The position numbers were made by a program, and so were the translations under genes. This document shows positions 1-64,000 of a DNA stretch of 64,000 nt, piece by piece. Where the stretch lies: NCBI GenBank assembly GCA_035221665.1, contig CM069139.1, positions 56,544,001 through 56,608,000 of the forward strand. The letters run 5' to 3'. Every line of letters begins with the position of its first letter. The stretch's first letter is position 1. The DNA is from Okamejei kenojei. Its lineage: Eukaryota. The notes beneath the pieces were generated by a model. It did no database searches and had not been told where the DNA came from. It saw nothing but the letters and a program-made list of their open reading frames with translations.

Positions 1-139
1 ACTTGCTGGGCTATGCCAGCATTTTGTGGTTTTGTTTCAGCTACTCAGAAACTCAGAGGGCCCTGCAATCTCAGATTGTAAGTAAACCTGTCAATGTTGC
101 ACCACATTACTTCCAACTATGCCGAGATAAACAACCTCA

Positions 140-315
140 TTTTAATGTTGGCACAAAGAACTGCAGATGCTGGTTTATACCTTGGATTGACACTAAGTAC
201 TTCCCCCGCCTCCCCACTTTCAGTCTGAAGAACGTTCCCAACCCGAAATGTCACCTATCCCTTTTCTCCAGAGACGCTGCCCGACCCCCTGAGTTACTCC
301 AGCACTTTGTGTCTA
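140..315 (+). mobile_element. Penelope-like terminal repeat (pLTR) fragment with degenerate hammerhead-like core
   Basis: CAGTCTGAAGAACG..ACCCGAAATGTCACCTATCC..GAGTTACTCCAGCAC is the same family as the repeat that follows the GIY-YIG coding fragments at 3.5 kb and 25 kb. Confidence 0.7.
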
Positions 316-1029
316 ACAACCTCATTTTAAAAACGATCGGCAACAAAACTAGACTTGACAAAGTTTCTGTGTTTCTGCCCCAAAAGAAAAGCAGTGTGCC
401 TGAAGTTATTTTCATGAGGAAGCCTCTAGTTTCTTGCCCAATGGAACAAATTCTACAACAGTCTGTTTCCTTATGCTGTAAGCAGGAAGTCAAAATTTAC
501 AAGCAATATATGTATAGACCTGGTAAATATCCACAGGATACATCTTTGAACCGCTCAACATTTAAATTTTCTGACAGCTGTTCCAGGATGGCATTATCAG
601 ATACTGTCCAAGGGTCACATGGAGAAAGTCGGCTGTTTAATTTGTGGACTAATGACACCATTGGGTTAACGGCACTACTTTGGAAACTATATGGTTTAAC
701 GGATGCTCTGGAATTCCTAACCCCGCTTTCCATTAGTTTGGCCAAATCTAATTTTGATTACTTTCCACCCAGCAGGAACGTTGTAAAATTGTCGAACAGG
801 CAGTCAACACTTTGCTACTTTGCTATACTATCACCCACTATTGAGAGAATTTCCATCCTTCCTTGTTGAAAAAAACAGTTGCCTTTCTGAATTCCCTGAC
901 ATAGGTTGATACATATCTTGATGGGTAAAACCTTTACATGATTTTTTTAAATGGTTTAATTATTGAGAAAAATAATGTTGTCAGAGGCAAAATAATGGAA
1001 TGGTCCCTGATTCATTATCTGAGCTCTCA

Positions 1030-1228
1030 AAATGTAGAAACGAGGAACTGCGGATGCTGGATAATATACAAAAGGACGCAAAGTGCTGGAGTAACTCAGC
1101 AGGTCAGGCAGCATCTCTGGAGAACATGGATAGGTGATGTTTCGGGTCTCGACTCAAAACGTCATCTATCTATGTTCTCCAGATATGCTGCCTGACCTGC
1201 TGAGTTACTCCAGCACTGTGTGTCCCTC
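1030..1228. mobile_element. Penelope pLTR inverted pair (foldback)
   Basis: GTGCTGGAGTAACTCAGCAGGTCAGGCAGCATCTCTGGAGAACATGGATAGGTGA is mirrored by TCATCTATCTATGTTCTCCAGATATGCTGCCTGACCTGCTGAGTTACTCCAGCAC. Confidence 0.75.
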
Positions 1229-1342
1229 TGAGCTCTCACTTGGAGTGATACATTGGACTCTATAAAAATCTAAAGACCTACATTATTTGCATCTCCTCAT
1301 CAAAATGCAGGAACAAACATTCCTCGACTGACCAAATAAAGT

Positions 1343-1702
1343 TCATAAGTTTATAGGAGTAGAATTAGGCCATTCGGTCCATCAAGTCTACTCCACCATT
1401 CAATCATGGCTGATCTATTTTACCCTCTCAACCCCATTCTCCAGCCTTCTCCCCATAACCCCTGACACCTGTACTAATCAAGAATCTGTCAATCTGCGCC
1501 TCAAAAATATAGAATGACTTTGCCTCCACAGCCATTTGTGACAATGAATTCCACAGATTCACCACCCTCTGACTAAAGAAATCCCTCCTCATCTCTTTTC
1601 TAAAGGTACATCCTTTTATTCTGAGGCTTTGGCCTATGGTCCCAGGCTCTCCCACTTGTGGAAACATCCTCTCCACATCCACTATCCAGGCTTTTCACTA
1701 TT
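1343..1702 (-). mobile_element. CR1 LINE 3' fragment
   Basis: ORF 1428-1682 (RRDFFSQRVVNLWNSL...GVRGYGEKAGEWG) is the CR1 ORF2 C-terminus, followed by the CR1 3' UTR. Confidence 0.9.
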
Positions 1703-2189
1703 CGGAAAGTATTATTTTCTGTGAATACTTTTCTGGTTATTCCTGTGTACCCAGTTGCATTTTATTGTCTATTCTCTGTTGCCCTGAAGCAATTTAATAT
1801 GATGGAGGGTTTGCTAGGCTACACCATTCTTGGTTGGAAATCACAGATATGCCAGCAAGGTTAAAGCTAAGGATTTCTTCCCTAAAAAATCTTTGTGATC
1901 CAGTTGGGATTTAAATAATCTGAAATTTGCATAATTTCCAGATATAAAACTAAACTACATTCTATTTAACATGCTGACATGTTGGGTTTGAATATAACAT
2001 CAGAAATCCAGGACCTTGGATTTCTCTTTCAGTAACATAATCACAAATGTTAGAATTCTGAAAAGGTTTGATTCTGTGCACCTCATACTTTGACCAGGTT
2101 TAAACTTTGGGTGAACGGAACTCACTGACTCTTCCCGACGAATTGTTTTATCAATTGCCAAAAATCCCCAAACCTTGTTGGTGGGAGAA

Positions 2190-2705
2190 TGCTTGGAGTA
2201 CTGTGTGTAGTCCTGGTCGCCCTGGAAAGTTATCTTTTATGTTGGGAAGGGAGCAGAAGAGATTCACCAGGATATTACATGGGCTTGAGAGCTTCAGTTC
2301 CAGAGATAGGTTGGATAGGCTGGGAGTTCTTTCTTTGGAGCGCAAGAGGGTGAGAGATGACCTATTGAGATGTACAAGATCATGTGAAACAAGGAAAGAG
2401 TGAACGCTCACAGTCAATTTTCCAGAGTACAGGATTCTACAACTCGAGGGCATAGGCTTAAGGTGCGAGGGGATGAATTTAAGAATGACCTCAGGGGAAA
2501 TCTTTTCATTCAGCGGGTAGTCCGTATCTGCCATCGGAAGCTCTAGAAGCAGATTCAATTATGACCGGCAAACGACATTTGCACTGATATATGGATAGGC
2601 AGGGTTTTGTGAGCTATGGACCAAATGTAGACAAATGGGATTAGCCCAGTATGTCTACTTGGTTGGCATGGACAATATGGGCCAAAGGGTCTGCTTCCGT
2701 GTGTA
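2190..2705 (+). mobile_element. Degenerate CR1 LINE 3' fragment
   Basis: Translation QKRFTRILHGLESFS..DRLDRLGVLSLERKRVRDDL matches the CR1 ORF2 C-terminal region; 3' UTR follows. Confidence 0.85.
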
Positions 2706-3162
2706 GATAGGCGACTCGAAGACAACTCAAATGATTGCATTTTTTTTAATGGTAGTAAGTGTCTTCAAATCATCCTGGTAAACCACCTCATAAATGAAGA
2801 ATGGGGTTTCTTTTATCCATTTACAGGACGTGGACATTTCCCTTGAGAAGTGGAAGTGAGTGAGCACAGCCCAAAACTATTCCAGTCCATCTGGTGAACT
2901 CCTCTGACAATGTATTGCATGTTTGCAGGCTGACAGTTCAGGAGCGATCATTTCATTCTTCCTTTAAGTGGGATATTGATTTGTTTTCACAGTATAACTT
3001 TGAAGTTATTACCTTGCTTACAACTGCAAGCCAAATTTTATTTGGGGCTTTCAGTCAAGCTCAATATATCTTCTTCAAATGCTCATGCTTTTACTATATG
3101 GCTCACAACTGTATGGCAAGTATAGCCTTATTATTATTCTCTGTAACAAATACTGTAGTATA

Positions 3163-5915
3163 CAGGGCTCTCACTTAACTTTTTTTCTCTGATTCCAGCC
3201 GGGCAACCTAGGCAGCTTTTTAGGTTGCCAAATAAAAATTTAGGTGGTCATTTAAGACGGCTTGCATGACGCGTGCGATAATGTGCTCAGGCGAAGTGCG
3301 TAGTTACCAGTCGGAATTATGCTCAATGAAGCATTCACATATTATTTCTGCTTCAAATAAAGTCACAAACTAAACATATTCACCAATCAAGACATGATAT
3401 ATACCACAATGACATGCAGCAAAATTATAATACAGTATCTCAACTCTTTTTACACGTTGCAATGAATGCAATGTCTATTATTTCTTTCCACTTCCAAACA
3501 AAAATGTGGTTGGATGATTAACCTCGGTGAGACCAAGCGCAGGCTTGGCAATCGCTTCGCACAACACCCTCTCAGTTCGCAATAACCAACCTGATCTCCC
3601 GGTGGCTCAACACTTCAACTCCCCTTCCCATTCCAACCTTTCTGTCCTGGGCCTTCTCCATGGCCAGAGTGAGGCCACTGCAAATTGGAGGACCAGCACC
3701 TCATATTTCGCTTGGGTAGTTTACACCCCAGCGGTATGAACATTGGCTTCTCTAATTTCAGGAAGTCCTTGCTTTCTCCCTCCTTCCCCTCCCTTTCCTA
3801 GCTCTCCCACAGCCTACTGTCTCCGCCTCTTCCTTTCTGTTTCCCGCCCCCACCCCCGGACATCAGTGTGAAGAAGGGTCTCGACCCGAAATGTCGCCTA
3901 TTCCTTCGCTCTATAGATGTTGCCTCACCCGCTGATTTTCTCCAGCTTTTTTGTCTATCACCCATTCACACAAGTTCTGTTATCCCACTTTCCTCACCCG
4001 CTCCCAACACATTAGGAGCAATTTTACAGAGACAAGTTAACCTACAAAGCCAATGTGTCTTTGGGATTTGGGAGGAAACTCACACACTTGCAGGGAGAAT
4101 GTGCAAATTCAACACAGACAGTGCCCGAGGACAGGATCGAACACAGATCTCTGGCGTATGAGGCAAAAAGTCTACCAGCTATATTTTGTTTTCCAACACA
4201 CAAACAATTATACTTTGGTTACAAAAAAAAATAAACTATCCATTTTCAGTCTTAAATCTCTAAGTGATGCTAATGTCCCCCTATACAGCTACTGTATGTT
4301 TTAATTCAGTTCAAGACTATTGGCCATAAAGCTGCTGCCTAAAAATGCCAGAGACCCGGAATTGATCCCGAATATGGGTGCTGTCTGAAGGAGTTTGCTT
4401 CTTTTCCCTTTGATCGCATGGGGTTTCTCCGGGTGCTCTTGTTTCCTTTCACATTCCAAAGGTGTGCAGGAACCTTTTTCAGACCCAACCCAAAAGGTAA
4501 TATTTTCCTTTTGTCCAGAGATTCTGTCTGACCTGTTGAGTTATTCCAGCTTTTTGTTTCTATCTTCAGTTTAAACCAGCATCTGCAATTCCTTCATACA
4601 CACGCGATACTATACGATAGAACTTTATTAATCTCAAGAGGAAAATTGTGTGTGTGTGTGTGGGTATATATATATTACACACACGCACATATATAAATAT
4701 ACACTGTTTTGATTTCTCGTTTATAACATTGTTTACAGAGTACTATGTTTACATATTCTGTTATGCTGCTGCAAGTAAGGATTTCATAGTTCTAACTGGG
4801 CCGTGAGAGAATAAAACACTCTTGACTTACGTCGCTAATGTGTGGGATAGAACTAGTGTACGGGTGATCGGTAGTCGGCGTAGTATCTGTGGGCCGAAGG
4901 GCCTGTTACCACGCTGTATCTTTAAATTAAACTAAAAACACTAAAACCAGAGGGAGTCTAAAGAAGGGTCTCTACCCGAAACGTCACCCAATTTCTTCTA
5001 TCCAGAGATGCTGGCTACTCCATGGAGTTCCCCCGCACAATTAAAGCATGGAATAGTCTTCACCCTACCATAGTTACCCAACCAGACACAACTATATTTA
5101 AGTTAGCTCTTTTTTTCCAAGAACCCTTTTTTGCTTAAGTCCAAGTCAAGAGTCAAGAGAGTTTTATTGTCATGTGTCCCAGATAGGACAATTAAATTCT
5201 TGCTTGCTGCAGCACAGAATATGTAAACATAATATGTAAACATAATACAGAACAGGAGATAAAAGTTCAGTGTGTCTATATACCATAGACCATATATATA
5301 CACAATAAATAAACAGATAAAGTGCAATAGGCTGCTATTGTTCAGAGTTTGGAGTTTGGTGGTGGATCCTCCAACACCTCCAGTTTAAATTCCATTTGGA
5401 ATATTTTTGGAGAACCAGGAAACCAAGAAGCAGTAGTTACTCTAGGGAGTTACTCCAGCTCCAGGGAGTGATTCTGCATTGGTTTTCAACGGTCGCGGGT
5501 AGGCGGAGACCGGACAGCAATGGCGACCTGATCTCCCACAATGCAAAGGGAGGGAGAAAGTGCCTGGCGCCGACCAGTTGCCGTGGCAGTGCACATGTAC
5601 AGGGCGGCCGATCACGGGCTGGCCGTGGTTGTGTGCATGCACAGGCCGTGGCAGTGCGCATCGGCAAGGCAGCTGGCCGTGCCGTCGGATGAAGAGCGGC
5701 TGGAGAGTGGAGAGGAGAGACCCGGTGTCCCGGACACGGATGGCGGGCAGAGACGCAGAGTGATAGAGAGAGAGGTAGAGAGGGGGCCTGCTCAGAGTTG
5801 AACGGCAGGTGTCCCGGGTGCTTGCCAAGCCGGGCAAAACGGCACGGCTTTTAGGTTGCCCGGCAGGACTTTAGATGGCCATTGGCACCTGGGCAACCGT
5901 TAATTCCGAGCCCTG
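3163..5915. mobile_element. Non-autonomous TIR DNA transposon (hAT-like ends, 6-bp TSD) with nested repeats
   Basis: Ends are CAGGGCTC...GAGCCCTG; AGTATA lies on both sides (3157-3162, 5916-5921); CCGGGCAACC/TTTTAGGTTGCC subterminal motifs occur at both ends; no transposase ORF. Confidence 0.7.
3520..3960 (+). mobile_element. Penelope-like element 3' end: GIY-YIG endonuclease C-terminus plus pLTR
   Basis: Frameshifted translation GETKRRLGNRF..SVRNNQPDLPVAQHFNSPSHS..LSVLGLLH..KLEDQHLIFRLGSLHPSGMN, then a pyrimidine tract and pLTR. Confidence 0.85.
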
Positions 5916-6129
5916 AGTATAAGATGAGCTATACTTAAAACTTCTATAAATAAAAATTAATTCTGGACTCTGACTTCTGGCCCACCTAAAATCATCTTCC
6001 ATCCTCTGCTGTTCAGACCAATACGGGTATATTTTTATGTATTCACTGTCCATTAGCTTTGAGGTCAGGCTATTCTAAGCTGACGATAAAGAATCCATTC
6101 CAACCAATGTCTTGAAAGTGGTTACTTTC

Positions 6130-6420
6130 ATATGTGTGCATCACTCTCCACTAACTGATATTGCTTGTGTTATTAAGCTGTCTTTCATGTGCGTGCATCA
6201 CTTTAACTAACTGATACTGCCTATTTTTAATGCCTGTCTTAAAGGTGTGTGCATTTCCTGTGTGTACCTTGCCCTTGCGCATTGCCTGCGTGTGCATTGC
6301 CCGGATGCGCAATGCCTGTGCGTGCAATGCCTGTGTGTGCAATGGCTGTGCGTGCAATGCCTATGCCTTTAATGTGTGTGCATCACTTAACTGCTTTTGC
6401 CTATTTTATTAAGCTGTCTT
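6130..6420. repeat. Degenerate minisatellite, 15-bp core GCAATGCCTGTGCGT
   Basis: At least 5 tandem 15-bp units at 6275-6370, within longer GTGTGCATCACTT repeats. Confidence 0.8.
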
Positions 6421-6637
6421 AATTCCATTCTCTGATACACTTACCCCACAAAAAATCTACCAATCCTAATGTTTGTTACTCCAATCCCCCCACCCCCAAA
6501 TCCTTGGCCTTCTTGTGGTAACAATTCCACTTTGCAAAAACATGCATTCTGGTTTCTGTCCTTTACAGGCTAAATTCAAGATTAGATTCTTAACTATATC
6601 TATTTAAAATACCGCCATCAAATCACATTTCAACATT

Positions 6638-6940
6638 GGGTGGCACAATGGCACAGTGGCTTGGCAGTAGATTTGCTGCCTTACAGCACCAGAGACCAGG
6701 GTTCAATCCTGACCATGGGTGCTGTCTGTATGGAGTTTGCATGTTCTCCCTGTGATCGCGTGGGTTTTCTCCAGGTGCTCTGGTTTCCTCTCACATTCCA
6801 AAGACATACAGGTTTGAGGATTAATTGCCTTCTGTAAATTGACCCTCGTGTATACGATAGCACTAGTAATTGCTGGTCGACATTGACTTGTTGGGCTGAA
6901 GGGCCTGTTTCCACGTTATATCACAAAAACTAAACCAAAA
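6638..6940 (+). mobile_element. tRNA-derived SINE (HE1/V-SINE type)
   Basis: A box TGGCACAGTGG, B box GGTTCAATCC, core GCTGTCTGTATGGAGTTTGCATGTTCTCCC, CR1-like tail GGGCTGAAGGGCCTGTTTCC. Confidence 0.85.
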
Positions 6941-7279
6941 TGTGAAGCTGGGGAGATGGCGAGAGCATCTCTAATATTGCCGGGTCTCTAGCATAACAGA
7001 GCAGCCCAGTGGCTCCGCAGTCAGTGCAATGGCCACACCGCTCCAGTAACTTGGGTTTGATCCTGGCCTTGCCTGCTGTCTGTGTGGAGTTTGCATGTTC
7101 TACTGTGACGGCACAGCTTTCTACTGGGTGCTCTGATTTCTTCTAGATCACAAACACATGCTGGCAACTTCTTTGAATGCAGAACTGGAAATTATTTATT
7201 CGTGTAGGCAAGTGCCATATATAATGAAAGGGGGAATTGATAGGGCTGCAAGACAGAATAAAGTGTAGTGCTACAGGCA

Positions 7280-7660
7280 ATTGCTTTGATAGTTTAGTCT
7301 ATTGTCATGTGTTGCAAGGTAAAGAGAAAAGCTGTTTTGTTGTGTGCTATCCAATTAGCGAAAATACTATACATGATTATAATCAAGCTGTCCATAGTGT
7401 ACACACACAGGATAAAGGAATAACGTTTAGTGCAAGGTAAAGTCCAGTAAAGTCCGATTAGAGATAGACAGAGAGTCTGCTCTCTAGTTGGTGATAGGAT
7501 GGTTCAGTTGCCTGTTAACAGCTGGGAAGAAACTCTCCCTGAATCTGGAGGTGTGCGTTTTCACACATCTGTGCCTCTTGCCTGATGAGAGAGGGGTCAA
7601 GAGGGAGTGACCGGGATAAGACTCGTCCTTGATTATGCTGGTGGCCTTGCCGAGGCATCA
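7280..7660 (-). mobile_element. Rex/Babar LINE 3' fragment
   Basis: Reverse complement contains TTCAGGGAGAGTTTCTTCCCAGCTGTTAACAGGCAACTGAAC (FRESFFPAVNRQLN), similar to the Rex ORF end at about 46910. Confidence 0.6.
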
Positions 7661-7789
7661 GGAACTCAGACACAGGAGGAATGGGACTGCTGGAATAATA
7701 CTCTGCCGGCTAATGATAACCAGAGTCAGTCAGGAAGGGATAGGGCACATAAACAGGTTCCCTCCAATTTAGGTCAGAGTAGGTAAAAA

Positions 7790-9720
7790 TGGTAAAACCA
7801 ACATTCTTTTTTTAAATGCATGCAATATTCATAAAGTGGCAAATTAATTAATGGTACATATTGAAATGAGTGGGGACAGTTCAATAGCCATCACTAAGCT
7901 ATGGTTTTAAAATGACCAAGGATGGAAATTACAGGTAGACAAAAATGCTGGAGAAACTCAGTGGGTGAGGCAACACCTCTGGAGCGAAGGAAATAGGCAA
8001 CATTTCGGGTCGAGACCCTTCTTCAGACTGATGTGAGGTGGGGGGGGCACGGGAAGAAGATAGGAAGAGCCGGAGACAGTGGACTGAGGGAGAGCTGGGG
8101 AGGGGATGAAAAAGCAGGGACTACCTGAAATTAGAGGTCAATGTTCATACCGCTGGGGTGTAAACTGCCCAAGCGAAATATGAGGTGTTGCTCCTCCAAT
8201 TTACGGTGGGCCTCACTCTGGCCATAAAATGGATGGAAATTAAATATTCCAGGGACAATAAACATTTAGATGAGATGGGTTAAGATGGAAAATACAGAAT
8301 AAAAGCAGTAGAGAAGAAAAAGATTAGCTTAGAAGTTCAAAAAGCAGGATCAGAGGTAGGTTGAGCTGAGAAACTGTAAGTTAGAAAACTTTGTTGGGAG
8401 TTATTAAGTGGTCGGTTGGGCAGAGGAATGGTGGATGGTGTTTAATGCAGAAAGTGTGCAAGGTGATACATTTTATGGTGAAACCAGGGCAGGAGCTTCC
8501 CAGTGAATAGCAGGGCCCTGGGGAGTGTTGTAGAGCAGAGGGTTCTAGGAATATAGACATAGTTCCTTGAAAGTGGTGTCACATAGGATGCTCGAGAGGC
8601 TTTCAGTTCATTGGCCTTCATCACTCGGGGTATTGAGTATAGAAGTTGTCGAGTATGTTACAGATATGCAAGACATGATGGGGCCACATAGTCTGAAGAA
8701 GGGTCTCGACCCGAAAGGTCACCTATCGATGTTCTCTAGAGATGCTGTCTGACCTGCTGAGTTACTCCGGCATTTTGTGCACCTTTGGAGTATTGTGCTC
8801 AGTTGTGGACACCCTGCTGTAGTAAGGATGTTGTTAAAATAGAATAAGTACAGAGAAGATTTACAAGGGTGGTACCAGGATCTGAGGGCCTGAGCTATAA
8901 GGAGTGGTTGGGTTGGTGAGGACTCTATTGCTTGGAGCACAGGAGAAATGAGGGGTGAGCAAAAGATCATAAGGAGAATAGATATGGTGAATGCACAGTC
9001 TTTTACCCAGAGTAGGAGAATCAAGAACGAGAGGACATGGGTTTAAGGTGAAGGGGAAAGATTAAATAGTAACCTGAGTAACGTTTTCACACGGAGGGTG
9101 GTGGGTATATGCAACGAGTGCTGCGGCTATAACAGTATTTAAACGATATTTGGACAGGTACATGGATAGGAAACGGTTCAGAGGGATACGAGTCAAAGAT
9201 GAGCAGATGCAACATCTTGGTTGGCATGGGCAAGTTGGGCCAAAACACTGTTTCCATGCTCTATGGCTCCATGATTGATTATTCGCAGGCCCTTGAATAA
9301 TTGTAGTAATGTAAAGTAAAATATACACAAGGAAATTAGAAGCACGTATGACAGTGGCACTATACTAATCATGAGAGACTTTAATCAACATTCAGACTGA
9401 GAAACCAAATTAGCTGCAATGGTGTGGAGGATGAATTCATGGAGTGTGGAAGAGATGGTTTTCCAGATCATTGTGTTGAAGAACCAATATTGTATAATGA
9501 GAAATGATTAATTAATAATCTGGTATTTAGGGGGCCTTAGGGAAGAGTTATCATAACGTGATTAAAATGTTATATAATTTTTTGTTTTTTGATAATTATA
9601 AATTTTAAATTGTTTTATATAAAGGATTGAATGTAAATTTAGTTCTGTCTCAAACCCAGATTCAAAATCTAATAAGCAAATTATTAATGCATGAGCATAA
9701 GTAAGCTGTAGGACATTCAG
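7790..9720 (+). mobile_element. Old degenerate CR1 (endonuclease region) interrupted by Penelope and younger CR1 fragments; resumes at about 14325
   Basis: LNACNIHK..IAITKLW is similar to CR1 LNARSIRNK..GITETW; 9330-9560 resembles KEIRNAC..GDFN..LGKSDHN; a younger CR1 lies at about 8400-9270 and a minus-strand Penelope at 7935-8225. Confidence 0.7.
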
Positions 9721-9729
9721 ATGCAGATG

Positions 9730-10920
9730 GGGGGCGGCGGGGGTGGGGGGGGGGGGGGGGGGGGGGGGGGGTGTTGGGGGGGGGGAGGTCGAAAACCAGA
9801 TGCAAGAACGCTGAGAGTTTTACATATTTCGGTAGCAATTTAACATGATTTCAGAAATCGACTCCTCTCTAAATTTGAGGAATTATTTCCCAGATTTTTA
9901 ATAAAGTTGTTCACAAAATGGACAGTTTAAAAAAAAATCAAACCACTGCAGCAGCTGCGGACGTCACAATGCCCTTGCTCGCGGCACCGCCCCCCCTCCC
10001 CCGCTCTCGATCAAAGCAGATGCTCTCAACGCGCAGGTGCACTTTCCAAAGCCCCTCCTCCCCCCCACACCACCCCCCACTCAGTCATTCTTTCGCCTCC
10101 TGCTTGTGGCTGCGGACCAAAAATCCAGAGGAGTAATGCCGCATCAGGCCTCCTACTCAATCGTGTGCCCCACGCAACAATAACAGCTGCTGCCGACCGG
10201 CTCTCCCCACCACCCCCCACCCTCCTCACCTTCCGTCCCTCTCTCCCTATCTCCTCTCTACCCTCACAGGGACCATCCCTCTCCGTGTCCCGCGGCCAAC
10301 GTCGCAAACGCTGGCGAAGTCAAGATCAGCTGGTCGTCCACATGCGTTGGCATGCTCAGAAAGAGCTCTATCTCTCCTCTTCTCTCTCTCTCCCCCCTTT
10401 GCTTCTCAATCGTCTCCGTGCCTCGCTCGATCTCCCGCGACCCTGCCCACCCCGCTGCCACTCCTCTGCCCCCTCTCCTCCCCGCCTCCCCCCCCACCCC
10501 TCTCCCTCCCCCCCTCCCTCTCCCCCCTCTCTCTACCCCCCTCTCTGCCCACACCCAGCCCTCAACACCCCCCTCCCCTCTCACCCGTCCACCCCCCCCT
10601 CCCCCCACCTCTCCCTCTCTCTACTCCACCCCTCCCATCTCTCTCTCCCCATCACCAGGCTCCCTCTCGCCCTTCTGTCTCTGCCTCTCTCTCTCCCCAT
10701 TCTCTCTCTGCCCTCACATTCTAACACCCCCCCCCTCTAGACACGCCTGCGAGTTATGGGGTAAAAGAAGCAAATTAATAATATTAATATAATATCAGGG
10801 GGGGTAGTTAGTGTGTGTGTGGGGGGTGGTTAGTGTGTGTGACGCCGCATGCCGCCCCGCAAACACACGTTGGGGGATCAGACCCAACGGATCTGCACTT
10901 GGTCTAGTATCTATTAAAAC

Positions 10921-10962
<42 letters not shown>

Positions 10963-11671
10963 TTTTGCATGTGAGACCTATCGCCTCGAAAGCCAGCCTA
11001 AACGGCAAAAATGTTTATATATTTCAGTAGCGATTTTCCTTGTGATTTTAGAAATCCACTCCTCTGTACATTTGGAACATTATTTTCCCGACATTTTTAA
11101 TTAAAATTGTTAATCAAACTGGACCTTTTTTGAAAAAATCTAGACCGCGCTGCCACGCGACATTACAATAACAGTGAGATTTTTTACATCTTCTGGTAAA
11201 AAAATTTTCTTATGCTCAAATTCCCAATCCCTCGTATATATTGGTCCATTTTTACCCAGATAATACCTAAAATTTATCACCAAACTTAAAAAATACTAAG
11301 ATTGCCAGCTGCTAACCACACAATGCCTGCCTTGGCCCCCCGCACTTTGGGAGAAATGCAGCTGCTGCGACGCACATCGCAGGTTTTCCACCAGGTTATT
11401 TAGCCCACTACCCACCCCCCCGATCGTTCAAAAGGTGTCAGAAAGATCGAGAACGTTCTGCAGAACAAAGAATCTACAGCTCACTCTCCGGGAGGCCCGA
11501 TCATCTGTCCCCCCTGCCCGGCCTGGCTCCTGTCACGTTGGGCGGAAGCGCACGATCGTTGGTCCTCCCCGCTGCTTTCACCGTCCTAGATTTGCTCTGT
11601 GCTCACTGGGGCTGCGCCCCGCACCTCACTCCAATCCTCCCACTTTCCCCCCTCTCTCTCTCCACTCCCCT

Positions 11672-11703
<32 letters not shown>

Positions 11704-14324
11704 CCCCTCCCCCGTCCTCTATTCCCCTTCTCCTCTTTCTCCGTGCCCCCTCTATCCTCCTCTCTCCCCCTCTCTCTCTCTCCCTGCTCTCCCTCTCCAT
11801 CCCCTCCCCCCCTCTCTCTCCACCTTTATATATATTATACAATAGATTAACAAGGGGGGTAGTTAGCGTGTGTGCGGGGGGGAGTATGTGTGTGTGTGGG
11901 GATGGTAATGTGCTGATCCGCAAGCCGCCCCCCCCCCCGAAACACACGGGGGGAACAGACCCAACAGGTCTGCACTTGGTCTAGTAACTGTTAAAAGTAT
12001 GATCGTGTTTGTGTGTGTGTGTGTTAGTGTGTTCATACTGCTCGTAAAAACGACGCTCTGACGGTAAAATGTTTACATATTCCTATAGAGTTTTATCCCG
12101 TGAAGTCAAAAATCGGCTTACCTGAAAATTTCAAAAATGTTCAAAACTTAGAAAATAAATGAGCTGATGACGTCAATGGATCTGCTCATCCCGCCCGCTA
12201 CGTAACATTTTCCACGCGCTCCCCCCGCCCCCGGACTTGCAGTCATTTGGTCGCTGCCTGCCCGCCCTCTCGAAGTCGACTCGCACTCGGCTGGCCGTCC
12301 GCCCCGCCTGTAACCCAGCCCCCTCCCCCCGCTCTGCTGGATTTGAAGCCACTGAACACACAGTAATTTGGTTGACGCTGCACTCGCTGCCTCGCTCCCT
12401 CCTGCACTCCCCGCTTCTTTTCGCGACCCTCCGCTCGCTTTTCAACTGCGGCAAAGACACTCTGCAAGTGAAGAACAAGCAAGTCTGGGCCCTGTACTAG
12501 AGCTCTCTCTGCTCGCCCCTATATCTCTCCCCTCTCTCTCTCCCCCCTCTCTTCCCTCTCTCTGTGCCCCTCTCTCCCGCCCCCACTCTCTCTCTCTCTC
12601 TCTCGGCTCTCCCTCTCCCCCCCCCCTCTCTCTACTCTCTCTCACTCTCTCTCACCCCCATCTCCCTCTCCCGTCACTCTTCTCTCCTCTTCTCCCGTCT
12701 CACCCCTCCCTCTCTCTCACCCCTCCCTCTCTCTCTTCACACCCCTGCAGCCCTCCTCCAAACCCTCTTCCCCCCCTCCCCCTCCACCCTTCAAGACGCG
12801 TCTGCGAGTTGGGGCATATCGTCAGAGATAGGGCGGTTATGGGGTAAAAGAGAAAATAATAATCATTAATATATATCAAGGGGGTAGCTAGTGGTTGTGT
12901 TGGTGGTTAGTGGGTGACGCCACATGGCGCCGATCCCCCCTACCCCCAACAGGTCTGCACTTGGTCTAGTAGTGTGGTGGTGTGGTGTGTGTAGTGTGTG
13001 TGTGTGTGTGTGTGTGGAGAGAGAGAGAGATTTTGCCTTTGAAACGTACCTCCTTGAAAACCAGACGCAAAAAAGCTGAGATTTTTACAATTTCGGTAGG
13101 GATTTAACTTATGAGTTCAGAAATCCACTCCTTGGTCAATTATTTCCCCAGATTTTGAATTAAATTGTTCACAAACCTAATTTTTTAAAATATAAACGCC
13201 GCTTGCCAGCTGCTGATGTCTCAATGCCCACAAGCCCACCAATCGAGGCCCACCTGCCTCCTGGCCCGCCTGCTGCTCCCGCACCCAGCCCAAGTACGCT
13301 CTCTTCATGCCTCACGCAGCTGGACTCCCACGCCCGCCTGCTCTCCCCAAAAATGTTCAAAAATTTCGAATAACTTAGTAAATAAACGAGCTGATGACGT
13401 CACATTGGGTCTGCTCGTGCCGCCCGCTGTACAACATTTACCACATGCCACCTGCTGCGCACTGTTATCCACGTGATCATCCCCCCCCCCCCCCCCCCCG
13501 GACTCGCGTCATTTGGGCGCCACCTGCCCGTTCGCTCGCAGCTCCGACTCGCACGTCGGCTGGCCGTCCGCCTCGAGCCACAACCAGCCGGCCTCCCCCC
13601 CCCCCGGGCTCTGGATTGAAGCCACTGAACTACACACAGTAATTTTGGGTGACACGCCACCGCTGACCGCTCCTTCCTGCACTCCCCGCTGCTTTTCGCC
13701 ACCCACTTGCTTTATCAGAAACAGCGGCACCCGCTGCAAGTGAAGAACGAGCAAGTCCGGACCCTGAAACCGGGCTCTTTCCCCTCCCCCCCCCCCGGAC
13801 TCTCTCTCTACATCCCCTGCTCTCTCCCTCTCCCCCCTGGCCACCCTCTTTCTCCCTCCTGGGCTATCCGCCCCGGGCTCTCTCTAACCCCCCCCCGGCC
13901 CTCTCTCGCCCTCCGGCTCTCTGATTCCTCCCCCTCCGGGTTCTCTCCCCCCCCTCCGGGCTCTCTTCCCCCCCCCCCGGGGGCTCCCCTCCCACCCCCC
14001 CCCCCGGCCCTCATCCACCCCCCGACCTCCTCCTTCCCTCCCCTGGGCTCGTCTTCCCACCCGACCTCACCACCAACACACCCCTGGCCCCTCTCCCCCC
14101 ACAGACTCTCTCTCCCTCCTCTCCTCTCTCTCCCTCCCCTCCTCTCCTCTCTAGCCCCCACGCCTCTCTCTCCCCAGCCATTTCCCCTTCCTCCCCCGGC
14201 ATCCACTTTTCTCCCCCCTCCCTCCCCCCTTCTTCCCCCGCACCTCTCTCCCCCCCACTCTCCCTCCACAAGTCCCTTTCCCTCCTCCCCCACACCACCC
14301 CTCCAACTGTCCCCCCTGACCTAG
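9730..14324 (+). mobile_element. Head-to-tail array of four related non-autonomous Helitron-like units
   Basis: Units end in CTAG|T at 10904-10907, 11981-11984, 12966-12969 and 14321-14324; hairpin CAGACCCAACGGATCTG/CAGACCCAACAGGTCTG lies 8 nt upstream in units 1 and 2; unit 2 begins A|TCTATTAAAAC followed by (TG)n; all share a GAAAACCAGACG..TTTTTACATATTTCGGTAG-like core and CT-rich bodies. Confidence 0.65.
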
Positions 14325-14740
14325 TATAATCAATACTAAAGGAAGTATAGAAGGATACTTTGAAAAAAATTTAAAGGGAAAAAAAAAAAAAAAAAAAAAA
14401 AAATACAGGAAAAAATTAGATCAAGTCAGTGCGGATTTATTCAAAGGGAAATGATGTTTGATAATTGTTTGAGTTTTTTTGAGGTTGTAAATAGCAGAAA
14501 AGGCAAGTGGGAATCAGAGAGGTCTCAATGGGCCCCATCAAGAGCCCTGTCTGTCCATTTCCTTCTGCAGATGCTGCCTGATCTGTGATTAGCAGTTTGT
14601 TTATTGCTGAAGGTTGAAGTATCGTTAGTCTGTTGTGTCTTTAGATAAGTGGAAATGCCTGTCATCAATGTAAATGGGCTTTCATTAGGTTTTTTTAGAT
14701 ATGGTACACACAACAGTATAGTACACAAAATAAGGAGTAT
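14325..14740 (+). mobile_element. Continuation of old CR1 (RT region)
   Basis: IRSSQCGF..KGK.CL...SFFEVVNSR is similar to IGQSQHGFTKGKSCLTNLVEFFEDVTSS in the intact CR1 at about 42.9 kb. Confidence 0.65.
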
Positions 14741-15907
14741 TATTACCCATATCACACATCTGAGGTATGCTTTTACAAAATTGTATTCCCTTCGTTTTTA
14801 CTGCCAGCAGGGTTTTTAAAAAAAAAACAGGGAATATTTTCTTGTATTCCCGTTCTTGCGAACACCTATGACTTTACCTTAAAACAGCGGGGAAAATATT
14901 CTATATACCCAGGTCTCACATCCGGGAACTTGGCAACGGACGGCCAGAACGCTGCGTGGAAATTTATAATATGTCAACGCAGACGGAAGACTGCCGCTCC
15001 ATTTTGGTTAGAATTTTTACGGGAAGTCGCCGAGCTGAAGAGTTCAAATTTTCCTCTAGATGGTCTGATATGGGTACTAATAACAATATTGACATACCTC
15101 ATTTCGGAGATACGACATACTAAAGCCCTCACTAAACCATATTGGCCCACGTCACGACTTCCGGGCAATATGAATCTACTTCAGGCAATATATGACGTAT
15201 CCCCCTCACGCCGTCAATATTCTATTATTATTTCCCCATATCACCATCTGATGTTTATGCTTTTACGAAATTGTAATCCCTTCCTTTTTTACTGCATCAC
15301 GCTAACAGGGGAATATTTCTTATATCCCCTTTCTAAAGCGAACGACTAAGACATTACTCTGTTTAAAAAACAGCGGGAAAATAGATCTAAGTCCCCTGGT
15401 CTCACATCAGGAACTTGGCAACGTGACGCTGCGTGACGGCAACGTGAACGCTGCGTGACGGCAACAGACGCTGCGTGGCGAAATTAAAAATTTATTCTCA
15501 AACAACAAAATGGCAGCCGGTTGCGAGAAGAGGATCGCGATTTAAAAGTTCGCCCTTCACATTGTCCCATAAAAGAATTACATAAATTACTAATGAAACA
15601 AAAATGTTACATTCTTTAGTCCCCTTATTTACAATGTAGAATGGTTTTAGTAACCCTTATTTACAATGTTGGCCATGCATATGCCAAATGTATAGATACA
15701 TTTCATATCATATGATATGTTCAGATTTTCCTCTAGATGTCTGATAATGGTTATAATAACAATATTGACAGTATCTTTCGGAGATACTACATACATTGCC
15801 CCTCACTAGACCATATAGCCGCACGACATCGACTCGGGCAATATGAATCTACTTCAGGCAATATATGTCGTATCCCCCTCAAGGCCAGTCCCCAATATTC
15901 TATAATC
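14740..15907. mobile_element. Unclassified tandem-dimer insertion (possibly Crypton-like), absent from the duplicate copy
   Basis: Two related units (about 14740-15230 and 15226-15907) each start CCCATATCAC..ATCTGA and end TATCCCCCTCA..CAATATTCTAT; the homologous site at about 21225-21245 lacks them. Confidence 0.55.
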
Positions 15908-16081
15908 AGCCATCTTGGCAATCATTGGGAATGGACAGCAACAAAGAGAGTAGGCCAAAAGACCATAAGATCAGAATTAGACCCATTTTGCTGAATCAAT
16001 TCAAGACCGAAATTATGGATTTGTAGATATTATAAGTAAAGGGGGGGGGGGGGGGGGGCGGGGGTGTGAGGCACTCGGGGG

Positions 16082-16581
16082 NNNNNNNNNNNNNNNNNNN
16101 NNNNNNNNNNNNNNNNNNNNNNNNNNNNNNNNNNNNNNNNNNNNNNNNNNNNNNNNNNNNNNNNNNNNNNNNNNNNNNNNNNNNNNNNNNNNNNNNNNNN
16201 NNNNNNNNNNNNNNNNNNNNNNNNNNNNNNNNNNNNNNNNNNNNNNNNNNNNNNNNNNNNNNNNNNNNNNNNNNNNNNNNNNNNNNNNNNNNNNNNNNNN
16301 NNNNNNNNNNNNNNNNNNNNNNNNNNNNNNNNNNNNNNNNNNNNNNNNNNNNNNNNNNNNNNNNNNNNNNNNNNNNNNNNNNNNNNNNNNNNNNNNNNNN
16401 NNNNNNNNNNNNNNNNNNNNNNNNNNNNNNNNNNNNNNNNNNNNNNNNNNNNNNNNNNNNNNNNNNNNNNNNNNNNNNNNNNNNNNNNNNNNNNNNNNNN
16501 NNNNNNNNNNNNNNNNNNNNNNNNNNNNNNNNNNNNNNNNNNNNNNNNNNNNNNNNNNNNNNNNNNNNNNNNNNNNNNNNN
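16082..16581. other. Assembly gap (500 N)
   Basis: Run of exactly 500 N, i.e. a scaffolding gap of arbitrary size. Confidence 1.
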
Positions 16582-16597
16582 CATAGAGAGATAGTTA

Positions 16598-17113
16598 TTT
16601 GGTTTGGCATGGGCAGTTGGGCCAAAACACTGTTTTCCATGCTCCGTATGCTCCATGTTTGATTATATTCGCAGAGGCCCCTTGAATACATTGTAGTAAA
16701 GTCAAGTAAAGATATACACAAGTAAATTAGAAGCACGTATGAACAGTGGCACTAAACTAATCCATGAGAGAACTTTTAAACAACATTCAGGACTGAGAAA
16801 CCAAATTAGCTGCAAATGGTGTGGAGGATGAATTCATGGAGTGTGGAAGAGATGGTTTTCCCCCGATCATTGTGTTTGAAGAACCAAATTGGTAAAATAA
16901 AATGATTTAATTAATAATCCTGGGTATTTAAGGGAGCCTTAGGGAAGAGTTATCCCATAACATAAACGTGAATTAAAATGTATATAAAGATTGAATGTAA
17001 TTTTAGTTCGGTTTCTGTTCTCAAACCAAGTCAAAATCTTAAATAAGGCAAAATTATTAATGCATGAAGGCATAAGTAAGCTGTGGTACATTCAGATGCA
17101 GATAGGGGGGGCA

Positions 17114-17162
<49 letters not shown>

Positions 17163-20100
17163 GGGGGGAGGAGTCGAAAACCAGATGCAAGAAAACGCTG
17201 AAGATTTTAAACATAATTAAATAATTTTCGGTAGCAATTTAACATGATTTACAGAAAATCGCACTCCATCTCATAAATTTGAGATGAATTATTTCTCCCA
17301 GATTTTTAATAACAAAGTGTTCACCAAAATGGACAGTTTTAAAAAAAATCAAACCACTCTGCAAAGTGCAGCTGCGGAGACGTCACAATGCCCATGCTCG
17401 CGTGCGGCAACCGCCAACCCCCCTCCCCCCCCCCGCTCTCGATTCAAAGCAGAAGCTCTCAACCGCGCAGCGTGCACTTTCCAAACCACCTCCCCCCCCC
17501 CCCCCCTACCCCCCACCCACCCGCCCCACATCAGTCATTCTTTCTGGCCCTCCTAGCTGTGCTGCGGACCAAAAAATCCAGAGGGAGTAATGCCGCCAGG
17601 GCCACCTTCTCAATCGTGGTGCCCCACTAGCAACAATAACAGCTCTGCCCCCCGGCTTCTCCTCTACCACCAAGCCCCCCCCCTCCCTCCTCAACGCTCC
17701 GTCCCTCCTCCCTCCCCTTCTTCCTCTCTACACCACGCGTCACAGGGGACCATCTCCTCTCCGTTTCCGGCCATGGCCCGAACGTCTGCAACGCTGGCGG
17801 AAGCCACGATCACAGCTGTCTGTCCACTGCTTTTTGGCAGCTCAGCAAAGAGCTCTATCCTCTCCTCTCATCTCTCTATTCCTTCCTCCCCCTTTGCTCT
17901 CAGATCGCTCCGTGCCTCGCTTCAGAGGTCCCCCAGCGACTCTGCCGCCCCCGCTGCACTCTCTCTGTCCCTCTCACTCCCCGCCCTCGACCCCATCCCC
18001 TCCCCTCACTCACCCTCGTTCTCCCCTCTCTCCTCAACTCACGATCACACCCCCCCCCTCTCTGCCCACACCGACCCCAAGCCCTCAACAACCTCCCCCT
18101 CCCCCCCCCCACCCCTCCTTCTCCCCCTCTCCCTTCCCCCCGACCCTCTTCTCTCCACTCCCCTCCCATCTCATCTCTCCCCATCACCTATGCTCCCTCT
18201 CCTCCTCCCACTCCCTCATCCTCCCTTCCAGTCTCTGCCATCTCTCTCCTCCCCAATCTCCCATCTGTGCCCATCACTCTCAAACCCCCCCCCCCCTCCC
18301 CACCCACCCCCCCCCCCTAACCCCCTCCTCCCTCACTAGAACACCGCCTGCGATTATGGGTAAAAAGGACAAATTAAAAATATTAATATAATATCAAGGG
18401 GGGTTAGTTAGTGTGTGTGTGTGTGTGTGGGTGTTAGTGTGTGGTGATCCGCCGCAAATCCGCCCCGCAAACACCAGGCGTTGGGGACCTGCACTTGGTC
18501 TAGTATCTATTAAAACTGTGTGTGGTGTGGTGTGCGTGTTTTTTTGCATGTGAGACCTATCCCTCGAAAACCAGCCTAAACGGCAAAAATGTTTTACCAT
18601 ATTTATATCAGTAGCGATTTTCCTTGTGATTTTAGAAATCCACTCCTCTGTACATTTGGAACATTATTTTCCCGACATTTTTAATTAAAATTGTTAATCA
18701 AACTGACCTTTTTTTAAAAATCTGACCGCTGCCCAGCTGCTGACATTACAATAACAGTGAGATTTTTACATCTTCTGGTAAAAAAATTTCTTATGCTCAA
18801 AAATCCAATCCTCTATATATTTGGTCCATTATTTCCCGAGATATTTACTAAAATTTATCACCAAACTTAAAAAATATTAAGATTGCCCAGCTGCTAACCA
18901 CACAATGCCTTTCCTCGTGCCCCCCGCAGCTTTGGGTGAATGCAGCTGCTGTCGACGCACATGCGCAGGTTTCCACCATGTATGTTAGCCCACATTCACC
19001 CACCCCCCACCCCCGTATCCTTCAAAAGGAGCAGAAAAGATCGAGAAAGTTTCTGGCAAACAAAGATTCTACAGCTCAGCTCTCCGGGGAAGCCACGATC
19101 ATCTGTCCCCCCCCTGGCCCGGCCTGGCCTCCTGGGTCACGTTGCGGAAGCCCACGATCGGTATTGGTACCTTCCCGCTGCTTTTCCACAGCCATCACCG
19201 TCCTCAGATCGCTCTGTGCCCATCACCTTGGGGCTGCCTGCCCCGCCCATCTCTCCTCCATACCCCCCTCTCTCTTCTCCCCCCCCCCCCCTCTCTCTCT
19301 CTCTCCCCCCTTTCCCCCCTATCTTCCCCCCACCTCTCCACTTTCCTCCTTGCCCCCCTCTCTCCCCATCCCCCCCATCAATCCATCCCTCCACTCATAG
19401 CACTCCTCATCTCTAATCCCTCCCTCCCCACCACACCCATCTCTCCTCTATCCCATCCCTGACTACTACTCCTCCTCCATCCCCTCCCCCCTCCTCTCTC
19501 CTCCAGACCGTTATATATACTATACCATAGATTAAAAAGGTTGGGTAGTTAGCGTGTGTGCGGGGGGGGGGAGGGGCGGGTAGTTAGAGTGGTGTGGGAT
19601 GGTTAATGTGCGTGATGCCGCATGCCGCCCAACTCCCCCCCGTAAACACAAAATAACGAGCGGGGGAACAGACCCAATGGTCTGCACTATGATCTAAGTA
19701 ACAGTTAAAAGTAATGATCAGTGTTTGTGTGTGGTGTGTGTGTTAGTGTGTTCATAACGCCCGATAAAAAAAACGAAAGCTCTGAAACAATCTCTGACGG
19801 TAAAAATGTTTACATATTCCTATAAGTTTTATCCCGTGAAGTAAAAAATCGGCTTATACCTGAAATTTCAAAAATGTTCAAAAATTTCAAAAAACTTAGA
19901 AAATAAATGAGCTGATGACGTCAATGGATCTGCTCATCCCACCCCGGCTGCGTAACATTTTCACGCGCAGTCCCCCTTGCCCCCAGACTTTGCCAGTCAT
20001 TGGTCGCTGCCTGCCCCCCTCTCGAAGTCGACTAACTCGCAACTCGCGGCCCGTCCGCACCCGCCTGTAAGACAGCCGCCCACCCCCCCCCCCGGCTCTG

Positions 20101-21400
20101 GATTATGAAGCCACTGAACACCCAGTAATTTGGTTGACGTGCGTGCACCGCTGACACGCTCCCATTCCTCACTCCACCCCTCGCTTGCTTTTCAGACTGT
20201 GCGGCACACGCTGCAATAAGAACGACAAGTCGGGAACCCTGTACTATAGCTTCTCCGCCTCCCCCCCCCGGACTCTCTCTCAACGATCCCCGTGTCCTCT
20301 TCCTCCTCCCCCCCGGGCTCGCCTCTCCTCCCTCTGGGCTCTCCCGCCCCTAGGGCCTCTCGTCTACACCACCCCCCCCGGCCCTCTCTCTCCCTCACGG
20401 CTCTCTTCCCCCCCCTCCGGGTTCCTCTACCCCCCCCTCCGGGCTCTCTTCCCCCCCCCCCCCCGGGCTCCCCCTACCCTGGCCCCCCCCCCCCCCGGCC
20501 TCTCACAACCCCCCGACCCTCTCATTCCCTCCCTGGTGCTCTCTTTCCCACCCGACCCCTCACCCCCCACAAATTAAGTACCCCTGGCCTCTCCCCCCAC
20601 AGGACCTCTCTCTCCACCCTCTCCACTCTCTCCCTCCCCTCCTCTCCTCTCCCTAGCCCCCCACGCCTCTCTCGTCCCCATCATTTTCTTCCCTTACTCC
20701 CCCGGCATCCCTCTTCCTCCCCCCTCCCTCCCCCGCCAATCTTTCCTCTTCCCCCGCACCTCTAATCTCTCCCCCCCACTCTCCCTCCCACACTCCCTTT
20801 CCCCCACCCCCACCCACACGGGTCCCCCCTGGTCTAGTATAATCAATTACTAAGGAAGTATAGCAGGATACTTATTGAAAGATAAATGAAAAATAGAATT
20901 AGATCAAAGACAGTGCGATTTAATCAAAGGGAAATGATGTTTGACAATTGTTTGAGTTTTTTTGAGGTTGTAAATAGCAGAAAAGGCAAGTGGGAATCAG
21001 AGAGGTCTCAATGGGCCCCAACACGAGCCCTGTTCTGTCCATTTCTTCTGCAAGTTGCTAGCCTGATCTGTGATTAGCAATTGTTTATTTTGCTGAAGGA
21101 TGTAGTAGATCGTTAGTCTGTTGTGTCTTTAGATAAGTGGAAATGCCTGTCATCAATGTAAAGGGCTTTCATTAGGTTTTCGATATGGTACACACAAACA
21201 AAACAGTAAATTACCAACAAGATAAGGATAAATCTTCCCATCTTGGGCCAGATCATTGGGAAATGGACAGCAAAAAGAGAGTGATGTAAAGTAGGCCAAA
21301 AGACCATAAGATCAAATTAGACCATTTGCTGAATCATTTCAAACTTGAAATTATTGATTTGTAATATTATAAGTATAAAGGGGGGGGGGGGAGGGGGGGG
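16598..21400 (+). repeat. Second, error-rich copy of 9215-16081 (probable haplotype/false duplication)
   Basis: Collinear with the segment left of the gap (e.g. GGCCAAAACACTGTTT at both starts, TATTATAAGTA+polyG at both ends); most differences are 1-nt indels. Confidence 0.85.
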
Positions 21401-22224
21401 GGGGGGGAGGGGGGTATGTGTGGGGGGGGGGGGGAGAGGGGGGGGGTGGGGGGGGGGGTAGTACATATTGGATAAACAGACCAAAAAACAAGGCACTCAA
21501 ATCTAGACACCACAAAAACAGGAAAGGACTAGAAAATATGGCAATACTTTTAAACATTGATAAATAAATAAAAATTATTTTTCGAACTCTGCTCATGATT
21601 GTTTCCCATAAAAACGGAAAACGGACGCTCAACCTCGGTTAGCAACAGCAGATTTTTGGTGTCCACTAAAACCAAAATACCATAATAAAGTAGGTCGCGC
21701 AATAAAAACGATGGTAAACTGTACTAACAAAATTTGGATTTGTGTCCACAACAGCCCTCTTATTAATTCTAAACTGCCAGTACAATTTCCCGACTAAGCA
21801 TCTGACTTAAATCTCCAGAGTTCCTTTTGCCACCATAAATTGAAAAAACCAAACTCCGTTGACTCATTACTCATTTAAATCTCCCCTGGATGGTACTTTT
21901 GTTATTTTTTAAATCATGGTACATGAAACCCTTTCCTTTTCGTTCATGTTCACACTCATGCTCTCATTTGAAAAGTAGACCTGTCTCATAATGAAAATGG
22001 TAATATCTTAGCATGGAATGTAATAATCAAGTGAAACAGGTTAAAGCCTATTAGCAGCAGGGAGCATACACTATATGAGATCCCTTCACATTTCCTATGC
22101 AGCTGGAGTTTCTAATCGCATCGTGAAGTAGTTCCTTAGCACAGTGGAGGGATGTTGTTCAAGCAACAGCAAGGCTAGTTCCTCTGCTTTGATGCTCACC
22201 GCAGAAGTAAGTAAAACCACTTAC

Positions 22225-22350
22225 TTTCATAAACTCCACAATGATCTCCATGTGCTCCAGGAAGATTCAAATGCAGCTGGTAAAGAGGGAGAATGACAAT
22301 CGCTTGTTGGTGATACTTCACTCCGTCAAGCAAAACCAACATCCAAGCAG
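22225..22350 (-). CDS. Candidate 126-bp internal exon (possibly a DPH6 C-terminal exon, in error-rich sequence)
   Basis: Acceptor TTTTGTTTTATCTTACAG, donor GTAAGT, symmetric phase 1-1 open frame AWMLVLLDGVKYHQQAIVILPLYQLHLNLPGAHGDHCGVYE; I do not recognise the peptide. Confidence 0.3.
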
Positions 22351-22849
22351 CTGTAAGATAAAACAAAACGTAAACCACCACAAATTCTAAATAAATGTTA
22401 GTAGTGCCTAATATCAGTCCCGTAATCTTCGCTTTGCCACTTTTTCACCTTCATGTTAACTACTGATATCGCAAAATAGAAAAAAAAAATTTCACAATAA
22501 AGTCCAGCTCCATGTTACTCATGCTATGAAACAATAGAGTTGTTATGATGCACGAAGTCTATATTTTCTCCCTGAATCTATGCATAATTTACAATGATGC
22601 GTTAAATTAATATAATTAAATATATTCTTTAAAAAAAACCCATCGTTATCTACTGTATTTAAAATTTTAATATTTTTCAAACCCCACACCTACCTTAAAC
22701 AAAATAAAAGAAAATGGTAATCCCCCAATGCCATATTAATAAATCATCGTGTACAGCAAAGATTAAAGTGTCAATTACAATACTTAAGAAGTTTTGGAAC
22801 AAGTACCATTGAATATAAATCAACATTAATCTTAAGGTTACCAAATAGT

Positions 22850-23215
22850 GAAAAGCCTGGATAGAATGCTGTTGGAGAGATGTTTCCACTTTGGAGAGTC
22901 TAGGACCCAGAGGTCACAGGCATCACAATAAAAAGGATATACCTTTTAGAAAAGCAGCATGAGAAGAATTTCTTCAACTTTCCATCCGAGAGTGGTGAAT
23001 CTTGGAATTCATATGCCATGAGACTGCTGTAAAGAGGAGAGACGCTTTGGGGATTTTAAAAAAAAGGCATAGATTGACAATATTTTTGATTAGTTAGGGT
23101 GTCAGGTGCTATTGGGCAGAAAGGCAGGAGAATATTCTTTTAGAGGGAAGAGATAGATCAGCCAAGATTGAATGGCGAGAAGACTAATGGGTCGAATGTC
23201 CTAATTTTACTCCTG
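22850..23215 (+). mobile_element. CR1 3' fragment (error-rich)
   Basis: GATGTTTCCACT..GAGAGTCTAGGACC..GAGAGTGGTGAATCTTGGAATTC plus the CR1 3' UTR. Confidence 0.8.
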
Positions 23216-24959
23216 ATAAACCCAAGAATTTAAATGAACATTAACCCTGTGATAAGGGCAATCCTTATGTAAACCTTTATTTTTGTTCTTTATCATGTTA
23301 ACTTTAGTCACCTAAACCAGTTATGAAGAATTAACTAAATGTGAAAGGCTCAATAAATATTATTTCTTTCCACATTATTAAGAGATTAAACTGTTTAACT
23401 CTAGAACATCAATCTATTTAATGTTTTGAAAAATGATGAAAAGTAAAATCACCCAGCAATACAATATGAATGCACCAACACTCACTAACTCTGAAGATAT
23501 TTTTGAAAATGTTTTAATGGATTCATTCCAATCTTTAGCATAGAAAGCCGCACAGCAAGAGTATAGCGCATTATCACAGAGAATGCTCTGTAATGCAAGT
23601 TTAAAAAAAAAAAAATTGCAATACATCTTAAAAAGAGCACTGATTAGAGGTTTAAAAACTACTAATATTATTGCAGAAGAAAAAATGGAAACCCATAATT
23701 CATAGGACACATTTTTTATCCCAGGCAGGGTCATCATCAAGTAAACCATCTTATCACCACGAGAGAGCGGGTCCCCGATCCACCATTTAACCTCATTGAA
23801 GATTACTCGAACTATCTTAAACACCGGACATTGTTAGATTTTTATCTCCTGCATGAAACGTTATTCAATCCTTTGTCCTGTATCTGCACACTGTGAAGAG
23901 CTGATGTAATCATGTATAGTTTCTTTTATTGCGCTGACTGGATAGTATAAACAACAATAAAAGATTTTCACTCCCACGTGACAATAATAAAAACAAACTA
24001 AACTATCCTTGGCAAACAAATTTCAATGGAAGCAAGTGTGAGAATGGTACCATTAATTAAGAAAATAAGGAGTTTGCTGTTTATTGAAAACAAAACATCT
24101 GGGATTGGGGTGAGATGTGATGTTTTTCTGAAAGGTTCTTCTGGGCACACACGAAAAAACCTGTTACACATCAATTTAAAGTGAAAAAAAACACAAAATG
24201 GCCATCAGAGTTTATTTCTAAAGGGACAGTGCAGAAAATTAGAAAATGTGTCCTAGATCTTAGCTGGATTGTGTTCCTTCATGAAAAGTTTACAGACATA
24301 CCAGGGAGGATCAGAGACGTACAGACGTACATCTGGCAGAGGATGATCTGAGTCTTCACTCGTTTCAGTGGGAATCCCTAGCCTACAGATTAGGAAGGTA
24401 AAGGTAAGCTCTTATTTTTTTTTACTTAACAATTTATTATTACAATATTGCTTTTTCATCTCCCTTGCTTTCATTCATCTCCTTCTAATTGTATCTCCTC
24501 CAAGAAAAAAAGGGGCGATCCCCCAAATGATTAACAAGCCTTTCTCAGCTGGCACCAGAGGACATCAGGTTCAAGATGAGGGGGGGAAAAATTTCTTGAT
24601 TGGTAAGGGTGTTGGGGGTTATGGGGAGAAGACAGGAGAATGAGGTTGAGAGTAAAAGATAGATCAGCCTTGATCAATGGGCCAAATGGTCTAATTAGAA
24701 ACATAGAAAATAGGTGCATGAGTAGGCCAGTCGGCCCTTCGAGTTAGCACCGCCATTCAATATATTCATGGCTGATCACTCAGAATCAGTACTCTGTCCC
24801 TGCTTTCTCCCCATATCCCTTGATTCCGTTAGCCCTAAGAGCTATATCTATATCTAACACTCCCTAATTAGGAACCTGAGGAGTAACATTTTTACAGAAA
24901 CGGTGGTGGGTGTAAGGAACAAGCAGCCAAAGATGTAGCTGAGGCCTTCTCACCAAAGC

Positions 24960-25712
24960 CACCCTCTACCCAGGCACATTCTCCTACAACCGGAGATGCA
25001 ACAGCTTTCCTATAAACAAAAACAGAATCTCCTCCCTCAACTCTGTCCAGGGACCATGACAGTCCTTTCAGGATAGACAGAGGTTCACTTGCATCTCCTC
25101 CAACACTATCTACTGTATCCATTGTTCCAGATGTGGACTCCTATACATCGGCGAGACCGTTAGACTGGACGATCGTTTTGCTGAACACCTTCACTCAGTC
25201 CGCCTGAGCCTGCGTGATTGCCCAACACTTTAACTCCTCTTTCTATTCCCATGCGGACCAAATGCAAATTGGAGGAACAGCACCTCATATTCGCTTCGGG
25301 CAGCTATTGGGGCGCTTACAATGGGCAGCTTAACAACCCAGCGGTATGAATATTGATTTCTCTAACTTCAGGTAACCCCTTGCATCCCCCCCTTTTCTTG
25401 TTCCGCTCCCCCACCCGCAGTCATGTTACTAATTTTCACTGGTGTCATGATAAGTTTTCATTGGTCTGGATCATTGTTTTTCACCTATCCCACAGCTAAA
25501 ATGGACTGCTTCCCTCAACAGATCATTATTTTTTTGCATACCTTCCATTTCGTTGTTCTATATCTCTCTGTATCACCGTCTATATCTGTCGTTTCCCTTT
25601 CCCCTGACTCTCAGTCTGACGAAGGGTAGGGACCCAGAACATCACCCATTCATTCTCTCTAGAGATATGCTACAAGGCCCACAGAGTTACTCGAGCCTTT
25701 TGTGTCTATCTA
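24960..25712 (+). mobile_element. Penelope-like element 3' end (zinc-finger/GIY-YIG plus pLTR)
   Basis: FTCISSNTIYCIHCSRCGLLYIGET..RLDDRFAEHLHSVR..KLEEQHL..PSGMNIDF is the PLE GIY-YIG endonuclease; pLTR at about 25610-25712. Confidence 0.85.
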
Positions 25713-25796
25713 CTGAATTTAGTTTGCTTTAGTTGATTGTACTGAGGTACAGTGGAAAACATTTGCTGCATGCTAACCAGTCAGTGGAAAGGCTAT

Positions 25797-27532
25797 CTAG
25801 TGCCCTCCATAAATTTTGGGACAAAGACCATCATTTTAATTATTTTGCCTCTTGTACTCCACAATTTACATTCTATTAATAGAAAAAAATCACGTGCGGA
25901 TTTTAAAGTGCACATTGTCAGTATTTTTTAATAAAGGCGGGCCATTTTTTTTATATATTTTTGGTTTCACCATGTAGACATTACAGTGTGTTAATACATA
26001 GTCCCCCCCCCCCCCCCCCCCCCTTTGTCAGGCACAATAATGTTTGGGGGACAACGCAAGCAATGTCCATGAAATGGAAGTTATTTCATTTGAAATGAAA
26101 AATAGTATTTTGTTTCCATGATTCCCGTTGCATGTACTGCTTCAAGCGTTGTTCATGGGCATCCACCTTGCTGGGATCTTCTCTGGTGTGTCTCTGGTGA
26201 TGCTCTACCAAGCCTTGTATGCCATCTTTAGTTATGCTTGGTGTGTCGGTGGGTTAGCTTCCCTTTCAGTTTTCCTTTCTCAGCATATAAAAGAAGGCTC
26301 TAATTGGGTTCAATTGGGTATTGACCTGGTCACTCAAGAATTACCATGTTTTTTTTAGTTTGAAAAAACTCCCCTTTTTGCTTCAGTAGTAGTTTGGGAT
26401 CATTGTCTTGCTTAATGAAACCACCGGACCAAATTGAGTTTTGAGGGCATTTGTTTGAACTTGAGCATAGTAGTGTCTATATACTTCAGGATTTCACTAT
26501 GCTACCCATCAGCAGTTGTATCATCAATGAAGATAAGTGAGCCAGTGCCTTCAGCAGCCACACATGCCCGGCCATAATAATCCCCACCACCAATGTTTCA
26601 CGGATGAGGTGGTATGCTTTTTGGATCTTGGGCAGTTCCTTCTCCCCCTCCATACTTTTGCTCTTGCCATCACTCTGATATGATAATCTCGTCTCATCTG
26701 TCCATGACCGTTTTTTCCAGAACTGTGGTTGCGCTCTCTAACCCCAGAATAAGTACTTATTGGCAAACAGTAACCTGGCCATCCTATTTTTTGCGGCTAA
26801 CCAGTGGTTTTACATCTTGCAATGGAGCCTCTAATTTCTGCATGCTGTTCATGAAGTCATTCTGCGGACAGTGGTCATTTGACAAATCCTCACCTGTACA
26901 CTGAAGAGTGGATGTGAGAGAGGATGTTTCTGTCGGACAGGTGTTTGGGGATTTTTCTTTATTATAGAGAGAATTCTTCTGTCATCAGCTGTGGAGGTCT
27001 TCCTTGACCTTTGCGATTAGTAAGCTCACCAGTGCTCTCTTTCTTCTTATTGATGTTCCAAACAGTTAATTTTGGTAAGCCTACGGTTTGGCTGATGTCT
27101 ACCAGTTTTATTCTTGTTTGTCACTCATAATGGCTTTTTTGACTTTCATTGGCACAACATTGGTCCTTATGTTGATAAACAGCAATAAAAGTTACCAAAG
27201 GTGATGGAAAAACTGGAGGAAAGACTAGGTGCTGAGATCACTCATATACCTTCATGAAGGAGGCATTTAAACACACCTGAGCATTTACAAACACCTGTGA
27301 TGCCATGTGTCCCAAACATTATGGTGCCCTGAAATGGGGACACTATGTATATAAACAGCTGTAATTTCTACATGGTAAAACCAAAATGTATAAAAATAGC
27401 CTTTATTAAAATCTGACAATGTGCAGTTTAACCACATGTGATTTTTTTTTCTATTACAAATCTCAAATTGTGGCGTACAGATGCAAATAAATAAACGATG
27501 GGTCTTTGTCCCAAATATTATGGAGGGCACTG
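25797..27532 (-). mobile_element. Full-length defective Tc1/mariner transposon
   Basis: Long TIRs (C)AGTGCCCTCCATAA..TTTGGGACAAAGACC and its inverse ending GGAGGGCACTG|TA; internal repeats of the terminal motif; transposase remnant PKHTTSSVKH..G. Confidence 0.9.
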
Positions 27533-29002
27533 TACATAATTACACCCAAGTTGTCCACAGTGTACAGATGCAGGATAAAAGGAATAAGAATTGCTGCTGC
27601 TGCTGCTGGAGCTGGAGTAAAGGTTTAAAAGAGTGAAGCGATTGCCCATTTTAATATACCCAATGACTTGGCCTCCACAGCCGTCTGTGGCAGTGAATTG
27701 CACAGATTCATTACCCTCTGGGGTTAAATAAATTCTTCCTCATCTCCTTTCCCTCTCACCATTGGTGAATGTCCATGTGATCCAGTCACACCTGATGCTA
27801 GCCACCCCATCCATAATCTTCTCACTCAATCTTTTCAAGTCTTCTATCTCTTCAAATCCCACCTAAACATCTTTAAGGATCATATTCCAACATCCTATCT
27901 GCCAAGGCCATTCACCACACCCTACTACCCCAGCTGGGTTGTCGGGCCAGTACAGGTAACCATAATGCTGCCTCCAAGTGACCCCTCCCTCCCCCCCCCC
28001 CCCAAACCCACCATTGGAAATGTGAGAATACTTGCGTCCATTCTGTGGCACATTTAAAGAATACATTTGGACAAAAAGGTGCATTGTTCCAAAATCAAAA
28101 GAAGAGTAAAGTATAAGAATATAGGAGCAAGAACAGACATTGTCCTTCAAGCCTGCCTGCCATTCAATATGGTCATGTCTGATCTGCTCCGGGCCTCACC
28201 TCCTCTTCTGTGTCCGTTCCCCAAAGGCCTCAAAATTGATAATAACTGATAATCATCGTCATAATCATGGTCTTGAACATTATTATTGTGTGTAGAGGTG
28301 ATTTCTGAATGGAACATCTCATGATAAGTTGATAACTACACGTTTAATATAGGGTCCCAACCTGAAACATGATCGATATCATCATCATCATCACCACAAA
28401 ATATCATTTCCAGAGATGCTCCCGACCCAGTTACTCCAGCACGTTGTGCCTTTTTTTCTAAAGGAGCATCTACAGTTCCTTGTTCCTTCATGACATGTTT
28501 AGGCATGCTAGCTTCATCTCATTTAATGCTGATATTTAAACATTTCAAATACACAATGATGGGACAAACATAAGAGTTCTGTATTTGACCTCTACTAAAT
28601 AATGTCATTACAACTACTTCAAAAGAATACAAAACTTTGGTTTAATCTGAACTCCAGGGAAATCAAATATGCAGTTCAGCAGATAAAAGCCAAGCAGCCT
28701 TAGCCTTTTGAATTCTTGGTTTGCACTTCACAAGGATTACAAAAAGACATTTGGAAATGAAAATGACCAGGAAATCTATGCCAGGAAGGACACAAGCATT
28801 TAAAACCCCCCCAATAAATCTGGTCGCTCAAACTGCTGCAGCACAGGTTTTAATTGGCAGGTTTTATAAAAATGAACTCATTTATGTGCTCGAAGAGCTG
28901 CAGATCGAACCAAGGTCATTATCGAAAACTTCTCTAAAAATACACCACGGGCTAATGTCTGATTTATGTTCATTAGGTTGGTGCCCAAGGTGCATTTTTT
29001 TT

Positions 29003-29287
29003 AGATTAGATTAGAGAAACAGTGTGGAAACAGGCCCTTCGGCCCACCAAGTCCACGCCGACCAACGATCACCCGTACACTAATTCCATCCCACACACTA
29101 GGGACAATTAACAGAAGCCAATTAACCTATAAATCTGCACATCTTTGCAGTGTGGGATTAAGCTGGAGCACCCGCGGAAAACCCACACGGCCATAGAGAG
29201 AGCGTACACACTCTGTGCAGACTGCACCCATAGCCAGGATCGAACCCAGATCTTTGGTGCTGTAAGGCTGCGCCACTATATTGCACC
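29003..29287 (-). mobile_element. tRNA-derived SINE (HE1/V-SINE type)
   Basis: Reverse complement of the family consensus with a (TCTAA)n tail. Confidence 0.85.
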
Positions 29288-29529
29288 AATGCACCCATTT
29301 ATCTTCTTGGATGTTCAGTTTCTGTGGCCTTTCCTGGTACGTTTCATTTGAATTTTACTGACCGTTTGCAACTCTGGGACACCTTAACCTGTAGTAACCA
29401 CAAGAGACAGAAAACAAAACTGCATCTGATGTGCCAAGGGATAGCTGCAATAATTTCCAGTAGCATTGCAACAGTGATAGCACTGGAGTAATATGTAAAG
29501 GTAATCAGTTTTCATTTATGTATTTCTGA

Positions 29530-30050
29530 GACCATAAGACTATAAGATATAGTAGCAGAATTAGGCCATTCAGCCCCTTGAGTCTTCTCCATTATTCAAT
29601 AATAGCTGATATTTTTCCCTCTCAACCCCACCCTCCTGCCTTAGCATCATAGTCAGTCATACAAAGTGGAAACAGGCCATTCGGCCCAACTTGCCCACAC
29701 CAACCAACATGTCCCACCTGCACTAGTCCCACCTGCCTGCATTTGACCCATTCCTCTAAACACTCCCAATCCATGGATCTGTCTAAATGTTTCTTAAACA
29801 TTGCAATAGTACCTGCCTCACCTACCTTCTCTGACAGCTTGTTCCATACACCCACTACTCTCTGTGTGAAAAGGTTGCCCCTCAGGTAAGCTATTAAATC
29901 CTTCCGTCCTCACCATAAACCGATGTCCTCGTCTCCCCATAACCTTAATGCCCTTAATAATCAAGAACTTATCAATATCTGCTTTAAAAGTACCCAATGA
30001 CATGGCCTCCACCATCATCTTTGGCAATTAATTCCACTGATTCAACACCT
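29530..30050 (-). mobile_element. Nested CR1 3' fragments
   Basis: GVWNKLSEKVGEAGTIAMFKKHLDR and VEAMSLGTFKADIDKFL are two CR1 subfamily ORF2 ends. Confidence 0.85.
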
Positions 30051-30084
30051 TCTAGCATGGATAGTAGGTTGGGTGTATGGCAGA

Positions 30085-31892
30085 AGACAATGAGTGGCAA
30101 TCAAGCGGGTTTTTCTGGTTGTCTGCCAGTGACTAGTGGAGTTCCGCAAGGGTAGGTGCTGGAGCCGTTATTCTTCACGTTGTATATTAATGATTTGTAT
30201 GAGGAGATTGAAGGCTTTGTGGCAAAGATTGCAGATTTTACAAAAATAGGTGGAAGGGCAGGTAGTGTAGAGAAAGCAGGTACTCTGCAGAAGGACTTGG
30301 ACAGGTTGGGAGACAGTGTGGAGTCATGCATTTTCGTAGTAGGAATAAAGACATAGGCTATTTTATAGATGGGGTGAGAATCCAGAAATCGGAGATGCAA
30401 AGGGACTTGGGAGTGTTGGTGCAGGATTCCGAAAAAGTTAATCTGCAAGTCGATTTGGGAGCAAAGAAAGCAAACTCAATGCTAACATTTATTTCAAGAG
30501 GGCTTGTATACAAAAACAGAGATGTAATGTTGAGGCTCTATAAGGCGCTGGTAAGGCTGCATTTGGAATATTGTGAGCAATGTTTAAGAAACCTTTAGAC
30601 GGTGGCGCCATCAGCGATGGCAGTCTCGCCAATGGTCTGTCTGTCTTTTTGTCTTTTATGTTATTTTTAGTGTGTTTTAAAAAGTATGTGTTAATGTTCT
30701 CTGGTTGTTTTATGTGGGGGGGGGGGGTCGGGGAAACTTTTTTTTCAATCTCTTAACTTGCCCGAGATGCAATTGTTTTCCAGATCGTATCTCTGGTCGC
30801 TCTGCGGCCCAACATCATGGAGCTGGTGGCCTTACTCGTGACTAACTTTGAGCCCAAACGTGGGGTCGTGGATTTATCATCGGAGCCTGCGATCTCTTGC
30901 CTGGGATAAACACTCCAACCGCGACCTGTGGATTTCAAGATCGAGGAGCTCGCAGTCTCGGGTAAAGACCGATTTCGGGAAGCTCCAAGTCGCACGAGGT
31001 TCGACCAGCCCTGAACCGGGGTCCGATCGCCCGCAGGGGAGCTGAGATCCCCCGATGCGAGAGCTTGATCGCTCCGATGCGGAGGACCCGACCGCCGGCT
31101 ACAGGAGCCAAAAGTAGTTCCGTCAACGGAAAGCTCAAAGCCTCCGACCACGGGAGAACAAGGGAAGAGATTGAACTTTTTTTCGCCTTCCATCACAGTG
31201 AGGAATGTGGAGGAGTCACTGTGGTGGATGATCATGTTAAAATGTATTTTGTGTGTTTTGTTGCTTTTTATTGGTATGACTGTATGGCAAAATCCTCGTA
31301 TGTTGCAAAACATACTTGGCTAATAAAGTATGATTATGATAATTATGATTTTGAATTTTGGGCATTATATCTGAGGAAGGATGTGCTGGCTCTGGAGAGG
31401 GTCCAGAGCAGGTTTACAAGAATGATCCCAGGAATTAGTAGGTTAACCTATGATGAGCGTTTGCCAGCACTGGGCCTGTACTCGCTGGTGTTTAGAAGAA
31501 TGAGGAGGGACCTCATTGAAACATACAGAATAGTGAAAGGCTTGGATAGAGTGCATGTGGAGGGGATGTTTCCACTAGTGGGAGAGTGTAGGACTAGAGG
31601 TCATAGCCTCAGAATTAAAGGATGTTCTTTTAGGAAGGAGATGAGGAGAAATTAGTCAGAGGGTGGTGAATCTGTGGAATTGTTTGCTACAGAGGGATGT
31701 GGAGGCCAAGGCAGTGGATATTTTTAGGGCAGAGATAGATAGATAGATTCTTGGTTAGTACAGGTGTCTAGAGGTAATGGGGAGAAGGCAGGAAAATGGG
31801 GTTTGGAGGGAGAAATAGATCAGCCAGAATATGGCTGGGTAGACTAGATGGGCCGAATGGCCTAACTCTACTCTTATTCCTTATGACCTTAT
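30085..31892 (+). mobile_element. CR1 RT-to-3' fragment, split by an insertion at about 30580-31352
   Basis: SGVPQG..LFFTLYINDL..ADFTKIGG..LYKALVRLHLEYCEQ|FWALYLRKDVLALERVQSRFTRMIPG. Confidence 0.9.
30580..31352 (+). mobile_element. Unclassified non-coding retroposon nested in CR1
   Basis: Interrupts CR1 between EYCEQ and FWA; GC-rich core; ends AATAAAGT followed by an (ATGATT)n tail. Confidence 0.6.
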
Positions 31893-32323
31893 GAAATTCT
31901 TACTCATCTCCATTCTGAAGATACATCCTTTTATTCTAAGGCTGTTCCCTGGAGTTCTAGACTTTCCCATTACTGGAAACATCCTCTCCACCTCCACTCT
32001 CCCTCGACCTTTCACGATCCAGTAGGTTTCAACGAGAGCCCCCCCCCCCCCCTTATCCTTCTGGATGGTATGATCACCAACAATAGTGATGAATTCGACA
32101 AGTATCTTTTGCCAGAAATCTGAAAACTATCATTTATTCCTAATCGTTGAAAACATTAGCGACGCGGTGGTGCTGGTTTCCAATGGGAATGGTGACGGAC
32201 ACAGCACACATCTCGGTCCTCCAGTTCCTGCGGACATCTGCTGCTGGAAGTATAGGATTTTGGTGTGTGTGCTTTATCATAATCCCTTACAATGCTATGT
32301 ACGACAGTGATCGCAACTTCTAC

Positions 32324-32578
32324 TGTAGTGTGGATGGCCGTTGGCTCGCTATAAGTTCATCCTGTGGCGGCTCTCAAGGGTCGGGCCATTCCCACTATCA
32401 AACCCCTCGGCACGGGAATGGTTGAGTCCAGAGGCGGCCCTTAGCGAGAGGGATAAACGCAAGGGTTTAGCAGCCATCTTCCCTTTTGCAGACTCCTTTG
32501 GTGACAAGAAGGACGCTATTAAAAATACCTCTCGAAGCACCTGGCTCCTCGCCTTTATTTCAGGACTATCGCTCCACA
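32324..32578 (+). mobile_element. Solo LTR-like sequence (TG...CA)
   Basis: TGTAGTG...CTCCACA with ATTAAA; its 3' about 60 bp match, inverted, the LTR end at 32822-32885. Confidence 0.55.
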
Positions 32579-32821
32579 GGTCTATTTTGTGGTCCTGCTG
32601 TGGGTCCACAGCCACCTCTTCACCTGGCAAACCAGGTGGGAGAGACGGTTTAGTCGCCGACTATCCGACCAATGGTGCAGGTAGCACGGGATTACATGGT
32701 ACCCGTGGCGGGGGGAACGCCCTCTGACCTGACCCTGACATTATCGGTCACATAACACCAGATGAATACTGATTGCATTCTGCCGTCATGCTTAAAGTGG
32801 CAGTAAAGTGATATTCACTGA

Positions 32822-34090
32822 TGTGGCGCGGCGATAAGCCCGAAATGAAGGCGAGGAGCCAGGTATTTCGGGAAGGACTTTTATTAGGTGTTGTTCTCTT
32901 GTCCAGTCGGGTCTGCAAGAGAGAGATCGCGCCTAAGGCCAAGTCCTCCTTAGGCGCAGTTCGGATGCCCAGCACGACCCACAGCAGCTCGTTCATCCAG
33001 TCCGGGCCGGAGAGTCGCGCCTTCAGCGCTGCCTTGAGCTGCCGGTGGAACCTCTCCACCAGGCCATTTGCCTGCGGGTGATAGGCCGTGGTGTGGTGCA
33101 GCCGCACACCCAACAGGTGAACCATGGCCGACCACAGCTCAAAGGTGAATTGTGGCCCCCGGTCCGAGGATATGTCCACCGGCACCCCAAAGCGAGCAGC
33201 CAGTGCGCGTACAACGCACGAGCACACGTAGCTGTTGAAGTATCGGCCAGCGGTATGGCCTCCAGCCACCGCATGAAGCGGTCCACCATCGTGAGGAGGT
33301 GGGTGATGCCCCGGGACGGCGGGAGAGGCCCCCACAATGTCCACGTGGAGATGGTCGAAACGCCGGCGTGGTAGACCAAACTCCTGGAGGGGCACCCGGA
33401 TGTGGCGTCTGGCACGGAATGTTGGTGCGGGCCCAGTGGCCAACCTGCTTGCGCAGACCGTGCCACGTGAACCGAGCAGCTACAAGTGCCATCGTCGCCC
33501 TGATGGATGGGTGAGCCAGCCCGTGGATCACGTCGAAAACCCTCCGGCGCCAGGCGGCAGGGACGATGGGGCGCAGCTGACCGGACGACACATCGCAAAG
33601 TATTGTTGCTCCTCCAGGGCCGAGAGGGACATCCTCCAGGCGAAGGCCGGAGATGGCAATTCGGTAGGCGGGCATCTCACTGCCCGTGAGCTGTGCTTCT
33701 GCCAGGGCAGAATAGTCAATGCCGGGCGCCACCTCGAAAACGGCGTAGACGGTGGTCGGGACAACGCGTCAGCCACCCGGTTCTCTTTCCTCTCGATGTA
33801 GCGGATGGAGGTGGTGTATTCCGAGATGTACGCCAACTGCCGCTGCACCCGTGCGGACCAGGAATCGGAAACATTTGCCAGGGCGAATGTGAGCAGCTTG
33901 TGGTTGGTGTAGGCGGTGAATGGGGGGCCCTCCAGGAAGTAGCGGAAGTGGCGCAGGAGCTCGCGGTCGAATGCGCTGTACCTTTCTTGGCGTGGTTGAG
34001 GTGCCGGCTGAAGAAGGCCTGGGGTCGCCAACCTCCATCCGTCAGTTGTTCCAGCACGGCACCAACCGCCGAGACCAAGGCATCCACCGT
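32822..34090 (-). mobile_element. Gypsy/Ty3 LTR retrotransposon fragment (RNase H, integrase, LTR end)
   Basis: YSAFDRELL..FTAYTNHK (RNase H); H-H-C-C remnant HGLAHP; LHVDIVG..SDRGPQF..TTAYHPQANGLVERFHRQLK (rve integrase); frameshifted. Confidence 0.92.
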
Positions 34091-34094
34091 AAGG

Positions 34095-34470
34095 GGCTTT
34101 CCCAGCCTCACATGCTGCTTCCTGTCTGTCAGGAAGTTGGTGATCCACGAATGAGAGGTTCAGGCACAGTCAACTCGGAAAGTTTGGAGTGTAGTAGCTC
34201 TGGCGCAATGGTGTTGAATGCAGAGCTAAAATCAACAAACAGGATCCTCGCATAGGTACCCTGGCGGTCTAGGTGCTGGAGGATGAAGTGCCGGCTCAGG
34301 TTGACTGCGTCATCAACAGATCTATTCGCCCAATATGAAAACTGCAGAGGGTCCAGCAGGGGGTTTGTGATATTTTTCTGTGGCCAGCACAAGCCTTTCA
34401 AGGGTCTTCCTGACTACAGTGCGACAGGCCTGTTGTCATTAAGACCAGTAATCCTTGCCTTTTTGGATTA
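34095..34470 (-). mobile_element. Rex/Babar LINE RT fragment
   Basis: [46 protein letters not shown]. Confidence 0.9.
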
Positions 34471-36596
34471 ATCCGGGTCTCTGGCGCAGTAAGACAGAAA
34501 CTCTACCGCTGCACCACTGTGCCACCCTTAATTTATTTGGTTTTCCTTTGGTAATTAAAAACATATAATGCACAAGATGGAATATTGAGTTTGAGCCACA
34601 AGGATGGGATTCTTATGACATTTCCAGCAACCACTGGTGTCACCGAGCCTGAAAAGCTATCCGAAGCAGGTTCATAACTGTGATCACATCCTGAGTTTAA
34701 GCATTACATGACAATTTTTGCCATTTCCACATTCCACAGCTGAAGAATTATGCTTGGTTTTTCAGGATAGCCAGCTGTGGGCTAGATTTACAAGCACAAA
34801 CATAGTGGCCCAAACTTTGTCAGAAAATCAGAGGATGCCAAAAAAAACTTCAAATACGAAGCAAACTTGGATGCGTTGAGTGGATTTTTATTTCTCCCAG
34901 AAGAGCAATTACAACGGATAATTAGCAAAAAACCAACCCAAGAGAAGTTTCTTGGAGAATTTAAAATTCCATCCACGAGTCAGATGTCATTTGGGGAAGT
35001 ACACAGATTCACCATTGCTCTTTTAATTAACAGAAAGATAGCTTCACAGAACTGCAACACTTACAACATTGTTTGGGGCAGATAAGATCATGGTTGATAT
35101 GTTAAATCGCATTCTGTAAATTTCAAAAATAAATCACAGTTATATCTTTCCATAATAATATTCTCACCAGTCTAAACGTCAGAATCATATCTCTTTCTAA
35201 TAATTGATTTCCCTGCCACAGTATTCAGCAAACAGCTAGTTAAATTCAGGAAAATGAATAATTCTATAGAGCTCATTTACTAACTAAGAGCACACCTGAA
35301 TACAGAAATCTCTACAAACTATTGAGTATTCCACATAGTGGGCAGCTCATAACCTACAAAATCAATAATCTTTGAGAAGTGAATCACAATCAAATAATCT
35401 TAATTTTTCAGGTTCAATTAACACCGAAGGTTACTGAGATTTTATGCAAAGACAATAAGTGAGTTCGGATTTCCGCAAAACGCAAGGAATCATTTGTCAA
35501 AGGTCACTCACGATTAACATTCTCGGCAGCAGTGCTGCTGCATATATACAGACCTGCGTTTCAGCCGTAGTCAGTATCGAACCCGGGTGACCCTGGACTG
35601 ACGGGACACCGGCCCGGAGCAGTGGTGGCCTAGGCTTACAGCCAGCATGGAGAAGAAGCTCTAACTCCAGCCCAACTCTGCCTGTCCCGCTGTGTTAACC
35701 GACAGCATCTGGACTGACGGGACACCGGCCCGGAGCAATGGAGTTAGCGCTTCTTCTTTAGCAAAATTGTAAATTGTCGCTGGTGTGTAGGATAGTGTTA
35801 GTGAATGGAGTCAGCGTGGACTCAGTGGGCCGAAGGGCTTGTTTCTGTGCTGAATCACTAAAGTCTAACAAGCAAAATTACAAAATCTAGAGATGTATTA
35901 TTTTGACGTACCACAGAAACGCACAATTGACTACTTTTTCTAGTCAACTGCAGTTTTACTTGCCCGGAAGAAATGGATGATTGGTAAAATTCTAAAGTAT
36001 GGAATGATAAAGATGGATAAACTATAAACTATTTGGTACCCAGATGGTGATTGCAAAATTGAAAAAAAAAAAAATTATTTATCTGATCTCAAACGTGGGT
36101 TTGGAGAAATTGCATTGGACTTCTGGTCCCACCTGTGTTTTGTTGCATTTCAGTTTCCAAGCAACTTTCTGAGAATGGTGACAGCGGCATTAATCACGAA
36201 GCTGTGTATTGCAGAAGGATTAGAATTGATTACATTTGTTTGAGATTTAATGATTTTGAAAAGTATTGTTAATTGGGTAATAATGATTGAGTCTTTAAAA
36301 TGCAAGTACATCCTAATTAGCTGAAAGGTCAATTATTGCAATTAGCTTTATGTTTTTGTGCAATTGGAAAATGCCTAATTCAATGATGGTTTTAAAAATG
36401 AGAGAATATCATAAAGTATTCTTCTTTCCAACGTGAAAGTACATACCAACTCTAGCAATGGAGTGACCCAGCTTTTAACAAGGATCTACTCAAACATTTT
36501 GCAATGCAAAGAGGTAAGGTTCAGAAGAAGGACTACGATCTGAAATGTCACCTACCCAACTTCTCCAGAGATGCTCCAGCACTTTTTTTTGTGGTA

Positions 36597-36850
36597 AGAT
36601 TAGTTTAATTTAGAGATGCAGCATAGAAACAGAAACGAGTTCTCACCGATTGACAATTACCCATATACTAGTTCTATGTTATCCCAGTGTCGCATCCTAC
36701 ACACAAGGGGCAATTTACAGAACCAATTAGCCTACAAACTGGTACGTCTTTGGAATGTGGGAGGAAACCAGAGCACCAGGAGAAAGCCCACACGGTCACA
36801 GAGAAAACACAAACTCTGTACAGACAGCACCCGTAGTCAGATTGGTACCC
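36597..36850 (-). mobile_element. tRNA-derived SINE (HE1/V-SINE type)
   Basis: Reverse complement of the family core, preceded by a pLTR fragment at 36518-36585. Confidence 0.8.
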
Positions 36851-37261
36851 AGGCTTGGGTTTCAAACAATCAGTGCTAATTGACCTCTTCTCTTCTCCTT
36901 GGAGTTTTGCTCAGAAATGAATCCAAGCTTGCCTATCTAATTTGTTCACTTGTTTTGGAGGTGTACAGCAGCCATGATTTACTAGTTATTTGCTTGCCTC
37001 ATTCTGCCCCACAACCTCTTATCCTAACAAATAGCAGGAGCCTGTTTTACAGTCATTCTGAACCTGCCAACAAAATCTGAAGAGGCGCAAAGCATTGTGT
37101 GGGAGCACAGGCACATACGTCAGGGTGTGGAACAAGTCAGCAAGTGAAAAAATAACGTGTGCCAACACAACGGCTGGGCAAGACATTGGCAAGGCTACAT
37201 TTAGAATAGTGTATCGGTAGTTCTGGTCGCCTTGCTCTTGGGAGATTAACATTAGACTGGA

Positions 37262-38370
37262 AAGAGTCATAGAGTCACACAACACGGAAACAGGCCTTTA
37301 GGCCCAACTTGCCCATGCCCATCTACACTAGTCCCACCTACCCCCATTTACCCATATCCCCCTAAACCTTTCCATTCCATGTAGCTGTCCAAATGTTCTT
37401 TTTAATGCTGTTTTAATATCTGCTTCAATGACCTCCTCCGGCCACTCATTCCATTTATCCACCACCCCGTGTGGAAAAAGTTGGCAGTTGGGTTACTATT
37501 AAATATTTCCGCCCTCACCTTAAACCCATGTCTTACTGGTTTTGGATTCCCCTATTTTGGATAAAAGACTGTGCATTCACCCTATATATTCCCTTCATGA
37601 TTTTATACACCTTTATAAGATCAACTCTCAGCCTCCTAAGCTCCAAAGAATAAAGTCCTAGCCTGCCCAATTGCTCCCCATAGTTCAGGTCCTCAACTTC
37701 TAAATATGTCATAAATCTTCTTTGCACTCTTCCACGCTTAATGATGTCCTTCCTATAGCATGGTGTCCAAAACTAAAGACAATGCTCCATCTGCATCATC
37801 ACCAATGTCTCATACAACTGTAACATAACATCCCAATTTCTATACTCAGTACCTTGACCGATGAAAGCCAATGTACCAAAAGCTTTCTTGACCGTCCTGC
37901 CATTCACTATGAAGGTCCTCCCTCAGCTTGACTTCCCAAAATGCAACACCTTGCACTTATCTGCATTAAACTCCATTAAACATCCCTCAGCCCATTAAGC
38001 CCAATCGAACAAGATCCAGCCCTAATTTTTGAAAGAAAACTTTGCTATCTACAAATCCACCCACTTTAGTGTCATCTGCAAATTTACTAATGATGCCTTG
38101 TGCATTCTCATCCAAATTGTTGATATAAACCACGACTAGCAATGGGCCAAGCACTGATCCCTGAGGCACACCATTAGTAGTATGCCTCCAGTCTAAAAAC
38201 AACCTTCCACTATCAATCTCTGCTTCCTTCCATGAAGCTAATTCTCTATCCAGTCGGTTAGCTCTCCCTGGATCCCATGTGATCTCACATTCCAGAGCAG
38301 CCTACCATGCAGAACCTTATCAAATGCCTTGTTGGTCTATATAGACAATATATACGGCTTTGCCCTCATC
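37262..38370 (-). mobile_element. CR1 RT-to-3' fragment
   Basis: GVPQGSVLGPLL..YINNLD..ISKFADDTKVGG and [22 protein letters not shown]. Confidence 0.9.
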
Positions 38371-38632
38371 AAAGGAAAGGTGCACAAAATAATTATGAGG
38401 ATGATACCAGATCTTGAGAATTTGAGTTTTAAGGAGAAGCTAGTTCTGCTGGATCTATTTTCGCTGGAGTGTAGAAGACTGAGGAGTAACCAAAAGGACA
38501 TACATTAGGTGAATAGCAACTGTTTATTAACCCCAAGCTGAGGAGTTATAAAAAGAGAGAATAGGCTTAAGATGAGGGGGAAAAGACTGTAGGTATGTAG
38601 CAAAATAGAAACAGGGAGGAGTTAAGGTACAT

Positions 38633-38922
38633 GTTTAGTTTAGAGATACAGGGCAAAAACAGGCCCTTCAGCCCACGCCACCCAGCAATCCCCATACACT
38701 AGCACTATCCTACATACTAGGGACAATTTTACAATTTTTACCGAAGCCAAATCATCCTACAAACCTGTACATCTTTCGAATGTATGAGGAAACCGGAGCA
38801 CCCAGAGAAAACCCACGTGGTCTCAGGGAGAAAGTACAAACTCCCACAGACAGCACCCATAGTCAGGATCGAACCCAGGCCTATAGCCCTGTAAGGCAGC
38901 AATTCTACCGTTGTGCCACCAT
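38633..38922 (-). mobile_element. tRNA-derived SINE (HE1/V-SINE type)
   Basis: Reverse complement has A box TGGCACAACGG, B box GGTTCGATCC and a (CTAAA)n tail. Confidence 0.85.
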
Positions 38923-40217
38923 TCCGCTGAGAGAAAATAGATTACATGGGAGTAATTGGAGATTGATAGGACTGTTTTGAAAGCCAACATTGACTTGAAA
39001 TGCACACACTTCCCTTCTACAACACAAGATAAATGTCAATGATAGGCCCTTAAAAAAGGTGCTGAAACTTGCAACGCATCTCAATGAGAGATAAACAAAA
39101 CTGAGCTATAATGAGGAATGGTTTCTCAATTTATTCCATATTATACTCTGAAGAATTCTCTTTTCTGAACAGAACCAATGCTTGCACCTAAATGAAGCTG
39201 TAAAAATGAACTAATAATTTCTTGTTTCATTTCCAGTATCAAACGCACCAAGGCTGAATGTTATACCCTAAGGAACTTGTCTCACAGTGAAACCTGAGCA
39301 AATGTGGTGTTGATAATTTTCATTGGTCTGCTGGCATAGATCAATATTACAACTTAACTTCCACTTTAGCAGATGAGATGTGACTTGGTCACAGCTTAAA
39401 ATGAAAGAAACCTTTAAAACTGCCCAAGGCATCACATTAGTTGTAGAACATTAGGCTTTAGTGCTCAGGATTTAAGCTAGGTTCTCAGCTTTGAATGTAT
39501 TTTAAACTCAGCTTGTATCAGATCGGATAAATCATAGACTCTGAACTTAACTACACATTAACATGGCGAGGAAGCAGTGGGTATTATATTGAGGAGGAGG
39601 AAGAAATAAAAACACCCAGTCACATAAATCAGTCATTAAGAACATGTAATTACAAAAAACACCTCTTTATGGCCTTTCATTGGTGCAAAAACACACACAC
39701 ACACACGCGCGCGCGCGCGCTGGGGAGAGCAGGAAACTATTAGAAAAAAATGCTAATTCCATGTGAGCATCTAAAATACAAAATCTTAATATTCATTTGA
39801 TTCAATTGACTTGAAACATAATTCACAAAATATTTTCTCATTTCTCTACAATCTTCCCTATGGACACAGAACATTGCAGTCCCACTGGATGTCAAGAACA
39901 ATTGTATCAGAATTGTTGAATCACAGCAAAATCCAAGTTATTTTTCATGTATTATAGGTTTCGTTCTCGGGCGCATTTTAAAATTTGCTTATCCCCGCTT
40001 GCCTCCGAGCTCCTTTTTGCTTGAAACTGCAAATGAACACTATTTTGTTTTAAACTGTGATTGACTAAAGTAAATTAATTTTTTGTGGGATTAGACTTTG
40101 TACATTTGACTTGTTCTAATACTATGAATTGCAAGTAATAGTTTAAATGATATTTTGAATCACTTCGTTCGTGATTGTTGTTGTTAGTGGAAGCACCAGA
40201 GGAACACCAATTCTTAC

Positions 40218-40463
40218 CTCCTCTATGTCTTCTTTTATTGCTTTTTGCCAATATTTTTGAACAGCAGCGATGTATTTCTTGTCTGTGACATAACAGTTTG
40301 CCAGCAAGATATTGCTCAGTTTTGTTCCACTTTTTGTTGCTTGCAGAATTTTCTGCACATGGTTTAGAGAGAGAGCAGCTTCAGGCCTGACACCTCCTTC
40401 GATAAGCTGCATGGTGCATGGGATCAAACCTATTTGTCCCGCACAAAATATCTCATCGCCAAT
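40218..40463 (-). CDS. DPH6: Internal exon of diphthine-ammonia ligase DPH6, C-terminal RidA/YjgF-like domain
   Basis: Acceptor TTTCATTCATCCTCTTAG, donor GAG|GTAAGA, 246 bp, phase 0-0: IGDEIFCAGQIGLIPCTMQLIEGGVRPEAALSLNHVQKILQATKSGTKLSNILLANCYVTDKKYIAAVQKYWQKAIKEDIEE. The CAGQIGLIPCTM and CYVT motifs match the RidA-like domain of long Dph6 as I recall it. Confidence 0.85.
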
Positions 40464-41675
40464 CTAAGAGGATGAATGAAATTAATTAGTAAAATGCCAA
40501 ACTCCATCGAGAAGAATGAGACACTTTAAAAAACAAATCAATCAAAAAGAATAAAAAGTGTCTGGTAAAAATTGGCCTTCTGATATGTATGATACACACA
40601 ATGTTGTAACATATAATCATTCCATTCAGTGCATGAAATTTGTTTCCATTGGCAGAATTTGAGAAAAAGTTTCATATACCTTCATTAATGCATCCCACAT
40701 TTGGCACATGCATTGCACAATGAAGCTCTACCTCTGTGTTTATATACGCTCACACACACACTGCAGAATGACAGATCACATTTACTATTGTGCATGTTAT
40801 CAAAATCCTCAGGCAGAGATCCCACACACACACACAGTGTAAATATGTCCAATTGTCAAATGTTTTTCATATAGCTGTTACTCCTATCTATTATTTTACA
40901 AAATATAATACATTTAACCACATATAGAAAGTAAAATTAATTATGATTGACCTACCTATTTTACAAAATACATTTTTTCTATTCAAAATACACATAGAAA
41001 GTAAAATTAAATATGACTAAGGGAATCGATTCTCTGCACATTTAAGTTAATTGCTTAATTATTGTCACTGAAACATGAACCCAATTAATCATGAGACAGA
41101 TATCTGTTTTCTAGTGTCTGCAATTTAGTTTTGTTGCTATATAAACTCCCAAATACATTTTTGAAGGGCACATTTTCAAAAATTGAAACCAGGTTGATAT
41201 GGTCAGGGAAATATTATATTGTATATATTTTTATACACAGCAAGACAATGAAGTTACCAATTTTTCATTACTATCATGCTGTGCAAAATGTCCATGGCTG
41301 GAATGACCATGCCACTTCAGGCTGACATTATGAACACAGATTACCAATACTTTGTACCTCTAACATAGGGATAAGCTGCTGATAGGACCGTGCGTGAGTG
41401 CACACAACAATTTTGTTATCAACATAAGCAAGACGAAGAAGTTGATTGTTGACTTGAGGAGGGGAAAGCCATGTATGCTCAAATCTGTAAGTGACAGGAC
41501 AACGGCGGAGAGAGTAAACAGCTTCAGATTCCGGCGTGCATAACTCTGAAGATCTGCCTTACGCCCAGCACATCGATATAATCAGAAAGAAACATAGAAA
41601 TTAGGTGCAGGAGTAGGCCATTCAGCCCTTCGAGCCTGCACCGCCATTCAATATGATCATGGCTGATCATCCAAC

Positions 41676-44576
41676 TCAGTATCCCGTACCTGCCTTCTCT
41701 CCATACCCTCTGATCCCCTTAGCCACAAGGGCCACATCCAACTCACTCTTAAAATATAGCCAATGAACTGGCCTCAACTACCCTCTGTGGCAGAGAGTTC
41801 CAGAGACTCACCACTCTCTGTGTGAAGAAAAGTCTTTCTCATCTCGGTCTTAAAGGATTTCCCCCTTTATCCTTAAGCTGTGACCCCTTGTCCTGGACTT
41901 CCCCAACATCGGGAACAATCTTCCTGCATCTAGCCTGTCCAACCCCTTAAGAATTTTGTAAGTTTCTATAAGATCCCCCTCTTAATCTCCTAAATTCCAG
42001 AGAGTATAAACCAAGTCTATCCAGTCTTTCTTCATAAGACAGTCCTGACATCCCAGGAATCAGTCTGGTGAACCTTCTCTGCACTCCCTCTATGGCAATA
42101 ATGTCCTTCCTCAGATTTGGAGACCAAAACTGCACGCAATACTCCAGGTGTGGTCTCACCAAGACCCTGTACAAACTGAAGTAGAACCTCCCTGCTCCTG
42201 TACTCAAATCCTTTTGCTATGAAAGCTAACATACCATTCGCTTTTTTCACTGCCTGCTGCACCTGCATGCCTACTTTCAATGACTGGTGTACCATGACAC
42301 CCAGGTCTCGCTGCATCTCCCTGTTTCCTAATCGGCCACCATTTAAATAATAGTCTGCTTTCCTGTTTTTGCCACCAAAGTGGATAACCTCACATTTATC
42401 CACATTATACTGCATCTGCCAAACATTTGCCCACTCACCCAGCCTATCCAAGTCACCTTGCAGTCTCCTAGCATCCTCCTCACAGCGAACACTGCCCCCC
42501 AGCTTAGTGTCATCCGCAAACTTGGAGATATTGCCTTCAATTCCCTCATCCAGATCATTAATATATATTGTAAATAGCTGGGGTCCCAGCACTGAGCCCT
42601 GCGGTACCCCACTAGTTACTGCCTGCCATTGTGAAAAGGACCCGTTTACTCCTACTCTTTGCTTCCTGTTTGCCAGCCAGTTCTCTATCCACATCAATAC
42701 TGAACCCCTAAATACCGTATGCTTTAAGTTTGTATACTAATCTCTTATGTGGGACCTTGTCGAAAGCCTTCTGGAAGTCCAGATATACCACATCCACTGG
42801 TTCTCCCTTATCCACGCTACTAGTTACATCCTCGAAAAATTCCACAAGATTCGTCAGACATGATTTACCTTTTGTAAATCCATGCTGACTTTGTCCAATG
42901 ATTTCACCACTTTCCAAATGTGCTGCTATCCCATCTTTAATAACTGACTCTAGCAGTTTCCCCACTACCGATGTTAGACTAACTGGTCTGTAATTCCCCG
43001 TTTTCTCTCTCCCTCCCTTCTTAAAAAGAGGGGTTACATTTGCTACCCGCCAATCCTCAGGAACTACTCCAGAATCTAAAGAGTTTTGAAAGATTATCAC
43101 TAATGCATCCACTATTTCCTGAGCTACTTCCTTAAGTACTCTGGGATGCAGCCTATCTGGCCCTGGGGATTTATCGGCCTTTAATCTATTCAATTTACCC
43201 AACACCACTTCCCGACTGACCTGGGATTTCACTCAATTCCTCCTTTGACCCACAGTCCCCTGCTATTTCAGGCAAGATTATTTATGTCTTCCTTAGTGAA
43301 GACGGAACCAAAGTAGTTATTCAATTGGTCCGCCATATCCTTGTTCCCCATGATCAACTCACCTGTTTCTGACTGCAAGGGACCTACATTTGTTTTAACT
43401 AACCTCTTTCTCTTCACATATCTATAAAAACTTTTGCAGTCAGTTTTTATGTTCCCTGCCAGTTTTCTTTCATAATCTATTTTTCCTTTCCTAATTAAGC
43501 CCTTTGTCCTCCTCTGCTGGTCTCTGAATTTCTCCCAGTCCTCTGGTATGCTGCTTTTTCTGGCTACTTTGTACGCATCATCCTTTGCTTTGATACTATC
43601 CCTGATTTCCCTTGTTATCCACGGATGCACTACCTTCCCCGATTTATTCTTTTGCCAAACTGGGATGAACAATTTTTGTAGTTCATCCATGCAATCTTTA
43701 AATGTCTTCCATTGTATATCCACCGTCAACCCTTTTAGAATTAATTGCCAGTCAATCTTGGCCAATTCACGTCTCATACCCTCAAAGTTACCTTTCTTTA
43801 AGTTCAGAACCATTGTTTCTGAATTAACAATGTCACTCTCCATCCTAATGAAGAACTCAACCATATTATGGTCACTCTTGCCCAAGGGGGCACGTACAAC
43901 AAGACGGCTAATTACCCCTTCCTCATTACTCAAAACCCAGTCTAAAATAGCCTGCTCTCTCGTTGGTTCCTCTACATGTTGATTTAGATAACTATCCCGC
44001 ATACATTCCAAAAAATCCTCTTCCTCAGCACCCCTGCCAATTTGATTAACCCAATCTATATGTAGATTGAAGTCACCCATTATAACTGTTTTTGCCTTTG
44101 TCGCACGCATTTCTAATTTCCTGTTTGATACCATCCCCAACTTCTCTGCTACTGTTAGGTGGCCTGTACACAACACCCACCAGCGTTTTCTGCCCCTTAG
44201 TGTTTTGTAGCTCTACCCATACCGATTCCACATCCTCCAAGCTAATGTCCTTCCTTTCCATTGCTTTAATCTCCTCTCTAACCAGCAACGCTACCCCACC
44301 TCCTTTTCCTTTCTCTCTATCCCTTCTGAATATTGAATATCCCTGGATGTTCAGCTCCCAGCCTACGTCACCCTGGAGCCATGTCTCCGTGATCCCAACT
44401 ATATCATAATCATTAATATCTATCTGCACGTTCAACTCGTCCACCTTATTACGAATACTCCTTGCATTGAGACACAAAGCCTTCAGGCTTGTCTTTACAA
44501 CGCATTTACCCCTTATACAATTTTGCTGAAAAGTGGCCCTTTTTGATTTTTTGCCCTGGTTTTGTCTGCCTGCCAC
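41676..44576 (-). pseudogene. CR1 ORF2 (APE endonuclease plus reverse transcriptase), a few frameshifts
   Basis: LNARSIRNK, GITETWL, VVYRPPN, MGDFN, LGKSDHN, KSPGPD, YRPVSLTS, YLDFQKAFD, GVPQGSVLGP, FADDTK; ends KGIRGYGEKAGTGY*. Confidence 0.93.
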
Positions 44577-44663
44577 TTTTACCTTTCACCTTGCTACCTA
44601 ATGCTTCTACCCTCATTTTACACCCTCCTGCCTCTCTGCTCTTGTACCCATCCCCCTGCCACA

Positions 44664-45615
44664 TTAGTTTAAATCCTCCCCGACAGCACTAGCAAACACT
44701 CCCCCAAGAACATTGGTTCCATTCCATTCCAAGTGCAAACCGTCCTGTTTGTACCGGTCCCACCTCCCCCAGAACTGGTCCCAGTGCCCTAAAAATTTGA
44801 ATCCCTCCCCCTTGCACCACTTTTCAAGCCACGTATTCATTTGCATTATCCTCCTATTTCTACTCTGACTGGCCCGTGGTACTGGTAGTAATCCGGAGAT
44901 TACTACCTTTGAGGTCCTACTTTTAAGTTTATCTCCTAGCTCCCTAAATTCACCTTGTAGGACCTCATCCCTTTTTTTTACCTATATCGTTGGTGCCAAC
45001 ATGCACCACGACAAACTGGCTGTTCACCCTCCCCCTCCAGAATGTTCTGCAGCCGTTCAGTGACATCCCTGACCTTTGCACCAGGGAGGCAACATACCAT
45101 CCTGGAGTCTCGTTTGCGGCCGCAGAAACGCCTATCTATTCCCCTGACAATTGAATCCCCTATTACTATTGCCCTTCCCCTCTTTTTTCCCCCCTCATGT
45201 GCTGCAGAGCCACCCATGGTGCCATGAACCTGGCTGCTGCTGCATTCCCCTGATGAGCCATCTCCCTCAACAGTATCCAAAATGGTATACCTGTTTAGGA
45301 GGGAGATGACCGCAGGGGACTCCTGCACTACCTGCCTACTGCTTTGCTGGCTATTGGCCACCCGTTTCCCTTCTTGTCCTCCTACCTTTTGCCTGCGGTG
45401 TGACCAACTCACTGTACGTGCTATCCACGACTTTCTCCGCATCGTGGATGCTCCAGTATGAATCCAGCCGCAGTTTCCAATCGTTCAATGCGATCTGCCA
45501 GGAGCTGCAGCTGGACACACTTCCTGCAAACGTAGTCACCAGGGACACCGACCATCTCCCTGATCTCCCACATGTTGCAGGCTGAACAAACCACGGGGCC
45601 AATCTCTACTGCCAT
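44664..45615 (-). pseudogene. CR1 ORF1 (zinc finger/leucine zipper plus SGNH esterase), frameshifted
   Basis: CSACNMWE..VCRKCVQLQLLADRIERLE; IVIGDSIVRG..CCLPGAKVRDV; YKQDGLHL. Confidence 0.9.
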
Positions 45616-45856
45616 ACCTTACTCCCAAATTACTAAAAAAAAAACACAAAAAACTTATCCTTTAAACTTTACTACTAAATACTAAATCCCTCACTCCCAG
45701 AATCCCTCACTCCCAGAAGGCAGAAATGTAAAATAGTAAACCCGGGGTTGCACCCAATCAGCTGCTTCCTCGGGTCCTCTTCCACCAATCAGCGGCTTCC
45801 TCAAAAAAACCCCAAAAAAAACCCACCTCCAAATGGAACGTTATGGATTTGGGTAA

Positions 45857-46607
45857 GCCTCTGAAAACACAAGCCCCGCGCTAGATTTTTAACCTACCGG
45901 TCGGGTGTCGCTCCTCCCCCTCCTTCACTTCCTCCAACGGCTCCTGTGGGCCTCTGAAAACACAAGCCCCGCGCTAGATTTTAAACCTACCGGTCGGGTG
46001 TCGCTCCTCCCCCTCCTTCACTTCCTCCAACGGCTCCTGTGGGCCTCTGAAAACACAAGCCCCGCGCTAGATTTTAAACCTACCGGTCGGGTGTCGCTCC
46101 TCCCCCTCCTTCACTTCCTCCAACGGCTCCTGTGGGCCTCTGGAAAAACAAGCCCCGCGCTAGATTTTAAACCTACCGGTCGGGTGTCGCTCCTCCCCCT
46201 CCTTCACTTCCACCAACGGCTCCTGTGGGCCTCTGGAAAAAACAAGCCCCGCGCTAGATTTTAAACCTACCGGTCGGGTGTCGCTCCTCCCCCTCCTTCA
46301 CTTCCACCAACGGCTCCTGTGGGCCTCTGAAAACACAAGCCCCGCGCTAGATTTTAAACCTACCGGTCGGGTGTCGCTCCTCCCCCTCCTTCACTTCCTC
46401 CAACGGCTCCTGTGGGCCTCTGAAAACACAAGCCCCGCGCTAGATTTTAAACCTACCGGTCGGGTGTCGCTCCTCCCCCTCCTTCACTTCCTCCAACGGC
46501 TCCTGTGGGCCTCTGGAAAAACAAGCCCCGCGCTAGATTTTAAACCTACCGGTCGGGTGTCGCTCCTCCCCCTCCTTCACTTCCACCAACGGCTCCTGTG
46601 GGCCTCT
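45857..46607 (-). repeat. Eight tandem 93-bp monomers forming the CR1 5' end
   Basis: Unit GCCTCTGAAAACACAAGCCCCGCGCTAGATTTTAAACCTACCGGTCGGGTGTCGCTCCTCCCCCTCCTTCACTTCCTCCAACGGCTCCTGTGG (31-aa periodicity in the ORF track), inside the TSD. Confidence 0.95.
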
Positions 46608-47349
46608 CTGATATAATCAGAAAGAAAGCTCATCTACTTCCTTAGGTGATTGAGGAATACATTGCAGCCTAGGAACAAAGGAGTCTTCAGAGAGGGTTAG
46701 ACACTGCCCGGTTCATCATAGGTATCAACCCCCTCCACTTAGAGGGTTCATCACAGGTACCAACCCCCTCCACATCGAAGGGATTGATAGCAGACACTGC
46801 CTCAAAAAGGCAGCCAATATCATTAACAATCCACACCATCCGGGCTACACTCTTATTTCATGACTACCATCTGGAACAAGATAGAGCAGCCTGTAAACCA
46901 TGACCATCAGGTTCAAGGACAGCTTCTTCCCAACAACCATCTGGCTCTCAACAGCGACACAACATTGAACTCAGCAACTATGATCTTCTATGCACTCTAT
47001 CTTTGGCTGCACTATGGACTTCATTTTTTTTTTTGCACTATTATTCTTACCTCGTACTGCTGTTTTTGATTTATTATATTTTTGATTATTATATATTATC
47101 TAAATGTATTTGCATTTATGGGCCTGTTAAGCTGCAGCAAGTAAGAATGTAATTGTTCTGTTATCAGTACATATGGTAATGATACACACTTCACTTGACT
47201 CGAGGCTACAACAGGGTGGCCGAGAGTCAAGTGAAGTGTGTATCATTGTCATATGTACTGACAACAGAACAATGACATTCTGACTTGCTGCAGCTTAACA
47301 AGCCCATAAGCGTCATACTCGTTTCGACAGTCATACTCGTTTCGAGTGA

Positions 47350-47995
47350 CCTCCACCCTACCCACCCTGTTGTATGGAGCCGAGTCATGGACCACCTACA
47401 GCAGGCACCTGAGAGCTCTAGAACAATACCATCAAAGATCCTTACAAAAAGATTCTGAGGATCAGCTGGGAGGACAAACACACCAACAACAGCGTTTTGG
47501 ATGAGGCCAACATGACCAGCATCAATAGTGCAGCACCAACTTCGATGGACTGGCCATGTCATCCGCATGTTGAAAACACGTCTCCCTAAACAACTCCTGT
47601 ACTCTCAAGGAAGGTCGGTGAGCCCCCGGCGGGCCAAAGAAACGCTTCAAGGACAATATCAAGAATAGTCTGAAGAAATTCCACATCACATCAAGCAGCT
47701 GGGAGCACATTGCACTGGACAGACGCTCCTGGAGGAAATCCGTGCAGGAAGAAGATGCACTTCACGAAACGGAACTACGCCGTGTCGCAGAGACAAAGCG
47801 ACAGCACCGTAAGCAGAGAGAGAAGGGGGCTCGACGACTACCAACCACCGCCAGTCTCCACTGCCCACGTTGCACCAAGGTGTGTGGATCGCAGATCGGC
47901 CTCCACAGACCTCCGCAGACCCACAAGTAGATGACCCTATGGAGAGGAGAGGACAGTCATACTCGTTTCGAGTGACCGCCGTTGATGATGATGAC
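47350..47995 (+). mobile_element. RTE-clade LINE 3' fragment
   Basis: PTLLYGAESWT..KILRISWEDK..QLRWTGHVIRM..RLPKQLLY..KRFKDNIK..CPRC..H; (GAT)n tail. Confidence 0.88.
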
Positions 47996-48135
47996 GCTAG
48001 GCTCTCGTGGTCAGCATAGGTATGATGGGCTGAAGGGTCAATTTCTATGTTAAACAATATGACACGAACTGTCAATGATAGATTCACAAAAACTAAGCAT
48101 GCTCTTAGGTACGGGGATATCACTGTTGGTAGCAA

Positions 48136-48354
48136 TGTGTAAGAAAGAACTGCAGACGCTGGTTTAAATTGAAGGTGGACACAAAATGCTGGAGTAACTC
48201 AGCGGGTGAGGCAGCATCTCTGGAGAGAAGGAATGGGTGACGTTTCGGGTCGGGACGTTTCAGTCTGAAGAAGGGCCTCGACCCGAAATGTCACCCATTC
48301 CTTCTCTCCAGAGATGCTGCCTGTCCCGCTGAGTTACTCCTGCATTTTGTGTCT
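48136..48354. mobile_element. Penelope pLTR inverted pair with TSD and hammerhead-like core
   Basis: About 75-bp inverted arms around CTGAAGAAGGGCCTCGACCCGAAA; flanked by ACTGTTGGTAG(C/T)AA at 48122 and 48355. Confidence 0.8.
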
Positions 48355-48374
48355 ACTGTTGGTAGTAAGTTACA

Positions 48375-48685
48375 TTAGCACGGTGGTACAGTGGTAGTGT
48401 TGCTGCCTTCCAGAGCCAGGGACTTAGGTTTGATCCTGACTATGGGTGCTGTCTGTGCGGAAATTGTATACTCTCCCTGTGACCGTGTGGGTTTCTCCAG
48501 GAGCTCCCGTTTCCTTCAACATTCCAAGGACGTACAGTTTTATATATTCAGTGGCTTTGTTAAGAATTGTACATTGTCCTAAATGTGTAGGATAGGGCTA
48601 GTATATGTGGATTGCTGGTCAATGTGGACTCCGTGGGCTGAAGAGCCTGTTTCCACGTTGTATCTCTAAACTAAACTAAACTAAA
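48375..48685 (+). mobile_element. tRNA-derived SINE (HE1/V-SINE type)
   Basis: A/B boxes, family core, (CTAAA)n tail. Confidence 0.85.
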
Positions 48686-49633
48686 TCTGTAATGCATGCA
48701 GGCTGCTATTGGAACTTGGACTCAGATCCAGGCAAAAATTATATGATGAATATCTTACATGTCTGATAGATTTTGGTAATCAACATAATTTCTATTTTGC
48801 TTGACCCCACAGTATAACAATGTCAATCTCATTTGGAAGAGTTCCAATGACAGTTAATGCAGCAAATTTGAAATAGCACAACAGGAGTTGCCCTTATTTT
48901 GGTGAATTAGTGGAAATTTCCTCATGGATCTAATGTTTGCAAAGCACGGGAGATAAATATGTTCATCTTGGATGACTTTTCATAGAACTTGCCATACTAT
49001 ATAAAAACAAAATAAAATCTTTGCAGGCCACCACATCAGACAACATCCCATGAGAAAGAATAAGTCAGCTGTTTTCCAGATTTGTGGAATTGTTTTCCAG
49101 TTTTGTTTTGAGTCCCGACCCGAAACGTCACCTATCCATGTTCTCCAGAGATACTGCCTTCAAACGCTCAGTTATTCCAACATTTTGTGTCCTTTCGTGG
49201 AAAAGTCATACATTTAAGACTTTACCTTTCGGGCTGTCATGAGTCTTTTAAGGGGCCATGGAAGCAGCAACAGAGTATTTTTAAGACAGAGTTAGAGAGA
49301 GTCCTGACAAGTAGAGGAATGAAAGAAAGAAAGCAATTCAGCCAGTGTTACTAAATGGCAGATTTGGCACAAGCAACCGAGTGGCCTGCTGCAGTTCCCT
49401 CTCCTAACTTAGTTAAACATCTTCATCTATGATCATTTTTCACATGACTTACCATCATACATAAAAGCATTAAATCTCTGCATGTCAGACTGTATCCCAT
49501 GAGGAAGAATAAGTCAGTTTTGCGGAAATGTTTTCCAGTTTTGTTCCGTGTCTGAAGAAGGATCCCGACCTGAAACGTCACCTATCTTTGTTCTCCACAG
49601 ATGCTGCCTGGACCTGCTGAGTTACTCTATATA

Positions 49634-50075
49634 CGGACACTCCCCGACCTACGCAATAGGCGACTTATGTAGACTTGCACTTATGTAAGAATTCTGTACT
49701 CAGTCTGTAGTGCAATCAATACAATAAAAAGAAAGTGTAGATGCTAGGTTATACCGAAGATAGACACAATATGCTGGAGTAACTCAGCAGGTCATCCCAA
49801 CTCAGTGTCTATCCAAGTGAAATCAAGGCTGTTTGTAATTTCCACACCACAGTACCATCACTCAATTTTACATCTGGAACAAGCCGCCAATAGTGGTGAT
49901 CCTTACCCAGAAGGCCGCGTGCCGCAGGAAGTGCCTCGGATGCAGGCGGACGCTGCTGAGACGGTTAATACTCTCAGTGAATACACACACAGAGTCGATA
50001 ATTCCGACTTAAGTAAAATCTGACTTGCATTAGGGTTTATGGAACATATCCCTTACATAAGTCGGGGTGTGCCTG
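49634..50075. mobile_element. Tigger/pogo-like MITE
   Basis: Imperfect TIRs TA|CGGACACTCCCCGACCTACG ... CATAAGTCGGGGTGTGCCTG, with repeated CGACTTA subterminal motifs. Confidence 0.65.
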
Positions 50076-50533
50076 TTCTTGATGTAGCTGCTATCAGTGA
50101 ACATTCGATAGGCGGAAATTTTGTTTTCCTCCTCGTTTCTTCCATCCGATGCTAATTCTAATCTACTTTATAAGCTTGTCACCTTCTCAGCCCACTCTCC
50201 TTTTCCAACATTCACAATGCTCACAACATGTGATGAAGTATAAAACCACCCTCAGAGTAGAAATAATACTCTTCTAACTTCCCATAGCGAGTTATATCCA
50301 AAACTGAACTTCGTACAAGTTAACACATTCTGCATTTGGTGTTCGTTTGCCTGCGTAGATTTCTGAAATACACTCTTGCTGCATAACAGTATATATATTT
50401 TTTGAAAAAGTGTCCTCTTCTAGAGTGACATGCTTAAAACACCTGTTTTTCAAGGGTAATGGTTAATCGGTAACAAATTACGATGCATGATATTAATGCT
50501 GCAAGCTGTTTGAGTTATCCCCGCTAACCCAAT

Positions 50534-50581
50534 AGGTCACAGGTTCAGATAAGACCCATTGACCTGTTGACCTGTCAATCA
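50534..50581. promoter_or_regulatory. Candidate enhancer core: two opposed DR2 nuclear-receptor elements plus PBX-MEIS decamer
   Basis: AGGTCA-ca-GGTTCA (50534-50547, +); AGGTCA-ac-AGGTCA (50573-50560, -); TGATTGACAG (50581-50572, -); all in repeat-free sequence. Confidence 0.65.
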
Positions 50582-53227
50582 AATACTTGCTTACAAGATG
50601 CTGCCAATGTAAATAACCACAAGTGACAATTTGCTAATTGCTGGCCTCTGCAAAGCCATGTAACCTTCTGACCTTAAGGGAGACCTCAGTGGCTGGATCA
50701 ATTCCAACCCCAGGCAACAAACCCATACTGATCTACGCAGATAGAAAGTCTTTTTATAACAAGATTAGGGATGCTAAATTTGTACACTCATTGGTAAATA
50801 ATCTTAGCTTTTCAGGTTCAATTAGTATGTTATTGGCTGCAAATACGGTCATTTATTTTAATTTTTCTCATTACATTAAGGCAATCTGAAACAAAATAAA
50901 CAGTGATCAAGATTCCACTTCATAATCACACACAATGTCTGTGAGCCATAATGTCTTGCGAATGACTGTAGTTTGCTCCATTCAAAAGACTACATTTAGT
51001 AACTGAAATGCAAACTAAAATTATCTTAATTCAATAGCTTCAGATTCAGAAATTAATAATTAGTATAATTATATAACCAGTTTCTACAGCTCTTGGGTAA
51101 TATGTTTTTAATGAGGCTGCTGTGATTGAGGCTTGTGAAAATCAAATTATGTTTTTCATTAAAAAGCCTCAATTTTGAAAAGCCTTCATCCATTTAGCAT
51201 TCAGAAGATTTTTTAAAAATTGAACACAGTAGTTTACCTGCAATACCAAGATATCTTCTAATTTTACAAGTCGTTGAAGGTATACCTTCATTTATTTTGA
51301 TCAAACGTATTAAAGTAAATAATCTAATTTGGTATTACTTCATTTTCCATTTGTAAGTGAAATGGATGAAAATGTTCATTTGCACAGAGGCTCAGCGTGT
51401 GAGGCAACATCTATGGAGAGAAGGAATAGGCAACGTTTCGGGTCGAGACACCGCCTATTCCTTCCCTCCATAGATGCTGCCTCACCCGCTGAGTTTCTCC
51501 AGCATTTTTGTCTACCTTCAATTTTTCCAACATCTGCAGTTTTTTCTTAAACATTTGCACAGTGACCGTGAGCTACAGCTGTACAGCGTAGGATTGTCGA
51601 ACTGGAAATTGGCATCCAAATGGGGAAGAGAAAGGGAAGGTGGAGGCAATGGTGGAAGGATAAAAATAATTGAGGTGGAAGATGGCAGGCAGGAAGGATG
51701 GGAGGGAGGATAGACGGGAAAATTAACAGAAACGGAAATTTAAAAAAGTTAATATTGATAACAACAAAAATTACTAAAAACAAAATCTCTAAAAACAAAA
51801 TGACTATCTCAAGAAATGGGATCTTCGTTGAGTTTAGAAAATGAAACTAGAGAGGGATGGTTTTGTGAGGCTGTTTCTATATACAATTCTTCATCACCTA
51901 ACAATGAACAGCTGTGACTAGAACTTGGGAATAAGTGAAATCTCCAACATATTCAAGAAAATGTAATGAAAAATTTTGGAGAACTCAAATGCTCAGTTAA
52001 AAGCAGAAACTCAGGAGTTAAAAGAAGCTGAGTGAACAATGCTTCCATCCAATGAAAAAACTGTGACTTCAAAAATAATTCTAAGGACTAAAGTGTTAAC
52101 AGTTTTTTAATAAGTTATGACAAATTAGAAGTAATCAAGTTTAATTTAGAAAATTATATCTCTGCAATTTTCTATTTCAATTAATTTCTACTTTTTGAAG
52201 ACGTTGTCTTTTTAGTTTGGTTTCAGAGATAACAGGCCCCTCTGCCCACCTATTCCACGCCAACCAGCGATTACGTACACTTGTTCTGTCCTGCACACTA
52301 TGGACAATTTACAGAGGCCGATTAACCTGAAAACCTGCACGTCTTTAGGATATGGGAGGAAACTAGAATACATGGAGAAAGTATATGACTCTAAATCAGA
52401 TTATGCTATACATAAATCAGATTATGCTTATACATAAATCCAATCATGCCAAACTCAAGTGCAATAGATAGGAAAGAAAACGTGGATGGCTCAAAGCTAT
52501 GTTTAGTTGCAGGCAAATATTGCAATGTATGGAAAATATAAATATGACAAAAATAAAGTTTTTACAGTCACTAGCTACAACGTCATTCCAAACAGCTCCG
52601 AGCGATGGGGAATTATATATAAATATTAATCTTTAAAACATTCAAGAAAGATACTTTTTTGCATGCTGCAACGAGAATAGCTTAATATTCAATATTGAAA
52701 TAAGAAACTGAAGATGCTGCTTCATCAAGGAATGATACACAATGCAAGGAGTAACTCAGCGGTCAGGCAGCATCCCTGGAGAGCATGGTGACATTTTGAT
52801 TCAGGAAAGGGTCCTGACTCGCTGAAGTCACCTCAACATTTTGTGTATTCCCAGCTTAATATCCATTTATGTGATGTTGAAGAATTTTACCAAGAAGAAT
52901 AAGGAGAAATCAGATACTTTCAACAAAATAAAAGCTGTTTTATTGTGTCCTGTGAAGTCAGCTTTCGATAAAGTTTCATTTTAAACTTTAATTGTTATTT
53001 TAATTATTATCTATTGTTGTTTTAAAGTTCAAAAGAAATGTTGTGTCATTGATGTTAGGATTTTTCTCCAACTGTGCATTCTTGTAGAAATGGTTGCAAT
53101 GCCGGTTACTGGCGGTACCTGTATGATTCGCTGTTCTACTATGCCTCAAATTCATTTATTTTTATTTGCCTCCTTGCCGGAAAAAGGTGGTTGAAATAAA
53201 GAGCAGAGAGCATTCTTCGCCTAAGAA

Positions 53228-53533
53228 TTAGATTTTAAAAACACAGCACGGAAACAGGCCCATCGGCCCACCATGTCTGCGCCAACCAGCGATCACCCCT
53301 TGCACTAGCACTATCCTTCATATACGAGGGACAATTTAGAATTTACATGAGCCAATTAACCTATAAACCTGTATGTCTTTGAAGTGTGGGAGGAAACTGG
53401 AGTACCCGGGCAAAACCCACGCAGTCACAGGGAGAATGTACAAACTCCATACAGGCACCACCTGTCGTCAGGATCGAATCCGGGGGTCTGGCGCTGTAAA
53501 GCAGCAACTCTACCAATGCGCCTCTGTGCCATC
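53228..53533 (-). mobile_element. tRNA-derived SINE (HE1/V-SINE type)
   Basis: Full-length reverse-complement copy. Confidence 0.85.
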
Positions 53534-54284
53534 CTTGATGGAAGGATGATGAAAGAGGTCTGAAAACAAGCAGATGGGCTCAAATAAAAGGAGTGGATTG
53601 GGAGCTAGAAAGGAGAAAGTAAATGCGATCACGCCACTGGCATCATTGTATTTTACTGGATTTTCTTTTCTCGCATTAATTTATTCCTAATTTTTGGTAC
53701 TTTCAGTTGAGTAGTGAACAGCAGCAATTGACCAAATTTCAAGATGAAATAAGAAAGCAGCCATGATAGTTCTATCAATTACTTCTGTTTATGGTTGATT
53801 TAAGTGATCGGTGTTTTACATAGTCTAAAATTATGGCCATTAAAGTAGCTATTCAATTTGTTTAACATTCACATCGCTTGTTACATACATCTGAATGTTT
53901 CTCATTTTTATACCAAGATTCAAGTGTACGTGAACTTGGAAATTTATCACTCACATTCTTCAAGTATAAAAGGTAGTCAGCTGGAAACACGGTTTGATAC
54001 ACTGAATAAGCAGAACTTTTGATGAATCTTCAGATGCATATTTGGCCACGAAGCAGTTAATAAAAAAAGATGCCCTGTGGTTTTTCAACAAACTTGCTGG
54101 TACATTACTTATGTTCAAACTCAAACAAATATTAATGATTTTGACTGTAGAATGCTTAGAAATTCATGATAGATCAAAAGCAGAAGATGATTCTGAGTTT
54201 GATCCTAGGGCAGGATAACTTGGAACAGCTGGGGCAAGGTAAAACAATCAACAGAGCCCCAGACTTTAAAATTGTAGACATTAG

Positions 54285-54790
54285 ACTTCAGAGATACAAC
54301 ACGGAAACAAGCCCTTTGGCCACTGAGTTTGTGCTGACCAGTGATCAGCCCGTACACTAACACTATCTTACATACCAGGGACAATTTGCAATTTTATCAA
54401 AGCCAATTAACCTACAAACCTTTAGTGTGTGGGAGGAAACCAGAAAAAACCCACGTGGTAACCTACTTTGCATAGAGTCTCAGATATAATGTTGTCTCAC
54501 AGCTCAACTTTGCATTAAGATAGACTTTTTAGTTTACTTTAGTGATGCAGCGTGGAAACAGGCTCTTCGGGCCACCGAGACACACATTAGGGTCAATTAT
54601 TTCCAAAGCTAATTAACCTACAAACGTATACATCTTTGGAGTGTGGGAGGAAACTAGAGCACCCAGAGAAAACCCACACAGGTCACGGAGAGAACGTACA
54701 AACTCCGTACAGACAGCATCCGTAGTCAGGATTGAACCCGGGTCTCTGGCGCTGTAAGGCAGCAACTCTACTGCTGCGCCACAGTGCCGC
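54285..54790 (-). mobile_element. Two adjacent HE1/V-SINE-type copies (about 54285-54460 partial, 54527-54790)
   Basis: Family core and tRNA head GCGGCACTGTGGCGCAGCAGTAG..GGGTTCAATCC on the minus strand. Confidence 0.85.
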
Positions 54791-55019
54791 TTGATTATTG
54801 AGGGTCATCTATTTTTAAAAAAAGAGATTTATGCAAGGAAAAGAGGGCTGATTTAAAAAAAACATTTAAACTTTGGAACTGTTTGGAAAAGTCGTCATCC
54901 ATCAAAGATTGCAGTTGTTGGACACACAGACATTGATTATAAAGGTCCACAGATAACCGTGAAAGAGCCCTTCAATTGAAAATAATACTTCAGCTACTTT
55001 AGAAATCAAAAAATCAAAA

Positions 55020-57918
55020 AGATTTGTGCAATTTTATTTGTATCCATCCAAAACGACAATGGACACCAACACAATCACTGAGTTTCTGGATAATTGCAAT
55101 CTTCCCAAACTAGAATTGCAGGAACAAGAGGATTTGAGAGCACAAATCTCAAATAAGGAAATAGAAGAAACAATATTCTCATTAAAAAATGGAAAAACAC
55201 CAGGTCCCGACGGATTTAGTAATGAATTCTATAAAAGTTTTAACGATATATTTAGCCCTCGTCTACAGAAAATGTACACACACGCTTTCAGAGAACAAAT
55301 ATTACCTGATACACTAGCAGAATCTACGATTACATTAATACTTAGGAAAGATAAAGATGAGGAAGAACCTGGATCCTATAGAGCTATCGCGTTGTTAAAT
55401 ACAGATCAAAAAATATTAGCAAAAATATTAGCAAGAAGATTAAGTAAGTACGCCATTAAACTAATACATCCGGATCAAACGTGGTTTATCCCTAAGGGAG
55501 ATTCATTTAATAATTTGAGACGTCTGCTTAATATAATGCACTCACACCAAACTAAAGATCCAAATCTCGCAATTATTTCGCTGGATGCAGAGAAAGCATT
55601 CGATCAGGTTGAATGGAAGTATATGGTGAAGGTATTGCAAAAATTTCAACTGGAAGAGAATTTCATTCAATGGATTAAATTAATATATAATAAGCCAACA
55701 GCCAGAATATTAACTAATAATATTTTATCCACAAAATTTCAACTGTCAAGGGGTAATAGACAAGGTTGTTCATTATCACCATTGTTATTTGCCCTCATAA
55801 TTGAACCACTAGCGGAAATAATTAGAAATCATCCGAATATCCAGGGATATAAGACAAAATATTCAACAATAAAATATAATTATACGCTGGTGATGTACTT
55901 TTGTACATCACAAAGCCTCATATCACTATACCCAATATTTTAAATTTAATTGAGGATTTAGGTTCTTTTCAGGTTAAAGAATAAACTGGAATAAAAGTGA
56001 AATCATGTCAATAAAACCGAAAGATTCTACACATCTCGTAGAATTTCCTTTTAAAATAGCTGGGGAAAAATTTAAATACTTGGGCATTAAAATTACTAGA
56101 AGATATCATGACATGTTTAAAGCAAACTAAAACCCTGTACTTAAGAAATTACATAATTTAATTAAATTCTGGAAAACGCTCTTGATGTCTTTAATAGGTC
56201 GAATAAACACCATAAAAATGATTTTTCTACCACAAATTCTATACTTGTTCCAATCAATTCCACTATATATACCCAAAACATTTTTTTTTTTAAATGGACT
56301 CAGATATTACAAATTTTATTTGGGATTGTAAGATCCATAGAATACACAGACCACACCTGAATAAACCCAAAGTAGTAGGGGGATTAGCACTCCCTAATTT
56401 TATGTATTATTATTGGTTGGTAAATATTAGAAATATGATTCAATTGTTGGATAATGCTCTTCATCAACCGGAATGGATCATTATGGAGAAAGAGGACTGC
56501 TCCCCCTTTAATATTGGTGCGATCCTTCTTTCACCAATGACGGTGAATAATACAAACTACAACAAAAACCCAATTATGCATAGTACAATCAGAATTTGGA
56601 AACAAATAAAATACAATTAAAAATTAAGAAACTTATCTCTCCTATCTCCTGTTGCTAAAAACCCTCTGTTTAAACCCTCAATTATAGACAAAGCATTTAT
56701 ACAATGGGAAAGAGCAGGAATTAAAACTTTTGGAGATTTGTATGATACGGGAAAACTATTATCATTTAAACAATTACAACTAAAATACAATCTGGGTAAC
56801 AATCAGTATTTTAAATATTTCCAAATATGTGATTATTTGAAAAAACATGCACATAAATTTCACAAAATGCCATTAGACTTACTAGATGAAGTAATGAGTA
56901 CAAAGGCGGAATCACCAAATTTAATCTCACATATATATAATATTATACTAAATGCAGTAATACCAACAACGGAAGGTATTAGAGGTCAGTGGGAAAACAA
57001 ACTAAGCATAAAAATTTCCAATGAAAGGTGGAAAGAATACTTATTAAATGTGCACAAATGCTCAATTAACGTAAGACACATTTTAATACAAATTAAAATT
57101 ATACATAGATTATACTACTCAAAAACTAAATTAAATAAATTTTTCCCTAACGTTTCACCAATTTGTGATAAATGCCACTGTCAAGAAGCTACTATAGCGC
57201 ACTCATTCATATTTTGTACAACAATTCAAAGGTTTTGGATTGAAATCTTTGGAATTTTCACAAAAGTGTTTAAAATAAAAATGACACCAAAGCCAGAATG
57301 GACTATTTTCGGAATGACCGAAGGTAGTCCAGAATTAAATGCCTATCAAAATAATTTATTTGATTACGGCTTAATAATAGGAAAAAAATTAATCTTAAAA
57401 TTCTGGAAAAATGCTCCTATACCAACGTTAAATATGTGGATTTCAACTATGTTTGAAACACTACATCTGGAAGATATGAGACTCTGCCTGGAAGGAAAAT
57501 CAGAACGCTTCTATCAGACGTGGTCTGCATTTATAGAACTGCTACAAAGATAAGGTGCAAGAGTACCTCGGGCCTTGGTAGGGGGGATGAAAAACTATCG
57601 AGTTGGTGGATTCCTTTTGCGTGATATATATAACATAGTAACTGGCTTTTTTTTTCCTTTTCCTTTTAAAAATTTTTTTTTAGGGTCTATCTCTTAGCCC
57701 CCTTTCTCTAATTATTTGACCAAGGGTTTCTTCTCCCCGTTGGCACGCTCTTTCACTATCACAACTCTTTTCACCTATTTCACTCTCTTTCTTTCTATTC
57801 TTTTTCTTTAAAAGCCATAAAATTATGGGGTACAATGATTGTAACAATATATATGTGAAGTACATTGATGTATTTACCTCTCATAAATAAAATTAAATAA
57901 ATAAATAAATAAATAAAT
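55020..57918 (+). mobile_element. 5'-truncated L1-clade LINE (ORF2 RT to C-terminal Cys-rich region, 3' UTR, (TAAA)n tail)
   Basis: GKTPGPDGFSNEFYK, SYRAIALLNTDQKILAK, ISLDAEKAFDQVEW, RGNRQGCSLSPLLF, GGLALPNF, CDKC..H.F.FC; a few frameshifts and stops. Confidence 0.93.
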
Positions 57919-58137
57919 CGGAAAAGTGTCTGATTTCCAATTAACACTGTGGGGAAAAAAATTACGAAATTAAAGATTGCTTCATTTGCAAATTGAAGGA
58001 GAGAAGCTGGAAGTTAAGGTCTATCTAGTGTAGTTTATTGATCTTCTTTCCTTGCATTGTCAAGGGCCACACTGCATACCAAACACTAATCTGATTGATA
58101 CTGGAGCTGCTCCAATTTCTGAAATGCAGCTGATGTT

Positions 58138-58505
58138 ACAGAGGTATATAAAAACATGAGAAGAATAGATTGGGTAGACGTACAGTCTCTTGCCCAGAGT
58201 AGGGGAATCAAGTACCAGAGGGCTTAGGTTTAAGCGAAGGGGGAAGGATTTAATAGGAATCTGAGGGGTACCTTTTTCACACAAAGAGTGGTGTGTATGG
58301 AACGTGCTGCTGGAGGAGGTGGTTGAGGCATAGACTAGTGCAACGTTTAAGAAGCAATTAGACAGGTACATGGATAGGACAGGTATGGAGGGATATGGGT
58401 CAAACGCAGGAAAGTAGGACTAGTGTAGATGGAACATGTTGGTCGGTGTGGGTAAGATCATAAGTTGAGCCGAAGCACCTGTTTCCACACTGTATGACTC
58501 TATGA
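58138..58505 (+). mobile_element. CR1 3' fragment
   Basis: GAGGTATATAAAA..TTCACACAAAGAGTGGTG..3' UTR with TATGACTCTATGA tail. Confidence 0.85.
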
Positions 58506-59813
58506 TTTGAGAAGACTGCAGGGGATTGTGCACAAAGGTTTCTTCTGTATTTCCTATTGTGAATTTTCTAACTAATTAAAAACAACTAGCGTATCAGTAA
58601 TGTCTTTCACAAACTCATGATGTCGCTTTGTTTTTCAAAACTAGCAATCAATTTGCAACATTGCCATTTTATTCACATTCCCCCTATTAAAAAGGAAACT
58701 GGAAGAAACTGAAGTGGCTCCATTATACTTGCACCACTGAATTCTCAGCAGGAAGTCTCTGAAAGACGTGCTGGTGGGTTAATAGGATACTGTAAATAAC
58801 CCTTGATGTGGGTGAGCAACGACAGAATCAAAAGTGGAATTGGCGGGCATGGGAGAGGGAAAGAGTAACTTCTTCCTCTCTTCCAGCTTTCTTCTCTCCG
58901 CCCCCCCCCCCTCCTTCAGTAAGAAGGATCCGGACCCAAAACGTCACCTATCCACGTTCTACAGAGATGCTGCCTGACCCGCTGAGTTACCACAGCACTT
59001 TTCTGTTTGGTTTTGTAAACCAGCATCTGCAGTTTCTCGTTTCTACAAGTTGAAAAGTTATCTGGATATCTGGAAAGTGGGGAATGGGACTGAAGGGATT
59101 GTTCTGCCAGCAGGTGAGGGATGGGAGGAATGATCGACTTCTGTGTGACATTAAATAATTGACAACTGTAAAAAAGAAATATGAAATTTAAAGAGGCCGA
59201 TGAATTTAAATGCCCACCCCCACTCTCACCCAAGTGGCTTAAATGCACAAAGCTGAAACCCTGCCTTCATGTGAAATCAATGCTGACTATATTTTAGGAT
59301 GCTCAAGAAAGGAGGCCTTATTTTATACTGGTGGAGGTCAATTATTTGTGGGGAAATAGCAACACTGCAAATGTTGTTTCATGCAGGGCGAACCATCTTA
59401 CTAACAAAACTAATGGCTGAAGAAGGGTTTTGACCCAAGACGTCATCTACACCTTTTCTCCAGAGATGCTGCCTGCTGAGTTACTCCAGCATTTTGTGTC
59501 TGTCTTACTAAGAAAAGTTGCGTCCTAATTAAATATATACAATTCTTATTTTAAAATAGTTTCCTTATCATTAATTGAGACGAATGGTTACTTCAGTAAA
59601 ACTGACACTCTTGCAAATAAACTTATGCTCAAAATTTATTTAAACAAATGAAAGACTATTATTTTATTAATAAGAGACAATTTCAAAATAAAAGCACATG
59701 ATCTAATTGTCTTATTTTTCTAAAACAAATTTAAATATGAACTGGACATCAAGAACTTAATTTATCTTCAAATAAAGAGGAAGGTCACTGTAGATGTACA
59801 GTAGTTTAGAAAT

Positions 59814-60095
59814 GGGCAGCACAGTGGCGCTGCGGTAGAGTTGCTGCCTTACAGTACCAGAGACCCGAGTTCGATCTTAACTGCGGATTTGTACGTTCTC
59901 CCTGTAACTGCGTGGGTTTTCTCTGGGTCCTCCAGTTTCCTCCCATACTCCAAAGACGTAAGGGTTTGTGGATTAATTGGTTTTGCTAAAATTGTAAATT
60001 GTCCCTAGCGTGTAGGATAGCGTTAGTGTATGGGGATGTCTGGTCGGCACGGACTCGGTGGGCCAAAGGGCCTATTTCTACGCTGTATCTCTAAA
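59814..60095 (+). mobile_element. tRNA-derived SINE (HE1/V-SINE type)
   Basis: GGGCAGCACAGTGGCGCTGCGGTAGAG..GAGTTCGATC..GGGCCAAAGGGCCTATTTC. Confidence 0.85.
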
Positions 60096-61737
60096 GAAGT
60101 GTGCTTTCGGACTGAAACAATAGCATTAGATCACGAGTAGTATAAACTACCATCTACAGCGTTTTCATGCAAAAATGAAGAAAACCAATGTGCAATAAGT
60201 TCACATTTTTGTTACAGCTGTTTCTGTTATTATAGGCAACTATTCAGCACTCCCCTGCATTTCCAGTGGTCCTTTTCTTTAAGTGGGCACAGAGGAAACC
60301 TGCTTCGCATCGTGGTTCCTCAGGATACTCCCATGCCTGTCCGTCAAGTTTGGCTGTCAACTTTGATGCATTTTTCAGAGCAAGAGTACAAGCTTAAATT
60401 ACTATGACTGTAAACCATAAATGAGAACCCAGTGCTTTGAAACCATCAGATCAATCAGAAGATCATTTACTTGAAAGGGTTATTTGGTAAAGTGAGAGCT
60501 GTACATCAACTATCCACAAGTGAAGGCTGAGGCAGCAAAACGACAACAACAAATTGTCATTGGCATTCCATTTATGAACCTTCAGACAGCATCAGAGTCC
60601 TGTTCGGCAGCAAACTAGATAAGGTCAGACTTTCACTGAATATTTCTTAACAGGCTACCATCAAAAGAAGTTATGATTTGAATAAAAAGGCAATCACTCC
60701 TTAATTTCAATATCAAAGGGATCCACTGTGAACTCCCAATGCAGAAAAAAATCTCCCCAAGCTGCATCGGGCTTAATAATCTATTATTTAGGATTTATTT
60801 TAGGTTGATTGGAATTTTAAAAAAGCTGGGCGACTGAAATACCACAAATGAAATACAACGAAGAAAAGAATGATATTAACATACTATTAACAGTTCAAAA
60901 GAATGATATGACACACCAATCAAAATTGTTAATTGACTGTCAATGATCTGTCCTTAAAAATACAACATGACTGCATAATGCAGCTCTGAACAGACAGGAA
61001 GACAGTTACATTTGCATTAGCCTCATAAACTAATCAACAATCAGAGTATAATGCACATTTTTAATATGTTGGATATTTGTTTAAATGTACATTTTTTATG
61101 CAGTGGCCCACTGACACTTCGTAAATAATTCTTCTAAACCATCGGTGATATTAGGTTAATCTCTGATAAAAGTTCCATATTTAATTTATTGCACTACACC
61201 AAATACTATTTTTTTCATCTTTAGACAAGAATTGTTGCAAATGAAAAAGCCAATCTAGTTTTTAACTCAATCGCAAAGGCATGCACATTACAAACACATT
61301 TTGCATACAAATTTGTTGGAAGTTTTCAAGAAACTCCTTAATAAAGAAACTCAGCAGAATAATAACTTACAAATATTAAAATTGCTGTGGGGATTGGGGG
61401 AGGGAAGAGAGAGGTGCCTCTAGAGATTTTCATCTACTTTGAAACTGCATCTGTTCTTTGACTGAAACAAATTTAACCCTGTGAGGTTGGGTATCCTCTG
61501 CAGCTACCAAAGTGTGGTCTTAGCTGATCTGAGTATGCATAAAATTAAGTAAGGAGATAAGAGAAAGATTGAATATTTTTTAACCTACTCCAGATATTGT
61601 TTAGAATCATGTGTTTGTTTTTAATTACAAAGAACCCTTCTTTTTACAGGAAGTTATAAGATAATAATAATTTAAAAATCATCATCAGCTAACCATCCCC
61701 AATTCCATACAATGACCTTGTACCTCTTCAAGGTAAA

Positions 61738-62075
61738 GGGTGGTACAGTGGCACAGCTGGTAGAGCTGCTGCCTCGCAGCGCCAGGGACCTGGGTTTGAT
61801 CCTGACCTTGAGTGCTGTCTGCGCAGAGTTTGCACGTTCTCCCTGTGACCAGGTGGGTTTCCTCTGGGTGCCCTGGTTTTTCCTCCTACATCCCAGAGAC
61901 GTGCGAGTTTGTAAGTTAATTCTCCTCTGTAAAGTTGCCCTTGGTGTATAGAGGGTGGAATAGAAAGTGGGTCGAATGCAGTACCATTGTGATAGGGTGA
62001 TCGATGGTCTGCATGGTCACAGCGGGCTGAAGGGCCTATTTTCATGTTGTTCCTCTCAATTCAATTCAATCCAAT
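61738..62075 (+). mobile_element. tRNA-derived SINE (HE1/V-SINE type)
   Basis: A/B boxes, family core, (TCAAT)n tail. Confidence 0.85.
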
Positions 62076-62437
62076 TCCCAGAACCCAATGCTTACAGTAC
62101 ACCCCTTCAACCCAAGCTTCCTACCTACTGCCTGTGGTGTTCTCCCCTTATAAGGAGACAAGTTACCACAGAAGCTGGTGAACATTTCCAGAATTTTCCA
62201 TTCATTTAAAAAAACATTTGTTTGTCCAACCCCTTTGGTGGAATGCTCATGACTCTGTTAACTGAAGGATCTAATTCCACCAAGTTAGAATTGAGCAGGG
62301 GTTTTTAGTTAGGATGCTGCTATATCTGATCAAAAAATAAAATACAGGGGACTTATTAGATAATTTGCAGCAAATAATTACAATAATTCTGAAGGTAAAT
62401 CAAATGTGCAATGGACTTTAAAAAAATCTTAATTTTA

Positions 62438-62742
62438 TACTTTAGACGAGATACTGCGCCGAAACAGGCCCTTCGGCCCAATGAGTCTGTGCCAACCAGC
62501 GATCATCCCGTACACGATCACTATCCTATACACTAGGGACAATTTTGCAATTTTACCAAAGCCAATTAATCTACAAACCTGTACGTCTTTGGAGTGTGGG
62601 AGGAAACTGGAGCACCTGGAGAAAATCCATGCAGTCACAGGGAATGTACAAACTCCGTACAGACAGCACCCATAGTTAGGATCGCACCCAGGTCTCTGGC
62701 ACTGTAAGGCAGCAACTCTACCACTGCACCAATGTGATGCCC
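62438..62742 (-). mobile_element. tRNA-derived SINE (HE1/V-SINE type)
   Basis: Full-length reverse-complement copy. Confidence 0.85.
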
Positions 62743-62823
62743 ATACTACGTCACCTTGCATTTTTGCTTTTATACTATTTTTTATTCCACACATTGGTAG
62801 TTTCCAGAACAGCTTCAAATATA

Positions 62824-64000
62824 CAGTGCCCTCAATAATGTTTGGGACAAAGACCCATCATTTATTTATCTGCCTCTGCTCTCCACAATTTGAGATTTGT
62901 AATAGAAAAAAATCACATGTGGTTAAAGTGCACATTGTCAGATTTTAATAAAGGGTCTTTTTATACATTGTGGTATCATCATGCAGAAATTTGGTATCAC
63001 CACAGCAGTGTTTATACATCGTCCCCTCCATTTCAGGGCACCATAATGTTTGGGACACAGCAATGTCATGTAAATGAAAGTAGTGATGTTTCGTATTTTG
63101 TTGCATATCCTTTGCATGCAATTGCTGCTTGAAATCTGCGATTCATGGACAGCACCAGTTGCTGGGAGTCTATTCTGGTGATGCTCTGCCAGGTCTGTAT
63201 TGCAGCCATCTTTAGCTTATGCTTGTTTTGGGGGCTGGTCCCCTTCAGTTTTCTCTTCAGCATATAAAAGGCATGCTCAATTGGGTTCAGATCGGGTGAT
63301 TGATTTGGCCACTCAAGAATTGACAATTTTTTAGCTTTGAAAAACTCCTTTGTTGCTTTAGCAGTATGTTTAGGATCATAAGGTCTGAAGAAGGGTCTCG
63401 ACCCGAAACGTCGCCTATCTCCTTCGCTCCTTAGATGCTGCTGCACCCGCTGAGTTTCTCCAGCTTTTTGTGTACCTTGTTTAGGATCATTGTCTTGCTG
63501 TAGAATGAATCGCAGGCCAATGAGTTTTGAAGCATTTGCTTGAGCTTGAGCAGATAGGATGTGGCTTTGCACTTCAGAATTCATGATGCTACTACCATCA
63601 GCAGTTGTATCATCAATGAAGATAAGTGAGCCAGTACCTTCACCAGCCATACATGCCCACACTTACATCCCCCCCCCCACCGTGTTTCACTGATTAGATG
63701 GTATGCTTTGGATCTTGGGCAGTTCCTTCTCTCCTCCATACTTTGCTATTGCTATCACTCTGCTACAAGTTTATCTTCGTCTCATCTGTCCACAAGACCT
63801 TTTTCTTTTAAGTACTTCTTATACTTAAAAGACCTGTTCTTTTAAGTACTTCTTGGCAAACTAACCTGACCATCCTATTGTTGCAGCTAACCAGTGGTTT
63901 GCATCTTACAATGTAGCCTCTGTAATGAAGTCTTCTGCGGACTGTGGTCATTGAAAAATCCACACCTGACTCCCAAAGAGTGTTTCTAATCTGACGGATC
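62824..64000 (-). mobile_element. Tc1/mariner transposon (same family as 25797-27532), running off the window
   Basis: TA|CAGTGCCCTCAATAATGTTTGGGACAAAGACCC TIR; transposase C-terminus FILQQDNDPK..WPNQSPDLNPIEH..KGYATKY (63066-63662). Confidence 0.93.
63380..63477 (+). mobile_element. Young Penelope pLTR with intact hammerhead-like core, 13-bp TSD
   Basis: TGTTTAGGATCAT at 63367-63379 and 63478-63490; core CTGAAGA-AGGGTCTCGACCC-GAAACGTC. Confidence 0.85.

Follow-up and report, generated by a model that had tools for sequence, protein, structure and literature searches.

A candidate cluster of DR2-type retinoic acid response elements in an intron of DPH6 in a cartilaginous fish

A non-random cluster of DR2-type retinoic acid response elements (RAREs) is found in an intron of DPH6 within the window, the whole 64-kb stretch of DNA that was analysed. 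Judged from its sequence, the cluster is a strong candidate for a RARE-cluster enhancer, and its role is probably developmental. It likely constitutes a functional nuclear-receptor element. Given such an element, the retinoic acid receptor (RAR) would probably be the relevant receptor, and for an element read by RAR, MEIS2 would be the somewhat favoured target. The complete reading, an intronic enhancer built on a DR2 RARE cluster with DPH6 as its host and MEIS2 as its likeliest target, is put forward tentatively.

Architecture of the cluster

The DR2 RARE sequence definition is represented here by two perfect DR2 and two DR2 with one mismatch. The first perfect DR2, AGGTCAcaGGTTCA (AGGTCA ca GGTTCA), occupies 50534-50547 on the plus strand, and the second, AGGTCAacAGGTCA (AGGTCA ac AGGTCA), is an exact 8-bp tandem at 50573-50560 on the minus strand. 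A third half-site in DR2 register (50557-50552, minus strand) extends the latter into a triple half-site array with an 8-bp register (50573-50552, minus strand). This array amounts to two overlapping DR2, i.e. the perfect one and, in a second register, one with a single mismatch (AGGTCA at GGGTCT; 50565-50552, minus strand), with the middle half-site in common. The distal DR2 (AGGTCA ga AGGTTA; 50674-50661, minus strand) also has one mismatch, and its 5' half-site carries an TNAAGGTCA extension of the ERR/NR5A type (whole element 50661-50677, minus strand). The spacers of the four DR2 differ in sequence (CA, AC, AT and GA) while all are 2 bases long, and the half-sites are near consensus. The initial annotation had described a double DR2; both perfect repeats are indeed present and a scan reproduced the coordinates of every motif it quoted, but the third in-register half-site and the distal DR2 had been missed.

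Apart from the two perfect DR2, the 64-kb window contains no perfect RGKTCA direct repeat with a spacing of 0-8. Four of the seven near-perfect DR2 of the window (at most one mismatch) fall within 141 bp, and half-site density peaks at the cluster, with 5 perfect half-sites per 150 bp versus at most 3 elsewhere. The opposed arrays form a 17-nt inverted repeat (76%), and the core is weakly palindromic. Between them lies a WGATAR (GATA) site (50547-50552, plus strand), a common motif with 156 occurrences in the window. A one-mismatch half-site (50530-50525, minus strand) and a CCAAT pentamer (50529-50533, plus strand) abut the plus-strand DR2, and neither is significant alone.

The decamer TGATTGACAG occurs once in the 64-kb window, at 50581-50572 on the minus strand, and overlaps the 5' half-site of the perfect minus-strand DR2 by 2 bases. 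Inside it, on the plus strand, is CTGTCAA (50572-50578), which is taken to be a TGIF site. Another CCAAT pentamer is positioned 22 bp from the decamer (50604-50608, plus strand; chance about 0.14), and its flanks match the NF-Y consensus only in part. The exact TGATTGACAG is the TALE motif DECA, a PBX-PREP/MEIS site (PMC6023610). Further along the plus strand, the forkhead TGTAAATA (50608-50615), RUNX AACCACA (50615-50621) and homeodomain CTAATTG (50634-50640) matches are where the initial annotation had placed them, and a TGACA match also falls within 50608-50640. All four are individually weak. The forkhead, RUNX and CTAATTG motifs have 8, 12 and 10 copies in the window, respectively, with a chance of 2-3% each per 150 bp, and having been selected after the fact they add little. 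The GATA site, the two CCAAT pentamers and the ERR-type extension had been overlooked at first.

Other known arrangements were also sought. The Rev-DR2/RORE pattern for REV-ERB/ROR requires A(C/G)T within the spacer and on the 5' side of the half-sites; no match to this pattern was found, the upstream flanks being CCCAAT and ATTGAC and the spacers CA and AC. The DR8 composite (DR2:DR0) is absent, with no DR0 or DR8 of one mismatch or fewer in 50100-51400. The PBX-HOX/MEIS hindbrain grammar, TGATNNAT near TGACAG, is likewise absent, with no TGATNNAT in 50150-51380.

Chance expectation and genomic setting

The early claim that such clustering is unlikely by chance is borne out by Markov expectation, simulations and permuted half-sites. 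Under Markov orders 0-4, perfect DR2 are expected 0.09-0.20 times per window, two of them within 100 bp 1.4e-5 to 6e-5 times, and the decamer together with any DR1/2/5 pair 5e-8 to 3e-7 times. A genome assumed to be 2.5 Gb in size would then contain 0.5-2.4 DR2 pairs and at most 0.014 triples (DR pair plus decamer) by chance. If the decamer is counted as any of about 100 motifs that could have been flagged, the triple is estimated to rise to the order of one per genome; the third half-site and the distal DR2, the latter with a chance of about 0.014 within 150 bp, lower this post-hoc expectation again. Two perfect DR2 within 100 bp were obtained in 0 of 300 simulated windows, and 20,000 simulated islands yielded 47 with one perfect DR2 and 0 with two. 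Permuted half-sites on the real window gave a perfect DR2 pair within 100 bp in 3 of 719 cases, each time because matches spaced 2-8 bp apart overlapped. Only 1 of the 719 attained four near-perfect repeats within 150 bp, and that one permuted pattern is near-identical, with its only perfect match at the same locus. The exact 8-bp tandem of the minus-strand DR2 is one of 4 such loci in the window, and since tandem duplication raises the expected number of DR2 by only about 0.03 per window, the non-chance conclusion is unchanged.

The gene that hosts the cluster is identified by an exon of 246 nt with AG/GT ends (40463-40218, minus strand), which encodes residues 442-523 in the RidA/L-PSP domain. 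Its identity to diphthine-ammonia ligase (DPH6) is 84% for sawfish, 78-80% for other rays, and 69-78% for sharks and chimaera. These matches establish the DPH6 locus that had been named from the sequence, and the closest ones, to sawfish and ray DPH6 (78-84%), agree with the proposed origin from a cartilaginous fish and identify the animal as a batoid, perhaps a skate. No mammal is among the 25 matches listed for this exon, which fits the loss of the RidA half of DPH6 that mammals are presumed to have undergone. No further DPH6 exon was found in the 64 kb by tblastn with 6 named proteins and a 30-residue tiling scan, an assembly gap of 500 N at 16082-16581 excepted. Since this is the sole DPH6 exon found in the 64 kb, the cluster is placed in an intron of at least 23.5 kb upstream of it, 10,071 bp from the acceptor; the intron on the other side of the exon is at least 40 kb, the gap aside.

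Self-comparison of the window showed the cluster to be within an island (49795-51390) that has no second copy in the 64 kb apart from a 29-bp match, in line with its first description as unique sequence. The 29-bp match (50796-50824 to 35392-35420; 27 identical, E 1e-6) includes a GGTTCA half-site. Wider homology around it was not found, the best local alignment between the two 800-bp regions scoring 55 versus a shuffled maximum of 51 and lying off the diagonal of the match. The island contains no open frame above 83 codons. Two other candidates were rejected, namely an Rfam family (0 matches on the whole window; one chance match in the island, outside the core, E 0.79) and a stable RNA hairpin of the core, which folds no better than shuffles. 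A SINE-like copy (51391-51515), with an internal 103-bp inverted self-match (83%), forms the right edge of the island.

Several mobile-element remains are present elsewhere in the window. A LINE-like element with a reverse-transcriptase frame is located at about 42000-45500 (minus strand), and 8.1 copies of a 93-bp unit, 98% identical, adjoin its 5' part at 45857-46607. A second LINE-like element (54963-57553, plus strand) runs through several frames, with a reverse transcriptase (E 9e-25), and is single-copy in the window. There is a GC-rich LTR-retroelement remnant at 32748-34255 (minus strand), with an integrase-core match below the Pfam cut-off, and a DDE_3 transposase fragment at 63066-63662 (minus strand), which is presumably Tc1/mariner-like. 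At 9900-21500, a GC-rich repeat that includes long tracts rich in C/T recurs in several copies, all of them skewed in one direction. The density of TGACA is highest in the window at 34350-35050 (5 per 450 bp), partly in a single-copy stretch (34533-35391), and this region is a possible second TALE-bound element. A crude scan gave no CTCF site near the cluster and two one-mismatch sites near 13.5 kb, which is uninformative about boundaries.

Counterparts of the cluster were sought in published sequence sets. Six 14-base core strings gave no match in an exact-string search of open-licence literature, and the 9 supplementary files of PMC3261376 that were searched contained none of four of the six. 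On visual inspection, DR2 context accompanied 0 of 15 decamer occurrences in the human CONDOR CNEs (6,693) and 0 of 16 in the zebrafish CONDOR CNE set. Exact-string searches miss diverged or line-wrapped copies, while the CONDOR sets cover only elements shared with pufferfish and their MEIS2 region may not extend to the DPH6 intron; these tests thus bear on mammals and teleosts and say nothing about sharks. Conservation of the sequence to both mammals and teleosts appears mildly disfavoured. Within the open-licence literature, neither a published DPH6-intron enhancer nor a description of the DECA-DR2 overlap or of the cluster itself was found, and the available portions of PMC12420390, PMC10115646 and PMC2831330 contain nothing on this locus.

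The proposed link to MEIS2 and alternative readings

MEIS2 is outside the 64-kb window, so the DPH6-MEIS2 link rests on published data. Human gene order, as assumed here, puts ZNF770, AQR, ACTC1 and GJD2 on the other side of DPH6 and the cluster in the MEIS2-distal half of DPH6; ATPBD4 is taken to be an alias of DPH6. Transposon-poor cores are typical of regulatory blocks such as that around MEIS2, whereas 44% of the window is self-repeated. The proposed neighbourhood of DPH6 and MEIS2 is backed by a mouse TAD, a UCNE cluster and zebrafish synteny. Mouse Dph6 is in the same TAD as a Meis2 RARE (PMC7259794, Table 2). ATPBD4, C15orf41 and MEIS2 make up a cluster of 67 UCNEs (PMC3436827, Table 2); as that table also counts merely adjacent genes, it places no elements inside DPH6. 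The human MEIS2 block comprises about 3.5 Mb and more than 200 CNEs (PMC2781166). On zebrafish chr20, 34 kb separate znf770 from meis2b, and this interval contains two RAR peaks and RA-opened chromatin (PMC8608873). With the human order assumed above, this proximity suggests a block that extends as far as ZNF770 and thereby includes the DPH6 interval. On zebrafish chr17, a strong RAR peak with two summits is reported in a CNE beyond C17H15orf41 (Zv9 chr17:53,856,247-53,857,050; PMC8608873), and RA strengthens the contacts of meis2a with a downstream RAR-bound region (PMC11040003).

The RA responsiveness ascribed to Meis2 agrees with mouse and zebrafish data. Meis2 is an RA target that, jointly with Meis1, is required to form the axis and the forelimb (PMC7259794); zebrafish meis2b is RA-induced and included in the table of RA-regulated genes (PMC8608873). 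The mouse tables of RA-regulated RAREs list none at Dph6 and only Meis2-proximal ones, which lie at or inside the gene (PMC7259794).

In the proposed mechanism, RXR-RAR dimers would occupy the distal DR2 as well as both of the opposed DR2 arrays, and the presence of retinoic acid would exchange corepressor for coactivator on them. RXR takes the upstream position on DR2 (PMC7515732), and RAR-bound regions often hold several RAREs, some with a common half-site (PMC4446430). Chromatin would be primed by a PBX-PREP/MEIS dimer on the decamer, possibly together with NF-Y, and the cluster would contact the MEIS2 promoter within one TAD. Since two bases of the upstream half-site also belong to the decamer, the TALE dimer and RXR-RAR should exclude each other there, the clash falling on the 5' (RXR) half-site of the perfect minus-strand DR2. 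The shifted register one half-site downstream, which starts 6 bp past the decamer, would stay free and could allow co-occupancy. In vivo, the decamer is described as being bound by PBX-PREP, with NF-Y at a distance of about 20 bp; such a site primes chromatin and is rarely an enhancer alone (PMC6023610). A CCAAT is present at 22 bp here, albeit with a chance of about 0.14. This description favours priming over MEIS auto-feedback; the MEIS/PBX feedback of the initial annotation is thus weakened, as it is by the lack of TGATNNAT noted above. The CTGTCAA in the decamer, together with the first isolation of TGIF1 on a retinoid response element (PMC4871493), makes repression possible as well. A more elaborate version, which is improbable, is a register-switch composite in which PBX-PREP/MEIS or TGIF on the decamer would block the perfect DR2 and divert RXR-RAR to the weaker register or the opposed DR2. 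The cluster, in the RidA-half intron, would then be a very distal enhancer of MEIS2 located where the block ends, and its RA threshold would depend on TALE occupancy.

A true RARE enhancer could also serve DPH6 itself or the genes on its other side (ZNF770, AQR, ACTC1, GJD2). The cluster is inside DPH6, mouse Dph6 expression is itself altered in Aldh1a2 knockouts, i.e. on RA loss (PMC7259794), and RA-opened peaks are found 2-3 kb from the zebrafish znf770 promoter (PMC8608873). These targets are nevertheless unlikely, given that znf770 is absent from the zebrafish table that includes meis2b (PMC8608873) and that bystander genes are usually unresponsive to the elements they host (PMC5585340). 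It is likewise unlikely that a functional element is read chiefly by COUP-TF/NR2F, TR2/4, ERR or NR5A, possibly as a silencer with TGIF. DR elements are for the most part recognized by more than one dimer (PMC7406977), and the TNAAGGTCA extension on the distal half-site, the CTGTCAA in the decamer and the origin of TGIF1 (PMC4871493) would suit such a reading; however, the 2-base spacer in all four repeats is the RXR-RAR spacing, and the 5' extension of REV-ERB/ROR, by the criterion given in PMC7406977, is missing.

Neutral sequence, in the form of old repeat remains or local duplications multiplying one half-site, is quite unlikely. It would account for the exact 8-bp tandem, for the inverted repeat formed by the opposed arrays and for the absence of DR2-context counterparts from the CNE sets searched. 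Duplication contributes too few DR2 per window, however, and the spacers vary while the half-sites remain near consensus; the decamer and the distal DR2 would be left unexplained, and there is no second copy in the 64-kb window. That the DPH6 pre-mRNA contains a structured RNA or a hidden exon here is very improbable, as the core, although weakly palindromic, has a folding z-score of -0.74 (45 of 200 shuffles fold as well), no Rfam family at gathering score and no DPH6 similarity.

Significance and comparison with known systems

As a candidate intronic RARE enhancer for MEIS2 in a cartilaginous fish, this densely packed group of DR2 at the distal border of the block provides a compact, mutable test object. 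It could be used to probe the reach of RA input to MEIS2, and to ask whether overlapping sites make TALE factors and RAR competitors or partners. RAREs number in the thousands in vertebrate genomes, and for now the cluster appears to be one good candidate among many.

Site overlap and competition have reportedly been described for TGIF1 on the CRBPII retinoid response element. That element, like the present one, has a TALE homeodomain site on a retinoid element; it is an RXR element at a promoter and is bound by a repressor, whereas the present site is a full PBX-partner decamer that overlaps a DR2 array (PMC4871493). The DECA/NF-Y TALE sites of Ladam 2018 have the exact TGATTGACAG, as is the case here, with a CCAAT about 20 bp away, to which the CCAAT at 22 bp may correspond; on their own, few of those elements drove a reporter (1 of 7), while the decamer here overlaps a DR2 (PMC6023610). 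The meis2 PBX-HOX hindbrain CNEs of Parker 2011 belong to the same regulatory block and also have TALE input. They carry TGATNNAT and are conserved to lamprey, whereas the island here is without TGATNNAT and has no match in the available sets (PMC3261376).

Mouse Meis2 RAREs, i.e. a 5' DR5 and an intron-7 DR2, have the DR2 type in common with the cluster, and Dph6 is in their TAD. These RAREs are single and at or inside Meis2, whereas the cluster is far off in DPH6 and matches none of the sequences listed in the available tables (PMC7259794). The compound RAR/RXR-bound regions of Chatagnon 2015 also have several RAREs in a short region, some sharing half-sites, with an ERR/NR5A-type site nearby. 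In those regions DR2 is mostly paired with DR0 (DR8), whereas here all four repeats are DR2, two arrays are opposed and a TALE decamer overlaps one of them (PMC4446430). The skap1 intron RARE for the zebrafish hoxb cluster is likewise in a bystander intron and is proposed to serve a developmental regulator; it is a DR5 that is conserved to human and reporter-tested, whereas the DR2 cluster is known from its sequence (PMC8608873). By analogy with skap1/hoxb, the DPH6 cluster would most likely act as a compound RARE enhancer hosted by the intron of a bystander gene.
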